From Takakia lepidozioides (lineage: Eukaryota; Plantae; Bryophyta): a stretch of DNA of 64,000 nt. The position numbers and the translations under genes are program-made. The stretch covers positions 52,514,001-52,578,000 of the forward strand of contig CM060731.1 of assembly GCA_030704615.1 (NCBI GenBank). The letters are read 5' to 3'. Below the pieces are notes generated by a model. That model was not told the origin of the DNA. It saw nothing but the letters and a program-made list of their open reading frames with translations, and searched no databases. Shown here piece after piece: positions 1 through 64,000 of this stretch. Positions within the stretch are counted from its first letter, which is position 1; every line of letters begins with the position of its first letter.

Positions 1-361
1 ATCGTGTGCCGACAATTCAATTCAATTGCAAATTAGGGTTAATTCAATTGAATTGCCCTTGCAATTCAATTCAATTGCGCACCTTTAGGGGGTGATCAAG
101 TGAATTGCGATGCATTTCACATCAAGGCCTTTTTGGAATTCCCTACTTGTCCGCTTGAAGTCGGTTTGCAAGATGGTGGAATTCCCTCCCATCTACTACC
201 AGTTTCCAACTAACTCTGTCAGCCCCTCCCTCTTCACGAATGATCATACCTCAGACCCTGATTCCGTACAGAGGTTTCGTGGGATTCCTCGACAGATTCA
301 AGAAATACCAAGACCCACTGCTCACATAGCTCACATCAACAGAGCTCAAGTCGATTCCATT

Positions 362-449
362 CTGAGGCACATGACTTAATTAACAAAATGCCAATCAAAC
401 CAGATGCTTTGGTGTGGCGAGCCTTGCTTGGTGCCTGCAGAACTTCATG
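362..449 (+). pseudogene. Short PLS-PPR fragment (EAHDLINKMPIKPDALVWRALLGACR)
   Basis: Near-identical to about 5198-5284 of the downstream PPR gene. Confidence 0.8.
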
Positions 450-764
450 TGCATAGCCATATTGGGATCCGAAAACATTTGCGCTTGCATCTTCTGACCT
501 TGGGCTTTGGGAACATGAAACAACCCATTTTGCTCACTGTTGTAGTACCGTTTGCGCATGTGGAATGATTTTGCAGGGATGAGGTTGGCCTCTGGCCCTC
601 AGCACCACATGACCTTTTTTCAGCGCTTTCAGGTCGGGGTTCTGGTTGGAACCTATGAGCTTGGCAACCAAATGGCGAAGCACTCCTATCAGCACCATCA
701 CCAGCGACAGCGTCACCAGAACTCAATCCCGGATTTGGGTGTCCAGCACCAAATCGTTCGCCAT
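443..764 (-). pseudogene. EMC3: ER membrane protein complex subunit 3 (EMC3/DUF106) pseudogene fragment, intronless over this span
   Basis: Translates as MANDLVLDTQIRD*VLVTLSLVMVLIGVLRHLVAKL...ANLIPAKSFHMRKRYYNSEQNGLFHVPK...MFSDPNMAM, matching the plant EMC3 N-terminus. Has an in-frame stop and a frameshift. Confidence 0.8.
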
Positions 765-1060
765 CTCTCTTTTTCTCTCTCTTCCTCTCTCCCCACCCAG
801 CCTCCGACCTTCCGTCACCCACCACACTCCAAATTGAGAATGACCGCAGCACTAGCGCCCAGAGGTACTTCACGCATACACCCCAAATCCATTCCCTACT
901 AGAGGGGGAAGAAGAACTTAGAGGGAGGGCCCAGCTTAGGACGGAAGGAATGGATATCAGGAAAGTTGAAGCATTACTGTGATGAAAAGAGAGGAGTGCT
1001 TTATGTACAATTTCTGTAGGGAGCATGGCCTCTGGACTACCTAAAGGAGGAAAGGGTGGT

Positions 1061-1140
1061 CCTACTCGGCCAAGAAGATCCACCATGCAGCCAAAATGTT
1101 CAACTGTAGGAGTAAGGCCATAATCTCGCTGCATGGAATC
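1061..1140 (-). pseudogene. Inverted PLS-PPR fragment (DSMQRDYGLTPTVEHFGCMVDLLGRVG)
   Basis: Reverse complement of about 5110-5189. Confidence 0.8.
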
Positions 1141-1360
1141 AGAAAGATTGCACGTTGCCGAGGGACACCCGCGACGGAGTGGTCCAAGGAAAGAAAAATC
1201 ACTCGGTAAGTTAACGTCTAGCTAACATGTGACAGTAACCAGCTGGGACGTGCTTTGCGGTCCAACCGCCAGTCACGCCAGGAATGCAAAATGAAATGAT
1301 GTACAACAGGGAGGTGGTGATGACGTGCTAATCGGGATTTTTTTTCCTGTACTCTTGCAG

Positions 1361-4300
1361 CCATAGACCCAGCTCTGCGAAGCCAGATGGTAGCGAGAGG
1401 AAATTACAAGCCTACCTAGCTCCTTTGTCAAGTACATCCTCGTGAAGATCATACGTTACGGGGGTACTTTTCTGCTGGCCAAGCAATGATCACAGAACAG
1501 CTCTGGCAGAACTTCATCGCAGATGGTTCACAATGGTGGGACAACAGATCTGATAAGGTGAGGCTATCTACACTGTCACCCAATGGATTTAATGTCTCAG
1601 ATGAAAATAATTCAGTGGTTTCAGTTCCCTAGATCATTCACAACCATGGAGACCTGCGGTAGTGCTTCTTATTGTGACTAAACTACAGTACGATGGAAGT
1701 TGTTTACAGTTATGGCCTGTTGATTGATTTCCTGCTGCTGGTGATCCAGTCTATGTGCGCCTGTAGTTCGACCTATGACATAGTTGTGCCTTCCACAGAG
1801 AAATTCAAGATCACCGGACTTCAGACATAAGCACACAAAAACAGTCCTTTGGATTGCTAGTCCGTTCAATCCCCCTTGTGTGAAAGCAAAGCTAGCCAAG
1901 GACGTATGTCAACAATTTGGAGATGGTTCTAATATGGACTCGCACCAAGGAGCCCCTTGCCGAGAATACAGCAGGTATTGTTGTGTTGCTGACATCAATA
2001 ATTTCATCTTCAAAGAAATAGATTTGCTTATTCTCTGAATAATGTGGGAAACCTGTTCATATGTACAGAAGCGCCTGTCCCGGTGACGAGATCTCTCAAA
2101 CAAGTATTGAGACACATTTCCGTGTACTGAGGGATTAAGTGTTTACAAGAAATGCAGCATGGAAGGCCTGAATCACACAATTGTTTGCTGACACATGAGA
2201 GCAATTGCAGGAATAGCACCTCCACCATCACCACTGCTTTTGAAAGATGGCCAAGAGAAGGAGTCAGTACGACGTTTTTTGGTGTTTATGGGGATGTGAG
2301 ATCACTGTGTAAGGAGGGACGACTAAAAGAGGCACTCCACATTTTGAACCAACCCGGCATTCAGGTAGATTGCAAAACTTATGTGTGTCTCTTGCAGGGG
2401 TGCATCAATAGTAAAGCCCTAGCAGAGGGAAAGCAGGTGCATATCCACATTACACAAAGCGGGCTCAAGGCCAGCATCTTTCTCAACAACACCCTTATCA
2501 ACATGTATGCAAAATGTGGAAACGTGGTAGATGCACACCAGGTGTTTGATAAAATGCCTGAACGAGACAAGTTCACATGGAGTATGATGATTGCTGGATA
2601 TGCCAAGCATGGGCTTGCTGAGAAAGCTTTTCAAATCTATGAGCAAATGCAAGGGGAAGGGGTGACGCCCGACAGGGTGACATTTACTTCTGTTCTTAAC
2701 GCATGTGCCAGGATAGGGGCCCTGGAAAGGTGCCAAAGGATTCATGCTGACATCATAAAAACTGGAGTTGTGCCAGATATTACTTTGGAGACTACCCTCC
2801 TCAACATGTATGCTAAATGTGGGTGCATAAAGGATGCGCGCCAAATATTCAAAAATATGGCGGAACGAAATACGGTCTCATGGAATGCCATGATCACAGG
2901 ATATGCTAAGCATGGGCATTGTGAAGAGGCTCTTGCAATCTATAAGCAAATGCAACAGGATGGAATTACACCGGATGTGGTCTCATTCATTTGTGTTTTG
3001 AATGCATGTGCGAGCCTAGGATCCCTAGAAGAGGGCAAGCGGGTTCATGCTGATATTTCTGAAACTGAAGTTGGGTCATATATTAATTTGGATAACAGTC
3101 TTGTGCAAATGTATGCCAAATGTGGGAGCCTAAAGGATGCATGTCACGTGTTTGACAAAATAGTGGAACGGGATGTGGTCTCTTGGAACACCATGATCGT
3201 AGGATACACCCAGCATGGACAAGGTGAAATGGCTTTAAAACTGTTTGAGCAAATGCAACAGGAAAGGGTAAGGCCAGATAGGGTGACATTCATTTGTGCA
3301 CTCAATGCATGTGCCAGCCTGGGAGCCCTAGAAAAGGGCAAGCAGGTGCATACTGACATTCTCAAAACTGGGATTGGGTTGAATATTAATTTAGAGAACA
3401 CCCTTATTGACATGTATGCCAAATGTGGAAGTGTAAAGGATGCACTTCAAGTGTTTGACAAAATGGGAAAACGAGATGTTGTCTCCTGGAACTCCATGAT
3501 CGCAGGCTATACCCAGTGTGGACATGGTGAAGAAGCTCTCAAAATCTATGCCCGAATGCTACGTGAAGGGGTTGCGGTGATGCCCAACAGGGTCACATTC
3601 ACTTGTGTTCTTAATGCATGTGCCAGTCTAAAAGCCCTGAACAGAGGCCAGCAGGTGCATGCTGACATCATGAAAACCAGAATTGTTTCAGACATTACCT
3701 TAGAGACTACTCTTGTCGACATGTATGCCAAATGCGGGAGCATAAAGGATGCACGCAGGTTGTTCGACAAAATGGCTGAGCGGAATTTGGTCTCATGGAA
3801 TACCATGATAGCAGGTTATGCTGAGCATGGGGATGGTGAAGAGGTGTTCAAAATTTATGAGCAAATGCAACAGGAAGGCTTGAAACCAGACAGTAGCACC
3901 TTCAAGTCTTTACTCTCTGCATGTAGCCATATGGGCCTAGTAGATGAAGGTCGAAATGTCTTTGAATCCATGAGTAGAGATTATGGCCTCACACCTACAG
4001 TGGAGCATTTTGCCTGTATGGTGAATCTTCTTGGTGGTGCAGGGCGACTGGACAAGAGGTCACTCTGTCAAGAGGGACGACTAAAAGAGGCGCTGCACAT
4101 GTTGAACCAACCCAGCATTCGTGCTGACTTGGATATTTATGTCTTTCTCTTGCAGCAGTGCCTCGATATGAAAGCCCTAGCTGAGGGAAAGCAGGTGCAT
4201 GCCCACATTGTTGAAAGTGGATTCAAGCCAAGCATATTTCTTGACAACACCCTTATCAACATGTATGCCAAGTGCAGGAGTATGGTAGATGCATACCAAG

Positions 4301-5853
4301 TATTTGACAAAATGCCTAAACGAGATATGCATACATGGAGTATGATGATTGCAGGATATGCAAAGCAAGGGAATCCTGAGGAAGCTTTCAAAGTCTATGA
4401 ACAAATGCAAAGGGAAGGGGTGATACCTGACAGGGTCACATTCACTTGCGTTCTAAATGCATGCGCCAGACTGGGATCCTTGGACAGGGGTGAGCGGGTC
4501 CATGCTGACATCATGAAAATTGGAATTGCATCAGATATTACTTTGGAGACCACCCTTATTGACATGTATGCCAAATGTGGGAGCATGAAGCATGCACGTA
4601 GATTGTTTGACCAAATGGAGAAACAGAATGTGGTCTCATGGAATGCCATGATCGCAGGATATGTCAAGCATGGACATGGTGAAGAGGCATTTCAAGTATA
4701 TGAGCAAATGCAAAGGGAAGGAATAATGCCCAACATGGTCACATTCACATCTTTGCTAAATGCATGTGCTAGGCTAGGAGCCCTGGAAAGGGGCAAGCGG
4801 GTTCATGCTGACATCATCTTGAAGGGATTTGATCCAGACATTATTTTGGAGACTACCCTTGTTGACATGTATGCCAAATGTGGGAGCATAGAGGATGCAC
4901 AGAAAGTTTTCAACAAGATGGCTGAGCGGAATGTGTTCGCATGGAACGCCATGATCGCAGGATATGCTATGCATGGGCATGGTGGAGATGCTTTCAGAAC
5001 CTACAAGAAAATGCAACAAGAAGGCTTGAAGCCGGACAATGTCACATTTCTATCCCTTCTGTCTGCATGCAACCATGCAGGCCTAGTGGATAAAGGCCGA
5101 AATTATTTTGATTCCATGCAGCGAGATTATGGCCTTACTCCTACAGTTGAGCATTTTGTCTGCATGGTGGATCTTCTTGGCCGAGTAGGGGAACTGGATG
5201 AGGCACATGACTTAATTAACAAAATGCCAATGAAACCAGATGCTATGGTGTGGCGAGCCTTGCTTGGTGCCTGCAGAATTCATGGCAATGTGGAGGTAGC
5301 AGAATATGCCGCCAAATCCCTTCTCAAGTTGGATCTGCATCATGCTGGAGCTTACGTGCTGCTATAAAACATCTATGCTGCGGCTGTCAGGTGGGATGAT
5401 AAAGCAAAGGTGAGACAGCTGATGGAAGAGAGGGGTCAGACAGGAGCCCGGGCGCAGCTTCATTGAGGTGGACAGCCAGGTGCATGAGTTCGTTTAGATG
5501 ACAATTCGCATCCCCAAATTGAGGATATCTGTTCTGAGCTGAAGAGGTTGTCTGGACAGATGGGGGAGGCTGGGTGTGTGCCAGACACGCGCTTTGTATT
5601 GCATGATGTGGAGGAGGAGCAAAAGGAATTCTCTCTTTGCCAGCACAGTGAAAAGCTGGCCATTGCCTTTGGTCTCATTAGCAAGCCCCCTGGGATGCCT
5701 ATCTGCATCATGAAGAATCTTCGGGGCTGTGGTGATTGCCACACTCCTACAAAGTTCATCTCCAACATTGTTGGGTGAGCAATTACTGTACGGGATGCCA
5801 ATCACTTTCACCACTTCCAAGATGGGATGTCCTCTTGTGGAGATTACTGGTGA
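1361..5853 (+). pseudogene. PLS-class PPR gene with N-terminal OSB-type PDF motif, doubled PLS array and disrupted E/E+/DYW domain
   Basis: Exons ..1557 (LWQNFIADGSQWWDNRSDK|gt) and 1799-1974 (RNSRSPDFRHKHTKTVLWI). PLS ORF 2152-5367. After the TAA at 5365: NIYAAA..W, PGRSFIE, HSEKLA, CGDCH and terminal DYW* at 5842-5853, with stops and frameshifts. Also a TAG at 1417 and an apparent 1-nt deletion near 2178 relative to the paralog. Confidence 0.85.
2152..5367 (+). CDS. PLS-PPR array ORF (1071 aa; two tandem arrays, ends in E1)
   Basis: Repeated MYAKCG / VSWNAMI.GY / PD.VTF..VLNACA P-L-S triplets, plus P2-L2-S2 and E1 motifs. Confidence 0.9.
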   Translation: MQHGRPESHNCLLTHESNCRNSTSTITTAFERWPREGVSTTFFGVYGDVRSLCKEGRLKEALHILNQPGIQVDCKTYVCLLQGCINSKALAEGKQVHIHITQSGLKASIFLNNTLINMYAKCGNVVDAHQVFDKMPERDKFTWSMMIAGYAKHGLAEKAFQIYEQMQGEGVTPDRVTFTSVLNACARIGALERCQRIHADIIKTGVVPDITLETTLLNMYAKCGCIKDARQIFKNMAERNTVSWNAMITGYAKHGHCEEALAIYKQMQQDGITPDVVSFICVLNACASLGSLEEGKRVHADISETEVGSYINLDNSLVQMYAKCGSLKDACHVFDKIVERDVVSWNTMIVGYTQHGQGEMALKLFEQMQQERVRPDRVTFICALNACASLGALEKGKQVHTDILKTGIGLNINLENTLIDMYAKCGSVKDALQVFDKMGKRDVVSWNSMIAGYTQCGHGEEALKIYARMLREGVAVMPNRVTFTCVLNACASLKALNRGQQVHADIMKTRIVSDITLETTLVDMYAKCGSIKDARRLFDKMAERNLVSWNTMIAGYAEHGDGEEVFKIYEQMQQEGLKPDSSTFKSLLSACSHMGLVDEGRNVFESMSRDYGLTPTVEHFACMVNLLGGAGRLDKRSLCQEGRLKEALHMLNQPSIRADLDIYVFLLQQCLDMKALAEGKQVHAHIVESGFKPSIFLDNTLINMYAKCRSMVDAYQVFDKMPKRDMHTWSMMIAGYAKQGNPEEAFKVYEQMQREGVIPDRVTFTCVLNACARLGSLDRGERVHADIMKIGIASDITLETTLIDMYAKCGSMKHARRLFDQMEKQNVVSWNAMIAGYVKHGHGEEAFQVYEQMQREGIMPNMVTFTSLLNACARLGALERGKRVHADIILKGFDPDIILETTLVDMYAKCGSIEDAQKVFNKMAERNVFAWNAMIAGYAMHGHGGDAFRTYKKMQQEGLKPDNVTFLSLLSACNHAGLVDKGRNYFDSMQRDYGLTPTVEHFVCMVDLLGRVGELDEAHDLINKMPMKPDAMVWRALLGACRIHGNVEVAEYAAKSLLKLDLHHAGAYVLL

Positions 5854-7239
5854 AATAAGTGACATGCAGCATGAAAGAAAGCATGTTACTTCAATTAAAA
5901 GGTCAGATATCGATGTCACATCTCAAAGTTTATGTGGCTTTGAAAAGTTTTGCCAGATTCATAATCATCCAGGGTGGTCTTTCAAGGTGACGACCTCAAT
6001 GGGCAACCACTTTCCATTGGTAAGGTGCAAAGCTTCTACTGGGGTGACGGGATTGCCCAAACCTTCTCCAAGAACCCCATGCACCCACAAATGTATCTTG
6101 AACACTGCAAAAATGAAAAGAAAAGGAAAAACCAGTGAAAGTGTGAGAGTCGGTATCTCACCTTTGGTGAGCCTCCCATGGAAGACTGGGAATTCAAAGG
6201 TTGATTACTTGCAGGTACATAGAGGCATGCCGACACCTTTTCTTCTAATTCCCAGCAAGGTTGCAAGGTTGCAAACTTGCAAGGTCTTCAAATTGATTGT
6301 AATAAGGTGTCCAGCAGAGGGACCCCTCATGTCTGGCATAAAAGTGAATCAAAGTTTACAGTCTTTGAAAGCACGAAGCCTTACCGTGACCACATATGGT
6401 GTCATCCTTGATCTTTAACTGGTCCTTTTTAATCTGCAGAATTTATGTTGCAGGTACATTTGCGAGCTTACAGTGACGGGCACAACTGTGCAACCTGTAC
6501 TACTTCAATCCCAACTCTCTCCCGTTACTAATATGTGTGGCCCCCAATTGAATTGAAGCTAGATCTGAGTTTAGTACTGGAAACTGTCGTTCCACAATAC
6601 AGGATGGACTCCGAAACTGCAACAGAAAGATCCAAGGGGGAGGGGGCAAAAAGAAGAGAAGGCTGGGATTTGAATCCAGATAGAATTTTTTAGTCTGAAG
6701 CCAGGAGCTGCAGTACCATCCCCTTAAAAGACTCTTGTTCCAGAAATAAAGCTGCTGAAGCTGAACACATCCACCAAAGATCCCCAACTGCATGGTACCT
6801 AGGCATGCTTTGATGCTGTGGGCGAACAGCTGCACTGAAGGGCCTATCCACAAGCAGCCTTTCGAAATTTACATAGCTATATCGCTCACCCTTCAAAATC
6901 TGGCATTCATGGTGAAACTCTTGGGAGTGTCACATTGTGGAAAAGGCGGGCAGCTGGATTGATTAGTTTGTCCAACATGCTTTAAGAGTTATGTCTGTTG
7001 CCAGATCTTAGCCAGCATCCAGTTTCTTAAGCATAAGGAAGTTAAGCACAGTATGTGGGGGTATGTGTGGGGGAGTGTGTTGGACTGGGAATAACCTTCC
7101 GAAGGAAGTGTAAGTTGTGGTGTCTCTTCACCCCTAAGGGCTACTGCCTTCCGGTAGGGGGTGTGGTTACTTTAATTGAAAGAGATTAGTTTTCAGAAGC
7201 TGTCCATGAATAGTGGGTGGGGCAAGATTACCAAGATTG

Positions 7240-7493
7240 TTAACAATTTTGCTCCTCCATGTCATGCAACACAAAGCATGTGTCAGGAACATATCCAGCC
7301 TCCTCCATCTGCTGGATCAACCTGGATTTTCTCAGTTTGTGGATGGAATTTGTCTTCTGCGACGAATGTATGGACCTGGTTGTCCACCTCGATGATGCTG
7401 CACCTTTCTCACGCCTCCATCCTCCATCATTTTTCTCACCTTTGCTACTTACTCCCAATTGCCAGCTGCAGCCTAGATGCATGATAGCAGCAC
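7240..7493 (-). pseudogene. Decayed E2/E+/DYW-start tail of the second PPR gene
   Basis: *VLLSCI*AAAGNWE*VAKVRKMM...IEVDNQVHTF...QMEEAGYVPDTCFVLHDMEE with several stops and frameshifts; the rest of the DYW domain is absent. Confidence 0.8.
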
Positions 7494-10411
7494 TTAAGTT
7501 CCAGCCTCCTGTGAATACAATGCCAGAAATTTTTTTGCCACACGTTCTGCAACCTCCACTTTGTCATGAATTCTGCAAGCACCAAGCAAGGCCCCCCAAA
7601 CCCCAATATGTGGTTCCATTGGCATTTTGTTAATGAAATCCTCTGCCTCATCTAATTGCCCTGCACGGCCAAGAAGGTCCACCATGCAGCCAAAATGTTC
7701 TCGGGTAGGAGTGAGGCCATGATCTCGAGTCATGGAGTCAAAATAGTGATGGCCTTCTTCCACCAGACCCACATAGCTACATGCACATAGAACACATATA
7801 AAGGTGATACTGTTTGGATTCAAGCCTTCCTGTTGCATTTGTTCAAATAGTTGCAGAGCTTCCATACCACACCCCTGCTGAGCATATCCTGCAATCATCG
7901 TATTCCACGAGGGCACATCTCGTTCAGCCATATTGTCGAGCACCTGACGCGCATCCTTAACGCTCCCACATTTTGCATACATATCAACCAGGGTATTCCC
8001 CAGAATTATATCTAATGGGATTTTGGCTTTCGTGATTTCAGCATGGACCTCCGTGCCCTTCTCCAGAGCTGCCAGACTCGCACATGCATTTAGAACAGAA
8101 ATGAATGTGACCTTGTCAGGCATCACCCCTTCTTGTATCATTTGCTCGTAGATCTCTAACGCATCCCTCCCACACCCATGCTGAGCATATCCAGTGATCA
8201 TTGCATTCCATGAGACCACGTTTCGCTGGGACATGTTGTCAAACACCTGACGTGCCTCCCTTATGCTCCCACATTTGGCATACATGTCAGCAAGGGCAGT
8301 CTCCAGAATGATATCTTGCCCAATTCCAGCTTTGACCATGTCAGCATGGACCTCTTTGCCCTTTTCCAGGGCTGCCAGGCCAGCACATGCATTGAGAATG
8401 GAAATGAATGTGACCTTGTCAGGAGTCACTCCTTCTTGTATCATTTGCTCATAAATCTCAAAAGCCTCCCTACCACACCCATGTTTTGCGAATCCTGCAA
8501 TCATTGTGCTCCATGAGACCACATCTCGTTTAGTCATATTGACAAACACTTGATGTGCATCCTTCATGCTCCGGCATTTGGCATACATGTCAACAAGGGC
8601 ATTCTCCAAATTTATGTATGATGCAATTCCAGATGTCATTATGTCAGCGTGGACCATTTTGCCCTTTTGCAGGGCTCCAAGGCTTGCACATGCCTTGAGA
8701 ATGCAAATGAATGTGACTTTGTCAGGCGTCACAGCTTCTCGTATCATTTCATCATATATCTCGAAGGCCTCACTACTGCACCCATGCTTGGCATATCCTC
8801 CTATCATTATATTCCATGTACACATATTTCGTTCAGGCATTTTGTCAAACAATCTGCGTGCATTCAGCACGCTCCCACACTTGGCATACATGTTGAGAAG
8901 GGTGTTCAGCAGAAAGATGTTTGGCTTAAATTCAGTTTGGATGATGTGGGTGTGCACCTGCTTTCCCTCTGCTAGGCATTTCCTGTTGATGCACTCCTGC
9001 AAGACACATATATAAGTATTGGAGTCTGCTCCAATGCCTTGTTGATTTAAAACATGCAACGCCTCCTTCAGTTGTCCTGCCTTGCATAGTGCCCTAACAT
9101 CCCCATAAGTGCCAGAAGAAACTCTGCTTGGTGCCTCTCTTGGTCCTTGAAAAGGAATGGTGATGGTGGAGGTGGTACCCTTGCTGCCAGTCTGATGTCC
9201 AACAAATAAGTGTGCCTGATTTGACTCTGCCATCCTGCAGGACTCAGAACTCTCAGTTACAAGCCCTCAAAACTCATAAATCTTCGAAGAAAGATCCCTC
9301 CATAAGGACCGGATTCTAGCTACATATGAACAGCATTACGAAACTATTCCAGTTGACCACTTCAATGATAAAAAATTACCAATTCTATCTGTTTGGATGT
9401 GGGACTCTTGGCATGTACCCTTTGTATTCTGGGCCTGAAGGTCCACCGCTGTGTAGATTGAAGATAGAACTGTCACCAGATTGTGCTTGGCCTTTGATCG
9501 TGGCAGCTAGCTCTGCTTTCAGCCAGAGAGGGTTTGACCAACTCTCAATCCCAAGGACCTCTTTTGTGCGCTTGTCTCCAAAGTCCGGTGACCTTTGACT
9601 CTTCTGTGAAAATCAAGCATGCGCAGCTGAGCATGCGTACCATAGTATCATTTAGACAATGCTACAACCAACAACTCCATAATCTTGTTTGAAGCAACGG
9701 GCCAAAACATTGATCAACCAGCTTCGTTGCTAAAAATTTGACTTCTGCAGCAATAAGAACCACTACTGCAGGTTTCACAGTATAATCTTAACAGCCATGT
9801 ATAAACGAAACTTCACCATGGTCCAGTCTACAAATACAAATGGGCATACCAGCTTCACCAGAAAATGACATCCCTTCATCCTAGAACTAAGAATGTTACA
9901 TTCGACATAGTAACCTTACCTTATCACACCTGTTGTCCCACCCCTGCGAAGGATCAGACATAAACTCCTGCCAAAGATCTTCTATGTTTCTGATTTGGCC
10001 TGCATGTAGACACCAGCTACGTAAATGTGTCGTGGCTCCAAATTGCCTAATTGCGTGGGAGGCAGCCACAGCAAAATTGAGACCTCGGCAAGCACAGCAG
10101 CAATCTCTTGAAAGAGCCATGTTGAGCTGTGTGCGGGATGAGAGCCATCCAGTCCAACCTGGAGAAATGGGCAACCACGACAGCAATCTCCAGAGAAATC
10201 TATGGTCGCATGTACCCTGCATTGGAGGCTTCCGTTGCAACGTAGAGAAATTGGCAAGTACACCAGAATGCTTGAGACAGAGCCACGGTTGCATGTGCCC
10301 GGCGTTGGATCCATGCAGGCTCAAGACTGTCCTCGATCTTCCACACCGGCAGAGACACAGTAGATCGACGGGCCAGGTTATGGAGCTGCAATGGACATCC
10401 ACCTTGGCCAT
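7494..10411 (-). CDS. Spliced PLS-PPR protein: transit-peptide-like N-terminus, OSB-type PDF motif, PLS array, truncated in the E domain
   Basis: Exons 10411-9920, 9603-9419 and 9234-7494 with GT-AG introns join in frame: ...LWQEFMSDPSQGWDNRCDK|KSQRSPDFGDKRTKEVL...EYKG|MAESN..., then the 579-aa PLS ORF. The start codon is uncertain. Confidence 0.75.
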
Positions 10412-11700
10412 GCCGGGCCCCAGATCAATGCAAAAGATGGCTGGGACGCCACCTCAACCAACAGGGAAGCCGCAGAAAGGTGTAGACACTCCCTAGACTG
10501 TGTTCCTCGGAGCTATCCAGGGTCCATATTCTTCTCTACTCTTTCAGCAGAAACTGCACTCATTCACTTTATGATCATACCCACGGTGCAGTTGACATGA
10601 TTGTCCTCCATCAGCTTGCTCACTATTCTGCAGAAATCTGATAAATTTCTCTTTTCTCCAACCTGAGAGAGTTCTGGCCACAGCCCCCTGTAAGATACCC
10701 TTTCTTCTGCAAATAAACCCGCAGTTGGTCTCCTTAAAATGGAGTACTAAATTACCATAGTTGTGACACAGTGGTCTTCGTGGTGCAGTGCAGAGCAGCA
10801 ATTGCCTCACAGTGAGGATGGATAAAGGGCAGAAGGAGATGTACCTGCGGACTGATGACTTTGTTTTATCTTTCAGGGCATAGTCCCCTGAATATCCTCG
10901 CAAAGCCATTACGGGATTCTACCCAATGCAAGCCACATTATGCTTGGGACAGGGCGGGGGGAAGAGAGATAGAAAGCCAGAGAGATGGACAGAGCAGCTC
11001 CGAGGAATACAGATACAAACGTTTGTATGTTACTCGGGAACAGTGATTGCGAGTTGTATGCATTCTGTAGTTTATCGGCCAGACATTCATGGTTTTTGGT
11101 TCTTGTTCATTCTCTTCTTCCTTCCCATCTATTTCAAAGAATCTGTTTGGGGTTGGGGGAAAAGAATGTGTGTATGATGGTAAGACCCCAGATTGCAGTG
11201 CAGTGCAGTGCATTGTGGAGATGGGGCAGCTGCGAATGGTTATTGTTGAATTGCAGTAGAAGTGGGTCCATGATCATATGTTCAGAGGTACATGAGCTCC
11301 TCTATGGCTGTTATGAAAGAACAAGAGAGGAGGGATAAAGGGGACAAATGAGAAAACAATGCAAGGCCAGGAAGCACAACACTAAGCCTAGTTTCGAAGT
11401 ACTAAAATTGGGTGCTATGTACTTGCGTGGCTTGTGCCTTGCAACCAAGTCAATAGCACTGCAGATAAACTGATGAGCAACCTCTCATTGCTCCTTCGCT
11501 CTACCACCTCGCAAATTTCACATATACAGTCAAACACCGACCATCATTCATGTCAAAGCATCATTTCTGTCATGTCGACCCTCTTTTCTTAGAGTTCCCT
11601 TTGTTCTGAAATGTCAACCACATTATGAACTTGTAAACTTTGAAAAATGAGTATGTACATCAGCACTTGCACTTCCTAATATACATTGGAGGTCATCTGG

Positions 11701-13385
11701 TCATGCTTGCCATGTGAATGGGGCCCTATCAACAACAAGATAATCACCCCGGATGTCCTTTGCCACCCTCACCTTCTCATCTATATAGACAGACTCAAAC
11801 CTGCACAATTAATAGAGCACATCAGTACGTCATAGAACCTAAGAGATACAAGTTAAGTTTCAATTTTGGTGTGACCAAGCCCATGCCATGCACTTGTCCT
11901 GCAAACAGTATACCAGTCATGGTAGATCCAGAATAAAAGCTGATATCCTGGGTAGCAACATGGCATTGTTAGTTTGTGCCACCATAACCTGTGTAAAAGA
12001 CACAGAAAACCTTCCATTCCCCTCATTTGAAATTGCTAGGGGACAACGTTGCCCTCACAAAAGGACTATTCCTGAAATCATTCAGAGCCACAGGGTTGAA
12101 CACTAACCAGCCCTGTCCAAATGGAGGAATTGGTATTCTTCGCCCCGCTACAGAAAGAGCTGCACTGGTAAACCTTCATCAAGAAAATAACATGTGAGAG
12201 GTCAGCCACATTATTTGCATGGAATGCCCCCTGATGGTCAGAATCTCCATTAAATCAACACTCCCGCTGCTGGTATCTATTGTGGAAAATCAGCCTGAAG
12301 ATGCCATCAGGTTACAGGATTTGAGTGCTAATGTCCAGCACATGAGGCTGGGACTGCAACAACCCACACCGTCTAGGAAAGAGCACTCTAAGAGAGGGAA
12401 AAGGAGATTGTGTGCCTGCATGCAAGCAAGAAACATTTCAGGACATTAGCCACGCCACCCCAGAAGAGGGGAGATAGTAGATGGTTGTCATTTGCTTCAG
12501 CATAGTACCACAGCTTGCCTTACTCCCTGCATGAAGGAATGGTGAAATATGCAGAGAGACGTACCTGAAGTTGATCCGTTGATTTGAAACCACTTCAATT
12601 GTTGAGTTGACAATAAATGCTCCACTAGGAGGAAACGTAATAACATTGTTCAATATGCCTTTCCGCACATCGATGACCTGCAAGCCAGTCTCCTCCAAGT
12701 GAGACAGTTTATTAAAGTCTACAATTCGCACTTTCATCGTGACCCATACTAATAACGCATGCGAGATATAATTTAATTCAACTGTAACAAGCAAAACACA
12801 TCTGACATCTGTGCAAGGAAGGATGCTACAAATGCGCATCACTGAAGATACAGTTCCACGGCTCACGGCTCTCTACATGTACATTGACGAGGGAAGACTG
12901 CGACAGACCTGCAAAATATCTCCAGCTTGAGTGCCAAAAAGATGAGCTTTCTCGATTATGAACAATTGCTCCTTCTCGGTGGTCCACAACATACGCCATG
13001 TAGCACTCAAAGAATCGTCCGTCGTCACACTATCAGCTCCCATAGTAGCCAACGCATCAATGGCTTTGATGATGCTCCCCCTCTTTTGCGGATCCTTCTG
13101 CGTACGCAAACCCCGCTGTTCGTCCTGAATCAGTCCCAGTAGATCGTCCCTGGCCAGCTGAGCGGTACCAGCAGCTGCTGCTGCGGCCATCCTCCATCGA
13201 TGTCTGCCTTCACTTCCCCCGTCGATACCTTCGCTTAGTCTATGCGTCCGCTCACGACGCCATTGAGAACTTCCTGCACCCTCCCCAGCTTCACGTAAGC
13301 ACAAGGCCGAGTGGCCTTGCATGCAGCAGCTCCGACTGCCCCCCACACTCGCTCCCGCTGCGCACACTGCCATGGCCGCTGCCAT
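11701..13385 (-). CDS. FBN9: Plastid lipid-associated protein / fibrillin (FBN9/PAP11-like), 4 exons
   Basis: Exons 13385-12909, 12677-12565, 12173-12108 and 11800-11701, all GT-AG and in frame: LSATWRMLWTTEKEQLFII..GDILQ|VIDV..LNNVITFPP..RINFR|FTSAAL..PPFGQGW|FESVYIDEKVRVAKDIRGDYLVVDRAP. Confidence 0.9.
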
Positions 13386-14414
13386 AGCTCACCCTCTCCC
13401 AGTCTGCACCAGCGCTGTGCGGATGATTAAAGCGTGGACACTCTGTGGGCCACGCACCTTATCCATACGGCGTGCTTGGCGTTGGGTCGTCTCTCTCACT
13501 GTGCGGCCGATTGAATGGAAGTGGAGGATTCCATAATCAGAGAGTCGGGTAGTTTCTAATCATCTGACAGGATTTTCCGTGTCATGGACGGGTGTCTGGG
13601 ACTAGATGCTGTGATGTGGTAAGGCTGCTCGGTCTCAACTGATGCAATTTGTTGCAGCATTGCATTCGGAAGGGGAAGGAGAACATGGGTCTATGTCGGG
13701 GAGTCTGCATGAAGGTGAGCAGGAAGGAAGGGCTGTGTCCCGGGCTGTGATGAGATCGGTGTCTCGTGCCTGCGGTGGACAAACTCTCTGGACTTCAGAA
13801 TCCTTGACCCTTCTCTAATAACTATATCAACATTAGGTGATGATGAAATTGATATGGCACAGAGCTGCTTGAAAGGTCTTCTTCATGTTCGATCTGTTCA
13901 GGGTCTTATTCCTGCACAATGCCACAAACTTTGACTCGGCGCAAAAGCAGACTACCCCGCAAGCGTGCTAGCGAGCGTTGCCCTGAGTATTGACAGACAT
14001 GCCCAGACAAGTTGCATTCTTCTTCACGCATCACACCCATGACCTACCCAAGATTGCTATCCTGAACTATCGCCATGGAATTGTATCCATATGACTCTAC
14101 GTTATAATAGAATTCAACTGAAGTGTTTCCCAGGAAGACTGATGTTATTTCTTACTGTACTACTACCTCATGGCATGTAGAGGATACACTGTCTATCAGG
14201 CTGATTCACATGAATTGTAGGGCTGTGATGATGGTTCAATGATGCTTTTGTGAATTGGTGACATCGTCGTGAAGCTGTACCTGTGATGTAATACAAGTCT
14301 GGTATCTCACTGGTATCTCAACCTCTGGAGGCAGGAGGTGTAGAGTTGAGAGACACTATGTACAAATAAAGGGGCCCAGGTTTGAAGGCCTCTCATTTTA
14401 CAATATTAGCGACG

Positions 14415-14830
14415 TTATGGCGCACGCTTGGCCTGAGGCGGTGGGCCCCGCGCACGGACGCCCGGCTCCCCCGCCCGACCCCCCCACGCCGCCCCGTGCG
14501 GTCCCCCAGCCGCGCCCGCTCCCCCGCGGCTGTTCTTGCATCCGCCCACCAGCCGCGCCCGCGGCAGGTCCACCCGCGCCCTCAGTCCGCCGCGGCCAGT
14601 CCGCTGTGCCAGTCCCCTCACGTCCACCCTGTCAGTCTGCCCGCCAGTCCGCTGCCCATGAGTCCGCTCCTTGCCAGAGCCAGTCTGCCGGGCAGTACGC
14701 TGGAGGCCAGTCCGCTGCGACAGTTCCCCAACTTCCAGTCCGCCAACGAGGCCCGATCTGGACCGTCCGCTCCTAAATCCCATCTGAGCCCTCCATTTTT
14801 AGGGCCTAAACCCGGCGACCAAATCCGGCC
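14415..14830. repeat. GC-rich island with short ccagtc(c/t)gc repeats
   Basis: Repeated (g)ccagtccgc units at 14580-14745; origin unknown. Confidence 0.4.
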
Positions 14831-15879
14831 TGTCTCTTGTGAGGGCTCTTTGTTGTCCGATGTTGCGATAGGCATTTCCACGCACATCCGTCTTCTTCTT
14901 GTGCACAAGCAACGTTGATGATGATGATGAGAGGTGTGCCTGAACATGGCAAGACTGTCGGGGCGGGCTCTACAGCCACCATTGTGCATATGCTTCCACT
15001 ATTTTTGCCTTTTTGTTGTGCTTTAGGGAACCTTGGGCTTTCTGGTATGGCTGTATGTCATAAATATGCTATTGCCTTATGTGTCCTCCATATCGTCATC
15101 TGCTTCTGATCCCTCATGATACGCTTAACGCCTTGGTTTTTCATCCGTTCTGAGAGGTTTGACCCCTTCGTACTGCAACGGAACCCATGAGGGCGGAAAT
15201 CGCGGAAGCATATGCACATGGGGGAGTGTATACATTGCAGATTTTGTATCGGACGACGGGACTGTTTAGGGGACCAAGTAAAAAGGCTTGCAAGGAACGT
15301 GCACAAGTTGTGCATAATGGAGAACCCGAAGAAATGATGCTTTGTGAAGGATCCAGATCATATGATAAAGGGGTTGGCAGCAGACTCCAGCATTCTGCTC
15401 ATCATGTCAACGGACATGATCCACTCTTAAGGTCCTCAAACATCCACAAGGTCTGGTTGAATGCACAAGTCTCAGCCATGACTGTCTCCTTGCTGAAACA
15501 GAAGCAGAATTTGTACATTGCCTTGTTTTGAAGGAGGAGAGGTGGATGAGATATGTGAAGTCTGCCAGATCGCGTGGATGTGGCGTCTAGGAGTGCATCT
15601 TCTCCGTTGACAATTGAGGACAATGACGACAATTCAAATATCAGTCTGATGTACTGTCACTTTATCACTCCATTCTGCCGTGAGTCTGCGAGCATTGGGT
15701 CTATTGGCCCATCATATTTATTCATTAAAGTGAATATGTAGTCGACTCAACGACTCCATGAACCATTGCGCATTGATTGCACCCGTGATTGGGGGCCACA
15801 TTTGCTGACGTGTGTTTCACAAGAACAAGCAAACAAAATCTGGCCTTGGGGGCTTGCATATTTTAAATCTGTACTGCCT

Positions 15880-17677
15880 CCACCACCTGGAAGTGACATG
15901 GAAGGTCCATGGTGACATTGTGAAAGCTATTGTAGGGTTTGTCATTCTGAACACCGCCCTGGTGGACATGTATGCCGAATGCAGGAGCATTAAAGATGCG
16001 GAGGTACTGTTCGACTGTGGCTCAACGAGATGTGGTGTCGTGGAGTGCAATGATCGCATTGGCAGCAAGGCAAGGATGTATGCATGATTTGTGCAGAGGT
16101 AGTGATAGCTGAAGGAGCAGGATAGAGTATGGGTCCATATTCATCCAAGAGGGTCGGATTTCAAGCTCCAGATTACCTATGGATCCCTATGGAAGGATAG
16201 CTACAAGAAACCTCCATGGGTAGATGGTTAGCTGGAAGCGGCAGCTGTAGCGGCACAATTGATAAAATCAGGCACCTCAACCATGACCACAGCTTTTGGA
16301 AGAGGATCAAGCGAGGGAGTCCACAATGCCTCTTCTGGCACTTATGGGCATGTGAAGATGCTTTATGAGGCAAGCAGACTGAAAGAGGCTCTACAAACTT
16401 TAAATCAAAGAGGCATTTTCAGTATATGTAGATACGTATGTGTGTCTCTTGCATAAGTGCATCAAGATGAAAGGCCTAGAAGTTGGAAAGCAGGTGCACA
16501 CTCACATTGTCCAAAGTGGATTCACACCGAACGTTTTTCTACTCAACAACCTTGTCAACATGTATGTTAAGGGGAGCATCATGGATGATCACCAAGTGTT
16601 CAACACAAAATGCCTCAACGATCTTTGATCATGTGGAATATAATGTTGGCGGGCTTACCAAGCATGGGCGTGGTACGAATGCTTTGGAGACCTGTGAGCA
16701 AATGATGCGCGAAGGGGTGAAGCCCAACCACGTCGCGTTTGTATATGTTTGCAATGCGTGTGCAACATTGAGCCCTGGACAAAGGGCAAAGAGGTGCATG
16801 GGGTATCATCAAAGCTGGAATTGTACCAAATGTCATTATGAACACTGCCTTGGCAGCTCTGGAAAAGGGGAAAGAGATCCATGGCGACATCTTCAGAGCT
16901 AGAATTGTACCAAATGTCATTCTGAACCATACCATAGCTTTGGAAAAGGGGAAAGAGGTCCATGGCGACATCTTCAGAGCTGGAATTGTATCAGATGTCA
17001 TTCTGAACAATACCCTGGTGAACATGTTTGCAAAATGTGGGTGCATCTAGGATGCAAAGGGAGTGTTCGACACTATGGCTGAATGAGACTCTGGTGTCAT
17101 GGAGTGCGATGCTTGCAGGGTATGCAAGGCAGGGACGTGGGATGGAGGCTTTGGAGAGCTATGAGCAAATGATGGGGGAAGCACATCATGTTTGTGTGCA
17201 TTTGCAATGTGCGTGCAAGCCTGGCAACCCCGGAGAAGGGCAAGAGGTGCATAGGGATATCATCAAAGCTGGAATTGTGCCAAATGTCAATCTGAACACT
17301 GCCCTGGCAGCTTTGGAAATGGAGAAAGGTGCATGGCGACATCTTCAGAGCTGGAATTGTACCAGATGACATTCTGAACAATACCCTGGTGGACATGTTT
17401 GCAAAATGTGGGTGCATCTAGGATGCAAAGGGAGTGTTCGACACTATGGCTGAATGACATATGGTGTCGTGGAATGCGATATATGCGTTTGTAGGGTATG
17501 CACAGCAGGGATGTGGAATGGAGGCTTTGGAGAGCTATGAGCAAATCATGGGGGAAGCACATCATGTTTGTGTGCATTTTCAATGTGCGTGCAAGCCTGG
17601 AAGCCCTGGAGAAGGGCAAGAGGTGCATAGGGATATCATCAAAGCTGGAATTGTGCCAAATGACAATCTGAACACTA
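15880..17677 (+). pseudogene. Degenerate PLS-PPR pseudogene with internal tandem duplications, interrupted by a retrotransposon
   Basis: LYEASRLKEALQTLNQRGI, GKQVHTHIVQSG, MFAKCGCI* and similar motifs with many frameshifts. About 16950-17290 is duplicated at about 17320-17677. Confidence 0.85.
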
Positions 17678-18901
17678 TGTCGTACGCATACATATCGCTA
17701 CACAACTACATCGCTGTCCAAAACCACACAACACATGTGCACACCACACACTAGTATACCACTAGTCCAACCACTAGGCTACAACTAGTCAGTCACTAGG
17801 CTGCCACTATGCTGCCCACTATGGCAGTTACTAGTCCACACAATAGAGGGGCTAGTGATAAAGAAGAAGAATACAAGCACAAGCTCATGCGAGCTCACAC
17901 AGCTGAAGCATAAACTCATGCATATATAACCTCATCACTCAAATACAAATCAAGCCAAGTGCACCCCACGCCATGGGGAATCCACACTACGGCGCCATAG
18001 CTAGGCGCGGTGAGGCTCAACTCGAGAAAGATGAGCCTCCCGCGCTTGCCGTGAAGATAACCACTCCAGGGCCTAAATCTGCCTTAACCCCTGGATTGAC
18101 ACTTGGGCCAATCCCAAATGTCAATATGTAAAAGCTAGCTATTTCCTAGCTAGTTTCACACTAGTGGTAAAATAACTTGACAGCTGTCGTACGCATACAT
18201 ATCGCTACACAACTACATCGCTGTCCAAAACCACACAACACATGTGCACACCACACACTAGTATACCACTAGTCCACCACTAGTCCAACCACTAGTCCAA
18301 CCACTAGGCTACAACTAGTCAGTCACTAGGCTGCCACTATGCTGCCCACTATGGCAGTCACTAGTCCACACAATCGCCCCCCTAGCTGGTGCTTAGGTCC
18401 CTCTAAGTTCAGGTAGCCACAAGATGTGATAGTTACCATAGCCTCACTAAGTCCTCAACCACTGTCCCTACTACACTCAAACTCGATAGATCAAGAGGCC
18501 GGGTGCAAGAGTTGCCCCATCGTTAGTCGTTGTCTTGCAACCTGTGAACGCTTGGGATCTCGTGTATTGACTCCTATAAGCTTGGCCTCCCATGTCTTGT
18601 TAGCTGCCTCCAGTCATATCCACTGCCACTATCCCAAGCAGTGTGGACACAACCAATCTCCGTCAGGAACCTTCTCAAGAGGTGATGTCAAGCATCCCAT
18701 ATGCCAACCCCTTGAGCATCAATCACACACCAGCATGGTGGCTGCCCCTTTGGCAGACCCACAGAGCATGCACCTCAAACCTGCAGGTACCACTGCCAAG
18801 TTTGGGTCAACTCTGCCATCGACATTGGGAAGGTGACATGACGCACAATTACGCACATGGTCCTTCCAAGTCATGCCATCCCGACCCTCCAAGATCAGGA
18901 C
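17678..18901 (-). mobile_element. 3' end of Gypsy copy 0 (INT C-terminus/PHD, PPT, B-gc-A-B repeats); the rest is lost after 29252
   Basis: Reverse complement of 28541-29239. B2 17678-17842, junction 17843-17855, A 17856-18182, gc, B1 18185-18372. The sequence resumes as tcctgaggg at 29244-29252. Confidence 0.9.
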
Positions 18902-19228
18902 TGTCAAGTTATTTTACCACTAGTGTGAAACTAGCTAGGAAATAGCTAGCTTTTACATATTGACATTTGGGATTGGCCCAAGTGTCAATCCAGGGGTCAA
19001 AGAAGATTTAGGCCCTGGACTGGTTATCTTCACGGCAAGCGCGGAAGGCTCATCTTTCTCGAGTTGAGCCTCACCGCGCCTAGCTATGGCACTGTAGTGT
19101 GGATTCCCCATGGCGTGGGGTGCACTTGGCTTGACTTGTATTTGAGTGATGAGGTTATATATGCATGAGTTTATGCTTCAGCTTTGTGAGTTCGCATGAG
19201 CTTGTGCTTGTATTCTTCTTCTTTATCA

Positions 19229-19240
19229 CTCGAGAAAGAT
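19229..19240 (+). promoter_or_regulatory. Putative self-priming PBS CTCGAGAAAGAT
   Basis: Perfect complement of 19052-19063 (ATCTTTCTCGAG) inside repeat A; no TGG tRNA-type PBS. Confidence 0.7.
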
Positions 19241-20684
19241 CAGCTCGTATCTATGAGTGCTAGATACGAGTTAGTTGTAGCACTTGTGGTTTTTGCTTGA
19301 GAATGAGAGAAACCAAGTTGTTATGCAAAGAGCACCGTGGAGCTCTTGGTTGTTAGAAGCGGAGGCGATGTGGGTTACGAGGTGGTAAACCTTGGCATTC
19401 GATCTTCAGCTTCAGAGATGAAAGCACCATACTGCAGGTAATTCCAGAGCACCTTGATGGTTTCAGATTGTGTACATGCATGAGCAAGCACGATTGGGAA
19501 GAGGACCAGTCAAGAGCAGGTTATAGTGGCTTTGGTGGCAAAGCTGAGAACTGGACTTGGGAATGCGAGCTTTCATTGTGTGAAGGATTGCAAGACCAAG
19601 CGAAAGGGCTGATTTGGCTTGGGGCAAATCAGTGCACTTTGTGGAGTATGGTGAGATTGGGTTTCAATCTCGAGCTTCAGCATTGAGAGGGCTCTTGTCA
19701 TGGCGAGAGCAGGGCTGGAACAGGAGCTAAGAGGTGCGGCAAGGCCATGGAATGTGCACCTAGGGTTTCAGAGCTTGGAAGAAGAGTTCTTGCACCACAA
19801 GAGCAGTGTCTTGTGGCTGGAAATGTAAGCCTTAGGGTTTCAGGAGCTTGGCAAAGGTTGTGGAGTGCTTAGTCTTGTCTTAGAGAGCATCAAGGAACCA
19901 AGGAGCCAAGATAGGGAGCTGATATCTCTTGTGTGAAGAGGTTGCATGTGTGGAGCATGCTATCAGCCTGGTGAAGGCTTGCACTTTCAGGTGTGGGAGT
20001 GCAAGAAAGGAAGGAAGGGGCTGGTTTCCCTGTAGGGCAAGTGGAGCATGCTTTCAGCCTGTTGAAGCTTGTATTTTCAGGTTTGTGGGTGCAAGAAATG
20101 AAGCAAAGGAGCTGATTCTCTTATGGTGAGAGTGGGGCATGTTTGGAGCATGCCTTCAGCCAATTGAGGCTCTTGTTTTCAAGCTTTAGAGAGCTAGAAC
20201 GGAAGGTCTAGGGCTGGTTTCCACTTGGAGTGAAAGAAAAACACTTGTAGGGCCTATGTGAGTTGGGGTTTCAACTTCAAGCTTGAAGAGAGCGCAACTC
20301 TTGAAGCAGCAGGTGTAGGGGGCTGGAATAGGCTCTAAGACTGATGCTATGGCCAAGGAGAGTGCTTGAATGAGCGCTCACAAGGGCTGGGAACCAGCAG
20401 GGCTTGGTTGTTTGCCATTGAGTTTAGTGGCGTGTTTGGGGAGGCTAAGTGAGAAAGAAGGCTTGGTTTGTGGCAACCACCTCATGGCTTAGGGCTACTA
20501 TGGTGGTGTGTGGGAGCCGAAAGAGCAAGAATACCTTGTTGATTTCCTCACAGCCGCCATAGCTCGGTGGAAAGAAGCCTAGAGTCCAAGAGACACAAAC
20601 CCTAGCTTGGCGTGGCTAAACCCCTTGGAGAAATGGCTAAACTGCCAGAGCGGCCATGGATGGGGTTGTGACGGGCTGTGCCCA

Positions 20685-21995
20685 TGGCCTTTGGGGCTGT
20701 GATGGGCTGTGAGGGGCTGTGACAGGCCGTGCCTGAGGCCTTTGAGGCTGTGAGGGGCTGTGAGGGGCTGTGACAGGCTGTGCCCATGGCCTTTGGGGCT
20801 GTGATGGGCTGTGAGGGGCTGTGACAGGCCGTGCCTGAGGCCTTTGAGGCTGTGACGGGTTGTGAGGGGCTGTGACAGGCCGTGCCTGAGGCCTTTGGGG
20901 CTGTGACGGGCTGTGACGGGCTGTGTCAGGCCGTGCCTGAGGCCTGTGGGGCTGTGAGGGGCTGTGACAGGCTGTGCCCGTGGCCTTTGGGGCTGTGAGG
21001 GGCTGTGATAGGCTGTGCCCAGTGGCCTGTGGGGCTGTGACGGGCTGTGCGGGGCTGTGACAGGCTGTGCCCATGGCCTTTGGGGCTGTGATGGGGTGTG
21101 AGGGGCTGTGACAGGCCGTGCCTGAGGCCTTTGAGGCTGTGACGGGCTGTGAGGGGCTGTGACAGGCTGTGCCCATGGCCTTTGGGGCTGTGATGGGCTG
21201 TGAGGGGCTGTGACAGGCCGTGCCTGAGGCCTTTGAGGCTGTGACGGGCTGTGAGGGGCTGTGACAGGCCATGCCTGAGGCCTTTGGGGCTGTGACGGGC
21301 TGTGACAGGCTGTGCCTAGTGGCCTGTGGGGCTGTGACAGGCTGTGCCCATGGCCTTTGGGGCTGTGATGGGCTGTGAGGGGCTGTGACAGGCTGTGCCC
21401 ATGGCCTTTGGGGCTGTGATGGGCTGTGATGGGCTGTGACCGGCCGTGCCTGAGGCCTTTGAGGCTGTGACGGGCTGTGAGGGGCTGTGACAGGCCGTGC
21501 CTGAGGCCTTTGGGGCTGTGACGGGCTGTGAGGGGCTGTGTCAGGCCGTGCCTGAGGCCTGTGGGGCTGTGACGGGCTGTGATGGGCTGTGAGGGGCTGT
21601 GACTGGCTGTGCCCATGGCCTTTGGGGCTGTGATGGGCTGTGAGGGGCTGTGACAGGCCGTGCCTGAGGCCTTTGAGGCTGTGACGGGCTGTGACGGGCT
21701 GTGACAGGCCGTGCCTGAGGCCTTTGGGGTTGTGACGGGCTGTGAGGGGCTGTGACAGGCCGTGCCTGAGGCCTTTGGGGTGTGAGGGGCTGTGAGGGGC
21801 TGTGACAGGCCGTGCCTGAGGCCTTTGAGGCTGTGACGGGCTGTGACGGGCTGTGACAGGCCGTGCCTGAGGCCTTTGAGGCTGTGACGGGCTGTGACGG
21901 GCTGTGACAAGCTGTGTGGGGCTGTGACGGGCTGTGACAGGCTGTGGCGAGCTGTGACGGGCTATGAGGGGCTGTGACAGGCTGTGCCCAGTGGC
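20685..21995. repeat. Tandem array in the 5' leader of copy 1: about 51-bp higher-order units built from GGGCTGTGA(C/G/T) 10-mers
   Basis: Units start at 20721, 20772, 20823 and so on; two main variants (cctgaggcc / cccatggcc). Confidence 0.95.
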
Positions 21996-22842
21996 CTGTG
22001 GGACTATGACGGCTGTGACCAGTGAGCTGTGTGGGCCTGTGCTGGTCTGTGGTGGCCCGTGTTGACCTGTGGACGGCCTGTGCTGACTCGTGGAGGCACT
22101 GGTGGACTGCCTAAGGACTGGCATGTGGTCTGGAAGGCCGAATTTTGAAGCTCGTGGAGGGCGGTTTGAGGAGTATCTTCATGATATTCCCATGGTCATG
22201 CAAGTGAGGGAAGAGAGGAGAGGAAGAGTGTTGGGATGAGGGCATGCTGGGGTTAGGCATTGCTTTAGCTTCTCTTCCTCGTAGTTTCCACCCTCTCATT
22301 AGACCAAGACCTTTCCGTAGGTGGAGGCAAGAGTCAGTCCGGGTTTGGGCTGGGGTGTCCTTGCAGGAGCAACACCATGGAGATGTTTTTGGTGTGGGGG
22401 AGTTGTCGTTCTGATTTCTTGTGTTTGGATCCCCTCCATACCTGCATGCTTGACTGTGCATCATGCTAGTTTTGTGTGGGCGCTTGTTTTTATAGGTGAT
22501 TGGTCCGGATTTGATCACCGGCCAGTCTTAGAGCATGTTGTCGATGGTGAGGTTGGGGTGATGACCAGCCAGACCATCAATGTTTCTCCTGTGGTGAGGT
22601 TGGAGGTGATGACCAGCCAACCATAGGAGTGCTTGCGGTGGATGCAGGTACAGGTGTAGGCTATGTTAGGAACTTAGTATTCCAAACCATAAGCCGCAAC
22701 AGGTTCTCTACCCGGTTACCTTGTGGAGAGGGGGTTAGGGACATGTTCATGACCGGTTGAGTGTCAACACGGAGGTGCCACTAGTTGTTGGGACAGTGCC
22801 GGTTCGAGCACTAGCGATACTAGTGGGTACACGAGACGAGGT

Positions 22843-25317
22843 GTGCGGTTTAGGCCACCTTCACCTCCTGTGTTTTCCACGGAAGGTTCTGATTCGGATT
22901 GTGAATCAGGAGGACTCATACCGGCGGTGCAAGTTGTTTCTTTGTCATTGTTGTGGGACACAATGGAGGAGATGTATGGAGCTACCAAGGGGCCACGAAG
23001 GTACTCTAGGGTGGTGGGCACCATCGAGTTGGATGATTTTATCCAAGAGTTTGATAGTTGGTGTGATTTGCAGCAAATGCGCAATCCACAACTATTTACG
23101 CCTTTCATGGCATGGAAGGGGCTGTTTCAGCACCTTGAGGGGCCGCCTATGGATGATTACCATGAGTTCAGGCGGGGGCATGAGGTTGAGATCGAGGAGT
23201 GGAGGATGTACTGGTCACCCAACTATGTCTCCACTAGGGGCACTAGAGCCACAAGGGCAGTGGCTGCACCTGCCGCTGCACCGGCAGCTTCAGCAAGTAG
23301 CAGAGGGACTAGTGGGACTGGTGGTACAGTAGCTACGATGTCCACCCAAGCCACTACCGCATCAGCACTAGTACCCGTACCTGCCTTCAACCCTGTTGTG
23401 GAGTTCTTCGAAGAGTTGAGATGGAACTACCAAGGGGTGAGGACAGAGAAGTTGCGGAGCTTGCAAGAGTTCCAACGGAAGCCGACCGAGAGCTTGAGGG
23501 AGGCTTTCACTCGCATGAGGCGCTTGATAAATGTAACCCAAGGGGTTACGGAAGCTCAGGCAGTCCAATTCTGGTATGGGATATTGGACAAGGAGCTGAG
23601 GAGAAGGGTGCGGGATGCAACTCTCCTACAAGTGGCCTAACCCACCTTAGCAAATGTGTTTTTGCTGGCAGAGCGGATAGAGCTCAACATGGTGGAGGAA
23701 CGAGTGGTCATGGTGGGATTTGCTAAGGAGACGCCACGGGGTAGTGGTGCTCCTAGCCAACCACTACCTCAACGTGCTCAAGGCAACAAGGGGGCTCAGG
23801 TGAAGCTCAGGGAAGGGCAGAGAGGACCTCAGATGCAGGGGTCTCTCCCTTCATTTGCTGGCCAACAACGGGCGGATGTGGTGTGCTGGACATGTGGAGG
23901 ACCCCATGTCAAGAAGGATTGTCCAGAGGGAGGCAAAGGGCCGGCACATGCACAGCCTGCACAGTTGCAGTGTGGGCATTGTGGCAAGCACGGGCATGGA
24001 GAGGCCCAGTGTTATGGTTTGCATCCTGAGTTGCGCCTAGGTCAGTTCCAAGGGAATAATGGTGGCCGGGGGCGAGGTGGAGCAGCCCAGAGAGGACGAG
24101 GTGGCCAGCCACGAGGTGCAGGCCAAGGCCAAGCTCAACATGGCCAAGGACGCGGAGGTCAGGGTGTTGACCAAGGCATGGCCAACCGGCTTCAACAGCT
24201 AGAGCAGAGGCTCGCTGCCATGGCTACAGCTCAGGTGGTACCGGCTCTAAGGCCGGATGGTCCACCTCCTGTTCCTGAGGGAGGAGATATGGGAGGCATG
24301 GGATTCATGTGTGGAGCAGCACTACCACTAGTGCAGGTGGAGTCTGCTGCAGCCGTGACTCGAGGAGCAGCACGAGTTCCTGAGCCACGAGGTACAGAGG
24401 TGGAGTTGGATCCACAGCGTGGGGAGGCAAGCCGTCAGGCTAGGCTTCCTCAGTCATTCACATTGGCGGAGACAATGTCGACGCCATCCATGGCACCTAG
24501 TTCTCGCCCGACTGTTACCGAGGCGGAGGTTACTATGCCATTGGGGAGAGCTACACGGGTAGCAGCACTACCTAGTGTTGCCAAGGCTACGGCAGCTAGT
24601 GTGCTGCTAAGAGCGGCCACATCTGTGTGCCAGGCTCCATTGTTCTCGGCTACCATGATTACGACGCCGGGGGTAAGACCAGCTGAGGTGTTCAGGCTGG
24701 CAGCTACACTCTATGAGAGTGGGGAGGTTACTTCATCTTCTGCGGAGATAGTAGGAGGTGTAGTGCCGGAGGGATCCTCGGATTTGAGGGTCAATACTGC
24801 CACGGCGGCGCCATGGCAAGCTGCAGCTACCAGGTTGATGGAGCTGCCAGCTAGGCCAGCCATTGAGCGCGCCATGGTGACACCTGGAGTTGTCATGTTA
24901 GACAACCAGGATGGCATTTTCTGTTTGAGTGGACCGGCAGGCAAGAGGTACCGGCCACTGCGGGTCTTGTTGGACTCGGGAGCTCAGCCATTGATGCTGG
25001 GCAGAGCTGCTATTGCAGGCTTGGGCCTCACGGAGGCGGATATGGAGCCTTGTCCTTTCCAGATACAGACGTCTCTGGGAGGATCGGAGCAGGCTCGGGG
25101 CATGACACGGCATGAGTTGGCTATCAGACTACGGCCGGATCACCCTACAGATGGCTCAGTGATGCGAGCCAAGGCCATTGTGACAGACGCAGTATCATAC
25201 GATGTCCTGGTTGGTGGGGCAGTGTTGTACCCCATGGGCTTCACCCTTGGGAGGAGTCAGCTTCCTATAGGCCTGCATGGCAGTCAGGGGAGGGCCGGCG
25301 TGTGCAGCTCCCTGTGA
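22843..25317 (+). pseudogene. gag (two zinc knuckles) plus aspartic protease of copy 1
   Basis: CWTCGGPHVKKDC and CGHCGKHGHGEAQC; LLDSGAQP protease motif at about 24967-24990; CAA>TAA stop at 23638; frameshift near 25250. Confidence 0.85.
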
Positions 25318-26927
25318 CGTTCATAGGAGGAGTTGCGGTTGCCCAGCGAGGCAAGATGCCGACACTAGCAGCATTCACAGCGGCAGTGAGTTGGCCTAGA
25401 GAGTTGCTTGAGGGCAATGCTCATTCAGAGGATGTACCACCTCCGAGAGAGCAAGATGACATGTATGGTATGGCGGAGTTGCCTACCATGGTTGCTCAGA
25501 CTCCATTGTGGGGCACGAGCAAGGATTTGCAGCGGGATGCTGATCGACGGGTGCAACAAGCCTGGGTGGAGGCTTTTGTACCGTCAAGAGAGGAGGAGAG
25601 TGCGGGGATTGCACCAGGACCACCTCAGTTGTCTCCATTGGACATCACACCTATTGTGTGGCAGTATCCGGATGAAGGCATTTATCTTCTGGACTTGTTT
25701 GGCGGGATCAGCACCGGATTGGCTGTTGTGTTACAGGCAGGTGTACGAGTTCGGCGTTACCTGTATGTGGAGAGGGATGAGACTGCACGACGCGTTTCAC
25801 TTCGCCATGTTGCTCAGTTGGTGCAGCGGTACCCTGAGTTGTTGTCGGTGTCTGCAATTTGTGGATATCAGCAGGCCTTGCCAGCAGACATTTCGTTGCT
25901 GGGGGCGCAGGATTTGGAGCGGGTTGGCTCCATTGATTTGGTAGTGGCAAGTTGGCCCTGCCAAGGGCATTTATCAGCCGGGCATGGCAATGGATTGCGA
26001 GACTCGAGGTTGGGTCTGTTTCGGGAGATAGTGCGGATTTTGCGCCACTTGCAGCTTCATCAAGCTGTATCTCCAGCATACATCTTGGAGAATGTGCCAC
26101 TGATGGGCGATTCTCGGGCCAGGGTGATGGCCAGTGTGCATCAAGTCCGGTCGTGGCTTGGGTCAGCAGTGTTGCTAGATGCAGCTACAGTGGGGTCACG
26201 GGCTCATCGTCCACGGCTATGGTGGACTAACTTGATGCCACCCGCACTGCTCAAGCGTGCATTTGATGGGGTGCAGTGGCCAGCACATCTCACAGTGGAT
26301 AACATTCTGGACACAGGGAGGCAGTCTCAGCGTGTGAGACACGATGACCGTTCGCCTTTGGCAGTGGTCAACAAGGTGGGTCAACCACGGGCAGCATTAC
26401 CTACACTGCTCAGCTTCCCAGGATCGCATGCTTTCCGGGATAGTGGACCTGGCCTCCTGTGGGATGCTCAGTTGCAGCAGTTAGTGGAGCCTAATGCTGA
26501 CGAGCGTGAGCGGGCAATGGGTTTTACCACTGGTACCACGGCGGTGTCGTCTCTTTCTGAGGCATCACGTCGTCAAGTGTTGGGGCAAGCAATGGATCTC
26601 AATTGCTTGACCTGGATTATCAGCTTGGCTCTGGCTGAGCAACGCAGAGTGCGGAGTACACTTCCCTCAATGGTCTCTCTGCCTACCGAGACGGTACAGG
26701 CAGTGAGTGGGGGCGAGCATGTGAGGACCACGGGGTGCATGCATCCATGGCACACGTGGGAGGTGCTCGAGGTTCAGAGGGAGTTGGCAGCCAAGGCGGC
26801 TGTGATGGATGAGGTTGGGGATTCTTCTCGGGTTGATGAGGTCCTCAAGGATGAGATGATGGGGCAGGATGAGGCCTTGTCATTGACTGAGCAGGCAGGG
26901 AGTACTGCTCAAGAGGTTGCGGCATAG
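25302..26927 (+). CDS. C5 cytosine DNA methyltransferase domain (DNMT3-like, non-permuted) inside the pol polyprotein
   Basis: Motif I LDLFGGISTG, II VERD, III ADI, IV SWPCQG (catalytic PC), VI ENV, VIII AHRPRLWWTN, IX ERERAMGF, X LGQAMD; core about 25680-26640. Confidence 0.9.
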   Translation: MQLPVTFIGGVAVAQRGKMPTLAAFTAAVSWPRELLEGNAHSEDVPPPREQDDMYGMAELPTMVAQTPLWGTSKDLQRDADRRVQQAWVEAFVPSREEESAGIAPGPPQLSPLDITPIVWQYPDEGIYLLDLFGGISTGLAVVLQAGVRVRRYLYVERDETARRVSLRHVAQLVQRYPELLSVSAICGYQQALPADISLLGAQDLERVGSIDLVVASWPCQGHLSAGHGNGLRDSRLGLFREIVRILRHLQLHQAVSPAYILENVPLMGDSRARVMASVHQVRSWLGSAVLLDAATVGSRAHRPRLWWTNLMPPALLKRAFDGVQWPAHLTVDNILDTGRQSQRVRHDDRSPLAVVNKVGQPRAALPTLLSFPGSHAFRDSGPGLLWDAQLQQLVEPNADERERAMGFTTGTTAVSSLSEASRRQVLGQAMDLNCLTWIISLALAEQRRVRSTLPSMVSLPTETVQAVSGGEHVRTTGCMHPWHTWEVLEVQRELAAKAAVMDEVGDSSRVDEVLKDEMMGQDEALSLTEQAGSTAQEVAA

Positions 26928-27232
26928 CAACCACGGGATGTGTCCTCTACCTCTAAGTCTGCTGGACTTAAGGTTGCAGTTACGAAGGGCAATTGGGAGC
27001 TTGACATTGGACCTATTGTCACTAGAGGAGAGAGACGACGTATACGGCGGTTCCTGAGGCTTACAGGAATTGCTTTGCCTCTCGTGCTACGGTGGATGAG
27101 CATGAGAGACATGTTCAGGTTGTGCATCGATTGGGTTTGGTCAATAGGGATGCGGATGGATTGAGTCGCAATCCATGCACGAGCCAGTAGGATGACACTG
27201 GAGCTCGGTGGCATGGTGAGACGGACGAGGAG

Positions 27233-28813
27233 ATGGTGCCGGGATGGCACGCATCTACATTTTTGTGTATCTTGGCATCGGGAGGTCAGATTGGACCTAC
27301 AACAGGGATGACTGTAGACGGAGTGTCTGAGGACCCTGAGGCTAGTGATGAGCTAGGTGGTGCCAGAGATATACATGAGGATTCGGCTGTGTTGGACTAC
27401 CTCCGCACGGGAGACACGGCAGCCATTGTGACTGCCAGGGAGAGGGATCGGATCCTGCAACGAGCCAAGAGGTTCAAGTGGGAGGGGATACACCTACTTC
27501 GAGTGTGGGAGGATGGTCGGGTGAGGATTGTGCCTCACCCCACACAGCGTGCACGGTTAGTGCGGCATGCCCATGAGGAGTTGGGGCATTTTGGAGTGCG
27601 ACGCACTCACAGTTTACTGCAGGGGCAGTATTGGTGGCGTGGTATGCATACAGAGGTGCAACAGTTCATGGCTAGGTGCATGGTGTGTGACAGGGTGCGT
27701 GCTTCATTCAACGCCCCTACACCACAGTTGCATCCTTTACCAATCATGGGATTGGGCTACAGGTGGAGTCTTGACTTCGCAGGACCGTTGCCACTGACTA
27801 TGCGCCACCACATATATGTGTTGGTGATGGTGGAGCACTTCTCCAAGTGGATTGAGTTGGTTCCATTGCCTGACAAGGCTAGTGAGGGGGCTGCGTATGC
27901 ATTCTTGGATCGTGTGCTTAGCCGATTTGGTGCTCCAGCTGAGGTACTCACGGACCAAGGGAGAGAGTTCTTGGGGGAGTTTCAGGCTTTGTGTGATAAA
28001 GCCTTGATAGACCACCGCACCACTTCTCGGGATCATCCTGAGGCCGATGGCTTAGCAGAGAGCGTTGTTCAGACGGTGAAGAGGGGTTTGCGCAAGTATG
28101 GCTTGCAGAAGGGACACCTAGGAGATTGGGATCTTCAGGTTCCTTGGTTAGCCATGGGCTACAGGTTCAGCAAACAAGCATCACTTGCCTCCTTCTCACC
28201 ATATTTCCTTCTCTTTGGCCGAGAGCCGGATTTGCCTGCAGCCATTCGTAGGGACACTGCTCAAGTCCTTAACCTTGGCGACCCGGACGTGTGGGTACGT
28301 GCATGTAATCAGCGTGCAGAGTTGTTCAAGAAAGTCATGCCCATGGCTTTTGAGAACCTTGCCATTGCACAGCACCGTGATACGTTGAGGTATGCCACTA
28401 TACGTGGTGGAGGATATCGTCCTGGGGTTCGGAGGTTTAGCCCTGGTGACTATGTTTATTTGCACCAGACTGCTCCTACGACTCTGGATGTTACTGCAGG
28501 GTGTGTTATTCTGAGGGTTCGAGAGGTGTTGCCCTCAGGGGTCCTGATCTTGGAGGGTCGGGATGGCATGACTTGGAAGGACCATGTGCGTAATTGTGCG
28601 CCATGTCACCTTCCCAATGTCGATGGCAGAGTTGACCCAAACTTGGCAGTGGTACCTGCAGGTTTGAGGTGCATGTTGTGTGGGTCTGCCAAAGAGGCAG
28701 CCACCATGCTGGTGTGTGATCGATGCTCAAGGGGTTGGCATATGGGATGCTTGACACCACCTCTTGAGAAGGTTCCTGACGGAGATTGGTTGTGTCCACA
28801 CTGCTTGGGATAG
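27233..28813 (+). CDS. Integrase (HHCC, DDE) with C-terminal PHD finger, copy 1
   Basis: HEELGH..CMVC, WSLDFAGP, LTDQGREF, LAE; CMLC..CDRC..WHMGC..WLCPHC (C4HC3). Confidence 0.92.
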   Translation: MVPGWHASTFLCILASGGQIGPTTGMTVDGVSEDPEASDELGGARDIHEDSAVLDYLRTGDTAAIVTARERDRILQRAKRFKWEGIHLLRVWEDGRVRIVPHPTQRARLVRHAHEELGHFGVRRTHSLLQGQYWWRGMHTEVQQFMARCMVCDRVRASFNAPTPQLHPLPIMGLGYRWSLDFAGPLPLTMRHHIYVLVMVEHFSKWIELVPLPDKASEGAAYAFLDRVLSRFGAPAEVLTDQGREFLGEFQALCDKALIDHRTTSRDHPEADGLAESVVQTVKRGLRKYGLQKGHLGDWDLQVPWLAMGYRFSKQASLASFSPYFLLFGREPDLPAAIRRDTAQVLNLGDPDVWVRACNQRAELFKKVMPMAFENLAIAQHRDTLRYATIRGGGYRPGVRRFSPGDYVYLHQTAPTTLDVTAGCVILRVREVLPSGVLILEGRDGMTWKDHVRNCAPCHLPNVDGRVDPNLAVVPAGLRCMLCGSAKEAATMLVCDRCSRGWHMGCLTPPLEKVPDGDWLCPHCLG

Positions 28814-29252
28814 TGGCAGTGGACATGATTGGAGGCAGCTAACAAGACATGGGAGGCCAAGCTCGTAGGAGTCAATACATGAGATCCCAAGCTCAAGTTC
28901 ACAGGTTGCAAGACGGCGACTAACGATGGGGCAACTCTTGCACCCGGCCTCTTGATCTATCGAGTTTGAGTGTAGTAGGGATAGTGGTGGAGGACTTAGT
29001 GAGGCTATGGTCACTATCACATCTTGTGGCTACCTGGACTTAGAGGGACCTAAGCACCAGCTAGGGGGGCAATTGTGTGGACTAGTGACTGCCATAGTGG
29101 GCAGCATAGTGGCAGCCTAGTGACTGACTAGTTGTAGCCTAGTGGTTGGACTAGTGGTATACTAGTGTGTGGTGTGCACATGTGTTGTGTGGTTTTTGGA
29201 CAGCGATGTAGTTGTGTAGCGATATGTATGCGCACGACAGGACTCCTGAGGG

Positions 29253-30480
29253 TTTTCGACAACGTGCGGTCGCCGCCTCGGCGGTCTGGTGCCGCCCAGT
29301 GGCATCCGTTCCCAACACTTAGTGCATCAACACTCAATCCTGTCGGGGGGGGGGGGGGGGGGGTCAAAGGTGGACGTGGTTGGACGGGGTGGCCCGCGAG
29401 GGGGCAACCCGCGGCACGCCCGACTCGATCCCGGAGTATCAACATCCTCCGCATCACCTAAAATTTGGCCCCGGTCCCTCTACGATTGTGCCCGGCAGCC
29501 TGTATTGGATCAGATGCAATGGGTGGCTCCTCGCCACAAAAAACGGTCGCTCTAGGGCCACAATCGATATGTGGTACTACCTCCCCATCCTCGAGGGAGA
29601 CGGGTCGACGTTTCCTCACCATCGCATCCTAATTAACACACGCCACCAGCATTTTCATTTCTCAAAAACCGTTGGCAAAAAGACCCTATGCCTTAGCCTC
29701 GGGGCTTTCTTGAAATTGGTAACCAAAGACGGAGCATCCCTATGGTGCTAGAGAGCCCAAGACAATAAATCCTTCCTCACGTTCTATCTTCAGGATGCCC
29801 ACACCATGGAAAAATTTGTTGAGACTCAGCGCTTTGCGCTTATCAGATTGAACCACATTTTGGGTACGTGAATCCTAATTACACCGTTTATCCTTTCAAC
29901 CCCAAGACCCACAACCAAAACCGCCAATCCAAAACCCAGCACCATAAAGAAAAACAAACACCCTAACCCAGTACCATATGGAAAGAAACAAAATAAAAAT
30001 AAAAACTAAGAACCCCAAAAGGCCCTAAACCCTAAACCCAGAAAGGCCAGCCGTCGCCTCCTGCGACACCCTCACGTAGCATTTGGTGACGTGTTTTTTC
30101 ATTTTTTTGCGCCGAGGGTCGCACCCTGCGACGGAAAGCCGTCGCGGGAGGCGACGTGTTTTTATTTATGTATGGTGCCGGGGGTTGCAAGCAGCGATGG
30201 CCCGCCGTCGAGATTACCATTTACACATTTCAAAAAAAAGGCGGGGCGCAGGCGTGCGACGGCCGGGCGTCGCACGTAGGCGCCGCGCCCTTTTTTTCCC
30301 CCCCAAGTGCTTGAAGCACCTCCTTCTCCTCCCGTTTTCATTTGTTCTTTGGGAGAGAGGTAGTTCTGAGAGTGGGGTTTAGGGTGGAGGAGAAACGCAC
30401 CTGTTGCTGAGCCCGAGGTGGTCGCAAGGCCCCAAGGAGTTTGCCCCAATGCCGCTCCAACGCCCAAGGTAAGCACCGCC
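29253..30480. mobile_element. Probable CACTA-type subterminal repeat region (terminus missing)
   Basis: gcgac/gtcgc and gacgtgttttt motifs resemble 57990-58690 next to the CACTA terminus. Confidence 0.4.
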
Positions 30481-30815
30481 TCCTCTCTCACTTTCTCTCT
30501 TGCTTTCTTGCCCTAAGCACGGGCTGATCTCTCTCTCCCCTATATGGTAGGAATGTCGCGCAGAGGCGCGATCTAAATGAGCTGAAGAGAGAGAGAGAGA
30601 GAGAGAGTCGTGGTGAGCGGGGGAGAGACGCCTTGCAGCGGCGGGGACCCGCGCCGTTGGCAGCCGCGACAGCACCGCAGCAGCTCGCTTGAAGCACCAG
30701 TAGCCACAACAGCAGAGGTAGGTCAGGGTGGGGACATGGTAGACCTTCCTGTCTTGTCATGTGGGATCAAGGGAAAGATGTCGAGAGTTGTCCATAACTT
30801 GTATATCACATCAAA

Positions 30816-30818
<3 letters not shown>

Positions 30819-30908
<90 letters not shown>

Positions 30909-30920
30909 CAGAGAAAGAGA
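30819..30920. repeat. (GA)n microsatellite
   Basis: Direct reading. Confidence 0.95.
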
Positions 30921-30974
30921 TGATGAAACAAAACAAAACAAAAAGAGGTTGGGGGGGGAGTTACTGAGCAGAAG

Positions 30975-32560
30975 GGGTTGGGCTTTTGGCTCAGCCTCGA
31001 GACTTTTAAAGTTGGTAAACAGAGGTACATGCACAATTCCCTTGATAGATTTGAAGAGAGCGTCTCTTTGGTGAGAGAACCCCAGACATCAAAAAATGAA
31101 TACTGTCTTCAGATTGCCCACACAACGGGCAATTGCACTCTCCCTTTCCTCTCTGCTTCTGTTTACTGTTCAAAGGTAGTCTTCCTGCCCTGAGTTTAAA
31201 TTTCAGTATGGTGCCAAGAGTGGGATAGACCCTTGAGCGCATCCATGATGTCCTCCCCCATGTCACAGACTAGAAACAGGTTCAGGAAAGTTTTCTTCTT
31301 AATTTTCATTTTCATCGGACAATTTTCTGGTAACAGACATGGCTTTGGACTCTACACTCTCTAAGTCAGGTTTATCCAGCAAGGTCAAGACTTGCGGGTC
31401 CAGATTCAGATCCTTGAGAATCTCTTCTACTCTCTTCTCCCAGGGCTTACCCTGTTTGACAGGGCGGTCCTATTTCCAAGATATAGAGTCGATTAACTTT
31501 GGATATCTGGTGTTGGACATATGTTGCAGCTGAACCCACCATCTTACCTTGAATTTATCTTGTCTGGAGCTTGAAAGAGAGCAGCACAGAAGAGAGGGAG
31601 AGAGAGAGAGAGAGGTAGAGAGGGACAGAGAGAGGGAGTGAGAAGGAGACATCAGGGGGCAACAAAGAAAATAAAATAAAAGAAGGTGGGGGGGGGGGGG
31701 AGTGACTGAGCAGCTGCTGCTGCTCAGTCACACCGGATCCCCCCCCCACATTTTTATTTTTTTTCTTTGTTGCCCCCTCTCTTGGGGAAACAAAAGGGAC
31801 AGATCCTACCTCTTTCAGGGGCTGACGTTGGTAGTAAGACTTACTTTCACGTACAGAATTAATCCGGGTTTTCCAGATATCCTCTATAAATCCCTTCACA
31901 CAAGCATCAATCTGATGTGTGTGAGTTGCCCAAAAACTAGGCCTCAGAAGGGGCTGGGCTTTTGGCTCAGCCTTGACACTTTCAAAGATAGTAAACAGAC
32001 GTACATGCACAATTCCCTTGATAGATTTGAAGAGACCGTCTCTTTGGTGAGAGAACCCCGGATAGTGTATCAGAAAATGAATAATGTCTTGAGGTTGCCC
32101 ACACAATGGGCAATTGCACTCTCCCTTTCCTCTCTGCTTCTGTTTGCTTATCAAAGGAAGGCTTCTTTCCCCAAGTTTAAATTTCAGTCTAGTGCCGAGA
32201 GTGGATAGACCCTTGAGGTCATCCAAGATGTCCTCCCCCATGTCATAGACTGGAAACAAGTTCAGGGAAGTTTTTTGCCTAACTTCATTTTCACCAGACA
32301 ATCTCATGGCAACAGATATGGTTGGACACTACAGCCTCTAAGTCAGATTTATCCAGCAAGGTGAAGACTTGCGGTTCCAGGTCCAGGTCCTTGAGAATCT
32401 CTTCTACTGTCTTCTGCCAGGACTTAGCCTGTTTGACAGGTCGGTGGGTGGTCCTGTTTCCAAGATATAGAGTCGATTAACTTCGGAAATCTGGTGTTGG
32501 ACATATGCTGCAGCTGACCCCACCATCTGACCTTAAACTCATCTCGTCGGGAGCTTAAAA
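30975..32560 (-). mobile_element. Two tandem copies of an internally deleted LINE 3' fragment
   Basis: CPLCGQ..D..HFL zinc-finger end; homologous to 54090-54790; copies at about 30975-31575 and 31790-32560. Confidence 0.55.
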
Positions 32561-32569
32561 GAGAGGGAG

Positions 32570-35500
32570 AGAGAGGGAAGATACTTTTTGTCATGTCAAG
32601 ACAAAGACAAGACCCCTAGGTCGTTGTCATGAATAAGAAGAATAATCAGACATATCAGCCACTTAACAGTGGCACCATCCATCAATCATCAAGCTTAGAA
32701 AATCCAGAATTACATCCATGCACAGTAATGTGTTCATGTCAGTATTATTCATAACCCAAAGAGTATGCCACTGATGCTAATTGACCACCAGTCATGATCA
32801 TGATATACATTCAGACGTCTGGGTGGGATGGCGGGTACTTGGCCATATTTTGGCCTTGATGTGTTGCAGGTCAAATGGTCATACATATTTATTGTCCGCA
32901 AGCTGTAATCCAAGAATACTTATTCAAACCCCATGAGTGTCATGGAGGGTTTTTTTAAGAAATTAGAGAGAACAAAATGAACACTTGGACATCACAGATT
33001 TTAAATACCTTGCCCTGCCAGTATTGGTTTAGACTGGTCTGCAGCACAGCTTGCCCCCACAGGGGAGGTGGATATGTCTGGTAAGTTTTCCAGACTACCC
33101 CTATACCTTTAATTCTTGCTAGAGCTGAAAATCAAAGTTCATGACACAACAAGGTAAAGATAAAGGACTGCATACACATCCTGCGACAGTATATGATACT
33201 GTCAGTACACCCTTTACATCATTCCACATTTGACCATGTCATTACACCATGTCCAGGGGGTATTTCCACTTGACCACCCTGGCTGCCTCAAAAACCAGTT
33301 ACCAGTTATATATTGCTGCCATATTTCATTGTCAGCCAAATATCCATAGGCAAAATCTTCACCATACCCTGGCCTAAGCATCTAGCTAACAAAGCCATCC
33401 GGGTTGGAACATAACACGGGCCAACATGGGTACCCGAATAGCTGCAACAAACAATTCCTTGCAGCCTCTCAAATTGTTACCATAAGGTAAGCAAAGCAAA
33501 TTAGTGCCTAGAAAACAAATGGTGTCTCTCACACAAGCCATCATAAACCCGGCTGTCACAACAAAGCAGAGGTCTTCCACTGGCTGGGCCAAAAATAGCC
33601 CATCGTAGAAAGCATTACACTTGTTCTTAAAAAATAACGAAGGAAAGAGGTAAGATCAAGAAAAACCATAGAGTAGTTTAGTTTTTCAACATTTTAAGAT
33701 GAGTCCCTGGTAAGCGATTCCTTCCCCTGCTCTGCAATCCCACTTGGCATCCAGTAGCACCTAGACATTAGAATATTAAGTGGAATCCCTCACCTGTGCC
33801 CGTCCCAAAAACAACCACAACGCATTGTGAGTTAGTGAGGATGCATGAGGTGAGTAACAGACTCCCACACTTGCTATCGAGGTCAAATACACTTCAATCT
33901 AAGCGCAGAGAATGCCAAGGAAAGCAGGGAAGCAAAACAAACAGAAAAAGAACATTTTTTACTGTCTGGGGGAGAGTCGTCATCTCTCCCCAAGCCTAAC
34001 CGTGCAGGGAGGACTCCACCAGCACCACATCACTGCTACCTTAACCAAAGCAAAGTCTTGTCAAGCACAAGAAAAAAGAGCTTGGTCTCAAAAGTTAGGG
34101 TTTATAAAGGGAGGGAGAGAGACTTCCTTGTTCTACCAAGACGCCGCCATTCATCAAAGATCCAGAGGAGGGCTCCTAGGGAAACGTCATAAGCACGCAG
34201 GTGGTACCTCTGCCATCACTGCCGCGGTTCCCTTGTGCAGCAAAAAAACAGACAACTGAGACAGTGAATCTTCCCTCATCTCTAAGCCACCGCCTAGGCG
34301 GCGCTCACAGGAGCCATAAACACTCATTCTCGCAGCGCAAAAAGAAAGACATTAGGGTTACGCAGGGTTTTCCCCTGTCTGGCCCGTCATTCATCCTTCT
34401 CAGGATGAAAACATCCGCCAACCTGTACGCCCGACGGACTTTGTCCGTTTCTCATTCGCGGAAGATGAAAGACATCGTGCGTTCATCCTGTCTTGAACTC
34501 GACGGATGCAATCCGCATTTCATCTAGGTTAGATGAAAAACATTGGGGGTTTAAAACAACTTTTTTATACCTGTCTGGCCCGTATTTAGGTCATGTCAGA
34601 TGAAGTCCTTTTTTCATCCAAGTTGGATTGAAAAAATAAAAACTGATGGGAGTTTTGTAACTCACAAGTATTTAGTGAAGAAATGTTTCACTAGGGAAAA
34701 AAATTGTATTTTGGATGAAAAACATCCAAAATTCCCTGCAACCCAATTTTTCAAAGATGGAAGTCGGGACAACAATTCCATAAACCCAGTTTCCAAAGGG
34801 AGAGAGAGGGAGAGAGAGGGAATGAGAGGGAGAGATCAGGAAACCAAAAAAAAAAAAAAAAATGTGGGGGGGGGGGGGGAGTGACTCAACAGCTGCAGCT
34901 GCTCGGTTACCCCCCCACCCCACATTTTTTTTTTTCTTTGTTGCCCCCTCTCTCCCTCTGTCTCCCTCTCTACTGGGAACCGGCAGGTTGTTATCAATGT
35001 TGATTTCCTGTTTTTTCACCCATACCGGATGAAGTTTTGACAGCGGCTCATCCATCCTCTATCGGCTTTTTCATCCATACCGGATGTGCCACCATGATGG
35101 ACACTGAATTACCTTTAGGATGGTTTTTTGGTTTTTTTCATTCCTCTTTTATTGATTCTAATCCATACGGGATGAGTCACCAAAGAATGAAAAATTACCT
35201 CTATGAAGGTTGTCAACAACATCCTATTTTTCATCCATACCGGTTGAAAAACTACCAGGATAATAATTTTTCATTCCTCTTTCATTGACTCTTTTTTATC
35301 CATGACGGATGGTATGAGGAATGATGAATTACCTAAGTGGAGGTAAATCGTTGCCACGGATGATATCCCCTACTTTTTCATCCTAACAAAGTGATTTGTT
35401 TGTGGATGACAAGTACAGATGATTATGGCCTGGAATTGATCTTAACTACCCCTAATTATGATTAATTATGGGGAAAACCCTAACCCCTACCCTAAAACCT

Positions 35501-37350
35501 ATTTTTAACTGTGCCATGGATGAAATCCGTCAGGGTAGAAGGTTGTGGTATACTGTTTTTCATCCACGGATGAAAAATCGGGAAAAAAAAAAAAAACCCT
35601 ATGTTGTCTCTCCCGCTATCAGAAGCACGCGATGTGCTTCTGAGCTCGCGGGGAGAATGTTATGGCGGACGTGCTTTGGTGGCTGCCCCATTTGTGGTGT
35701 CGTACCCATGCTGGACGAGCGCTTGGGGAGGCGCGAAGGCGGCGCCTTGTCTCTCTTGCAGCGGGAAACACTGCTGTGAATGCAGTGGCATCTTCCCTCC
35801 TCTGGCTTTTATTTTTTGCAATGGCATGTGTACTGGGAAGTCTCTCTCCCTCCCGTCTATTGCCTTGCAAGTTTGTCTACTTTGCTTCATTGCTCATGTG
35901 TTTTGTGGAGGCAGCTTGCTGCGGGTGGTGATGGCGCATAACCCTCTTCCCCAATCGCTTAAGGTGCCTTTGGAGTTTAGGGATCCTTGTGTTCTTATCT
36001 TCTTCTCTTGCTTTTGAGATTCTTAGTTGACATCGATGACAAGTGTGAGGGTCTATGATTCACCTGGGGTTCCACAATCCTCACTAATCCGTTGATTTTG
36101 TGGGGGCTTGTGATGGGACCAGGTGAGGATCCTCACCTACTTTGAAGTTTCTTGAGCATGCAGTTGGGATATGGGCTGAGGAGACCTCTGAGTTATTGCG
36201 CTTTGAGGTGGCTGCTGCTTGCAGCCCCGATTTCAACCCGATTGCTCCTGGTTTGGCATGCTACAACATATGTTTTGGCTTTTGTTGTTAGACTGCCGTC
36301 GATGGGGCAGCTCGACATGTCTGGCTCGTCTCCTGAGGCCTGCATACAGACCATACCCTATCTTTTGATCTTTGACAGCAAGGCATGTGGATCACTGAGC
36401 TAGGTTGTAAGTTCTTTGGGCCATAGAGGATCTAATTTTATGTGGTATGTTTTTGGCGGTTTTGGGTCTCTATGGACATGGTGGCCTTGGATGTTTATGG
36501 CGGCAGCCTAATAAGGCACCGACCTGCTCATTTTCAAGCCTGGTTCTGATTTGTAATGGATCACAGTGAGGTGTTCTTTGCATGCTTCAGCATGGACTTC
36601 TTGAAGGATGAGGATGGTAAGCTGTAATGGGATCCTACCTACACTTTTGGCTTTGTCATGACATCAGGCCTATGACATGCAATCTGGTTTTTTATAGGCA
36701 AAAGAGGCTGGATCTCGGTTGCTCAAGTTACAAGTCTTGAATTTGCAATTTGACAGGCTGAATTCACATTCCCTTGACACCTTGTATGATCACATGTCTC
36801 GGGGAGAATACAATGGTATAGAATCTATTTCATCATGCCCAAGTAGGATTGCTTGGTGGCATATTTTGATTCTGACAAATTGCAGGCTGGTCCTTATGCC
36901 TTGGCTGATGCATGACCTACGGTAATTATTGGCTGAAAAGGTAAGATGCTGCAACATGTGGGTCATGCCCAAGATGTATGTGTGAAAACGTGTCTTGAAA
37001 TGGTAATAGGGCAGGCTGGACCATGGTACCTTGCCCTTTGCATGACCTCAACACTTTATGCTCCTTCAATACATGACCTGCTGGTAAGGTATGTGAGCAG
37101 GCTGAACCAAGTTGCCATGCAGCCTGCATAGAGGCGACAATATCTTATCTTGTCCCACACAAGAACAAACCCCGACCTCCCACCCTCTTTTGTCTTGGAT
37201 GATTGGGTGGTGTCATTTGGGATGATTTGACAAGACTGGAAGTGTGAGATAGTGCCCTGTCTAGGGCTGGTTATGTCTGTAATTGACAATGACCCTTATG
37301 GGTCTTGTCCATGTCTTGACATGACGTGAATATCTTCCCACTCTCTCCCT
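32570..37350. mobile_element. Non-autonomous foldback/TIR-like element with diverged inverted arms
   Basis: gtcatgtcaagaca..gacaagacc at about 32590 is inverted at about 37284-37326; ggatgaaaa/ttttcatcc repeats in the centre. Confidence 0.45.
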
Positions 37351-38199
37351 CTCTCTTTTTAACTTTTTCTACCCCCTCTCTCCCTCTATGGGATTTGTTT
37401 TGTGAGCAGCACAAAAGAGAGGAGAGAGAGAGAGAGAGAGAGAGAGGGGGAGCGAGAGGGACAGATCAGGAAACAAAAAAAAAAAAAAAAAAAGATGGGA
37501 GGGGAGTGACTGAGCAGCTGCTGCTCAATCATCCCCCCCCCCACCCATTTTTTTTCATTGTTGTCCCCTCTCTCCCTCTGTCTCCCTCCTCGGAATTGGC
37601 CGGTTGCATCAGTGTTCTTTTCATGTTTTTCCATCTATACCGGATGGATTCTAAACAGTGTTTTCACTTGCCCTATAAAGTTTTTCTATCCATACCGGAA
37701 GATTTACCTGGGTGGACACTAAAATACCTCTAAAAAGGGTCTATAATTTTTCATTCCTCTTTTATTGACTTTCATCTATGTCATGGTTTTAGTCATGGTT
37801 ATCTAGAATTACCTACTTCTAGTTAACTAGGACATTTTAGATATTTATATTTATATTTTGTGTGTTGGGACTTCATTTGGTCTCACATGCCAAGTGAGGT
37901 GTTGAGCCTCACTTGAGACATGGAGATAGGTTTTCCCCTTGTGAGTGTTGAGGAGGCTCATCTTCTTGTAGTTGAGCCTCTATGAGCTTCTCTCACCTCC
38001 ATAGCTCTAGGTATTGAGAGGGAGTGTGTTGAGGGCTTTGTAGGGTGGATTCCTTTAGCAAAGGTGCCATTGGCTTGACTTAGTTTATGTGATAGAGTGG
38101 ATTTCACTTGGAAGGACTAGGGCTTGTTCTTCATGTGATTGCTTCATGCTTTGAGAGCTTTCATTGTCTTCTACTTCTCTCATTTCTCATCTCTTATCA

Positions 38200-38211
38200 C
38201 TACAAGAAGAT
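38200..38211 (+). promoter_or_regulatory. Putative self-priming PBS CTACAAGAAGAT
   Basis: Perfect complement of 37960-37971 (ATCTTCTTGTAG) inside repeat A. Confidence 0.7.
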
Positions 38212-39504
38212 CACCTTATGCTTGTGAGTGCGGAGTGTAAGGATTAGTTTTGCACTTGTATTTTAAAGAGGTTGAGAGCTAGGAGAATTTAGCTCTTGTA
38301 TCACAAGGCTTGCAAGGGGTTGCAAGGAAAGGTGCTCAAGTATTGCATGCACCAAGGAGTTGGAGAGCTTGAGAAGAAAGCTCTTGAGTCACAAGATTTT
38401 GCAAGGATTGTAAGGAGGAAGTCTTATGTGTGTGGAAGCATGGATTCTAGGGTTTGAGAATCCTTTCTATGCATTATGGAGTCGATGGTGTGCGCCATGG
38501 CTTGTGGAGAGTGACTAAAGGCTTGTTAGTGCTCATTTCACTATCAAGCTAGGGTTAAGCAAGTTCAAAGTGTGGATGTTGTGGAAGAGAAGCCAATGAG
38601 CTATATATGCTTGGGCTTGAAGACAACAAGGGCAAGCACTTAGAGAGCACTAAGAAGCTCAAGAGGTTTTGAAAGGGAGCATGTGAAGAAATCTTCCAAT
38701 CATGGTGGTGTGGAGCCAAGCTTAGGGTGCCATTGGAAGGGCTTGGAGAACATGTGGTGGGAAATCCTTGAAGGGAAATCATCATTCAATGTATGCATAG
38801 CTTCACCCTAACTATGTAATGTGACAAGAGGGGGAGGCAATACTTGGCTATTCATGCTCTTGGTAGTGCGAGCTTTGTGGTGGATAGTTGACCAAGCAAG
38901 TGGTGCATGTGTGAAGCATGCTCGCTTGAGTTTGTAAGTTCAAGTTTGAGAAGGGGAGCTCTTGAACTAGCAAGAGGTGAAGGCCTTTGAGATCCATTTG
39001 TGTGTGAAGTGGAGAGGTGTTGATTCATGTTATGATGAAGGAGAGCAACACATAGGCCAAGAGGTCATGAAACATGCATTCAAATGATCACGGGGAGCAC
39101 ATGGATGATGGATTGGTGCAAGACCCCGAATGAGGCATATGGCGTGAGAGTGGGATCCAAGGCGGATTGCTTGGGAGCATTATTGTAAGTGACAAGCATT
39201 GCTCCTACACATTGAGATAATTTGTGTTGATTTGGAGCAATTGTCAAGTGATGAGAAGACAAATGCATGATTGCTCGGCAATGGAGATATGGTAGTTTGC
39301 AATCAAATCCCAAGGACTAGAAGGGGGATTGATTTGGTGGACAATAACTTGCAAGTTGAGTTGGACCACTCTTGGTTGCACATTGGGGTGGAAGAGAGCA
39401 AGAAGATGCCTCTTATGACCACCTAGAGACCATATTTTTGCTTGAGTAGAAGCATAGAAGTCAAGGACTTGCATTCCAGCTCTTCATTACAAACCCTAGT
39501 AGTG

Positions 39505-40050
39505 TATGCTCAGACTATACCTATGTTAGTATACCAAACAGGAGCTTGTCCCTTTGACTATACCTCTGTTGAGGTATCACCATATGTGAACCCTAATGTG
39601 AGACTATACCTCTGTTAGTATACCAAACATGAGCTTGTCCATTTTACTATATCTCTATTGAGGTATCACCATATGTGAACCCTAATCAGCTCAGACTATA
39701 TCTCTGTTAGTATACCAAACAGGAGCTTGTCCCTTTTACTATACCTCTGTTGAGGTATCACCATATGTGGACCCTAATCAGCTCAGACTATACCTCTGTT
39801 AGTATACCAAACAGAACCCTCATTTTCAGACTATACCTCTGTAAAGGTATCATCAACATAAGGGACCCTAGCAGCCTCAGACTATACCTCTGTTAAGGTA
39901 TCAACAGTGAAAGGACTTACTGAAATTTAAGGGCCTTTGGAGGATTGTTTGGAAGATATTTGAGGGCCCTTAGAGGAGTATTTGGAGGATCTTTGGGGTC
40001 CTTGGAGGAGTGTTTGGAGGATCTTTGGGGTCCTTGGAGGACCCTTCGAG
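39505..40050. repeat. Tandem repeats in the 5' leader of copy 2 (about 91-bp gactatacctctgtt units, then about 33-bp tttggaggatc units)
   Basis: Direct reading. Confidence 0.85.
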
Positions 40051-40718
40051 GAGCTTTGGTGGACAATGTTGAAGAGCTCTTGAAGGATTGATTGAGGGAT
40101 ATTGAAGGATACTTGCCACGGCCATACAAGCGAGTGGATAGAGACAGGAGGGAGAGTGGTGGGATGAGAGCATTCTGGGGTTAGGAATTGCTTTAGTTTC
40201 TCTTCTCCATAGTCTTTCACCCTCTCTGTAGGCCAAAACCTTTCCGTAGGTGGAGGCAAGAGTCAGTCCGGGTTTGGGCTGGGGTGTCTTTGCAGGAGCG
40301 ACACTGTGGAGTGTTTTTGGTCTGGGGGAGTTGCTGTCTTGATTTTCTTGTGTTTGGATCCCCTCCACACCTGCATGCTTGACTGTGCGCCATGTTAGCT
40401 TTGTGTGGGCGCTTGTTTTCATAGGAGGTTGGTCCGGATTTGATCACCGGCCAATCCTAGAGTATGCTGTCGGTGGTGAGGCTGGAGTGATGACCAGCAA
40501 GACCACCAGTGTTTCTTCTATGGTGAGGCTGGGTTGATGACCAGCAGACCATAGGAGTGCTTGCGGTGGATGCAGGTGCAGGTACAGGTCTACGTTAGAA
40601 ACCTATTGTTCCTGCTTGAACCAGTAGCCGCAACAGGTTCTTTACCCGGTTACCTTGTAGAAAGTGGGGATTAGAGACAGGTTGACAACCGGTTGGGTTG
40701 TGAGTTTTCATCACGGAG

Positions 40719-42178
40719 GTGCCACCAGCTGCTGAGGGGAGTGCCGGTACAAGCACCAGCGATACTAGTGGGTACACAAGACAAGGTGTGCGGTTTAGGC
40801 CACTTTCACCTTCAGTGTCTTCTGAGGAAGGTTCAGACTCGGAGTCGGGAGGATTCTCGCCGAGGGTGCAAGTCATTTCTGTGCCATTGTTGTGGGACAC
40901 GATGGAGGAGATGTATGGAGCTACCAAGGGGCCACGTAGGTACTCTGGAGCTGTGGGCACCATCGAGCTTGATGAATTTATACAAGAGTTTGACATTTGA
41001 TGTGATTTGCAGCAAATGCGCAATCCACAACTGTTTACGCCCTTTATGGCATGGAAGGGGTTATTCCAGCACCTTGAGGGGCCGCCCATGGATGATTACC
41101 ATGAATTTAGGCGGGGACATGCGGTGGAGATTGAGGAGTGGCGAGAGTATTGGTCACCTAACTATGTCTCAATCACTAGAGGCACAAGGGCAGCGGTGAC
41201 ACCGACAGCTACACAAACATCTCCAACTATAAGCACTAGTAGTGGAACAAGTAGTGCCGGCACTTCTGTAGGTGGTACCAGTTCAAAAGGTGCTACTACT
41301 CCTCCTGCCACAATTACAATACATGTGCCTAGATTCAACCCGGTGGTGGAGTTCTTCCATGAGTTGCGGAGGAATTACCAAGGTGTACGGACAGAGAAGC
41401 TGCGAAGTTTGTAAGACTTCCAGCGCAAATCCAGTGAGAGCTTGCGAGAGGCCTACACTCGTATGAGGCGCTTGATAAGTGTGACCCAAGGGGTTACTGA
41501 AGCTCAGGCAGTCCAGTTTTGGTATGGAATTTTGGACAAGGAGCTCAAGAGAAGGGTGCGGGATACAACCCTATTACAAGCGGCCCAACCCACATTAGCG
41601 GATGTGTTTCTGCTGGCTGAGCGGATTGAGCTCAACATGGTGGAGGAGCGAGTTGTTACCATTGGATTTGGCAAGGACATGCCTGCACAAGGTGCAGCTG
41701 CCAGCCAACAGGTACAAGGGACTGCCCAACAGCGTGGTCAAGGGGGCAAGGTTGCCCAACCCAAGTTCTATGGAGCTTACACGGGACCTCAGGTGCAGGG
41801 GCCCGTGGCATCTTTTGTAGGCCAACAGCAACCAGGGGTGATATGTTGGACATGTGGAGGACCCCATGTCAAGAGAGATTGCCCAGATAGTGGCAGAAGG
41901 CAGGCACAAGCACAGCCTGCACAGTTGCAGTGTGGGCATTGTAGCAAGTATGGGCATGGAGACGCCCAGTGTTATGACTTGCACCCTGAGTTGTGCCCAG
42001 GCCAGTTCCAAGGGAACAATGGTGGCCGGGGGTGAGGTGGACCAGCCCAGAGAGGACGAGGTGGTCGGGCATGAGGTGCAGGCCAAGGGCAAGCTCAACA
42101 TGGCCAAGGACGCGGAGGTCACGGTGTTGACCAAGACATGGCCAACGGCTTCAGCAGCTAGAGCAGAGGCTCGCTGCC
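40719..42178 (+). pseudogene. gag of copy 2, with premature stops
   Basis: Homologous to 22843-24220; stops at 40998, 41412 and 42033. Confidence 0.85.
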
Positions 42179-44749
42179 ATGGCTACAGCTCAGGTGGTAC
42201 CGGCTCCCAGGCGGGATGGTCCACCTCCTGCTCTTGAGGGAGGAGATATGGGAGGCATAGGATTCATGTGCGGAGCAGCACTACCACTAGTGCAGGTGGA
42301 GTCTGCTGCGGCCGTGACTCGAGGAGCAGCACGAGTTCATGAGCCACGAGGTGCAGAGGTGGAATTCGATCCACGGCGTGGGGAGGCAAGCCGTCAGGCA
42401 AGGCTTCCTCAGTTATTCACATTGGCGGAGACAGTGTCGACGCCATCCATGGCACCTAGTTCTTGCCCGACTGTTACCGAGGCGGAGGTTACTATGCCAT
42501 TGGGGAGAGCTACACGTGCAGCACTGACACCTGCTACCAAGGCTAGTGCAGCCGGTGTGTTATTGGGGGCATCCACCTCTGTGTGTCAAGCCCCACTGTT
42601 CTCGGCAACCATGATTGCGACGCCGGGGGTAAGACCGGCTGCAGTGTTCAGACTAGAAGCAACACTCTGCGAGAGTGGGGAGGTCACTTCATCTTCTGCG
42701 GAGTTACTGCAAGGTGTAGTGGCAGAGGGATCCTCGGATTTGAGGGTCAAGACTGCCACGGCTGTGCCATGGCAAGCTGCAGCTGCCAGGTTGACGGAGC
42801 TGCCAGCTAGGCCAGCCTTTGAGCGCGCCATGGTGACACCTGGAGTTGTCTTGTTAGACAACCAGAGAGGCATTTTCACTTTGAGTGGACCAGCAGGCAT
42901 TGAATTGGCTACTGACACGCCAATCTTTCGGAGACCCTATAGATACAGTGACATGAAGAGGTTTTTGATTCAGATGAGAACTCAGGACCTTTGGGAGGCT
43001 GGTTTGGTGGAGCTATCTGGGGGAGAATATGCTTCAGCCATAGTGATGCCAACCAAGAAGGATGTATTTGGCAATTGGACGGAGAGACGTATGTGCGGTG
43101 ATTACCGGCCTGTAAATCGTCAGACCAAGTCCGATAGGTATACCATGCCAACACCAGAGGAGATCTTTGATGCCATTGGGCATGCCAAGGTCTTTAGCAC
43201 GTTGGATTTAAGATCCGGATATCACCAGTTGCCGATCAAGGAGGCGGATAAGCAAAAGACGGCATTCTGGGGGATCAATGAGCACGGGAAGGATTGCCTA
43301 TACCAGTGGCGGTTCTTACCATTTGGGCTTAAGAACACTCCGGCAGAGTTTCAGAGAGTCATGGACAGGATTCTAGCAGGGGTGGAGTTTGCTCGGTGCT
43401 ACATAGATGACATCATTATCTTTAGTGCTACGGTGGAAGAGCATGAGAGACACCTTCAGGGGGTATTTGAGCGCTTGAGGGCGCACGGATTGAAGTTACA
43501 TCCGGGAAAGTGCAAGTTTTTCCACAACCAGATTAAGTATCTGGGTCACATGATATATCCTGGAGGATTGGGGGTACAGCAGACTAAGGTAGAGTCCATT
43601 GCACAGGTTCCACGCCCCATGGATGTGAGCCGAGTTCGAGCTTTCATGGGGTTAGCAAACTATTATAGATGGTTTGTTAAGGGATTTAGTGCCATTGCAA
43701 AGGCTCTAACCAAGCTGACCAAGGTGGACCAGGAGTGGCAGTGGGAAGATGAGCAAGAACAAGCTTTTCAAGAGCTCAAGGCGAGGTTGACCTCGGCGCC
43801 CATCTTGAGACGACCTATCAAGGGGCGTCCTTTTCAGCTGCATACAGATTGGAGCATGCTGGGGCTTGGAGCGGTGCTCACACAGGTGGATGCTGAGGGA
43901 AGAGAGTTCGTAGTGGCTTATGCTAGCCGCTCGAACAACGTTGCAGAGTCTAAATATAGCTCATATGAGGGAGAATGCTTAGCTGCAGTGTGGGTCGTGG
44001 CACACTTCAGGTGCTATCTATACGACAATCTCTTCACCCTTGTCACGGATCACCAACTACTCAAGTGGTTGATGGAGTCAGACAAGCTTACGGGGAAGCT
44101 TGCACGGTGGGCACTCATCCTTCAAGAGTATGACTTTCAGGTGGTGCATCGACCGGGTTTGGTCAATCGCAATGCAGATGGGTTGAGTCGCAATCCATGC
44201 ACGAGCCAGCAGGATGACACTGGAGCTCGGTGGCATGGTGAGACGGACGAGGAGATGGTGCCCGAATGGCATGCATCTGCATTTCTGTGTATCTTGGCAG
44301 CGGAAGGCCAGGTTGGACCTACAACAGGGATGACTGTAGATCAAGTGTCTGAGGACCCTGAGGCCAGCAATGAGCAAGGTGGCGCCAAAGATATACATGA
44401 GGATTCAGTTGTGTTGGACTACCTCCGCACTGGAGACACTGCAGCCACTGTGACTGCCAAGGAGAGGGATCGGATCCTACAACGAGCCAAGACGTTCAAG
44501 TGGGAGGGGACACACCTGCTCCGAGTGTGGGAGGATGGTCGAGTGAGGATTGTGCCTCACCCAACACAGCGGGCACGGTTAGTGCGGCATGCCCATGAGG
44601 AGTTGGGGCATTTTGGGATGCGACGCACTCATAGTCTACTGCAGGGGCAGTATTGGTGGCGTGGTATGCACACAGAGGTGCAACAATTTGTGGCTAGGTG
44701 CATGGTGTGTGACAGGGTGCATGCTTCATTCAACGCCCCTACTCCATAA
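42179..44749 (+). CDS. gag tail fused in frame to reverse transcriptase, RNase H and integrase N-terminus
   Basis: RMCGDYRPVN, LDLRSGYHQ, PFGLKN, YIDD; RNase H TDWS..YASR..ECLA..TDH..NADGLSR; HHCC. Confidence 0.92.
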   Translation: MATAQVVPAPRRDGPPPALEGGDMGGIGFMCGAALPLVQVESAAAVTRGAARVHEPRGAEVEFDPRRGEASRQARLPQLFTLAETVSTPSMAPSSCPTVTEAEVTMPLGRATRAALTPATKASAAGVLLGASTSVCQAPLFSATMIATPGVRPAAVFRLEATLCESGEVTSSSAELLQGVVAEGSSDLRVKTATAVPWQAAAARLTELPARPAFERAMVTPGVVLLDNQRGIFTLSGPAGIELATDTPIFRRPYRYSDMKRFLIQMRTQDLWEAGLVELSGGEYASAIVMPTKKDVFGNWTERRMCGDYRPVNRQTKSDRYTMPTPEEIFDAIGHAKVFSTLDLRSGYHQLPIKEADKQKTAFWGINEHGKDCLYQWRFLPFGLKNTPAEFQRVMDRILAGVEFARCYIDDIIIFSATVEEHERHLQGVFERLRAHGLKLHPGKCKFFHNQIKYLGHMIYPGGLGVQQTKVESIAQVPRPMDVSRVRAFMGLANYYRWFVKGFSAIAKALTKLTKVDQEWQWEDEQEQAFQELKARLTSAPILRRPIKGRPFQLHTDWSMLGLGAVLTQVDAEGREFVVAYASRSNNVAESKYSSYEGECLAAVWVVAHFRCYLYDNLFTLVTDHQLLKWLMESDKLTGKLARWALILQEYDFQVVHRPGLVNRNADGLSRNPCTSQQDDTGARWHGETDEEMVPEWHASAFLCILAAEGQVGPTTGMTVDQVSEDPEASNEQGGAKDIHEDSVVLDYLRTGDTAATVTAKERDRILQRAKTFKWEGTHLLRVWEDGRVRIVPHPTQRARLVRHAHEELGHFGMRRTHSLLQGQYWWRGMHTEVQQFVARCMVCDRVHASFNAPTP

Positions 44750-45835
44750 TTGCACCCTCTTCCGATCATGGGATTGGGCTACAGGTGGAGTCTTGACTTC
44801 GCAGGACCGTTGCCACTGACCATGCGTCACAACAAGTATATGTTGGTGATGGTGGAGCACTTCTCCAAGTGGATTGAATTGGTTCCATTGCCTGATAAGG
44901 CTAATGAGGGAGCTGCGTATGCATTCTTGGATTGTGTGCTTAGCCGATTCGGTGCTCCAGCTGAGGTACTCACGGACCAAGGGAGAGAGTTCTTGGGGGA
45001 GTTTCAGGCTTTGTGTGACAAGGCCTTGATAGACCACCGCACCACTTCTCGGGATCATCCTGAGGCCGATGGCTTGGCAGAGAGAGTTGTTCAGACAGTA
45101 AAGAGGGGTTTGCGCAAGTATGGCTTGCAGAAGGGACACCTAGGAGATTGGGACCTTCAGTTACCCTGGTTAGCCATGGGCTACAGGTTCAGCAAGCAAG
45201 CATCACTTGCCTCCTTCTCACCATACTTTCTTCTCTTTGGCCGAGAGCTGGATTTGCCTACATCCATTCGCAGAGAAGCTGCTACAGTTCTTAACCTTGA
45301 CGATCCGGACGTGTGGGCACGTGCATGTGAGCAGCGTGCAGAGTTGTTCAAGAAAGTCATGCCCATGGCTTTCGAGAACCTTGCCATTGCACAACATCAT
45401 GATACGTTGAGGTATGCTACCATACGTGGTGGGGGTTATCGTCGTGGGGTTCGGAGATTCAACCCTGGTGACTATGTTTATCTGCAGCAGACTGCTCCTA
45501 CGACCTTGGATGTGACTGCAGGACGTACTATTTTGAGGGTTCGAGAGGTGTTGCCCTCAGGAGTCCTGATCTTGGAGGGTCGGGATGGCATGATTTGGAA
45601 GGACCATGTGCGTAATTGCGCGCCATGTCACCTTCCAAATGTTGATGGAAGGGTTGACCCAAACCTGACAGTGGTACCTACAAGTTTGAGGTGCATGTTG
45701 TATGGGTCTGCTAGAGGGGCAGCCACCATGCTGGTGTGTGATCAATGCTCTAGAGGTTGGCATATGGGATGCTTGACTCCACCTCTTGAGATGGTTCCTG
45801 ATGGGGATTGGTTATGTCCGCATTGCATTGGATAG
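44750..45835 (+). CDS. Integrase core plus PHD finger (second Cys mutated to Tyr), copy 2
   Basis: DDE motifs; CMLY..CDQC..HMGC..CPHC; separated from the upstream ORF by a TAA at 44747. Confidence 0.9.
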   Translation: MHPLPIMGLGYRWSLDFAGPLPLTMRHNKYMLVMVEHFSKWIELVPLPDKANEGAAYAFLDCVLSRFGAPAEVLTDQGREFLGEFQALCDKALIDHRTTSRDHPEADGLAERVVQTVKRGLRKYGLQKGHLGDWDLQLPWLAMGYRFSKQASLASFSPYFLLFGRELDLPTSIRREAATVLNLDDPDVWARACEQRAELFKKVMPMAFENLAIAQHHDTLRYATIRGGGYRRGVRRFNPGDYVYLQQTAPTTLDVTAGRTILRVREVLPSGVLILEGRDGMIWKDHVRNCAPCHLPNVDGRVDPNLTVVPTSLRCMLYGSARGAATMLVCDQCSRGWHMGCLTPPLEMVPDGDWLCPHCIG

Positions 45836-48800
45836 TGGGAGTGGATACAACCATGGAAGGCTAACAAGAAATGCAAGGCCAAGCTACTAGGAGACCAACA
45901 CACGAGATCCTGACTCAAGTTCACAGATTGTAAGACGGCAACTATCGATGGGGTTGCTCTTGTACCCGGCCTCTTGGTCTATAGAGTTTGAGTACAATAG
46001 GGACAGTGATAGAGGACTTAGTACGGCTGTGGCTATTACATCTTGTAGCTATCTGGAGTTAGAGGGACCTAACCACCAGCTAGGGGGGCGATTGTGGTAT
46101 AGCTTTCTAGGATTATGTGCTTAGATTGTGTGGTGGACAGCGATGTATGTTGTGGCACGATGCTTAGGTGCAGGACAGCTGTCATGGTTTTAGTCATGGT
46201 TATCTAGAATTACCTACTTCTAGTTAACTAGGACATTTTAGATATTTATATTTATATTTTGTGTGTTGGGACTTCATTTGGTCTCACATGCCAAGTGAGG
46301 TGTTGAGCCTCACTTGAGACATGGAGATAGGTTTTCCCCTTGTGAGTGTTGAGGAGGCTCATCTTCTTGTAGTTGAGCCTCCATGAGCTTCTCTCACCTC
46401 CATAGCTCTAGGTATTGAGAGGGAGTGTGTTGAGGGCTTTGTAGGGTGGATTCCTTTAGCAAAGGTGCCATTGGCTTGACTTAGTTTATGTGATAGAGTG
46501 GATTTCACTTGGAAGGACTAGGGCTTGTTCTTCATGTGATTGCTTCATGCTTTGAGAGCTTTCATTGTCTTCTACTTCTCTCATTTCTCATCTCTTATCA
46601 TTGTGGTATAGCTTTCTAGGATTGTGTGCTTAGATTGTGTGGTGGACAGTGATGTATGTTGTGGCACGATGCTTAGGTGCACGACATCTATACCAGATGA
46701 GTCACCAGAGAATGAGGAATTACCTCTGTAGGGGTTGTGACACTGACATCCTATCTATAATTTTTCCATCCATGCCAGATGAAAAATACCAAGATTTGAA
46801 TTCGTTTTATTCCTCCTTTATGCCTTTTTTTCCGTATTGGATGAGGCTTTCTCTTAAGAGATGACGAATTACCTGTTAGGATGAGAAATCGCTGCCCTGG
46901 ATGATGTATACTACTTTTTCATCCTGCTGATGGACCTCATCCAAATAAATGAACCTATTTATTTTTTCATCTGAACCGGATGAAAAAAACAGCTTATGAT
47001 GGCCATGGATAATTTTTTAATTGCCCTTAATTATTGCTAATTAAGGAGTGAAACCCTAACTCCTACCCTATAATCTATTGTTTAAACCTAGCTAACGGAT
47101 GACATCCGTCGGGTTTTCGAGATAAAGGGTATTGATTTTTCGTCCTCCGGATGAAAAATCAGGCTCTGCCCTAGGGTGTTTCTCCCGCTGTCAGCTGCAC
47201 TCCTCGTGCTGCTGAGCTCGCGAGTTATGGCGCCTGAGCTCTGCTGCTACCCTGTCTGCTACTTCAAGCCGGACGAGCTCCTGGGGATGCGCAATGGCGG
47301 CGTCTTGTCTCTTCTCACAGGCGGGAGAACCCGTTGTGATGGCATCGTCCCTTTCCCTCCTCTGGCTTTTATGTTTCGCAGCGGCGCTTGGGTGGGGACG
47401 TATATCGCTCTCTCTCCCTTCTTAAACCTAGCATTTGTATGTTTCGCTTCTCCTTAGCTGTGCTGGAGGTGGCGTGTTGGTGGCGATGGCGCAGAGTTAC
47501 CTTCCCCAATAGCTCAAGGTGCTTTTGGTGATTAGGGTTCCTTTTACTTTATATCTTTCTCTCTTGTTTTTGGGGTTCTTAGTTGACATCGATAACAAGT
47601 GTAGGGGTCTGTGATTCACCTGGGGTTCCACAATCCTCACTAACCCATTGGTTTTTGTGGGGGCTTATGATGGGACCAGGTGAGGATCCCTGCTTTGAAT
47701 TTTCTTGAGCTTGCAGATAAGGATGTGTGCAAAAGGAACGTACTGCTGTTGCCTGCAGCCCTGATTTTGGCCCGCTTGCTCCCGGTTTGACATGATGATG
47801 CTTGCTTTTGACTTATCTTTTGCTGCTGCTGATGGAGCATTTCGGCCTAGCAGCCTTGTCTCCTGCAACACAGCATGTGAATCCTACCCTGTCTTGAATC
47901 TTTGACAGCTTTGCCTGTGGATTTTTAGACTAGGTACTTTTTTTTGCCTTAAAATAGGATTGATGGTGTAAGGGTAAAGTCATCAGTGGCTGTTAGGCTC
48001 TAAGGATGAGGAGATCTGGTTTTTGTAAATGAAGACAGACTGATAAGACAATGACAGGCTGTTTGTTGTGGAATGGAGCATAATGAGGCTCTATTTGCAA
48101 AACATGGCAGTAGCCTTCTGTGAAACAGTGAAACAGTGATGGTAAGCTCTAAAGGACTCTGGCCAGTGATTAGTTACCTTATTTTGCCATATGAACAGCC
48201 ACCTCCATTGTATGATTTATCTTGGTTGGTCTTGGGCACTCAAATTGTATGTGTGTCCATATCTGGATGCTGTAACAGGGCAGGCCTTTCTTCCATGCCA
48301 AAATGCCTTACATGATGCATATCTTGGGGCAACTGTACATGATGTAGAATGAAGTCGCGGTCAGTCTTGTCATGCCCAAAGTGATCACTTGGTTGCATGT
48401 TTGGAGTCTGATTTACTGCAGGCTGGGCCAGCAAGAGTCCTATGTACACAGGTCCTGAATATGTACAATGACAGGCTGTTCCTACCTACCCAGAAGGCCT
48501 TGCATGATGCACGCTTTGGGATGCTTACATTTGGCCAAATGTAAAGCTGCAATATAGCTTGCCATGCCCAAGAAGTTTACTTGGTGGCATGCCCGAAGAG
48601 TAATTAATTGCAGGATGGTCCTTCCAGTTGCTTATGTGAACATTCCCTGAATGTGTTGTAGGGCAGGCTGTTCTTACCTACCTTGCATAATGTTTGTCTT
48701 GGATCACCTCAAGGTACTTGTGTATACATATCTTGGATCTGTAATGTGGCAAGAAGTTCTTATATGCCCATGATATCTTGCATGGTGCATATCTTATGGA

Positions 48801-49134
48801 TAACTATGGATGATATAATCTGAGGCTGCAATCTGACTTATATTGTGCAACTTGGGTACATGACAGGAATCTAATTATGAACATACCCCGCCCTCCCGCC
48901 CTCCCACCCTGTTTTATCATGACTGAATGGGTGACGTCACTTGGTGTGCTATGACAAGACTGGAAATGTTAGATGGTGCCCTATCATGGGCTGTTTATGT
49001 CTTTAATTGACAATGACCCTAGTTGGTCTTGTCCATGTCTTCACATGACATGAATATCTTCCTTCTCTCTTATTAACTTTTTCTACCCCCTCTTTACCTC
49101 TGTGGTTTTTTTTTTTTTGTGAGCAACACAAAAG

Positions 49135-52100
49135 AGATGGAAGATATACATGTCATGTCAAGACATGGACAAGACCGTTAAGGTCATTATCATTGAAAGA
49201 CAAAACAGCCCTTTACAGGGCACCATCTAACATTCCCTTTCATGTTTACAATCTCATTTGAATACCCCATTACATTTCAGGGTCTCTGAAAAAATAGGGT
49301 GGGAGGATGGGATTCCAGGTCAATCATATCATGAAAGCACCATAGTTTGCACCATCATTTCAAAAACTCATTTCAAACTCATTTCAAAAACCAGATTGTA
49401 GGTTTGGGGATATTTCCCAGAATCAAGCTCATAGCACTTCAAGTTGAAATAGCCAGCCATTCATGCCTTAAGTATTTGCAAGTAGACACAACACCTTAGC
49501 AAAACAAGTTGTGAAAACCAGATTGCAGGTCTTGGGACAGTCCCCAAGACTCATGCTAAAAAACAATTCAAGTTGAGTTTGAAACAGTCAAACAAATATG
49601 CCTTAAGCATTTGCTGGTTTACATCATGTTTCCTCTTGCCCTATTGGCATGGTTCAAGACATGGTATATATCATGAGGCTGCATGCCAACATCCAGGTTT
49701 TGAACAAGTCTTCTCCCTAGAGGCTATTGTTGGCCTGAAGGTGACGTTTCAGTGTCGTGTCACAAGCAGGAATCATAAAACAGAAGCAAGGCAAATTATC
49801 CCAAATTTGCCTGCTATTAGCCCTCAAATTCAGACTGCTATGAGAGCCTTAATGAGTGTGTGTGTTCCCTAAACAAGGCGTACCTGTTTGACACAACAGA
49901 GTCAAGCTGAGAGGTTTCATTCCAAAGCTAGTTTGGTGATGTATCAATGCCAAACCACAAGCAGTAAACATGAAACCTATGCAAGGTTGAGTGTTCCAAA
50001 ACAGATCTAGGTCTTGAGTGGTATTCCAGAACCTCCAAAGATCTCAGTTAACAAAGAAACTCAGAAGAACCCTGCCTGCAGCCAGGCCTTTAAATTGAGA
50101 GTCTTTTATGGGCCAAGGCAAACAAAATCCAGGTCTTGAGCATTTCACTTCCCTTAGAAACAGTACTGGTTTGAAGTTGATGTTTCAGAACCAAGATACA
50201 AGCAAAATTCTTAAAAAGGAAGAAGAAACAACAGGGCTGAGCCCCATTAAGCAGGTATAGGCCTGGAATGGTATTTTAAGGCCTCATAAAATAGCTCTGC
50301 CAAGGTAAAAGAGCAGCTCAGAAACCCCTGTTTGTTATCAAGCCATAAAACCAAAATGATATGAGGGCCTTGAAGAATGTGTGTTATCTATCAAAGCCTA
50401 TCATTTTGATCCATCAAAGTCATACCAAGAAGTTTCATTTCAGAGCCAAGTATCAAAGCAGTCAGAGTAATAACTGCTATTTTGTACCCTTGTACCCTTC
50501 ATAGCTTAACTCCTACACATGCAAATGTGGTTGTAAAAAACCAGAAACAGGGGTAAGGAGAGAAGCAGATCCTCATTGGAGCCATCTTGGAGCAGGTCTG
50601 AAGCGGCATGGTGGCAGTTTGAAACAGCAAATGGCATTAGCAGCTTAGGCAGTAGCAGTATCCACATTTGCAAGAACAGGAGCTGCAAGCTTCAAGAAAT
50701 CAAGACAAGTGAAGACCCTCACCTGTGCCCGTCCCAAAAACCACCACATAGCGATGTGTGTTAGTGAGGATGCAGCAGGTGAGTGGCAGGTCTTCACAGT
50801 TGCTATCCATGTCAGTGTTGAATTCTAAAGCATGTACAGATCACAATTCAAGCAAGGGTAAACTCAAAAAAACCTTGAGTGTTTGTGGTATGCCCTGCGC
50901 CATGGCGTCCAACAGATCGTCTCCAACAGAACGCAATCAAAGTAGAAGCGTTCACAGATAGAGAATGGCTCATACAAAAAGAGAGCAACATGTAATCTGT
51001 AGATAAATAGGGATAGAGTACTTCCCAACGAGGAGTAAAAGCGCCGCTGCAAAATAAAGAACCATGATTTTCTGAGCAAAGCGATCATCGCTTTGTCGTC
51101 TGCCAGAGATGAATCTGCCTAACTGCCAATGCGCATCCCAAGAGCCAGCCATCACGAGTACCATGTAGCAGCAGGGGAGCAGGTTTACACGGCGCATCAT
51201 CAAGGTTCACTGAAGCACGAGTTCAGTGCTGTGAAATGTGTCGGCCTGCTTAGGGCACAACTTCCCGATTTCTCATCCAGGGTGGATGAAAAATCACATT
51301 TTATCAAGAGAAACACTTTTGTCAATGGATGACATCCAATAAAAAGGTATCTTTTAGGGTTATGGTATAGGCTTAGGTTTAATAACTGTCATCATTTATG
51401 ATGGTAGTTTTATTATCTCTTGGATTTTAAAATAGGTAACCATTATTCATGTAGTTCATCCAGTTTAGATGAAAGAAATAGATGGTAAACCAAGCTTTCT
51501 GTACATTAAGTTTCATCATCCTATAATAATATCATCCAGATTTGGATGAAAAAGGTTGGGATGAAAAACTAAATAACCTCAAAAGGTTAAGGCCAGATGA
51601 AATCCAAAGAGTTATAGAGGGAGAGGGAGAGAGGGAGAGAGAGGGATAGAGAGAGGGAGTGAGAGGAAGAGATCAGGAAACAAAAAGAAAAAGAGGAAGG
51701 TGGGGGGGGGGGGGGGGGGTTGACTGAGCAGCAGCTGCTCAGTCACTCCCCCCCCCCCCCAACCTTTTTGTTTGTTCTTTATTGCCCTCTGTCTCCCTCC
51801 TCGGAATTGGCCGGTTGTATCAGTGTTTTTTTTCCTGTTTTTCCATCTATACCGGATGGACTCTAAACAGTGATTTCACCCGCCCTATAACGATTTTTTA
51901 TCCATACTGGATGAATTACCTGGGTGGACACTAAATTACCTCTAAACTGGGTCTATGATTTTTTCATTCCTCTTTTATTGACTTTCATCCATACTAGATG
52001 AGTCACCAGAGAATGAGGAATTACCTCTGTAGGGGTTGACACTGGCATCCTATATATAAATTTTTCCATCCATACCGGATGAAAAATACCAGGATATTAA

Positions 52101-54070
52101 TTCGTTTATTCCTCTTTTATGGCTTTTTTCCGTACTGGATGAGGCATTTTTTTGGCGATGTTGAATTACCTGTTAGGATGTGAAACCGTTGCCTATGTAC
52201 CGTTTTTCCATCCTACTAACGAACCTTCTCCAACTGGATGAACTTATTGACTTTTTCATCTGAACCGGATGAAATATGCAGCCTATGATGGCCTTGGACT
52301 GTTGTTTAATTACCCTTAATTATGGCTAATTAAGGAGTGACCTAGCAAGGATGCTTGTATGCTTCATTTCTCCTCAGCTGTGCTGGAGGTGGCTTGCTGG
52401 TGGCGATGGTGCACAGTTATCTTCCCCAATCGCTCAAGGTACTTTTGGTGATTAGGGTTCCTTTTACTTTATGTCTTTCTCTCTTGCTTTTGAGGTTCTT
52501 AGTTGACATCGATGACAAGTGTAGGGGTCTGTGATTCACTTGGGGTTCCACAATCCTCACTAACCTGTTGGTTTTTGTGGGGGCTTGTGATGGGACCAGG
52601 CAAGGATCCCTACTTGCTTTGAATTCTCTTGAGCTTGCAGATAAGGATGTGGGCAAAGGGAACCTACTGTGTATGGCGTCCTGACTTGGCTGCTGCCTGC
52701 CGCCCCGATTTCGGCCCGCTTGCTCTTGGTTTGGCATGCTGATGCTTACTTTTGACTTATGTATTGTTGCCTTTGATGGAGCACTTCAGCTTGGCAGGCT
52801 TGTCTCTTGAAGCCCAGCATCTGGACCTTACCTTGTCTTGAATCTTTGAAAGCATTGCCCGTGGATTTTTAAACTAGGTACTGTTTTGGCCTTAAAAGAG
52901 GAGTTATGGTTTATGGGTAAAGGCATCAATGGCTATTAGGTTCTAAGGATGAGACCCTGTTTTTAAAGATGGCAGCCTGATAAGGCAATGACAGGCCTCT
53001 TTCAGGCCTGGATTTGGTGTGGAATGGAACATAGTGAGGTTTTATTTGCAAAATCTGGCATGAGCCTCTTGGAAAACAATGGTGGTAAGCTCTACTGGAC
53101 CTTTGCCAGTGATTATTTGCCTTATTTTACCATCAGACCAGCCACCTGCAATGTATGATTTATTACTTTTTGGCCAAGTGGGCTTGGTCTCGGGCACTCA
53201 ATTAAGTGTGTGTGTCCATATCTTGAAGCAGTAACATGACAGACCTTTCTTCCATACCAAAATGCCTTACATGATGCATGTCTTGGGGCAATTATACATG
53301 GTGTAGAATGAAGTTGCAGTCTGTCTCATCATGCCCAAGTGGGTCACTTGGTTGCTTATTTGGAGTCTGATAAACTGTAGGCTGGTCCATCAAGATGCTT
53401 GTGTATACATGTCTTGAATCTGTACTATGGCAGGCTGTTCTTACCTACCCAAGAGGCCTTACATGATGCATGCCTTGGGGTATTTACAAATGGCAAAGAG
53501 TGAAGCTGCAATATGTTTTGTCATGCCCAAGAAGTTTACTTGGTTGCATGCCTGAAAGCTGTTTAATTGCAGGCTGGTCCTTCATGGTACTTGAATGAAC
53601 ATATCCTGAATCTATAGTAGGCCGACAGGCTGTTCTTACCTACCCAAGGAGCCTTGTATGATGCATGTGTTGGGGTACCTACAAATGGCAAAGAGCGAAG
53701 CTGCAATATGTTTTGTCATGCCCAAGAAGATTACTTGGTTGCATGTTTGAATTTGGTAAATTGCAGGCTGGTCCTTCAAGGTGCTTATATGTACATACCC
53801 TGAATCTGCAGTAGGGCAGGTTGTTCTTACCTACCCATGGAGCCTTGCATGGTGCATGTCTTGGGCTATTTACAGGAATTTGAACATGAATAGACCCCGC
53901 CCTCCCACCCTATTTTATCATGATTGAATGGGTGTTGTCACTTGGTCTGATATGACAAGACTGGAAGTGTTACATGGTGCCTTGTCATGGGCTGTTTATG
54001 TCTTTAATTGACAATGACCCTAATGGGTCTTGTCCATGTCTTGACATGACATGAATATCTTCCCTCTCTC
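49135..54070. mobile_element. Second foldback/TIR-like unit of the same family as 32570-37350
   Basis: Terminal motif at about 49150-49230 is inverted at about 53965-54055; right arm homologous to 46690-49070 and 35900-37350. Confidence 0.45.
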
Positions 54071-54089
54071 TTTTTAACTTTTTCTGCAG

Positions 54090-54790
54090 AGGGGTCAACT
54101 CTGAGGTTAAGAAAACCATGCTTTGTCGCATTATTAGACCTGCCTTGGAGTACGGATCTGCAATATGGGTTGATAAATCTGACTTAGAGGGTGTAGTGTC
54201 CAAAGCCATGTCTGTTGCCATGAGATTGTATGATGAAAATGAAGTTAGGCAGAAAACTTCCCTGAACTTGTTTCCAGTCAGTGACATGGGGGAGGACATC
54301 TTGGATGACCTCAAGGGTCTACCCACTCTCGGCACTAGACTGAAATTTAAACTCAGGGCATGAAGCCTACCTTTGAACAACAAACAGAAGCAGAGATGAA
54401 AAGGAGAGTGCAATTGCCCGTTGTGTGGGCAATATGAAGACAATACTCATTTTCTGATACACTGTCCGGGGTTCTCTCACCAAAGAGACGCTCTCTTCAA
54501 ATCTATCAAGGGAATTGTGCCTGTACCTGTGTTTACCAACTTTTAAAGTCTCAAGGCCTCTGAGCCAAAGCCCAAGCCCTCCTGAGGCCTAGTTATTGGG
54601 CAAATCACACACAGCAGATTGATGCTTGTGTGAAGGGATTTCTAGAGGATATCTGGAAAACCCGGATTAATTCTATATATGAAGATAATCTTACTACCAA
54701 CGTCAGTAGGTTCTGTCCCTTTTGTTTTTGCTCAAACTGGGCGCGGGGTCAATGGCCACAAGGCTACGGCAAACAACGTCTCATGAGTAC
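54090..54790 (+). mobile_element. LINE 3' fragment
   Basis: IIRPALEYGSAIW (non-LTR RT thumb motif) followed by CPLCGQYEDNTHFLIHCP. Confidence 0.6.
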
Positions 54791-55509
54791 AATCTTTTTA
54801 ACTTATTCTGCACCCTCTCTCATTTGTGGTCCGTTGTCCGTTTCTCATTCATGGAAGATGAAAAACACCGTGTGTTCATCCTGTCTTGAACTCGACGGAT
54901 GCAATCCATTTTTCATCTAGGTTAGATGAAAAACATCGAGGTTTTTTTTATTCATTTATACCTGTCATGTCCGGTATTTAGGTCCTGCCAGATGAAGTCT
55001 TTTTTTCATCCAGACCTTGGATTCAAAAATAATAATAATGACGGGAGTTTTGCAATTAGTATATAGTATATTCCGGGTTGATGTCCGGATGAAGCAAAAC
55101 CTCACATGTATTAATGAAGAAATGTCTCACTAGGGGAAAAAAGAATGTATTCTGGATGAAAAACATCTAAATTCCCTGCAACCCAATTTTTCAAAATTTT
55201 CAAGGATGGAAGTTAGGACAACAATTCCATAAGCCCAGTTTCCAGAAGGAGAGAGAGGGAGAGAGAGGGAGAGATCAGGAAACAAAAAAACAAAAAAAAT
55301 AAAAATTGGGGGGGGTGACTGAGCCCGTGGTGCTCAACAGTTGCTGCTGATGCTCAGTTACTCCCGCCCCCCCCCCCCCCCCACCTTTTCTTTTTTCTTT
55401 GTTGCCCCCTCTCGAGACCCCGAGCACTTGCTGCTCTCAGCCCCCGACATGCTTGGTTTTTTTTGTTTTGATCTGGAATGTAGAGGTTGTTTCCTAATGA
55501 GGCCAACTT

Positions 55510-56652
55510 GTGGGTTTGCATGACAAGTGCCAGCTTATGGGGAAAGAGAAGAAGTCCCTTGCCCCAAAGAAAGGGGCGGACAATCCGTTTGCTTTGCCGG
55601 CACGTGTGACGCGCCAGGGCGTCTCATGGTTAACCAGCCCCGTCGACAGCCACAGCCGGAGGGCTCGTCTGCCCCCCGAGGCCAGTACCCCCCTCTTGTC
55701 CACATCTTGGATGCGCCAGGGGCCAGCTCAGCCAGCTCTCTTATTCGGGAGGTTGTTGCTGAGCCGGATGCTTAGTTGAGCACACCCCCGGCCACCAAGA
55801 CGGGTGAAATGTACCTTGGCAAGCACATCACCCGTCCGGGGGCCCGATATGGGCAACTTTTGGATGTCACCCCCATACCAACCCCTTCCTCCGCAGCAAA
55901 GGCTACATTTGCCAAGGCCCAACGTCAGGTTCAAGGGCCTTTGAAAGCCTCCATTGCTAGCCCAATGTTGTCGATGAGGGAGGAGGAGACGAGGAGGGCC
56001 AATGAAGTGGCCGAGATAGCGAAGCGCCTCGAAGAAGTCAAGCCGGGTGAGGGCTTCTACCCTGCTATGCATTTGGGGGGGGGGGGGGGGGGGGGAAGGT
56101 ATGGGCCGGTTTGGAGCAGCCTAGCCGATCAGCGACATAGCCCCCCTGAGCCTGAGCGGTTAGCAAAGAAGGGCCTGGACTATGGGGCGCCGCCGCCGGG
56201 CCTCGGCTATGCTCCAGATCTGGAATCTACTTCCAGTGGCGCTTCGGGAGGGGATAGTGCGGGCACATCCGGCAACAGGGACTCCTGCCACATCGGGTGA
56301 AACCGGGGGCAAGTTGGACAAGCTTGCAAAGGTACAACTGTTGCACCTTGTTCCATGTTTTATCCTTTCCTTTGCATGCATGATTTTCTCTGTTGTTTGT
56401 TTCTTTTTTTGAATTTGGAGGGGTTATTTGTCTTCAGGAGGCAGCAACATGGCTGGCCTCATTGATGCAGTCTGGTGGGGTTGCCAATGAGGGAGAGCAC
56501 GTGGTGTTCATGAAGGACCCGAACACCAAAGGTAAGAAGAAGAGGCCTCGACCTCCCGAGATCCCTTTTACCATCAATGAAGGGCTGCCGAGGAGAGAGA
56601 GAGAAGGGAGAGGGAGAAGGAGAGAGAGGAAGTAGCGGGGAAGGGGAAGGAA

Positions 56653-56683
<31 letters not shown>

Positions 56684-57727
56684 CCCATGGAGAGGAAGGG
56701 GTGAGTGTGCATGCGGGGGAGGGCAGTGGGGTAACAAAGGAGCAGGGAAGGAGGCTACAAAGAAGGGAGAGGGTGGGAAGAAGAATATGGCCTTGGCGAT
56801 ACAGGACGTGGAATCGGCAAAGATTGTGGTGCCACCGGTGGAGGTGAATCGCCATGGTGACCCCTGCGGTGCGTTCTGGGAGGCTATGAAGAAGCCAGCC
56901 TTTGAACTCGCAATGAGGTGGTTCCTTTTGCACATCGAGTGGGCTGATCAGCACTTTGGCGCGAAGCGGGCGTATGCCCATGAGTTAGACCGCCGGTTTT
57001 CGGGCAATTGGAGTGACACAAGGGTGATGGAGATGGTGGGGTGAAACTTGAAGGACAGGAGGTACCGTGCAAGACAGATCATTCGGAGGGCAATGGAAAA
57101 GGGGGCCATACCCAAACCACCTTATGGAATTACACAGGTTGGCAAATCCTGAATCATTTCACCTTCCATTTGTCGCATGTACATTAATGAGGTGGATTCG
57201 ATGCAACGTATGTGTGTAATTCACTAATTGTTGGGGGCAGGTGCATAGATATCGTGGGATGCACTCATTGCAGGAGAGAATGATGCCTGACAAACACGAA
57301 TCCACACACAAGTGGGGCGCCGGTGAAGCCAAGGGTTTTATCTTGCGATTTGTAAGTCGTACTTCCCTATGGATTTTGTTATGTCTTCTTTCTGGCTCCA
57401 TCATCGCGAAGAACTGACTTTAATTTGTGGCATGTGTAGCAACACGCGTTTGAGAGGAAGCCATCTCCGATAGAGTACAACTACGCCAAGGAGCATGGTT
57501 GACAATCCCTCATGAAGAACATGGCCAACACGGAGGGGATGAGTGCACTACACGGCACTAGTATGGATAAGGTCGGGGGTCATGGCCAGGGATTGGATGA
57601 GAGCTCTGTGGGACTTAGGGGAACGCCGCCTCATTTAGGTGCTTTGGTAAAGGGCGCGGAGTCATCAGGCTCATCGGATAGCTCTGAGACCTCCACTGAG
57701 GATGAGGATGAGGATGAAGGTGACTAG
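55510..57727 (+). pseudogene. Spliced CACTA TnpA/Ptta-like gene, degenerate
   Basis: Exon-like blocks ..NLKDRRYRARQ..PKPP|..HKWGAGEAKGF..|..FERKPSPIEY resemble the Transposase_24 region; adjacent to a CACTA terminus. Confidence 0.45.
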
Positions 57728-57879
57728 TCCTAGTCCATGTAGGTCCCATGATCAGCCTACTAAACCCTTGTGAGCTTTTCAGCTCATTTCCTGTAAATAT
57801 ATTTCCATCTTTCCATCTTCCATCTTATTCATGTGTCGCACCGTCCTCACCCTCGATTCATGCTTGCTCAATTGTGTAC

Positions 57880-58713
57880 CTGCTAAATCAGAGAAATGGA
57901 AGTTGTAAGGTCTCCCATCCCCAAAAACAAAACCAGGCAAAAAATAAAAACCAGCCCCAATTCATCCCCAAAATCAACCCCCAACCCCCCCCCAACCAGG
58001 CTGGCCTCGCGACTACAGGACGTCGCAATTGGCGACTTGTTTTTTGGGCGGGGGTTGGAATCTGCAACGGTCGGGCGTCACAAATCCCATTTGTGGGCGG
58101 CAACGCCCGACACCCCCTACGACGTGTTTTTTTGGTCCGGGGGTCGCAAGCCGCGACGCCGATCCCGCCACCCAGCCTGCGCCACGTCTTTTATTTATTT
58201 ATTAAATATAAAGCAAGCGATGCCAGAGCGTTGCGAAAACCCATGCCCGGGCGTGGCGGAGCCCGACTCCTGCGCCTACTAATTGTTTTTTGTCATGCCC
58301 AATAGTCGCTTGCAGCGACGCACTGGCGTCGCTTGGCGTACCACCCGGCTTACGCCACGTGTTTTTGGGTTTTAGTATAGGACTCCCGGGCAGGTTAGGA
58401 AAAAAAAAGGATGCGACGCCGCGCCGTCGCCCCTACCAATGCCGTCGGCTGGAGGGCAGCGACGGCGAGACGTCGCTCGAAGGAGGCTCCTGCCAACGGC
58501 GCGGACTGCCCAAAAAGCGACGTTCGACAGTCGCGGGAGTTGGGGCGGGGGCTCACGACCCCCATACGTCGCATTTTTGCGACATCCTTTTGGTGACGCC
58601 CATGCGACTGCCGGGCGTCACAAGTTTGGCGCCTGCCCCGTGCCCAAAATGGGCGTTTTCCCAACGCGGCAGCGTGGCCCGGGCATCGTAAAGGTCCCCC
58701 TTTTCCTATAGTG
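57880..58713 (+). mobile_element. CACTA element right terminus with subterminal repeats
   Basis: ttttcctatagtg at 58701-58713 is the reverse complement of CACTATAGGAAAA; many gcgac/gtcgc repeats upstream. Confidence 0.65.
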
Positions 58714-58854
58714 ATAGCTACAAGAAACCTGCGTGGGTAGATGGTCAACTGGAAACAGTAGCGGCAACAACACAATTGAAAAAACTAGGCACTACTAATG
58801 AAGGCACCTTCTTTAACACATTTCAGCCTGTTTTTCCTATTATCAGAGTCGTCC

Positions 58855-59150
58855 CAGCAAGGCAAGGATGTATGCATTTTGTGCAGAGCATGGATAGCTG
58901 AAGAAGCAGGGATAGAGTTTGGGCCTGGAATGAATACGTTTCTGACCCCAGTGCTTGTGGTGTGCTTGTGCAAGCTTGGCAGCCCTGGAAAAGGGCAAAG
59001 AGGTCTATGGTGACATCATCAAAGCCGGAATTGTACTTGGTGGGCATGTATGCCAAATGTGGCAGCATTGAGGATGCAAAGGGAGTAGTTGACAATATGG
59101 CTGAACGAGGTATGGTGTCGTGGAGGGCAATGATCGTAGGATATGAAGCT
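58855..59150 (+). pseudogene. PLS-PPR fragment
   Basis: LEKGKEV..MYAKCGSIEDAKGVVDNMAERGMVSWRAMI; 58855-58920 is similar to 16062-16130. Confidence 0.75.
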
Positions 59151-61489
59151 GCATGCCTTATGTTTGATTTTCTTATGTGTGTTTGCTGCTTTTAATGTTG
59201 AGTGCTTGTTTCCCGTGTGTTCCTCAAAGCAGTGTTCCAACAATGTGGTCCCGTGTCATTGTATGCATGGAGTAGCGGTTTCTCTTTGTACTGAGTTGCA
59301 ATGTCTGTATTTCGTGTTTATGTGTGCTCTGAGTGGATGTGTAACTGATTGCCTGTATTTGATGTACTACTGTTTCGGTGTGGTTACGTTTTTTCCATGG
59401 TGCTTGTGGTTGTAGAGCAAACACAGTACCGTCATACCAGTCTAGAATATATATTACTGCATGTATGTTCTTCTAATGATAGTGGTAGGAGTTTCAGTAT
59501 AATGACATACATCCTCGCTTCAAGGTTAGAATGTGTTAGTGGGAGACAAAGTAGGTTGTTCAAATCAGACCTCATCAGTGTAGTTGATTTCACTGCACTT
59601 AATGTACCCCACTTGTATGCCTTGCCTTAATGTCTTTAGTGGCCTTCCTACTTGATGGGCAATGTCTTTATAAATGTGGAAACAACGAAGCTAGGTGGGC
59701 ACTCACTCCTGGTTGCCTTTGTGCAGGAAGTCGTATTGAAAGTTCAAAGCAATCCACAACCTATTCCTCTTTACTTAACATGTTTCCATTCACAAATTGA
59801 ATTGTGTTGCAAGAGGGATAAATGATGTAGTATATGGATCAGACTCTGGTTGTGCAAATCATAAGGGTTTTGTATGATATTAAACTCTCCTGGAGGTCAT
59901 GTACTTATTACCCAGCAGAATATCTTTACCTGAATTTGTCAAACTGCTCCATGCACCTGATGACAAACTGGTTACAGAGAATTGTTGTTCTGACATTGAG
60001 AAAAAGAATGTTATTGTAGACAAAAAGAAACGTTGACACCGATCGCGTATATGATGCAAAATTATCTCAAATGATACCAGATTGCTCTTGTATGTAATGG
60101 CAGTGCATAAACCAGTCATTTACCTATATTATACCAGTCCAACATTGGTTTCAACCTTAAGCAATATTGGAATGTTATAGTCGTTCACTTATATAACTGT
60201 CGAACAGTACTTCCAAAAGTGAAATGCCTAGATGTGTTCATACACATTTGTTCAGTGTCCCTCCCTGTCACACCTGGGAAGCATGTATCACCGCACCATG
60301 CTTTTGAAACCTCATCTGTATTGTATGTGATATTGGCAGGAACATGAACACATGAGGCAATGAACACGTACACTGGACCCTTAACAGACTTCACACACTG
60401 AATACCATGACGAGCAAATGTAGGAAGGCGGTGCGACGGACTGCACACACTGCATATAATGAGCTGAAGGCTCAAAAGCTCATATCCCCTCTTCAAAGTG
60501 TTTGTATGTGGCCCATATGAGTAATATCATGTGGCCGTGCACACTGTATCCCTATTTGGGGGTGCATTAATGTCTTCCTCCAAATTTGCACATATTCCAG
60601 TGCATGGTGGTTGTGTATACAGTTCAGTATAGGCCTTCACATGGATGTCATTCTGGACAATGGGTGCTGAATAATTTCCAACAAGAACAAAATGTCTGGC
60701 GGATGTATGGATAGAAGGAGGTGTTCGGCCTTCAAGAAACCATCTTCAGCCTTGTGCATAAACCTGAAGTGCCCGCTGCACCTTCCCCCCCACATTCCAA
60801 CATATTGCGAGCTGGTTTTGTGACAGTAGTGATACTTCCATGATGCACTCGGCAACAATGTAGGCATGGTGGGAGCACATTGGCATTGTATGGGATGATA
60901 ACAATGCCAAAACTGGTGATGTCATAGTGTGCAATAGTATAAAAGTGGCCTCTTCCCACAACTAAAGTCATGCATTGTGTACACAGTAAAGTACAAGATG
61001 GGCATACCTTGTCAGTAATTAGAACTAGTACAGAGACCTTTTTGATATGGACGACCAAGGAAATCAAGGTCAATCTGTAAGAGCAATCAGATTACAAGCC
61101 TCATTGAATAAAACAAGCCCTTGGTAAGCTACCTTCTCGATCCTGAGCTAATTTTTTACACTTAGGGCGAGTGAGTGCATGCTGACATGTGTAACATGCC
61201 TACAACAGGAAAGGTTCATCACTCTCAAACAGGTGCAACCACTGGCAATTGCTGCCACCCCGACATTGCCGATGTTCTGAGACCTGCCAGTTCACCCAAC
61301 CACTTTGTCAAAACTCTATCACCGGCCCCCTTCTTGCAAGTGTGTTAGCCAGTATACTGTGCACTGCCCATATATTGTGATACTGAACACCGAACCACTT
61401 GTTCCAGAACAACTTTAAAACTGAGGGGAATTTACAAAAAGATTTGTCTCCTCCATGTAGCAAAAGGTTTTGGCGATGCTTGGAAGTGT

Positions 61490-62300
61490 GGCCACCAACC
61501 TATATACATCATGCTCTCGTAGGTTGCAGCAACTGCCCCTAATGTATGCAAGTCCCTCATGGGTTTACACAGAAGCCCAACTTCAGAAACCTAAGGGCTG
61601 TGTGTCTTGCAATTGACTTCAATCCTGCAACATACAGATATAATCAAAAGAGGAGGTCAAGTACCTAATTTGCTGCTATGTATAGGATGGAACCATCATG
61701 CTGAAAACTGACAGGGAAGCCTATTCAGATCACTTAGCATGAAGTAAATGAGACACTCAAGATCTCTTCCAATGCCCAATAGCTGAAGCCCTGGACACAT
61801 TTCACTATTTCTGATCCCGTGTTTTCTCAATTTCATGGCTTTTGCAATCCACTATCCTGTTGTCACACACAATGGCTCCAATGAGACAGTAGGACAAACG
61901 TCCCATTGGACATCATCGATATTGCTATATGTGAAATCAAGCTCTTACAGACAAGGGCATTCTTTGCATAACCAGGACAGGCCGAGTTGTGAGATAAGGC
62001 CACAAGCTTCCATCTTGAGGCTCAGAAGACCCTTGCAGGTTGATGCGATTGCTACCAAACTATCTGAGTGTTCTATCTATGAGGTCACGGCAGCAAGTGA
62101 GATCCAAATTGTGCAGACCTGTGCAGCCCACCACAAAGACATGTGTTGCCAGTGTCTGATCTGCCACGACACTTGCTCACACTTTCTCTTTCAATGCGTT
62201 ACAACCTTTGCCTATGAACTCAAGGCCAAGCCCAGAAATGTCATAGCCATCCAGCCTTATTCCTTGTAGCCACCTTAGGCGCTTCTGGAAACTTGTTTCC
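61490..62300 (-). pseudogene. F-box/LRR-repeat protein 3-like pseudogene fragment
   Basis: LQGIRLDGYDISGLGLEFIGKGCNALKE, LLSLKMEACGLISQLGL..CKECPCL*ELDF and CCNLREHDVYR resemble plant FBL3 LRRs; stops and frameshifts. Confidence 0.55.
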
Positions 62301-64000
62301 TGACTATCTCCATGGCCTCCAAAGGCCAAACATACTACCCACACGACCTTCGTTGAGTTCTGGATCCACTGTTCAGACGTTTCCTTTGGATATTTTCGAA
62401 TTGCTGCCTCAACCCCGAGGGCAAGTGATAAAAGAGGCCGGCGAGAGCAACAGTGTTGCAAGAAAAAAGACAATATATATAGTGAATCCTAAAGACAAAA
62501 TGAGGAAGAACTTCTAAGAGAATCTGAAGAGAATGCCAATAACAGGGAAATGATAAAAATGAGAACTTTGAATGCGCACATTGGGAAGGCTACTTCATGG
62601 TGTGCAGTAGAAAGAAAACACAAGGGGGACAACAGGAGCAAAGAGTTACGGTGGTGACAACCTGTGAAAGCACTTCGATGGAGGGAACGTCTGAGTTGTC
62701 CTCTATAGTTTACAGACTGTGGGCGATGAAGATGACTGAGCAAGCGACATGAATACTGAAGCAAAACGTTTCGTATGCGAAGCGTCCCCTTCCGCTTGTT
62801 TGTACGCACTGGCGAGAACACAATTTCGGAGACAGAGAATGAGGGGACGAAGATGTTGGGGCAGGTGGTCAATCACCTGGATAACAACAATCATCCTCTA
62901 AATGACGTCCATTCCTTTTGGAGGTACATTGAATGTTGTTTCAAATTTCAAATTTGAATGTTCACAGTTTCTAATATGAGAGTATGAGGAGCCATGTTCA
63001 CACATACATGACTGTATGATGGCAAAGTCATGATGTGATGGATGTACTTCTTGCATTCATGGGGCATGCATGATGGATGCATGCATTACAATAATACTGA
63101 CTTCAATGAGTGGCAGTATTTTTGCGAGCAAGGGACGGGCGCGGGGGCGGCAGGTGGAGCGGGAGTCGGGGTGCCTGGCGTGGCAACTGCGGTCTGCGGC
63201 GCTGCCACGAGGGGGGGGGGGCGAGGCGGAGGGCGGGGGTGGGGCCACGCAGGCAGGCCCGCTGAGGCAACATTCAATTCCCGGGCCTCATTTATCACTT
63301 GCCGCGAGCCAGTTTTGGCGAGCTAGACCATGGATGGAGTGGGGCGCGGGCCTCACATGTATGGCTAGGGGTGGAGCCTCGGGAGGTGCGCAAGTGGGTA
63401 CCAAGGAGCCACAGTCATTACAACATGGCTACTGAAAATTCGCGGACCAATTTTATTAGATTTTCACTCCACCATTAGCATGTACGGATATGGTGTGTCT
63501 CCTTGATAGAAGAATGCCGGTATTGCTGATTTAATAATGAATTTCATTGACAAGTTCTAGGGGAAGAGGAATAGATATTAAATTCCATATACATATTTGA
63601 AAGAACCAATGACAGGAAGAATCAATATAATCTTTTCTCTATAATAAAGTAAATAAGTGCATCCAAATTAAAATCACAGTGATCTCTCTATTCTATTTGT
63701 TCAAGATTCAACGTCATCTCACCATTCTGTCTTTTCCTTTGTAATTGATACCATTTCCCTATCCCACTCCCTGCAATCCACTATCCCTCTAAACATCCCC
63801 CCCCCACTTCTCTAACCCCCATGCGAATCTGATGTTGGTCTTTACCAGGCAAACCCTTAGGACCCTTTAGGGTTTAGAAACCAGAACTTCTATCCCCTCT
63901 GGTTCAAATATGGCTGGCAAACAATACCTTCGTTTGGATTTGGGGCGTCCGCTAGCAGAGCTGGACATAGACCCGATGGAATGGTCTTGGAAATTTCCGA

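Follow-up and report, generated by a model that had tools for sequence, protein, structure and literature searches.

The window analysed here, a whole stretch of 64,000 nucleotides, looks like plant nuclear DNA (soft-masked, with 303-nt periodic arrays and many retroelements) and holds three copies of one element family, which were recognised by self-comparison and by reading their ends (Table 1). The copies are assembled from two kinds of direct repeat, A and B: copy 2 reads A1, CT, genes, PPT, B1, GC, A2, a single T and B2; copy 0 ends with PPT, B1, GC, A2, 12 extra bases and B2; and copy 1 is simply A, genes, PPT and B, without a GC-A-B module. These repeats are not chance resemblances, since A1 and A2 of copy 2 are identical at 420 of 421 positions, B1 and B2 at 84 of 87, and the A segments of copies 0 and 1 match at 97%. 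Copy 0 is a remnant in which the last 90 integrase codons precede the PPT and the repeats, and about 12 more of its bases are found at 29244-29256, beyond the right-hand duplication of copy 1.

Table 1. Positions in the window of the parts of the three element copies
Feature	Position	Strand	Remark
Copy 0 B2, terminal B repeat	17678..17843	-	98% to copy 1 B; ends ...GTACGACA adjoining flank
Copy 0 joint, 12 extra bases CTAGCCCCTCTA	17844..17855	-	between last base of A2 and T+TGTG start of B2
Copy 0 A2 (TGTC...TATCA)	17856..18182	-	97% to copy 1 A
Copy 0 GC spacer	18184-18183	-	between B1 and A2
Copy 0 palindrome GACA-GC-TGTC	18179..18188	.	at B1/A2 joint; read from sequence
Copy 0 B1	18185..18373	-	differs from B2 by 23-nt indel in repetitive stretch
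Copy 0 PPT CTAGGGGGGCGA	18385-18374	-	directly before B1
Copy 0 integrase C-terminus remnant (PHD part)	18386..18901	-	interrupted by nested copy 1
Copy 1, whole element A-genes-PPT-B	18902..29239	+	nested in copy 0
Copy 1 TSD GGAC	18898-18901 and 29240-29243		
Copy 1 A	18902-19228	+	
Copy 1 predicted PBS CTCGAGAAAGAT	19229-19240	+	directly after A
Copy 1 gag, PR, DNMT3-like, IN-PHD, in this order	between PBS and PPT	+	
Copy 1 PPT	29061-29072	+	
Copy 1 B	29073-29239	+	nothing more 3'
Copy 2 TSD TCTA, left and right	37775..37778; 46687-46690		
Copy 2 A1	37779..38199	+	self-comparison
Copy 2 12-mer ATCTTCTTGTAG inside A1	37960-37971	+	complementary to PBS
Copy 2 predicted self-priming PBS CTACAAGAAGAT	38200..38211	+	
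Copy 2 coding region	40675..45835	+	gag-like, RT, RNase H, integrase (H2C2 + rve), C-terminal PHD finger; without DNMT
Copy 2 PPT CTAGGGGGGCGA	46080..46091	+	inside 22-nt block common to copy 1 and 28 metagenome loci
Copy 2 B1	46092..46177	+	
Copy 2 palindrome GACA-GC-TGTC	46174..46183	.	B1 end, GC, A2 start; predicted integrase cleavage site
Copy 2 GC	46178-46179	+	
Copy 2 A2	46180..46600	+	99.8% to A1
Copy 2 joint TATCA-T-TGTGG	46596-46606	+	
Copy 2 B2	46601..46686	+	

By its enzymes, the element is of Ty3/gypsy type with a DDE integrase, an assignment that follows from finding RT, RNase H and an H2C2/rve integrase while finding no match to a tyrosine recombinase (Phage_integrase) in 32 distinct open reading frames, both strands scanned. 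One reading frame of copy 2 (42131-44749) contains RVT_1 (at 319-475), RT_RNaseH (at 538-667) and Integrase_H2C2 (at 811-864), and the frame that follows (44750-45835) contains the rve integrase domain, which gives pol the Ty3/gypsy order of RT, RNase H and then DDE integrase. The C-terminus of the integrase is occupied by a PHD finger (PF00628) in copies 1 and 2; a chromovirus was considered and rejected, as there is no chromodomain in that position. Copy 1 shows weak gag and weak protease matches and then, in place of RT/RNase H, a DNMT3-like domain (matched to DNMT3A chains with E = 1e-8, and with FGG, PCQ and ENV motifs visible) ahead of the integrase-PHD part. The repeats are less usual: instead of identical complete LTRs at both ends, the element has A only at its 5' end and B-GC-A-B at its 3' end. 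B-GC-A, the unit delimited by PPT and PBS, occurs in full only in the interior, and the split direct repeats A1-B1-A2-B2 are a feature of the DIRS order.

Relatives were sought with a 22-nt pattern taken from the conserved PPT block, which gave 28 loci in metagenome contigs, a third subfamily from another plant host, and no match in viral_contigs or genome_contigs. The block, which ends in GGGGGGC, is common to copies 1 and 2 and all 28 loci. Contigs with common flanks were merged before distinct ends were counted and, these being metagenome contigs of repeats, assembly errors are possible in the counts that follow. Nine distinct ends have the form PPT-B followed by flank (L001/L010, L002/L004, L003/L016/L020, L007/L019/L026 with B truncated, L008, L009, L014, L015 and L023), and seven have the form PPT-B1-xx-A2-joint-B2 followed by flank (L005/L012, L006/L013/L025, L011/L018, L021, L022, L024 and L028); L027 is rearranged and L017 is too short to classify. 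Four of these relatives (L006, L015, L023 and L002) encode gag, protease, DNMT3-like domain, RT-RNase H and integrase, the DNMT3-like domain sitting between protease and RT; L008, like copy 1, is without RT-RNase H, and copy 2 is without DNMT. The family is extremely abundant, as 64,436 contigs of sequencing run X1 matched 9.1 kb of the window.

Element boundaries and the palindrome between B and A

Target duplications (TSDs) of 4 bp lie where A starts and where B ends in all six elements that have both ends visible, and five of them are perfect: GGAC in copy 1, TCTA in copy 2, ACTA in L008, TGTG in L015 and ATTA in L023, with a single mismatch in L006 (AACA/AATA). Both forms of the element, A-genes-B and A1-genes-B1-GC-A2-B2, carry them. 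Empty sites agree, for a paralogue of the target of copy 2 is uninterrupted at 35162-35163 and contigs of run X1 join 37772 to 46685. It follows from the TSD positions and the empty sites that the integrated unit starts with the TGTC of A and ends with the GACA of B, and that no matching complete repeats bound it. A 3' end at A was found in none of the 17 distinct 3' ends of the 28 metagenome loci and in none of the 3 window copies, and no integrated copy has the GC at its outer ends.

Where B1 meets A2, the sequence B-GC-A forms a perfect palindrome, GACAGCTGTC. This joint, which the initial annotation had called invariant, is free of indels in 10 of 10 distinct copies, five of which keep GC while the other five show transitions only (AC, GT, AT). 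Cutting after each CA would produce ends in which CA-3' is recessed and 5'-GC overhangs, as in retroviral ends after 3' processing. That annotation had passed over the palindrome itself, as well as the TSDs at the A-start and B-end and the likeness to DIRS-like split direct repeats.

Priming sites and the A-to-B joint

The dinucleotides that had been described at the repeat borders are all present, namely CT after A in both subfamilies (38200-38201 in copy 2 and 19229-19230 in copy 1) and AT before the TGTG of B, after the G-run (46091-46092, 29072-29073 and, on the minus strand, 18374-18373). The 12 nt after A1, starting with this CT, can pair with a 12-mer within A, immediately 5' of a conserved TTGAGCC; besides the pair of copy 2 listed in Table 1, the 12-mer and its partner are ATCTTTCTCGAG and CTCGAGAAAGAT in copy 1 and GTTCTTTGAA and CTCAAAGAAC in L008. 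Across 6 elements from 3 subfamilies, 86% of cells pair when the 12-nt PBS is set against the 12-mer, and shifting the partner by 1-3 columns lowers the figure to 40-53%; moreover, 7 of the 12 PBS pairs have changed on both sides, with a covariation score that was reached by 0 of 500 shuffles. L028 has a TATAAA roughly 31 nt upstream of its 12-mer, and inspection by eye of B and of the sequence after A showed no tRNA-type PBS. A self-priming PBS directly after A, a pattern of the Tf1 type, is thus predicted from the pairing.

Homology between A1 and A2 stops right after ...CA and that between B1 and B2 begins right after GGGGGGCGA, and these repeat edges match the PBS and PPT boundaries to the base. 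Given the predicted positions of PBS and PPT, U5 would end with the last base of A and U3 would start with the base that follows GGGGGGCGA, and with a PPT before B and a PBS after A, reverse transcription would build the unit B-GC-A. The proposal that A-to-B is a junction of LTR end with LTR start is borne out in this respect, since B-GC-A is bounded by a conserved PPT before B and the predicted self-priming PBS after A. Judged from their sequences, the integrated copies are then circular permutations of B-GC-A-genes-B-GC-A, joined A to B and opened at GC.

The joint itself reads ATAGAGGGGCTAG on the plus strand of copy 0 (17843-17855; on the minus strand, tatca-CT-AGCCCCTCT-AT-tgtg) and tatcattgtg in copy 2 (46596-46605), exactly as the initial annotation had quoted them. 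In the third subfamily, six of the seven distinct joints have the indel-free form ...TTTTCA-GT-TGTGG, L021 carrying a transition and no indel. On the PPT side, this subfamily has GGGGGGCGA-GT-TGTGG before B1 and copy 2 has GGGGGGCGA-T-TGTGG, so that the joint of copy 2, TATCA-T-TGTGG, obeys the same rule: directly after the last base of A comes the base that follows GGGGGGCGA. The leading T of copy 2 and GT of the third subfamily co-vary before B1 and B2 between subfamilies. Because both sides read alike across subfamilies, the two predicted cDNA ends are taken to abut exactly at the joint and to share one A, U5 end directly against U3 start as the predicted PBS and PPT define them, and this abutment is found in seven of the nine distinct joints, the exceptions being copy 0 and L011, which has one extra base (TTTTC-GAGT-TGTGG).

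The joint is therefore mostly precise and not variable. The earlier suggestion of copy-specific variation draws little support from the third subfamily or from copy 2, and that of unprocessed ends being kept as a rule does not hold, as the usual joint retains no CT. It had further been proposed that a junction fixed within each subfamily would mean an inherited LTR; the junction is indeed largely fixed (6 of 7), but this is too strict a standard, because precise joining of defined ends yields the same sequence every time. The extra bases of copy 0 and L011 would reflect joining that is occasionally imprecise and would not be passed on.

How the joint may be made

My preferred reading, to which I would give a probability of roughly 55%, is that the A-to-B joint marks the place where two reverse-transcribed DNA ends were joined and that integrase then opened the palindrome, as read from integrated copies. 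The layout, the TSDs, the adjacency of the repeats to the priming sites, the precise joint and the palindrome are there in the copies themselves; end joining of the cDNA, as a circle or an equivalent form, and opening of the palindrome by integrase are what I infer from them. Reverse transcription would produce linear DNA with B-GC-A at both ends, and these ends would be joined precisely, the ...CA of U5 to the first base after the PPT, whether by host ligation into a 2-LTR circle, by ligation after integration or by template switching of the reverse transcriptase. The DDE integrase would then open GACA-GC-TGTC in the repeat lying upstream of the genes, after which it would insert the permuted molecule without the GC; an intermediate with one repeat, opened in the same manner, would give the A-genes-B form. 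There is precedent for such a cut, as the available text of two studies (PMC1180852, PMC1905944) has the integrases of PFV and HIV-1 cutting 2-LTR circles at the palindromic LTR-LTR junction.

Several observations speak against end joining. Opening in the downstream repeat, which would leave A-joint-B-GC-A-genes-B, is expected equally often and was seen in 0 of 4 elements that end in B and flank and have a visible 5' end (copy 1, L008, L015 and L023) and in 0 of 2 A-B-terminated elements with both ends visible; since a symmetric circle predicts otherwise, the model must assume a bias in opening, such as would arise if the upstream repeat were the first to become double-stranded. Furthermore, no positive signature of error-prone NHEJ appears among the nine distinct and nearly invariant joints, and the ends defined by reverse transcription, TGTGG... 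and ...TCA, also carry TG and CA and would nevertheless have to be ignored by the integrase. It is also odd that such an abundant family should depend on an end-joined by-product, and the A-genes-B copies could equally come from recombination between B1 and B2 after insertion.

DIRS-like split-repeat elements are assumed to have their split repeats reproduced as such by reverse transcription, and A2-joint-B2 could similarly be an inherited module that is copied from the template, with no end joining and with the subfamily differences arising by ordinary divergence. This seems unlikely to me, although it would explain why the joint is fixed in six of seven distinct third-subfamily copies and differs between subfamilies; the A1-B1-A2-B2 layout is known from tyrosine-recombinase retroelements (PMC4157794, in the portion available), and copy 2 has 3 differences in 87 positions between B1 and B2 where A1 and A2 show only 1 in 421. 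One of these three B1/B2 differences is, however, private to copy 2, as nearly all contigs have the B2 base at 46115, and no class-specific fixed differences separate B1 from B2 among 23 B sequences. The third-subfamily copies, which are 5-13% diverged with a B of 112 nt, hold too little signal for a nearest-neighbour comparison of B1 and B2; A1 and A2 of L006 are mutual best matches, narrowly (92% against at most 91% to others). More telling against a copied module is the position of the predicted PBS right after A1, since minus-strand DNA transferring to A2 could copy neither the joint nor B2, and a joint that PBS-primed synthesis cannot copy from RNA must be rebuilt in each cycle. The coincidence of the A and B edges with the PBS and PPT boundaries, and the co-variation of T and GT before both B repeats, also count against such a module.

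A further alternative keeps a fixed and precise junction and attributes the 13 bases of copy 0 to insertion or slippage at a later time, in a fragment that is old and damaged, and regards them as uninformative on how joints are made. Copy 0 has, after all, lost its 5' part and been interrupted by a nested element; a 23-nt indel already separates its B1 from its B2, and B of its subfamily is rich in CTAG/ACTAGT repeats, with the extra bases beginning CTAG. I regard this as distinctly improbable, because the background in A and B is 0.0021 indel events per site per copy whereas 2 of 9 copies have indels exactly at the joint, a count above background that is post hoc and selection-biased, as copy 0 prompted the study, and that becomes 1 of 8 without it. 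In addition, the extra bases, once reverse-complemented, look like the PPT (TAGAGGGGC against TAGGGGGGC, 8 of 9), a weak hint of a replication-linked origin; over 12 positions, the filler matches the PPT at 6 directly and at 9 when inverted.

A PAT/Ngaro-like retrotransposon of the DIRS order, integrating from a circle by site-specific recombination, would share the split direct repeats A1-genes-B1-A2-B2 but is scarcely credible, given the lack of a tyrosine recombinase in the 32 reading frames, the presence of H2C2 and rve integrase domains and the 4-bp TSDs in 6 of 6 elements.

Relation to known systems

It is taught that LTR retrotransposons and retroviruses integrate as linear DNA through their outer LTR ends and that circles are dead ends, and the circle-junction route of retroviral integration was abandoned long ago. 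In the present family, the two ends of every integrated copy fall midway in the repeat that reverse transcription should build, at a conserved palindrome, and the U5-to-U3 joint is kept inside. If the end-joining reading is true, a DDE integrase would here be acting, in nature, on an end-joined intermediate, and a plant would offer a direct test both of integration by circle junctions and of how DIRS-like split repeats arose. There is a practical side as well, since standard LTR finders would take A as the LTR and miss the true ends and TSDs of a very abundant family.

The 2-LTR circles of PFV and HIV-1 offer one comparison, for there too, in the accessible part of the two reports (PMC1180852, PMC1905944), a CA..TG palindrome can be cut to two processed ends and a U5-to-U3 junction arises from end joining. 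However, the palindrome of the present element is encoded inside the repeat, with 2 bp between CA and TG, and is not made by ligation, whereas its U5/U3 joint is non-palindromic and stays in the integrated copy. Similarly, Tf1-type self-priming has been predicted for some plant clades, including Tcn1 (Neumann et al. 2019, PMC6317226, in the text available); like these Tf1/sushi-type elements, the present one has no apparent tRNA-type PBS and has 12 nt after the repeat that are complementary to a stretch inside it, but unlike them it carries a PHD finger and not a chromodomain after the integrase. The PAT-like, Ngaro and VIPER elements of the DIRS order share the layout A1-internal-B1-A2-B2, which amounts to a two-repeat circle opened inside one repeat (PMC4157794, as far as its available sections describe it), and differ in using a tyrosine recombinase where the present element has a DDE (rve) integrase and 4-bp TSDs.

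The closest likeness is to KnitGypsy-Dnmt3 of Klebsormidium nitens, for which the available parts of the source describe Gypsy domains, DIRS-type A-coding-B-A-B repeats (Fig. 4c legend) and a Dnmt3 inside pol (de Mendoza et al. 2018, PMC5890265). The two are likened by these three described features and not by sequence, and they differ in that KnitGypsy-Dnmt3 comes from an alga while the present host has land-plant-like features, and in that the DNMT has been lost from copy 2 and the RT/RNase H from copy 1 and L008. No account of PBS or PPT positions, palindrome, target duplications or mechanism was found in the available portions of PMC5890265 or its supplements, nor was a mechanism found described in the accessible literature on permuted or split-repeat LTR elements, plant 2-LTR circles and self-priming, where the layout is noted only by de Mendoza et al. 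(2018). The architecture thus fits a further case of a barely described Gypsy-Dnmt3 kind, and the mechanistic reading appears to be new. With a DNMT3-like gene in a land-plant-type genome, the single case published in the sources at hand, that of a charophyte alga, would no longer be the sole one. It is possible, and I offer this tentatively as a doubtful extension of the reading, that end-joined two-repeat DNA is the obligatory integration substrate of a whole streptophyte lineage of Gypsy-Dnmt3 retrotransposons with DDE integrase, in charophyte algae and land plants alike; the integrase would cut a palindromic attachment site encoded inside the repeat, and the lineage would represent a natural circle-junction route and a structural bridge between LTR elements and those of the DIRS/Ngaro kind.

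A DNMT3-like domain in pol and possible exchange between subfamilies

Within the pol region of copy 1, one of the copies of this Ty3/gypsy-type split-repeat family in the window, lies a C5 cytosine methyltransferase domain that matches PF00145 (E = 9.8e-9) and DNMT3A chains (E = 1e-8), and in which FGG, PCQ and ENV motifs are discernible. In full relatives the order is protease, DNMT3-like domain and reverse transcriptase (RT); copy 1 and the metagenome locus L008 possess the domain and have no RT or RNase H, and copy 2 has no DNMT3-like domain. A literature search for this domain in such a pol turned up one published case only, from a charophyte. Since the nucleotide similarity between copies 1 and 2 is lost at 24943 and 42899, respectively, and many contigs from the sequencing runs X1, X5 and X7 depart from copy 2 as loose ends upstream of 42899 (among the matches listed), the data suggest that the subfamilies exchange modules by recombination at the protease/RT border.

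Features of the window and of metagenome loci (window positions unless a locus is named)
Feature	Position	Strand	Support or remarks
DNMT3-like C5 cytosine methyltransferase domain, copy 1 pol	25116-26927	+	profile matches, motifs
DNMT3-like domain, L006	5083-6654	as analysed
DNMT3-like domain, L015	4267-5760	as analysed
DNMT3-like domain, L023	4257-5557	as analysed
DNMT3-like domain, L002	3110-3796	as analysed
PHD finger PF00628, integrase ORF C-terminus	28670-28810		E = 1e-10
PHD finger PF00628, integrase ORF C-terminus	45720-45832		E = 2e-9
303-nt-period array	2251-5430	+
303-nt-period array	7420-9143	-
303-nt-period array	15929-17676
51-nt tandem repeat array, copy 1, A/PBS to gag interval	20532-22061
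Weaker repeat array, copy 2	39508-39895		self-comparison
Direct repeat pair, other elements	48247-48721 vs 53206-53874		82%, ~4.96 kb apart
Inverted repeat pair, other elements	30969-32565 vs 54206-54688		90-95% matches

Insertion ends and rearranged loci

At 46179-46180, among the matches listed, one X5 contig from another organism has flank ...AAAGCTC and then TGTC, and a second reads GACA and then GCTCCTACAG; the two may come from opposite edges of a single insertion, whose 4-bp duplication would be GCTC. Among the metagenome loci of the third subfamily, the sole non-standard joint between the split repeats A and B belongs to L011/L018, the copy whose B2 is interrupted by an unrelated insertion of ~825 nt, about 825 nt after TGTGGTACATG. 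In L027 (~1283-1800 as oriented) the order is polypurine tract, B, AC, A, CT-CAAAGAA(C) and then an inverted copy of the first ~180 nt of A, with the switch at a 10-mer common to the primer-binding site (PBS) and a hairpin within A. This arrangement may have arisen through fold-back during replication, or it may be an artefact of assembly.

Repeats within and around the copies

The 51-nt array of copy 1 is G-rich and its minus strand is open, and a Pfam scan of that open strand gave zero matches. Elsewhere in the window, the 303-nt arrays are arranged in inverted orientation, share a GACATGTATGCCAAATGTGG-like stretch and may represent PLS-type pentatricopeptide repeat genes or pseudogenes; the last of them adjoins copy 0. 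The 82% direct pair contains internal 192-nt repeats.

The integrase C-terminus

In chromoviruses a chromodomain follows the integrase core, whereas window copies 1 and 2 carry a PHD finger in that place.

Follow-up and report, generated by a model that had tools for sequence, protein, structure and literature searches.

The termini of copy 1, a Gypsy element located in a 64,000-nucleotide stretch of Takakia lepidozioides DNA (the window), are the halves of a palindrome, CACGACA-NN-TGTCA, that is internal to the long terminal repeat (LTR). With a probability of roughly one half, the integrase of this family cuts the internal palindrome, not the cDNA ends, and recombination between segments B1 and B2 removed one B-A unit from copy 1. 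This mechanism is read entirely from inserted copies, and the sequence of copy 1 alone does not prove integration of a circle.

Structure and insertion site of copy 1

Copy 1 extends from 18902 to 29239 (Table 1) and displays the outer ends TGTC..GACA, with GGAC duplicated on both flanks; a 5-bp duplication is ruled out by the sequences AGGAC and GGACT. Self-BLAST of the window revealed no direct repeat shared by the two ends of copy 1, and its A and B segments are 97% and 98% identical, respectively, to their minus-strand counterparts in the B-GC-A-B end of copy 0. A preliminary description of the locus, in which copy 1 starts with A, finishes with B, lacks a terminal direct repeat and has exact ends within a GGAC duplication, is thus confirmed by self-BLAST and sequence inspection. 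That description also regarded the integrase gene of copy 0 as a recognisable target, which holds on the left flank (93.5% identity over 717 nt). On the right flank the target match extends only 9 nt beyond the duplication and the next 30 nt present 5/30 identities; the upstream part of copy 0 is located outside the window. A 9-nt match at a set position is not due to chance (~4e-6), so that a second rearrangement is present 9 nt from the copy 1 insertion. Auto-integration of copy 1 into itself was rejected, since copy 1 shares only 93.5% identity with copy 0 in that region.

Table 1. Features of copy 1, its flanks and neighbouring copies, in window coordinates.
Feature	Position	Strand	Remark
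Copy 0, 3' part	17678..18901	-	integrase end/PHD, PPT, B1, GC, A2, filler joint, B2
Copy 0 subparts	B1 18373-18185; GC; A2 18182-17856; joint 17855-17844; B2 17843-17678	-	
Left target-site duplication (TSD) GGAC, copy 1	18898..18901	+	abuts TGTCAAG...
A1, copy 1	18902..19228	+	starts TGTC (right half of att palindrome), ends TTATCA; putative 3' part of U3 + R + U5
Predicted self-primer	19052..19063	+	12 nt complementary to PBS; putative transcript 5' end
Primer-binding site (PBS)	19229..19240	+	adjoins terminal CA of A1
Tandem repeat array	20662..22018	+	5' leader
Gag-like region	22753..25317	+	zinc knuckles, aspartic protease motif LLDSGA; label from motif and position
Dnmt3-like C5 cytosine methyltransferase domain (DNMT)	25680..26597	+	PF00145, E 1e-8
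Integrase and C-terminal PHD finger	27191..28813	+	H2C2, rve, D,D(35)E spacing
Polypurine tract (PPT)	29063..29072	+	abuts B; motif also precedes B in relatives
B, copy 1	29073..29239	+	starts TTGTG, ends CACGACA (left half of att palindrome); putative 5' part of U3
Right TSD GGAC, copy 1	29240..29243	+	preceded by ...CACGACA (ends 29239)
Target remnant, 9 nt (copy 0 integrase gene)	29244..29252	-	past right duplication
Copy 2 with TCTA duplications on both sides	37775..46690	+	element proper 37779-46686, A..B-GC-A-B
Copy 2 subparts	A1 37779-38199; PBS 38200-38211; B1 46092-46177; GC; A2 46180-46600; B2 46601-46686	+	

Copy 1 is a deleted member of a Gypsy family. It lacks reverse transcriptase (RT) and RNase H, the gap being upstream of the integrase, and its gag-like region, which gave no Pfam match, contains an in-frame stop (23638-23640). 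The best solved relative of the methyltransferase domain is DNMT3A (E 1e-8). The 12-nt complementarity of the self-primer was reached by 0/200 control 30-mers; primer and PBS are paired in the predicted fold, and their sequences change jointly in copy 2 relative to copy 1. R is placed within A, past the self-primer (19052), so that copy 1 has no 3' R and is expected, as previously proposed, to be a dead end for copying; RT and RNase H are deleted as well.

Copy 2 comprises gag and RT-RNase H-integrase-PHD followed by the PPT, protease and DNMT being missing. The best solved relative of its RT is that of Ty3 (E 1e-67), and pairing between self-primer and PBS is seen in the dot-bracket representation of its predicted fold. 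A paralogous empty site near 51986 has one TCCA, independently fixing the length of the copy 2 duplication at 4 bp. The B1 and B2 segments of copy 2 differ at 3/87 sites, against 1/420 for A1 and A2 (p 0.017), an excess not predicted by a fresh copy of one B. In copy 0, the A|B joint comprises CT (from the PBS), a 9-nt filler and A (from the PPT); it is spanned with zero differences by a 67-nt contig of run X1, in which the filler is rare.

Repeat architecture and termini of the family

B begins at the polypurine tract and A finishes at the self-priming site, and thus B plus A constitute the real LTR. In copies 0 and 2 of the window, and in each of 18 distinct relatives (18/18), the spacer of the palindrome is 2 nt long (GC, AC, GT or AT); two nucleotides is the overhang length produced by retroviral integrases. 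Nine of 16 A1 ends have a complement of 9-16 nt inside A, compared with at most 3/200 in controls, and the complement sequences differ among copy 1, copy 2, L004 and L076.

The relatives are 80 related loci on short-read contigs, 46 of which were classed by 3' end; in the other 34 the contig stops before or at B, B has no match, or the ends are altered (L045/L046, L077/L079, L032 and L034). The distinct 3' ends (n = 35) comprise 20 B-only and 15 B-A-B forms, and the B half-site is the terminus in all 35. The A half-site, or a one-base variant, is the start in 13 of 14 distinct 5' ends, that of L044 being damaged. The link between termini and palindrome halves initially drawn for copy 1 is therefore seen in the relatives as well. 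No PPT or PBS end was used as a terminus among the classified 3' and distinct 5' ends, and B-A was found at both ends of no copy in the window or among the 46 classified loci. In L077/L079 the terminus is an A half-site in inverted orientation. L032, where B-A runs into the PBS, was considered as a circle or tandem; a collapsed assembly explains it and it was not counted. A search of viral contigs for related elements yielded 0 loci.

The preliminary description noted that both measurable duplications were 4 bp long, in contrast to the 5 bp usual for plant Gypsy elements, and proposed measuring the TSD length distribution. Exact 4-bp duplications occur in 7 of 11 two-ended relatives and 5-bp duplications in none, while L057 has no duplication. 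The length itself thus stands, and 4 bp is the norm of the element family, not an anomaly. Duplications of 4 bp are reported for 6.2% of plant LTR elements and as lineage-characteristic in the accessible text of PMC6317226.

Of 15 A|B joints, 10 are exact (blunt) joins of the U5 end to the post-PPT start, three retain bases of the PBS or PPT, in some cases along with filler, one is an overlap join and one is unclear; the joint is interpreted as ligated cDNA ends. Copying in the manner of DIRS/Ngaro elements, where the transcript enters B2, the parent passes on B2 together with the A|B joint, A..B-A-B is restored with no end-joining, and A..B is a later deletion, would explain why joints are mostly uniform (10/15) and why B1 and B2 of copy 2 differ more than A1 and A2, and would directly account for the lack of A-B-A starts (0/16 5' ends). 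It is nevertheless improbable, given that the joint lies exactly at the PPT-defined and PBS-defined cDNA ends, that primer remnants or filler peculiar to the locus are present in four joints (three relatives and copy 0), that the A pairs and the B pairs have diverged to similar extents in five old two-ended relatives, and that the integrase is DDE-type, with no tyrosine recombinase found among the 10 element ORFs scanned.

Integration model and origin of the A..B form

In the proposed mechanism, ordinary reverse transcription, the anatomy for which is present in the copies, would produce B-NN-A..internal..B-NN-A. Integrase would then cleave the left palindrome with a 2-nt stagger and join the halves to target positions 4 bp apart, leaving A at the left end and a short B piece at the right. 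Host end-joining may link the two unused cDNA ends, resulting in A..B-NN-A|B with a joint that is blunt or contains filler. In the step of which we are least sure, recombination between B1 and B2 (340-420 bp apart), during repair or later, would generate A..B with the duplication intact, a form that, having no 3' R, would not be copyable alone. As a counterpoint, an integrase that cuts one palindrome should accept a 1-LTR circle too.

B-only copies are more diverged than B-A-B copies in nearest-neighbour distance (0.097 versus 0.082, p 0.027) and in distance to the column majority (0.080 versus 0.067, p 0.058), an age proxy that includes subfamily divergence. The oldest class contains seven B-only and no B-A-B copies, and the youngest is B-only in 5/9. 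Pure later conversion was the best age model (lnL -18.2, versus -19.7 for direct origin), the gap being only 1.5. The slightly greater apparent age of B-only copies favours B1/B2 recombination over a 1-LTR circle.

The preliminary description had instead suggested, as the source of copy 1, a 1-LTR circle whose single palindrome was opened or linear cDNA in which both palindromes were cut, and such a direct integration product through the internal att site is a serious, if somewhat less probable, explanation of A..B. It is consistent with the prevalence of this form among distinct 3' ends (20/35), including the youngest class, with exact 4-bp TSDs in three of six two-ended A..B relatives and 3-of-4 matches in two more, and with the finding that none of nine insertions recovered in at least two assemblies was in a mixed B-A-B/B-only state. 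The inverted half-site end of L077/L079 suggests that a half-site anywhere in the cDNA is usable, and HIV-1 2-LTR circles are reported as integrase-linearised precursors in the accessible text of PMC4372172. The age trend leans the other way, however, and symmetric circles would yield A-B-A..B as frequently as A..B-A-B; the 0/16 count, which would have p ~1e-4 if either palindrome could be the opening site, speaks against this symmetric use of circles. Both routes give the same product sequence, so that copy 1 alone is uninformative. The circle or double-cut origin is accordingly not established, and recombination in an A..BAB copy, which the preliminary description had named as its own alternative, fits the ages slightly better, by a small gap, although mixed-state loci, at 0/9, count against it. 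L006 (B-A-B) and L009 (B-only), 99.4% identical, were rejected as an allelic pair because their flanks differ and the B of L009 is merely unmutated; they are probably a chimera at B.

Assembly collapse of B-A-B into B at the end of copy 1 is very improbable. No read was shown to span the 29239/29240 junction, the runs being contigs only, and one likely chimera occurs among the relatives, but two B-A-B ends and the 1.36-kb tandem array are resolved in the same window and three B-only ends each recur in two assemblies. Summed contig depth was similar for A, for B and for the 3' internal region (~0.9-1.0 million, X1); as a sign of mostly A..B copies it was discarded, since depth is no copy number.

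Relationship to known elements

Copy 1 belongs, by its DDE integrase with PHD finger and its Dnmt3-like domain, to a Gypsy group apparently matching KnitGypsy-Dnmt3 of Klebsormidium nitens (de Mendoza et al. 2018, PMC5890265). In its accessible text, that element has Gypsy domains, a Dnmt3-related methyltransferase in Pol and a DIRS-like A-coding-B-A-B repeat layout. The methyltransferase inside Pol is likewise found here, and the repeat layout in copies 0 and 2 as well as in 15 distinct relatives, copy 1 being the A..B form; the same text describes neither a TSD nor a palindrome, and mentions no priming site, A..B form or mechanism. Integrase proteins of K. nitens are 52-55% identical, which does not imply identity with the published copies, and no K. 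nitens protein occurs among 45 long DNMT-bearing matches. A search for papers describing the mechanism, outside subscription journals, theses, Repbase Reports and bioRxiv supplements, led only to PMC5890265.

The Ty3/Gypsy order is seen as RT-RNase H-integrase in copy 2, and in full (gag-PR-DNMT-RT-RH-INT-PHD) in L004, L011, L014, L070 and other relatives. PBS, PPT, TG..CA termini and TSD are all present, the PBS being of the self-priming type; two full direct terminal LTRs were found in none of the window copies or the 46 classified loci. Like Tf1/Sushi and Tcn1, the family has no tRNA PBS but one complementary to the predicted transcript 5' end, whereas those elements have two full LTRs and integrate by cDNA ends; Tcn1 moreover has a chromodomain (accessible text of PMC6317226), for which the integrase C-terminus of the copy 1 family gave no Pfam match, carrying a PHD finger instead. 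Split direct repeats (A..B-A-B) are shared with Ngaro/PAT-like DIRS elements, as stated for SymbioDIRS-Dnmt3 in the text available from PMC5890265. In contrast to the DDE integrase, PPT, PBS and 4-bp TSDs of the copy 1 family, those elements use a tyrosine recombinase, none of which was identified among the 10 element ORFs scanned (the rve integrase is present). The DDE integrases of HIV-1 and foamy virus reportedly also cut an internal CA-..-TG palindrome, one that arises by cDNA-end joining on a side route (PMC4372172; see also PMC1180852 and PMC1905944). In the copy 1 family the palindrome is encoded in U3, its CA and TG are separated by only 2 nt, and no other route seems to be used.

Whether circular or uncut internal junctions are real substrates of DDE integrases is an old question in retrovirology, the evidence so far being side reactions in HIV-1 and foamy virus; it becomes testable in a natural family whose termini are all halves of an internal palindrome. 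More tentatively, an algal and bryophyte DDE-integrase clade may have moved its att site inside the LTR, never using cDNA ends and normally integrating 1-LTR circles; about half of insertions would then be born as repeat-less dead ends, missed by LTR finders. The A-ORF-B-A-B layout has been known since 2018, and copy 1 adds the A..B class. Having no LTR pair, A..B copies would escape surveys based on two-LTR structure, as in the accessible text of PMC6317226, which would undercount a methyltransferase-carrying family. By source name, relatives reach liverworts and one moss, and close relatives, at 60-73% in the DNMT domain, have been annotated in Marchantia polymorpha.

Copy 1 insertion and its target

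Copy 1 starts with an end-repeat piece A and finishes with a piece B, and both have counterparts in the B-GC-A-B terminus of copy 0, a Gypsy-family element on the minus strand. Copy 1 begins with TGTC, ends with GACA and is flanked on both sides by GGAC, while self-comparison of the window sequence revealed no direct repeat between its two ends. The A..B insertion reported in the preliminary description stands. The target is the integrase gene of copy 0, an identification carried by 717 nt of matching sequence on the left, the match on the right covering only 9 nt beyond the duplication. For copy 2, a paralogous empty site carries the 4-mer once.

Features of the window and of contigs (L-numbers) carrying related elements
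Feature	Position	Remarks
Copy 1	18902-29239	A..B
Copy 2	37779-46686	A..B-GC-A-B; TCTA duplications
B repeats, copy 2	46092-46177, 46601-46686	3/87 sites differ (A repeats 1/420; p 0.017)
Complementary deletions, copies 1 and 2	24944-27113 vs 42900-44135	
Small hairpins after PBS, copies 1 and 2	19243-19270, 38215-38245	Similar loop; stems differ
Sequence replacing upstream part of copy 0	from 29253	
Non-coding repeat family with GA and G/C runs	29253-37778, 46691-55413	Several diverged copies; copy 2 inserted within one member
Numerous PPR genes and fragments	2131-9266, 15900-17677, 58700-59150	
PPR flank	17500-17700	Summed contig depth resembles the retrotransposon's; may be highly repeated
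Distant family	L076:1637-9335	~52% integrase identity
Inverted A	L077:3361-3878, L079:1412-1929	One locus, two assemblies
Palindrome deletion	L045:6942-6953, L046:11516-11527	Between ATGA microhomologies

Target-site duplications in related elements

One scan gave 80 related loci. All are short-read contigs, one or more of them probably chimeric, and the 3' end allowed 46 to be assigned to a class. With shared flanks merged before counting, the distinct 3' ends comprise 15 B-A-B and 20 B-only. An exact 4-bp duplication flanks four of the five two-ended B-A-B relatives, the fifth having a damaged start, and three of the six two-ended A..B relatives (two others match at 3/4 bases, one has none), so A..B with a 4-bp TSD constitutes a regular class. 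Across the 11 two-ended loci, the 4-bp duplication is exact in seven and an exact 5-bp duplication occurs in none. The 4-bp length noted earlier holds for copies 1 and 2 and recurs in these relatives. Its presentation as an oddity is not borne out: a plant LTR element survey (PMC6317226) gives 5 bp for 93.4% and 4 bp for 6.2%, with length characteristic by lineage, making 4 bp uncommon yet not strange.

End-repeat anatomy and proposed integration mechanism

The start of B directly adjoins the polypurine tract (PPT). The last bases of A are TCA, and the sequence just after them is the complement of a site within A, the same self-priming pattern as in Tf1/Tcn1. This complement is 12 nt long in both copy 1 and copy 2, its sequence differing between the two, and measures 16 nt in relative L004 and 11 nt in the distant family; 9/16 A ends passed the self-complement test, the seven failures being old copies. 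From a B start at the PPT and an A end at a self-priming primer-binding site (PBS), reverse transcription is predicted to yield an LTR of the form B-NN-A, NN being a 2-nt spacer. The A|B joint is a blunt join of both cDNA ends in 10/15 relatives and copy 2; PBS or PPT bases are retained there, with or without filler, in three relatives and copy 0. The copy 0 filler is rare in sequencing run X1, where the blunt joint is also present. No insertion uses PPT- or PBS-defined cDNA ends; the termini are halves of CACGACA-NN-TGTCA, whose spacer is 2 nt in 18/18 distinct relatives. The distant family likewise displays the A..B-A-B layout, a 4-bp TSD and self-priming, and tblastn returned no DNMT match in it.

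In the simplest reading, the palindrome would be an att site within U3 where cleavage leaves a 2-nt stagger; each half would be joined to the target, and the host would join the leftover cDNA ends. Opening a 2-LTR circle at either of its palindromes should yield A-B-A..B as often as A..B-A-B, but among 16 distinct 5' ends, from 14 relatives and the 2 window copies, none starts with A-B-A (p about 1e-4). The left palindrome therefore appears to be favoured, suggesting that the cDNA is still linear or unfinished when it is cut. What is surprising about the finding is this proposed mechanism at the level of the family.

Two unusual arrangements were also observed. The inverted-A locus, whose 3' side the contigs cover, reads B-GC-A, PBS, then inverted A(180-1) ending TGACA; it resembles what would result if plus strong-stop DNA had snapped back and been inserted through the inverted half-site. 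The deletion of the internal palindrome in L045 and L046 appears, from its sequence, as if a break there had been repaired.

Origin of the A..B form

The A..B product would look identical whether it arose through a 1-LTR circle, through a double cut or through B1/B2 recombination during repair or later. Recombination is ranked first for copy 1, with a probability of about one half. B-only copies are somewhat older than B-A-B copies (19 versus 11, excluding L006/L009; p 0.027 and 0.058), and a model of pure later conversion outperforms one with a constant B-only share by 1.5 log units. Both results lean away from the direct route of the preliminary description (1-LTR circle or double cut), a tentative second choice favoured by the B-only state of 5/9 of the youngest copies and by a mixed B-A-B/B-only state at 0/9 loci present in several assemblies. 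Recombination between B1 and B2 would also be promoted by integrase cutting at the palindrome of integrated copies. By either route the A..B form has no 3' R and is not expected to produce further copies of itself, in agreement with the dead end originally proposed.

Coding content and family identity

Copy 1 contains a gag-like region and a protease motif, along with a C5 methyltransferase domain whose closest match among solved structures is DNMT3A and an integrase bearing a PHD finger; RT and RNase H are absent from it. Copy 2 carries RT-RNase H-integrase-PHD, is closest to Ty3 and shows the reverse deletion, lacking protease and DNMT. Named relatives come from Calypogeia, Riccia, Marchantia, Sphagnum, Klebsormidium and Haematococcus. 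The permuted repeat layout is already known, KnitGypsy-Dnmt3 having been described with Gypsy domains and DIRS-type repeats (de Mendoza et al. 2018, PMC5890265); that account, in its available part, gives neither a mechanism nor an A..B form. Our search, which covered a limited share of the literature, returned retroviral junction-cleavage papers and no clade or mechanism description beyond PMC5890265. Several annotated Marchantia polymorpha C5 methyltransferase-domain genes display 60-73% identity to the DNMT of the window element and are probably element-borne; two of them also contain RT or RNase H domains.

Follow-up and report, generated by a model that had tools for sequence, protein, structure and literature searches.

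[quoted passage not shown] Self-priming has been predicted for 12% of plant elements, 83% of Tcn1 and 89% of TAR, where at least 10 complementary bases beginning 0-5 nt past the LTR were taken as the criterion (PMC6317226); for SM-Tcn1, the relevant section of PMC2864245 records that no priming signal was found. KnitGypsy-Dnmt3 of Klebsormidium nitens is a gypsy Pol with a C5 methyltransferase and was termed LTR Gypsy (PMC5890265, whose main text contains none of 'primer binding', 'target site' or 'PHD'). Split direct repeats have been tied to tyrosine-recombinase elements (PMC8557442, PMC4157794), and the repeat order A1-B1-A2-B2 is that of PAT, TOC1, Ngaro, Viper and SymbioDIRS (PMC4157794, PMC5890265). 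A PHD-bearing Chlamydomonas Gypsy with LTR subparts is presented in PMC9940879, where the passages on this element do not describe a split-repeat layout.

The window analysed here (64,000 nt of Takakia lepidozioides) contains two elements with end repeats, A and B, of unusual order (Table 1). As in Tf1 and Tf2 of S. pombe, Tj1 of S. japonicus and the Tf1/sushi group, these Ty3/gypsy elements have a PBS complementary to a short word in their own 5' repeat. An earlier note on this DNA had claimed that the 12 nt past A are complementary to a 12-mer inside A in both subfamilies. We located all four 12-mers and found the positions and the pairing to be exact, with each PBS beginning 1 base past the terminal CA of A. 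The complement reaches 13 nt if the A of CA is counted and ends there; at 12-13 nt, it falls within the definition of self-priming by at least 10 nt. The inner 12-mer recurs at 18021 (minus strand) and at 46361. The same note had stated that the sequences differ while pairing is kept, and this was borne out: the subfamily 12-mers differ at four positions, and 4/4 are double changes that keep Watson-Crick pairs. Duplex energies were −18.3 and −16.7 kcal/mol for the cognate pairs vs −4.1 and −7.7 kcal/mol for the swapped pairs. Matches of at least 12 nt beginning 0-5 nt past A arose in 3/20000 and 39/20000 dinucleotide shuffles of A, and the same match test on interior windows gave 0/1317 per element. 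We consider it highly probable that the 12-mer pair is the self-priming signal of a Ty3/gypsy retrotransposon that uses its own 5' RNA end as primer.

Table 1. Features of the two elements and their immediate surroundings, in window positions.
Feature	Position	Strand	Remarks
Related element, 3' end including integrase end	17678..18897	-	Element 1 is inserted into it
Repeats of this minus-strand relative	B1 18374-18185, GC, A2 18182-17856, 12-nt insert, B2 17843-17678	-	
Element 1, Ty3/gypsy type, form A-internal-B	18902..29239	+	Ends TGTC...GACA
Repeat A, 5' copy, TGTC...CA, 327 nt	18902..19228	+	10/327 differences vs inverted copy 17856-18182
Hairpin AGGCTCA / 12-nt loop / TGAGCCT	19046..19071	+	Straddles predicted start; z −3.55 (window across +1)
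Predicted self-primer ATCTTTCTCGAG	19052..19063	+	Complementary to PBS of element 1
GGCTTGACTT, predicted partner of bases right after primer (second helix)	19128..19137	+	Fold from +1; conserved alignment block
GAGTGATGAGG, predicted partner of A's end (third helix)	19144..19154	+	Fold; GTGAT in element 2 too
Primer-binding site CTCGAGAAAGAT	19229..19240	+	Adjoins CA; without TGG
Stem-loop past PBS, loop TGAGTGC	19242..19272	+	z −2.77 and −1.97
Gag C-terminal part, two zinc-knuckle-like motifs (by eye) and aspartyl-protease motif	23641..25317	+	Translation
C5 cytosine DNA methyltransferase domain	25116..26927	+	PF00145, E 9.8e-9
Integrase (zinc domain, rve core) and C-terminal PHD finger	27191..28813	+	Element 1
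Polypurine-tract-like run preceding repeat B	29063..29072	+	Sequence
Repeat B of element 1, GACA end	29073..29239	+	
Element 2, form A1-internal-B1-A2-B2	37779..46686	+	4-bp duplication TCTA at 37775-37778 and 46687-46690
Repeat A1, 421 nt	37779..38199	+	1/421 difference vs A2
Predicted self-primer ATCTTCTTGTAG	37960..37971	+	Element 2
Primer-binding site CTACAAGAAGAT	38200..38211	+	Element 2
RT, RNase H, integrase, PHD coding region, broken by stop	42131..45835	+	Element 2
B1 46092-46177, spacer GC, A2 46180-46600, B2 46601-46686	46092..46686	+	

Relatives were collected by an integrase search of metagenome contigs, which yielded 80 loci that formed 53 clusters when grouped at 97% identity; no locus came from viral contigs. 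Seventeen metagenome rows contained A and PBS and fell into three families (M1, M2, M3), with three row pairs sharing an insertion site. Because a de novo primer/PBS scan returned many background matches in AT-rich DNA, only position-defined pairing tests were used: by a fixed rule, the 12 nt following A were taken as PBS and the best partner in A was located. This partner fell on the aligned primer site in 14/17 rows and elsewhere in three (L006, L051, L080). Shuffles matched as well in at most 16/2000 cases for 9/17 rows, in 2-3% for two and in >10% for six, the poorly scoring copies being decayed and T-rich.

Pairing was retained in these three further families with different sequences, which extends the covariation seen in the window. 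In one well-preserved copy from each of the five families, 12, 12, 12, 11 and 12 of 12 positions were Watson-Crick pairs, compared to 4-8 of 12 for non-cognate primer/PBS pairs of the same families. Relative to element 1, the other four families carried 4, 8, 4 and 6 double changes. The implied primer length was 12-14 nt across families (nt 13-14 in the relatives), and pairing stopped at the same 5' A in 4/5 families. In an RT tree of 128 rows, built by a quick method and with no Tf1 or Tcn1 reference labelled, the window RT grouped with M2/M3 and liverwort proteins (SH-aLRT 98) and M1 formed a separate branch, so the probable self-priming signal occurs in two separate branches. A distant GC-rich relative (L043, 19-360) has one 11-nt complement (178 and 350) in its first 5.2 kb, with the site right after CA, ~330 nt past TGTC, and the 3' end missing. 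This is a possible sixth family, at an estimated ~0.5 such matches expected by chance.

The first base of all five primers is an A preceded by a pyrimidine. TATA boxes usually lie at about −30. In the relatives, we found TATAAAA 32 nt upstream of the primer's first A in M1 (L076), TATA-like GATATAAT 31 nt upstream in M3 (L038) and TATA-like GATAAATA ~31 nt upstream in M2 (L078); overall, the distance from TATA-like box to the partner's first A was about 30-33 nt in the three metagenome families. Neither window element has a TATA box at −30, and their predicted +1 positions, 19052 and 37960, were therefore transferred from the TATA spacing in the relatives. The main reading of the earlier note, tRNA-independent Tf1-like self-priming with a predicted start at the ATC, is supported by the pairing in three more families, by these TATA-like boxes and by the PBS themselves, none of which (0/19 rows) has TGG within its first 8 nt. 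One further locus, without its 5' end (L058, 11745-12072, family M4), has GATAATA ~30 nt upstream of a candidate primer in an A copy.

The same note had placed the 12-mer in the loop of a hairpin common to both subfamilies. The hairpin is indeed common to both, with AGGCTCA/TGAGCCT at 19046/19065 and 37954/37973, and the loop placement holds for 11/12 nt; the first A fails, as it is the last base of the 5' arm. This geometry allows another reading, in which a longer transcript begins upstream in A and the primer is excised from the hairpin loop by two cuts. The hairpin is kept in both window subfamilies (z across the predicted start, −3.55 and −2.71) with invariant arms and a changing loop, and the missing TATA boxes of the window elements also fit an upstream start. 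Such a z-score is not unique to the start: in element 2, a control window placed 50 nt further upstream gave −3.88. A stable fold lies across +1 in 4/5 families, but the primer is inside the loop solely in the window families: it overlaps a hairpin arm in M2 and M3, and three M1 copies gave no stable hairpin there (z +1.02, −0.05 and −0.32). The common 5' end of the pairing in 4/5 families also argues against excision. When upstream bases were added to the folds, the element 1 hairpin outcompeted the PBS helix (0.56 vs 0.40), and the 3' arm has a second, downstream partner in a block identical in both subfamilies. The proposal that the primer is cut out of the loop, raised in the earlier note, is thus poorly supported, and we regard it as very unlikely.

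Under self-priming from a start at the 12-mer, folds from +1 predicted a three-way junction in both elements. Helix 1 is primer:PBS (probability 0.94-1.0 at positions 2-7 in both elements), helix 2 joins the post-primer bases GUUGAGCC to GGCUUGAC, and helix 3 joins the end of A to GUGAU. The GGCTTGACTT block, which supplies the downstream partner, is identical at 38072-38081 in element 2, and a similar helix follows the primer in L035 and L038. For element 1, the fold of lowest energy has primer nt 10-13 paired with GGCUUGACUU (PBS pairing there has probability ≤0.02), so full PBS pairing would need a branch shift before the cut. Because the 5' arm of the hairpin lies upstream of the predicted +1, the hairpin would be present only in the 3' RNA copy of A, in folds of which it does form; our guess is that it may hide the second primer copy there. 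Past the PBS of element 2, TGAGTGC recurs at about 38214-38242 with the stem around it paired differently.

A duplex of this kind might merely close a structured 5' leader, serving packaging, dimerisation or translation, while a host tRNA fragment or other RNA primes in trans. Half-tRNA primers without TGG do occur in plant copia lineages, but half-tRNA priming was found only in Ty1/copia elements (PMC6317226). Five unrelated PBS would call for five different trans primers, every one of which would also have to match the repeat of the element itself, and the helix occupies exactly the bases that a trans primer needs. We judge priming in trans to be very unlikely. ARAGORN detected no tRNAs in the window or in the 80 loci, and there were no Rfam matches. 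Pyrimidine-rich words and decayed relatives, several of which lack significance of their own, speak for a chance match or a one-off inverted duplication inherited by both subfamilies; the shuffle rates and the compensated changes in five families largely refute this, and it can hardly be true.

In the self-priming model, transcription would begin at the A of the inner 12-mer, and the first 12 nt of the RNA would form pairs with the site adjoining the CA of A, the three-way junction keeping both ends together. As in Tf1, the element's own RNase H would likely cut past nt 12 and free a 3'-OH from which minus-strand DNA is started; with the cut there, DNA synthesis would begin opposite the A of CA. 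An RNase H domain is present in element 2; primer cleavage is predicted. Because the primer would be copied back into the PBS at every round, the two would stay in step. The earlier note's statement that Tf1-type elements prime from their own 5' 11 nt agrees with the account in PMC7175516. Unlike Tf1, the elements described here would use 12-14 nt plus one pair instead of 11 nt, with cleavage predicted; they carry a PHD finger and a cytosine methyltransferase, and their repeats are arranged A...B-A-B and not as two equal LTRs.

Element 1 is flanked by the 4-bp duplication GGAC (18898-18901 and 29240-29243). It lacks the RT/RNase H region present in element 2, and element 2 lacks the protease/methyltransferase region present in element 1 (tblastn gaps); since each lacks a block of the other, both are defective. 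The Asp_protease_2 match in the Gag part of element 1 (E 0.026) was weaker than the cut-off. For the element 2 RT, the best solved match was Ty3 RT (E 6.6e-68). The leader of element 1 holds an array of 51-bp repeats (20532-22061), and shorter repeats occur at ~39500-39900 in element 2. In the minus-strand relative, the 12-nt insert at the A2|B2 join (17844-17855) opens with the first two PBS bases and resembles the 12 nt before B1. Elsewhere in the window, PPR genes, which lie on both strands and point to a land-plant host, and numerous decayed PPR fragments occupy 2131-9266, about 15900-17680 and 58980-59145, and loose contig ends suggest that the PPR fragments are repeated in the genome. 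A PAP_fibrillin domain fragment lies at 12873-13388 (minus strand). A non-coding repeat family containing GA runs, poly-A/poly-G and near-palindromic segments is present in several copies at ~30800-37780 and 46690-55400, and element 2 sits within one such copy.

The lineage fits a Ty3/gypsy relative of KnitGypsy-Dnmt3 with a cytosine methyltransferase and a PHD finger; as in KnitGypsy-Dnmt3, the gypsy Pol of element 1 includes a C5 methyltransferase (PF00145). The nearest named relatives by RT-RNase H came from Calypogeia (78%) and Marchantia (76%, with DNA_methylase), followed by Klebsormidium (51-56%) and Closterium, and a methyltransferase domain as in element 1 is also found in the Marchantia and Closterium relatives. 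In the RT tree, the element stood among PHD/methyltransferase rows, apart from four unnamed chromodomain rows (no row was labelled Tcn1 or Tf1). Target duplications in the 12 complete relatives were 4 bp and exact in six, had one mismatch in two and were absent in four.

Other assignments were considered and rejected. Plant Tcn1 chromoviruses (REXdb) are likewise gypsy elements of non-seed plants predicted to self-prime, but Tcn1 has 5-bp duplications (100%) and a chromodomain (100%), whereas the window elements have 4-bp duplications and no chromodomain match, the PHD finger being followed by a stop. Phygy/Selgy, non-chromoviruses with 4-bp target duplications, use a tRNA-Trp or tRNA-Ala PBS, whereas TGG is absent here, and the targets GGAC and TCTA differ from the NCGN of Phygy. 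Elements of the DIRS order (PAT, Ngaro) share the A1-B1-A2-B2 order, as do TOC1, Viper and SymbioDIRS, but theirs is a tyrosine recombinase; here we found a DDE integrase (rve) with 4-bp target duplications, and no tyrosine recombinase match in the ORFs scanned.

We next consider how the split repeats are arranged. Element 2 reads A1-PBS-internal-polypurine tract (PPT)-B1-GC-A2-B2, with TCTA outside A1 and B2. In three contigs of a public run, 37774 is connected to 46690 across three other letters, and this empty-site joint confirms that B2 belongs to the insertion. With B beginning immediately past the PPT and A ending at the PBS, we infer that B+A is the functional LTR. Among 3' ends at distinct sites, read from locus ends and clusters, 19 end B-A-B and 15 end B plus flank; the remaining loci are cut off or without B, and none ends B-A plus flank. 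A B-like end before A1 was seen in 0/12 complete relatives. The B1 and B2 copies of element 2 differ at 3/86 positions and the A pair at 1/421, and the A pair and B pair may not have been equalized in the same step.

The B|A junctions match a GACA-NN-TGTC palindrome in 17/19 cases, all with a 2-nt spacer; in element 2 the palindrome is GACAGCTGTC. The A2|B2 join is CA|TTGTG in element 2 and is exact there, as it is in the deepest such joint among the public-run matches listed. The 12 A2|B2 joints of M1 comprised four exact joints, four with added AT, one with A, one with ATTC, one ambiguous and one with PBS and leader. The short M1 inserts match the start of the PBS, which is what primer remaining at a cDNA end would leave, although A and AT match the start of B too. 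An aberrant joint in L061 (11050-11683) has the PBS and ~290 nt of leader lying between the 3' A copy and B2.

These arrangements led us to a tentative proposal, to which we give a little less than even weight: a non-chromovirus green-plant gypsy lineage self-primes and integrates by a permuted route from joined cDNA. Finished cDNA would have its two ends joined, CA to post-PPT start, with residual primer bases sometimes kept at the joint. The DDE integrase would then make a staggered cut at the internal GACA-NN-TGTC palindrome, as at an IS3-type circle junction, which would yield A-internal-B-A-B and A-internal-B insertions with 4-bp duplications. At IS3/IS911 circle junctions and foamy-virus LTR-LTR junctions, a DDE enzyme opens two abutted ends with a short spacer. 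The 2-nt spacer between B and A ends resembles these systems; unlike them, the palindrome lies inside a long repeat and not at the end-to-end joint of the cDNA, and its cleavage is predicted. A plain closed two-LTR circle as sole intermediate is doubtful, as it would also give the A-B-A-internal-B form, which 0/12 complete relatives show. The permuted route itself leaves the absence of that form unexplained, and the B-only ends could instead stem from B1-B2 recombination.

Self-priming as such is already known (Tf1, Tj1, Tcn1, TAR); what differs is the lineage, with its unusually ordered end repeats. In the literature searched, outside subscription journals and Repbase, we found no report of self-priming or split repeats in a KnitGypsy-Dnmt3-like lineage, and no split-repeat layout in any integrase-encoding element. 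LTR finders that expect two equal terminal repeats would likely mis-call this lineage, which may be under-annotated in non-seed plants and algae. Proof of self-priming exists for Tf1 only, with predictions for a few clades; the compensated primer/PBS pairs of the five families amount to natural covariation and give exact predictions for start and cut. If the proposal is true, this would possibly be a third origin of self-priming in plants, and an LTR retrotransposon that normally integrates from joined or circular cDNA bearing internal attachment sites. If its integrase opens joined cDNA, the lineage would bear on circular retroelement DNA as a normal substrate of integration.

Follow-up and report, generated by a model that had tools for sequence, protein, structure and literature searches.

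The window, i.e., the whole stretch of 64,000 nucleotides analysed here, contains a Ty3/Gypsy-type retrotransposon (copy A, about 18901-29239) that bears a C5 DNA methyltransferase (DNMT) domain. Taken together, the data make it likely that copy A is a decayed, RT-less copy of a Ty3/Gypsy-type element with a DNMT3-like domain in pol, that its family is a repeated one, both here and in bryophytes, and that the enzyme would probably methylate new DNA of the element itself. Plants silence transposons mainly through DNA methylation; a writer of this mark encoded by a transposon is therefore counter-intuitive. To our knowledge, DNMT-encoding transposon families were documented until now only in dinoflagellates and in one charophyte alga. 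In agreement with the initial annotation, which did not know of them as a well-described feature of land plants, no description of DNMT-bearing elements of this kind in land plants was found in the literature. The same kind of element is now shown, highly repeated, in a land-plant genome. That the host is a land plant, as had been read from the flanking genes, is borne out by a PLS-type PPR gene, the named best matches of which are all from embryophytes (29-48% identity).

The DNMT of copy A is encoded on the forward strand by an open reading frame of 603 codons from stop to stop (25116-26927), within which the 541 open codons counted from 25302 in the initial annotation are found; the catalytic domain corresponds to positions 25668-26660. 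The proposed check against the Pfam profile PF00145 gives a match above the cut-off (E 9.8e-9, 35.5 bits for a cut-off of 22), which spans profile positions 49-155 of 324 only. Motifs I (LDLFGGISTG), IV (SWPCQG), VI (ENV), VIII (RPRLWW), IX (ERERAMGF), and X (VLGQAMD) (usual numbering) can be read in the translation and in the alignment with DNMT3A, in the canonical, unpermuted order that had been announced, and the catalytic motifs are kept across 23 aligned family members. Using phmmer, the top solved-structure match by sequence is DNMT3A (5.9e-9). When a family profile is compared with the PDB, DNMT3A (1.4e-24) and DNMT3B (5e-22) rank ahead of DRM (4.8e-11, in permuted position), M.HhaI (1e-6), and DNMT2 (1e-4), and none of the 50 matches is a chain named DNMT1. 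An AlphaFold2 model of the domain (pLDDT 88.8, pTM 0.89) was submitted to Foldseek, and the top matches listed are all DNMT3A/B/C (E about 1e-19, TM 0.70/0.81). A search of the Protein Atlas placed a streptophyte PF00145 cluster nearest and phage methylases next, at an equal score, which added nothing to this identification. The sequence comparisons and the predicted fold thus indicate a non-permuted, DNMT3-like C5 DNA methyltransferase, closer to DNMT3 than to DRM, DNMT2, or bacterial enzymes, where closeness means the ranking of PDB profile and fold matches, in place of a tree. The domain shares with animal DNMT3A/3B/3C (e.g., PDB 6f57, 6u8p, 8tci) the fold, the motif order I to X, and the PC(Q/N) and ENV signatures. 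However, identity to the animal enzymes is about 20-23%, the PWWP and ADD domains are absent, motifs VIII and IX stand further apart, with a lower model confidence for the stretch that separates them, and the surrounding protein is a retrotransposon polyprotein.

From 5' to 3', copy A shows gag, zinc knuckles, protease, DNMT, integrase, and a C-terminal PHD finger, all on the forward strand. Its probable 5' end is a 330-bp "A-type" terminal repeat (V1, 18901-19230) with 97% identity to the V repeat of another copy (fragment C, below). V1 starts with (C)TGTCA, as do the A repeats of the sister copy B and of a further locus, L044. A tandem array with a 51-bp period and 27 register copies (20532-22060) lies in the leader upstream of gag; the long minus-strand open reading frames across this array are repeat artefacts. 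The gag frame (22753-23640) is 84% identical in nucleotides to that of copy B and gives a weak match to Retrotrans_gag, under the cut-off (E 0.0014). It ends at an in-frame stop (23638-23640), at which the translation of copy B has a Q. The next frame (23641-25317) encodes the zinc knuckles of the nucleocapsid and an aspartic protease with the motif LLDSGA (DSG at 24973), both read from the translation. Pfam gave no match for this frame; Asp_protease_2 is matched in relatives at the corresponding position. The protease frame, which ends at 25317, differs from the DNMT frame, which opens at 25116; because of this difference, the polyprotein of copy A is not continuous. The initial view of a DNMT embedded in a Gypsy-type polyprotein, downstream of the protease, is borne out. 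Downstream, a frame of 540 open codons (27191-28813) encodes an integrase with an H2C2 zinc domain and an rve core, followed by the PHD finger (Integrase_H2C2 4.7e-15, rve 3.4e-14, PHD 1e-10). A G-rich, polypurine-like run lies just before a 168-bp "B-type" terminal repeat (U, 29072-29239), and no A2 or B2 follows U. The ends of copy A are A1 and a single B only, and the complete pair is absent.

In copy A, neither Pfam, nor the translation, nor the comparison with copy B revealed any domain of RT or RNase H in the interval from the DNMT to the integrase. Two deletion junctions (27080/27081 and 27113/27114, forward strand) mark the place where RT and RNase H were lost. Between them lies a 33-nt RT remnant (27081-27113), and from 27114 on, what is left of RNase H is its final 28 codons or so. 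Thus, of the claim that the domain sits between protease and RT, the position downstream of the protease stands and the order is true for the family, whereas in copy A itself the RT and RNase H are deleted. In a record of contig X13 (record 15; same organism), the segments 26553-27080 and 27114-27476 are joined around about 1281 extra nucleotides, and the loose ends at that junction match, by eye, the RT and RNase H coding DNA of copy B. The RT-less junction itself is covered at a likeness of at least 97% in runs X1 and X2, both of which may be the assembly's own sample; in run X5, positions 26935-27138 are without cover at this likeness. The private differences of copy A number 349; the 15 listed as best supported, in the DNMT frame, are nonsynonymous in 13 cases and synonymous in 2. 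Copy A is therefore decaying: RT and RNase H are deleted, gag is cut by a stop, the frame shifts ahead of the DNMT, and the private changes mostly alter the protein. As judged from these substitutions, its DNMT appears not to have been under constraint since insertion. Further movement of copy A could take place with RT from other copies, which it would need.

The sister copy B (37779-46686, forward strand) keeps RT and RNase H and is without protease and DNMT, so that the losses of the two copies are complementary. It is 84-90% identical in nucleotides to copy A outside the swapped segment. Homology between the two stops at A24943/B42899 and restarts at A27114/B44136. Within its internal part with gag (40108-46096), copy B has a frame for RT, RNase H, and IN (42131-44749) and one for rve and PHD (44750-45835), with Pfam matches to RVT_1, RT_RNaseH, Integrase_H2C2, rve, and PHD. 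The DNMT is missing from copy B because of one deletion that took the protease as well, the junction of which reads ...SGPAG/IELATDTPIF in the translation. Copy B starts with repeat Y1 (37779-38199) and ends with X1 (46101-46179), Y2 (46180-46600), and X2 (46610-46686); Y1 and Y2 are identical at 420 of 421 positions, and X1 and X2 at 96%. A reading of copy B as a canonical element with a 421-bp LTR pair was rejected, because a 78-bp unit stands on both sides of the 3' copy and because fragment C and L044 show this layout again. Fragment C (17678-18901, reverse strand) is the 3' end of a third copy, with the end of IN-PHD, U1 (18374-18185), V (18183-17854), and U2 (17844-17678), and is 93.5% identical to positions 28541-29240 of copy A. 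With the U repeat of copy A, U2 shares 98% identity and U1 87%. An insertion of copy A into fragment C was also considered and rejected, since no continuation of fragment C was seen past 29240.

The ends of these elements are thus split direct repeats, A1 ... B1-A2-B2, as seen in copy B, in L044, and in fragment C (which shows B1-A2-B2), and not two identical LTRs bounding the element. DIRS, Ngaro, and PAT-like retrotransposons have a split direct repeat layout, and share with copy B, fragment C, and L044 the terminal plan A1 - internal - B1 A2 B2. In contrast to these retrotransposons, Pfam found no DIRS-like tyrosine recombinase in the DNMT elements, which have rve and Integrase_H2C2 in its place, and 4-bp target duplications flank the DNMT-family elements in two cases (TCTA at copy B, AAGG at L044). 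A DDE integrase with a short target-site duplication, known from Ty3/Gypsy elements, is therefore present, the duplication being seen in those two cases; the Ty3/Gypsy Pol order PR - RT - RNase H - IN is found in the family, with the DNMT after PR, and not in copy A. No clear primer binding site was seen by eye beside the A1 repeats.

The closest known system is KnitGypsy-Dnmt3 from Klebsormidium nitens, described as having a non-permuted Dnmt3-type domain in a Gypsy-type Pol frame, with key catalytic residues conserved and an indication of purifying selection (de Mendoza et al., 2018, Nat Commun 9:1341; PMC5890265). According to the legend of Fig. 4c of that article, its repeats are "the same as that of a DIRS retrotransposon," with Gypsy-like domains (PMC5890265). 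The present elements resemble it in the unpermuted Dnmt3 domain in a Gypsy Pol and in their A1 ... B1-A2-B2 ends, comparable to its DIRS-like repeats. They differ in their host, a land plant here, with relatives in liverworts and Sphagnum, as against a charophyte alga, and copy A differs in being without RT. By features shared with the text and legend of the article, rather than by phylogeny, the window element is filed here as a putative land-plant representative of the KnitGypsy-Dnmt3 kind. Neither the text of PMC5890265 nor three of its supplements contain the string "PHD". Green algal LTR retrotransposons with a PHD finger in the polyprotein, as here, have been reported (by Kapitonov and Jurka in 2003 and by Perez-Alegre et al. 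in 2005, as cited in PMC6673714); in contrast to these, the PHD finger here stands after the integrase core and alongside a DNMT domain.

The relatives show that an intact member of the family runs from gag and zinc knuckle through protease, DNMT, RT, and RNase H to integrase and PHD finger. The order PR-DNMT-RT-RH-IN-PHD is seen in Marchantia P0029 and P0063, and also in P0079, P0084, P0019, and P0045, and relatives of the order gag-PR-DNMT-RT-RH-IN-PHD occur in Marchantia, Calypogeia, and Sphagnum. Two protein searches yielded 55 and 47 matches, a relative is encoded by 116 metagenome stretches, and 620 clusters (50% identity) reach E<=1e-30; in the representative search, every one of the best 150 belongs to the family (E<=3.2e-87). 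When the window domains were compared by tblastn with the metagenome loci, the DNMT was placed before RT/RH in 48 of 80 loci, and 9 more comprised the 5' part only. A second lineage, which includes a green alga, has the order RT-RH-DNMT-IN-PHD, in which the DNMT immediately precedes the integrase and its PHD finger. The two gene orders coincide exactly with the two halves of the DNMT tree, and give a handle on the acquisition and movement of the domain. Within the present genome, the DNMT stretch is highly repeated: positions 24000-28000, including the DNMT part, are covered by 49,241 contigs of run X1 (a count of contigs, not of copies), and the cover of the DNMT part in the organism's DNA runs is as heavy as that of gag and of the integrase.

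Comparison of the copy A DNMT with 22 gap-free loci gave dN values of 0.21-0.27 in 20 cases and of 0.48 in the other 2, with dS above 2 or not computable throughout. The domain therefore appears to have evolved under constraint between lineages, with an omega that is inexact since dS is saturated. Among the close metagenome relatives, the median pairwise dN/dS is 0.57 (range 0.30-1.10, 227 pairs), and constraint is therefore visible over long distances only. Most close relatives are dead: of 65 metagenome loci (type 2 and probable type 2 left out), only 8 have a DNMT segment that is in frame and free of stops. Neutral evolution, raised as a possibility in the initial annotation, is thus at odds with the divergence between lineages and in line with the state of copy A.

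How would the enzyme serve the element? After de Mendoza et al. (2018), it can be proposed that in intact copies the DNMT is translated within Gag-Pol and freed by the protease, that it would be carried in the particle or the pre-integration complex, and that it would there methylate either the cDNA or the new insertion. The PHD finger of the integrase, likely a reader of histone tails, would guide the choice of the chromatin entered. Alternatively, the DNMT may act mainly in trans or on another substrate, with no role on its own cDNA: on host methylation, by interfering with silencing or by marking neighbouring chromatin, or on RNA. RNA methylation and host effects are offered as options by de Mendoza et al., and the Klebsormidium Gypsy DNMT domain produced no methylation in yeast, in its only published test, called inconclusive by the authors (PMC5890265). 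The position of the DNMT right before the integrase and PHD finger in the second lineage would also suit an action on target chromatin. However, the fold and motifs are those of the DNA-acting DNMT3 type, and the match to DNMT2, a tRNA enzyme, is far weaker; we regard this alternative as unlikely.

The openness of the DNMT frame over 603 codons, beside a broken gag and protease junction, together with its intact catalytic motifs and the methionines ahead of the domain (residues 81, 116, 119, and 125 of the frame), would also fit a domesticated gene kept by the host, with an internal ATG start and a stand-alone methyltransferase product of some 490 residues. Yet the integrase-PHD frame next door is equally open, the stretch is one among very many near-copies, and 13 of the 15 best-supported private differences alter the protein, some at family-conserved positions, e.g., beside motif IV. 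Moreover, none of the sequencing sets listed with the stretch is recorded as RNA (X13 being guessed as RNA), and domestication is highly improbable. Hardly any credit can be given to a one-off capture of a host DNMT3 by a single copy, a possibility already considered in the initial annotation, or to an assembly chimera at the RT-less junction. Within the window, the DNMT is indeed present only in copy A and missing from copy B, a member of the same family; however, this lack stems from the deletion that also removed the protease, the same domain is found at the same place in hundreds of relatives from several bryophytes and metagenomes, and both the heavy coverage of the DNMT part in the organism's DNA runs and the coverage of the junction in X1 and X2 (possibly the assembly's own sample) argue against it. 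The reading retained is that of a decayed copy from a repeated family whose enzyme would act on the element's own new DNA.

A wider reading can be put forward tentatively, as possible and still rather doubtful when all its parts are taken jointly. Retro-DNMT3 elements would form an old, species-rich clade of the green lineage with two fixed gene orders, present in land plants, highly repeated here, and recently mobile, since the end repeats of copy B differ at 1 of 421 bases, and their enzyme would methylate new insertions. If true, land-plant transposons would themselves write part of the methylation that they carry. Of 10 proteins looked at in one set, 1 had members with an organism name, and of 10 in another, 2 had, one being a Sphagnum and the other a bacterial MAG. 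Through the relatives in the public protein sets for Marchantia, Calypogeia, and Sphagnum, the question reaches organisms with genetics and methylome tools.

The DNMT open reading frame of copy A, a DNMT-bearing Ty3/Gypsy-type element (about 18901-29239, plus strand), is stop-free over 603 codons (25116-26927, plus strand), and the 541 codons that the initial annotation had described as open are part of it (25302-26927). As also claimed there, the catalytic motifs follow one another in canonical order along the translation, as motifs I (LDLFGGISTG), IV (SWPCQG), VI (ENV), VIII (RPRLWW), IX (ERERAMGF) and X (VLGQAMD). The frame matches PF00145, the profile proposed for checking it, above the Pfam cut-off (35.5 bits versus 22; E 9.8e-9), at profile positions 49-155 only. 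The closest solved structures by sequence are DNMT3A chains (5.9e-9). A family profile built from 23 members and run against the PDB ranked DNMT3A (E 1.4e-24), DNMT3B (5e-22) and DNMT3C (9e-22) ahead of plant DRM (4.8e-11), M.HhaI (1e-6) and DNMT2 (1e-4); the C-terminal half of DRM was aligned by the N-terminal motifs of the profile, as expected of a permuted enzyme. The AlphaFold2 model of 25668-26660 is confident (pLDDT 88.8, pTM 0.89), and the top Foldseek matches listed are all DNMT3A/B/C (E about 1e-19, TM 0.70/0.81). The earlier description of the domain as DNMT3-like rather than permuted like DRM agrees with DNMT3A heading the sequence, profile and fold rankings and with DRM being matched in permuted position. 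Judged by sequence and predicted fold, the domain of copy A is real and DNMT3-like, and its identity as the DNMT3-like domain of a retrotransposon family is very probable.

Searches with the 603-residue frame retrieved 55 proteins of about its own length and 47 that are longer. They include 13 and 9, respectively, from Marchantia polymorpha (43-75% identity over aligned parts), two from Calypogeia fissa (best 62%), two and one from Sphagnum species, and one protein with a bacterial MAG label. P0024 bears the annotation 'DNA cytosine methyltransferase' and is assigned to a 'Candidatus Obscuribacterales' MAG; since a 1359-residue polyprotein shares its 90% cluster, that contig probably entered the MAG as a eukaryotic contaminant. 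When 1.84 billion representatives were searched with a profile, 620 clusters scored E<=1e-30, the best 150 all at E<=3.2e-87. Gene orders, read from Pfam coordinates on 34 of the protein matches, are of two types: zinc knuckle, protease, DNMT, RT, RNase H, integrase (type 1; P0029 and P0063 from Marchantia, also P0079, P0084, P0019 and P0045) and RT, RNase H, DNMT, integrase, PHD (type 2; e.g. P0082 and P0091). A named member from the profile search, the 'pol' of the green alga Scenedesmus sp. PABB004, is of type 2, and named Sphagnum proteins lie in one cluster close to metagenome loci. Metagenome contigs were found to encode 116 relatives, and the 80 loci retained from these were classed with in-frame window queries: 48 are of type 1 (DNMT before RT/RNase H), 13 of type 2 and two probably so, nine hold the 5' part only, seven the DNMT only, and one (L010) has protease, DNMT, integrase and PHD without RT/RNase H, another deletion form.

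In a FastTree phylogeny of 222 DNMT domains (the window's own duplicate was left out, as were proteins with DNMT stretches below 270 or above 420 residues), a single branch with support 0.97 separates 115/115 type-2 or probable type-2 tips from 49/49 type-1 tips, the other 58 having no assignable gene order. The window DNMT falls in a 19-tip clade with Marchantia and Calypogeia (support 0.999). The domain is part of a large family of retrotransposons whose range includes land plants. In the type-2 lineage, the DNMT comes after RNase H and ahead of the integrase; its members are L057, L063, L065, L067, L068, L070-L077, L079 and L080 together with P0082, P0091 and P0251. Its ORFs are mostly long and intact (up to 3329 codons, L075), and the motif IV proline is replaced in the three members that were aligned (WSCQD, WECQD, WECSD). 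A 3.5-kb direct repeat in L063 (1-3501 and 6557-10057, 99.97% identical, RT-RNase H included) suggests that a type-2 element lies there in tandem or nested form.

Copy A itself carries, all on the plus strand, a gag frame (22753-23640; weak Retrotrans_gag match), one frame that encodes a pair of zinc knuckles along with an aspartic protease (23641-25317; LLDSGA, DSG at 24973) and, beyond the DNMT, one 540-codon frame in which Integrase_H2C2 and rve are joined by a PHD finger at the C-terminus (27191-28813). PHD fingers are already known in retrotransposons, according to the accessible text of PMC6673714. No RT or RNase H domain was found between DNMT and integrase of copy A. Copy B, a sister element (37779-46686, plus strand; internal part 40108-46096), is 84-90% identical to copy A on both sides of a swapped segment, which in copy A is 2171 bp with the protease end and the DNMT (24943-27114) and in copy B 1237 bp with RT and RNase H (42899-44136). 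Alternative gene orders in the two copies are ruled out by the protein junctions, which show the two segments to result from complementary deletions. Copy B passes from just before the protease directly to the RT start (SGPAG joined to IELATDTPIF). In copy A, the DNMT is followed by a linker to 27080, a 33-nt RT remnant made of the codons directly after the YIDD box (27081-27113) and, from 27114, the final ~28 RNase H codons. The initial annotation placed the DNMT between protease and RT; this is true of the type 1 relatives and not of copy A, where RT and RNase H are deleted. Copy A gag has an in-frame stop (23638-23640) where copy B has Q, and protease and DNMT of copy A lie in different frames, the break being near 25246-25247, a site where other copies vary in length; copy B has a stop between its two integrase domains (44747-44749). 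Copy A is a non-autonomous relic. L010 (10001-11508; gag-NC-PR-DNMT-IN-PHD) has breakpoints unlike those of copy A, and RT-removing internal deletions are recurrent in the family. Upstream of the copy A gag lies a tandem array of 51-bp period (20532-22060); the ORFs of 460-513 codons that it produces on the minus strand are artefacts. At the corresponding position, copy B carries a tandem repeat of another kind (39508-39895), and apart from this shared placement the two leaders are unalike.

A capture confined to this copy had been named as an outcome that would count against the earlier reading. The domain is found well beyond it, in relatives from bryophytes and metagenomes and in contigs of the same organism. 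In public DNA run X1, 49,241 contigs of at least 88% likeness fall on 24000-28000 and cover 30/30 bins, the cover being equally heavy over gag, DNMT and integrase (in summed contig depths, not copy number); a single-copy feature is thereby ruled out. Between its matches to 26553-27080 and 27114-27476, a 2173-nt contig of a second run (X13, record 15) has about 1281 extra letters, as many as the RT-RNase H segment takes up. Compared by eye, loose contig ends ahead of 27084 and of 27114 agree with the YIDD-box and RNase H-end DNA of copy B. The RT-less junction of copy A is covered at >=97% likeness in X1 and a third run, X2, possibly from the assembly's own sample.

The window differs from nearly all other contigs at many places. 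Among the 15 best-supported differences listed for the DNMT frame, 13 change the amino acid and two are silent, and some fall on family-conserved positions, among them the residue preceding motif IV. Copy A, it follows, has decayed ever since it was inserted. Over 24000-28000, the window has A/T for G/C of the X1 contigs at 98 of 220 places counted by kind and the reverse at 66, as would be expected if a methylated copy had decayed by C-to-T change. Between lineages, the window DNMT and 22 metagenome loci aligning gap-free give dN of 0.21-0.27 (0.48 for two loci) with dS above 2 or not computable in 22/22, so that the domain was kept under constraint during divergence, dS saturation precluding an exact omega. 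Neutral evolution, another outcome named against the earlier reading, is at odds with the constraint between lineages, yet copy A decays. Within the metagenome family, median omega is 0.57 (range 0.30-1.10; 227 pairs, dS 0.05-1.5). The DNMT segment is stop-free and in frame in 8/65 loci outside type 2 or probable type 2 versus 14/15 inside; the bryophyte-like copies sampled are mostly relics.

The 421-bp 5' repeat of copy B (37779-38199, TG...CA) recurs with one difference at 46180-46600, there with a 78-bp unit on either side (46101-46179 and 46610-46686, 96% identical). Fragment C, a 3' piece of a third copy (18901-17678, minus strand), follows this layout too (U1, V, U2), and so does metagenome locus L044 (A1 1676-2017, B1 10238-10350, A2 10350-10691, B2 10693-10805). 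In all three, a G-rich polypurine-like run precedes B1, and 4-bp duplications bound the whole A1...B2 unit in copy B (TCTA) and L044 (AAGG). The ends of copy A are incomplete, with a V repeat (18901-19230), one U (29072-29239) and unrelated sequence beyond. The A1...B1-A2-B2 layout is the split-direct-repeat plan of DIRS-like elements, found in the present family together with a DDE integrase. DIRS-type repeats with Gypsy-type domains are shared with KnitGypsy-Dnmt3, the Klebsormidium nitens Gypsy element with a Dnmt3 domain (Fig. 4c legend, PMC5890265).

In the accessible text of that study, Gypsy-borne Dnmt3 is described in Klebsormidium only, and the survey table includes Physcomitrella, Marchantia being absent (de Mendoza et al., 2018). 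Later papers citing it write of 'streptophytes (Gypsy-DNMT3)' in the portions available (10.64898/2026.05.21.726589, PMC12344493), and the available parts of PMC11982613, PMC10952607 and PMC6453930 make no mention of such elements. Within a limited full-text collection, no description of land-plant Gypsy-DNMT3 elements was found, in keeping with the initial remark that they are not known as a well-described feature there. From its place in pol and the 2018 proposal, the DNMT would methylate the element's own new DNA, a specific mechanism to which we give rather less than even credence. In yeast, the Klebsormidium Gypsy DNMT domain gave no methylation, in a test that its authors called inconclusive (PMC5890265, as far as accessible).

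The flanking genes had been taken to point to a land plant, and the PPR gene at 2131-5367 (plus strand; 1078 codons, intronless, sub-threshold E-motif match) bears this out, its named best matches being embryophytes only: the lycophyte Diphasiastrum at the top (44-48% identity), then conifer, fern, Ginkgo, liverwort and two flowering-plant proteins (29-43%). The host is a land plant, and the collection searched contains no annotated species that is closely related to it. A second intronless PPR gene (7494-9266, minus strand; 590 codons) is ~73-78% like the first in DNA, and with PPR-like remnants at 16272-17526 this looks like a local PPR cluster. Other repeat families of the window, 81-90% alike, lie at 30969-31581, 31945-32565 and 54172-54706, and at 47435-48682 and 52355-53644; their tested ORFs gave no Pfam match. 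A long (GA)n run occupies ~30820-30900.

Follow-up and report, generated by a model that had tools for sequence, protein, structure and literature searches.

A self-primed Ty3/gypsy family in Takakia lepidozioides with permuted terminal repeats and a probable integrase site inside its LTR

The 64,000-nucleotide stretch of Takakia lepidozioides DNA analysed here (the window) holds three copies of a Ty3/gypsy family, which we number 0 to 2. Copy 1 lies on the forward strand, and the order of its parts bears out the A-internal-B-A-B layout claimed in a preliminary description of this DNA: TCTA, A, genes, polypurine tract (PPT), B-GC-A-B and TCTA again. Its left target-site duplication (TSD), TCTA at 37775-37778, is followed by A1 (37779-38199), which begins with TGTC and corresponds to the 3' portion of the LTR made by reverse transcription (the end of U3, R and U5). 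On the far side of the genes, the PPT agctaggggggcga (46078-46091) adjoins B1 (46092-46177), the 5' part of that LTR (the start of U3), which ends with GACA; each of the three copies has this PPT motif once, ahead of B, and the window holds no other. A GC dinucleotide (46178-46179) separates B1 from A2 (46180-46600), and A2 is followed by an extra B at the right end, B2 (46601-46686), again ending with GACA, and by the right TSD, TCTA at 46687-46690. A1 and A2 are 421 bp each with one mismatch (99.8% identity), and B1 matches B2 at all but 3 of 86 positions. Both TSDs are also supported by public contigs carrying the empty site, in which the left flank is joined straight to the right flank (8 from run X1, 6 from run X4), and 18 X4 contigs have unlike sequence (agreement 0.41) immediately ahead of the A start at 46180.

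The two termini of copy 1 are the two halves of GACAGCTGTC, and the same palindrome, GACA-GC-TGTC, stands intact at the inner joint between B1 and A2 (J1, 46174-46183), the putative cutting site of the integrase. It is found twice in the window (at 46174 and at 18179) against 0.04 expected, and two occurrences were reached in none of 100 shuffles. At the outer joint, between A2 and B2 (J2), the end of U5 is joined to the first base past the PPT.

The coding content of copy 1 is that of a Ty3/gypsy element. A gag-like frame (41001-42035, forward strand) is interrupted by an in-frame stop at 41412-41414 and has no Pfam match, and its counterpart ORF in copy 2 matches Retrotrans_gag weakly, below the cutoff (E 0.0014). 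The pol frame (42131-44749, forward strand) comprises a protease region, reverse transcriptase (RT; RVT_1, 7.7e-32), RNase H (RT_RNaseH, 3.1e-33) and the H2C2 finger of the integrase (Integrase_H2C2, 1.3e-15) and ends at an in-frame stop; its best solved relative is Ty3 (1.8e-71). The integrase core, with D, D and E present, and a C-terminal PHD finger follow on the same strand (44750-45835; rve 9.6e-14, PHD 2.3e-9). This region also matches the Ty3 and PFV integrases, and its PHD part can be aligned in most relatives. The finding of rve, H2C2 and the D, D, E residues agrees with the earlier claim that the element encodes a DDE integrase and not a tyrosine recombinase, for which there was no Pfam match in the 19 scanned frames of copy 1 or the 6 ORFs of copy 2. 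A demonstrably active master is not among the relatives and window copies, all of which carry stops or deletions.

The other two copies are nested. Copy 0 (17678-18901, reverse strand) is truncated at its 5' side and consists of the 3' end of the integrase, the PPT, B1 (18374-18185), GC, A (18182-17856), a 12-bp insert (17855-17844) that keeps its A|B joint from being clean, and B2 (17843-17678). Its B-GC-A-B end with the same palindrome had been described correctly; the B length of 165 given for it had not, its B copies being 190 and 167 bp long. Copy 2 (18902-29239, forward strand), which the preliminary description had missed, is inserted within copy 0 and has the form A..B with the TSD GGAC (18898-18901 and 29240-29243); an uninterrupted version of its insertion site can be read in copies 1 and 2. 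Its parts are A (18902-19228), the primer-binding site (PBS; 19229-19240), gag, the protease region, a DNMT3-like ORF (25116-26927; PF00145, 9.8e-9), an IN-PHD ORF (27191-28813), the PPT and B (29072-29239), all on the forward strand, and the RT/RNase H region is absent. The DNMT3-like ORF has FGG, PCQ and ENV motifs, and all 27 of its 27 PDB matches are DNMT3A/B/C. A homologous segment is found in more than 20 relatives, where it lies between protease and RT as in copy 2, and a deletion has removed it from copy 1.

We compared the window copies with 52 related metagenome loci, whose elements are about 60-80% identical in Pol. In this family, the 10-12 nt that directly follow A exactly match the reverse complement of a stretch within A that lies just 5' of TTGAGCC. 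In copy 1 the self-primer ATCTTCTTGTAG (37960-37971, forward strand), a 12-mer with which the transcript is predicted to start, is the perfect reverse complement of the self-priming PBS CTACAAGAAGAT (38200-38211, forward strand) directly 3' of A1. The corresponding pairs are ATCTTTCTCGAG/CTCGAGAAAGAT in copy 2 and AGTTCTTTGAG/CTCAAAGAACT in L034 (10 nt in L024). Copies 1 and 2 differ at four positions of the pair and all four are compensated. The minimum-energy RNA fold holds the duplex in four of four leaders, with 9-12 of the 10-12 pairs formed, and in relatives a TATAAA lies about 30 nt upstream of the self-primer site. Three co-varying versions of the self-primer thus fix the reverse-transcription LTR as B-GC-A, in agreement with the earlier reading, and 22 of the 29 distinct B starts lie directly behind the PPT. 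The Tf1-like self-primer site directly after A is new here.

Integrated ends were examined across the same sample, and those of the 52 metagenome loci are as in the window copies. All five complete elements start at the A start and finish at the B end; perfect 4-bp TSDs flank four of them (TCTA, GGAC, TCTC and TGTG), the fifth matches at 3 of 4 positions, and shifted positions match in 0 of 80 cases. The flanks beyond 21 B ends are unlike one another. These results uphold the proposal that each integrated end is one half of the inner palindrome, with 4-bp TSDs that vary between insertions. A 7-bp inverted repeat, TGTCRTG, bounds the inserted copies; the cDNA tips share TG..CA only. Among 23 distinct 3' ends, 6 have the form A..BAB, 15 pass from B into flank and 2 are odd, and A..BAB may be under-recovered by short-read assembly; the A..B layout with a TSD is seen in copy 2 and in L019. 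The B starts not preceded by the PPT follow A (6) or an internal deletion (1, in L028), and none of the 29 adjoins unrelated flank. Likewise, the 15 A ends continue into the PBS (9) or into B (6), and none of the 15 adjoins unrelated flank. Thus the predicted forms A..BAB (6/23) and A..B (15/23) were both found and the conventional BA..BA end was, as predicted, absent. The third predicted form, ABA..B, did not appear in any of 7 5' ends, a small sample of low power in which about 1-2 were expected. The A..BAB/A..B layout is a family trait, and the diverged relatives have kept it together with the end positions, the variable 4-bp TSDs, the PPT ahead of B, the self-primer site and the DDE integrase.

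The two kinds of joint behave differently. At the B|A joint the core ACA..TGTCA is invariant in all seven aligned joints. The A|B joint unites the U5 end with the first post-PPT base in four of six copies; inserts occur in copy 0 (12 bp) and in L016/L017 (a 20-bp mosaic). A fixed inner joint and a loose outer joint would be the pattern expected of ligated cDNA tips.

Taken together, our data point to a self-primed Ty3/gypsy family with the LTR B-GC-A that inserts as TGTC..GACA with 4-bp TSDs, and whose DDE integrase likely cuts GACA^GC^TGTC inside the LTR and not the cDNA tips, a reading to which we assign a probability of about 0.6. Cutting at the inner palindrome is well supported. The substrate cut at this inner site is likely to be circular or over-long DNA copies, and we infer a route through a 2-LTR circle. 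If both strands of the palindrome were nicked after CA, the resulting CA-3'OH ends would carry 2-nt GC overhangs, resembling processed retroviral ends, and this would account for the GC that disappears on insertion. A replication-competent copy would need A on either side of the genes, so the donor of an A..BAB insertion should have its cDNA tips already joined (A|B); most simply, this donor would be a 2-LTR circle that was opened at whichever palindrome lies closer to the primer site. An A..B insertion could arise from a 1-LTR circle, from linear cDNA cut at both palindromes or by later B x B recombination, and would be a dead end. As A..B outnumbers A..BAB 15 to 6, most insertions would need no 2-LTR circle. 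Random cutting of such a circle should, moreover, give ABA..B as often as A..BAB, and its absence from the small sample of 5' ends counts against the model. So does the divergence within copy 1, since the model predicts equal divergence of A and B, yet B1/B2 differ at 3/86 against 1/421 for A1/A2 (p about 0.02, an estimate); compared with the public contigs, the three changes look private to copy 1. We are more tentative about the wider proposal that, in a whole lineage of DDE-integrase retrotransposons, a palindrome within the LTR has replaced the cDNA tips as the attachment site, with tip-joined cDNA (the 2-LTR circle) obligatory for a replicable copy, and would give it slightly less than an even chance.

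The inner palindrome could still be cut by the integrase if the A|B joint were made during reverse transcription, by end-to-end template switching or as concatemeric cDNA, instead of by ligation in the nucleus to give a 2-LTR circle; the element would then be cut out of an over-long linear cDNA, as by a cut-and-paste transposase. The 20-bp mosaic of L016/L017, which combines pieces of the start of B and of the ends of A and the PPT, does look like template switching, and a directional process would fit the lack of ABA..B at 7/7 5' ends. In L018, A-PBS is followed by an inverted A[~179..1], again with GACA next to flank, which would follow from a PBS tail that stays on the plus strand and can snap back and be extended; alternatively, two head-to-head copies may have recombined there at an 11-bp inverted repeat. 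However, no concatemers were seen, and ligation is the simplest account of the simple tip-to-tip joints in 4/6 copies, so that we regard this alternative as rather unlikely, though ahead of the others. Somewhat less probable is that A..B is the sole primary product, made by cutting both palindromes of linear cDNA or the one of a 1-LTR circle, and A..BAB a rare by-product, the family being kept up mainly by A..BAB or by transcribed episomal circles like those of pararetroviruses. B|flank does account for 15 of the 23 distinct 3' ends and has TSDs in copy 2 and L019, and a 1-LTR circle would yield terminally redundant RNA, as in caulimoviruses. Against this, an integrated A..B lacks the downstream R for first strand transfer and cannot found a lineage, and post-insertion B x B recombination also yields A..B. 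A..BAB is, furthermore, kept across diverged subfamilies, in the T. lepidozioides genome and in separately sampled metagenome relatives (~60-80% Pol identity), and it is the form of the youngest dated copy, copy 1, with its single A1/A2 mismatch in 421.

A tyrosine recombinase acting in trans might insert a circle, as for DIRS/Ngaro elements, with the encoded integrase having no part in setting the ends; the layout itself suggests this, as A1-genes-B1-A2-B2 split direct repeats are described for the tyrosine-recombinase retrotransposons PAT, Toc, Ngaro and Viper (PMC4157794). The Takakia family shares these split direct repeats, and its topology is that of a circle of two B-A units opened at the B|A joint. 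Those elements encode a tyrosine recombinase, whereas the Pfam scan found no such domain here and the family has a DDE integrase. PAT, Toc, Ngaro and Viper are not known to make target duplications. The variable 4-bp TSDs of 4/5 complete copies indicate a staggered DDE cut and not shared-core recombination, and the GC between the palindrome halves is lost on insertion, which leaves the trans explanation very improbable. We consider it least probable of all that the layout arose as an artefact of assembly or by a single rearrangement of an ordinary LTR element. The extreme repetitiveness of the family invites mis-assembly, but the same layout is present in two window copies of different subfamilies and in four further distinct metagenome loci from separate assemblies, with precise ends, TSDs and known empty sites.

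An integrase cut at an inner palindrome, as we propose for the Takakia family, has parallels in retroviruses, where HIV-1 integrase tetramers are reported to cleave the palindromic 2-LTR junction internally (PMC1905944) and foamy virus integrase is reported to do likewise at the palindromic junction of 2-LTR circles (PMC1180852). In both cases a restriction-like cut of a CA..TG palindrome turns a circle into an integration-ready linear molecule. In retroviruses, however, the palindrome is the LTR-LTR joint of the cDNA tips and linear cDNA is the normal substrate, whereas in the Takakia family the palindrome lies inside the LTR and the A|B tip joint would be left uncut.

By Pol order (RT, RNase H, integrase), Ty3-like RT, DDE integrase and short TSDs the family belongs to Ty3/gypsy (Metaviridae), but it departs from that group in lacking insertion at the cDNA tips and identical complete LTRs at both ends, the left end having A only and the right end B-GC-A-B or B alone. 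Self-priming is described for Tf1/Tf2 and the Tf1/sushi-Tcn1 Ty3/gypsy elements, in which the PBS after the LTR complements an LTR-internal site, taken as the RNA 5' end, and not a tRNA, and it is predicted for the moss and club-moss clade Tcn1 (Neumann et al. 2019, PMC6317226). The Takakia family resembles these elements in its self-priming PBS adjoining the LTR; it differs in its permuted repeats, theirs being conventional LTRs at both ends, and in a PHD finger that takes the place of their chromodomain. The preliminary description regarded the split-repeat layout as foreign to Gypsy elements with a DDE integrase, a view that was already outdated by KnitGypsy-Dnmt3 of Klebsormidium nitens, for which the legend of Fig. 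4c gives DIRS-like repeats (A-coding-B-A-B) together with Gypsy domains (de Mendoza et al. 2018, PMC5890265) and which is also named in a preprint (10.64898/2026.05.21.726589). The passages on this element in PMC5890265 note the layout without a mechanism, TSDs, palindrome, primer site or PPT. Like KnitGypsy-Dnmt3, the Takakia family carries a DNMT3-like cytosine methyltransferase inside a Gypsy-type Pol as well as A-coding-B-A-B repeats; the host is different, and copy 1 has lost the DNMT segment. Domain content and repeat layout place the Takakia family with the streptophyte Gypsy-DNMT3 elements, the K. nitens element being compared by its description.

If the inner palindrome is truly the integrase's site, the identity of cDNA tips and attachment sites would not be a rule for every LTR retroelement, and 2-LTR circles, usually seen as dead ends, would be obligatory intermediates in this Gypsy family. 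It would also account mechanistically for the DIRS-like repeats that were reported, unexplained, for a Gypsy element in 2018, and show a route by which a DDE enzyme and a tyrosine recombinase reach one repeat layout. A true shift of the attachment site would make the family a natural working example of the old model in which circles are the integration precursor, and a case of Gypsy convergence on the DIRS/Ngaro life style. On the practical side, A is by itself bounded by TG and CA, and LTR finders will therefore call A1/A2 as an LTR pair, missing the TSD and placing the PPT and the end of the element wrongly. Public contigs cover the very abundant family at a very high summed depth.

Copy 1 (37775-46690, plus strand) has the layout given in the preliminary description: the two parts of its terminal repeat, A and B, stand in the order A-internal-B-A-B (written A..BAB) within a TCTA target-site duplication (TSD). 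Repeat finding together with direct reading places the left TSD at 37775-37778, A1 at 37779-38199, an internal part of ~7.9 kb, the polypurine tract (PPT) agctaggggggcga at 46078-46091, B1 at 46092-46177 followed by GC, A2 at 46180-46600, B2 at 46601-46686 and the right TSD at 46687-46690, all on the plus strand. The palindrome GACAGCTGTC spans the joint between B1 and A2, and it occurs twice in the window compared to 0.04 expected occurrences. Two sequencing runs of a single sample, X1 and X4, supply public contigs in which the left flank of copy 1 continues straight into the right flank (8 contigs of X1 and 6 of X4, among the matches listed), and 18 contigs of X4, again among the matches listed, have unlike sequence immediately 5' of the start of A. 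A single mismatch in 421 positions separates A1 from A2, whereas 3 in 86 separate B1 from B2, the more diverged pair; this excess has p ~0.02 by our own estimate. The three changes look private, as all are minority letters in the public contigs. Copy 1, otherwise young, has one in-frame stop (41412-41414) that breaks the gag-like frame and another (44747-44749) that separates the integrase finger from the core, and its long 5' leader holds tandem arrays of four ~90-bp units and three 32-bp units (39508-39870 and 39931-40027).

The second occurrence of GACAGCTGTC lies in copy 0 (17678-18901, minus strand, 5'-truncated), where the order PPT-B-GC-A-B is that of copy 1 with different lengths of A and B. 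The earlier claim of a shared order and palindrome is therefore correct, although a 12-bp insert at the A|B joint had been overlooked. A BLAST search of the window with the element revealed a third copy, copy 2 (18902-29239, plus strand), which runs from the TGTC of A to the GACA of a lone B placed directly after the PPT (form A..B), with GGAC as the TSD on both sides. Copy 2 is nested in copy 0, and its insertion is exact to the base, since copies 1 and 2 show the target …ccctcaggagtcctgatcttgg… without interruption at the corresponding position. Its long open frames, all on the plus strand, are gag (22753-23640), a second frame (23641-25317), a DNA methyltransferase (25116-26927) and integrase-PHD (27191-28813); the RT/RNase H part is missing, which suggests that copy 2 moved in trans or that the segment was deleted later. 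The 5' leader of copy 2 holds a tandem array of GC-rich ~20-bp units (20640-22020, ~1.4 kb), and between copies 2 and 1 the DNA, which is unrelated and rich in repeats, has a run of 19 G (29345-29363) and a short telomere-like CCCTAAA repeat (30023-30039).

Copy 1 encodes RT, RNase H, an H2C2 finger, an integrase core with D, D and E, and a C-terminal PHD finger, and the best solved relative of its Pol is Ty3. No tyrosine recombinase domain was found in 19 scanned frames of copy 1 and 6 ORFs of copy 2. Together with the variable 4-bp TSDs, which point to a DDE enzyme, these results bear out the assignment to Gypsy elements with a DDE integrase. The 603-codon frame of copy 2 at 25116-26927 is open and encodes a C5 cytosine methyltransferase domain with FGG, PCQ and ENV motifs, all 27 of 27 solved relatives being DNMT3A/B/C. 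Furthermore, more than 20 related metagenome loci (L002, L003, L006, L012-L014, L017, L019, L020, L022-L024, L027, L028, L031 and others) have a DNMT3-like segment of ~2.1 kb between protease and RT; it is deleted from copy 1 at 42899/42900.

Scanning metagenome contigs with the Pol frame gave 52 loci, for the most part ~60-80% identical to the query, with several assembled twice (L009=L010, L016=L017, L031=L032, L007=L008, L034=L035, L023=L024, L036=L049) and L001 close to L025. A scan of viral contigs with the B-end pattern gave 0 matches. Mapping the A and B segments and their neighbours yielded 23 distinct 3' ends, window copies included. Six read PPT-B-(GC/AC/AT)-A-B and then flank (window copies 0 and 1, L001/25, L009/10, L016/17 and L031/32), fifteen read B and then flank, with the PPT directly before B in 14 and an internal deletion there in L028, and two are odd (L018 and L023/24). 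All 7 readable 5' ends have the order flank, A, primer-binding site (PBS). The 29 distinct B starts follow the PPT (22), A (6) or the L028 deletion (1), and 15 A ends stand before the primer site (9) or before B (6); unrelated DNA adjoins none of either. Both ends lie on one record in five elements, four of which have perfect 4-bp TSDs (TCTA, GGAC, TCTC and TGTG) and one a match at 3 of 4 positions, compared to 0/80 shifted controls. These end classes, neighbour counts and TSDs, taken across window copies and metagenome relatives, make the A..BAB layout a conserved family trait, neither chance nor an assembly artefact. The integrated ends thus fall at the palindrome halves, as had been claimed from copy 1: A starts and B ends the element, inside 4-bp TSDs. 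Two of the three forms that had been expected, A..BAB and A..B, are present, and no end of the BA..BA type occurs at the 29 B starts and 15 A ends; the third, ABA..B, is absent from the 7 5' ends.

The PBS had been placed after A, correctly but without a name for the primer, and we can now identify it as the complement of a site inside A. In copy 1, the 12 bases that directly follow A1, CTACAAGAAGAT, match the reverse complement of ATCTTCTTGTAG in A (37960-37971) at every position. The corresponding pair in copy 2 is CTCGAGAAAGAT after A and ATCTTTCTCGAG at the equivalent position within A, and in the metagenome family it is CTCAAAGAACT and AGTTCTTTGAG (11 nt in L034 and 10 nt in L024). In all three versions the site lies directly 5' of TTGAGCC. 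Copies 1 and 2 differ from each other at four positions, each of which is compensated. When the leader is folded as RNA from the site in A, the primer-PBS duplex is predicted in the minimum-energy structure in 4/4 cases, and TATAAA lies ~30 nt upstream of the site in relatives. As judged from this complementarity, priming is self-priming of the Tf1 type, which has been predicted for the Tcn1 clade of mosses and club-mosses (PMC6317226). In the relatives (L025 2410-2445, L034 and L017 10650-10690), the PBS sequence, CTCAAAGAAC, is also present within A itself, two bases 5' of the primer 11-mer, and gives a hairpin where transcription is predicted to start; the window copies are without it.

With the self-primer after A and the PPT before B, the LTR of the cDNA is established as B-GC-A, with B, GC and the first part of A as U3, which agrees with the LTR proposed in the preliminary description. 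An LTR consisting of A alone fits neither the TSD nor the PPT, as no purine-rich run precedes A2 and B rather than flank follows it. A conventional LTR of A+B is ruled out by the 5' end, where the PBS and not B follows A, and by the PPT, which stands before B and not before A. Insertion of the genes into a tandem A-B/A-B array was likewise rejected, as neither joint, A|genes or genes|B, carries a TSD.

The model that we propose for the observed ends, TSDs, PPT, self-primer, enzyme set and conservation is that the DDE integrase would cut the B-GC-A LTR at its inner palindrome. Nicks after CA on both strands would leave 2-nt overhangs, which fits the finding that the GC between the palindrome halves is absent after insertion. 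Such chemistry has a precedent in HIV-1 integrase, for which internal cleavage of the palindromic 2-LTR junction is reported (PMC1905944). A 7-bp inverted repeat (TGTCRTG…CAYGACA) lies at the inserted ends, compared to only TG…CA shared by the cDNA tips. All 7 aligned B|A joints have the core ACA..TGTCA without variation, and in 4 of 6 copies the U5 end runs, at the A|B joint, straight into the base that comes first after the PPT. An inner site that is constant and an outer joint that varies are as expected if A|B represents joined cDNA tips and B|A the site of the enzyme. The insert at the A|B joint of copy 0 (17844-17855, minus strand) equals the primer site in length; a copy of the PBS was rejected as its source (3/12 positions match), and its reverse complement matches the PPT at 9/12 positions. 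In L016/17 the insert at this joint (L017 10837-10858) is a ~20-bp patchwork of B start, A end and PPT end.

A copy that replicates again must have A on both sides of the genes, and A..BAB would thus need a donor with cDNA tips already joined. The simplest such donor, we infer on good grounds, would be a 2-LTR circle, cut open at the one of its palindromes that lies closer to the primer site. The A..B form would not need this circle, as it could arise from a 1-LTR circle, from cutting of both palindromes of linear cDNA or from later recombination between B segments, and it would be unable to found a lineage. Counted against the model or left open are the missing ABA..B form, the excess of A..B over A..BAB (15 vs 6 distinct 3' ends), the B1/B2 divergence of copy 1 and the damage seen in all copies. 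B copies of the metagenome family, at 91-99%, are too alike to show whether B1 and B2 of one element are nearest relatives.

The DNMT3-like methyltransferase between protease and RT places the family with the streptophyte Gypsy-DNMT3 elements, which it resembles also in its split repeats and Gypsy domains. The layout had been published before for this lineage: de Mendoza et al. 2018 (PMC5890265) describe KnitGypsy-Dnmt3 of Klebsormidium nitens, an element with Gypsy domains, as having repeats "the same as that of a DIRS retrotransposon", in an account that offers no mechanism. On the mechanism, inner palindrome or TSDs of such elements, the main texts of open-access literature yielded nothing beyond that one-line note on repeat layout. 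As far as we found, what is new is the probable move of the attachment site to the inner LTR palindrome, the proof of insertion there by ends and TSDs, and a co-varying self-primer that fixes the cDNA LTR. The original observation is confirmed and widened.

At the odd 3' end of L018 (3361-3885), A and the PBS are followed by an inverted A[~179..1] ending at GACA beside the flank. Such a product would be expected if the plus strand folded back through its PBS tail onto the primer site, with integrase cleavage at the palindrome half as the next step; alternatively, it could be two head-to-head copies recombined at an 11-bp inverted repeat. Two of the four insertions with perfect TSDs have CA directly before the duplicated 4 bp of target (window 37773-37778 and 18896-18901), like the terminal CA of the element, which may reflect target preference or chance.
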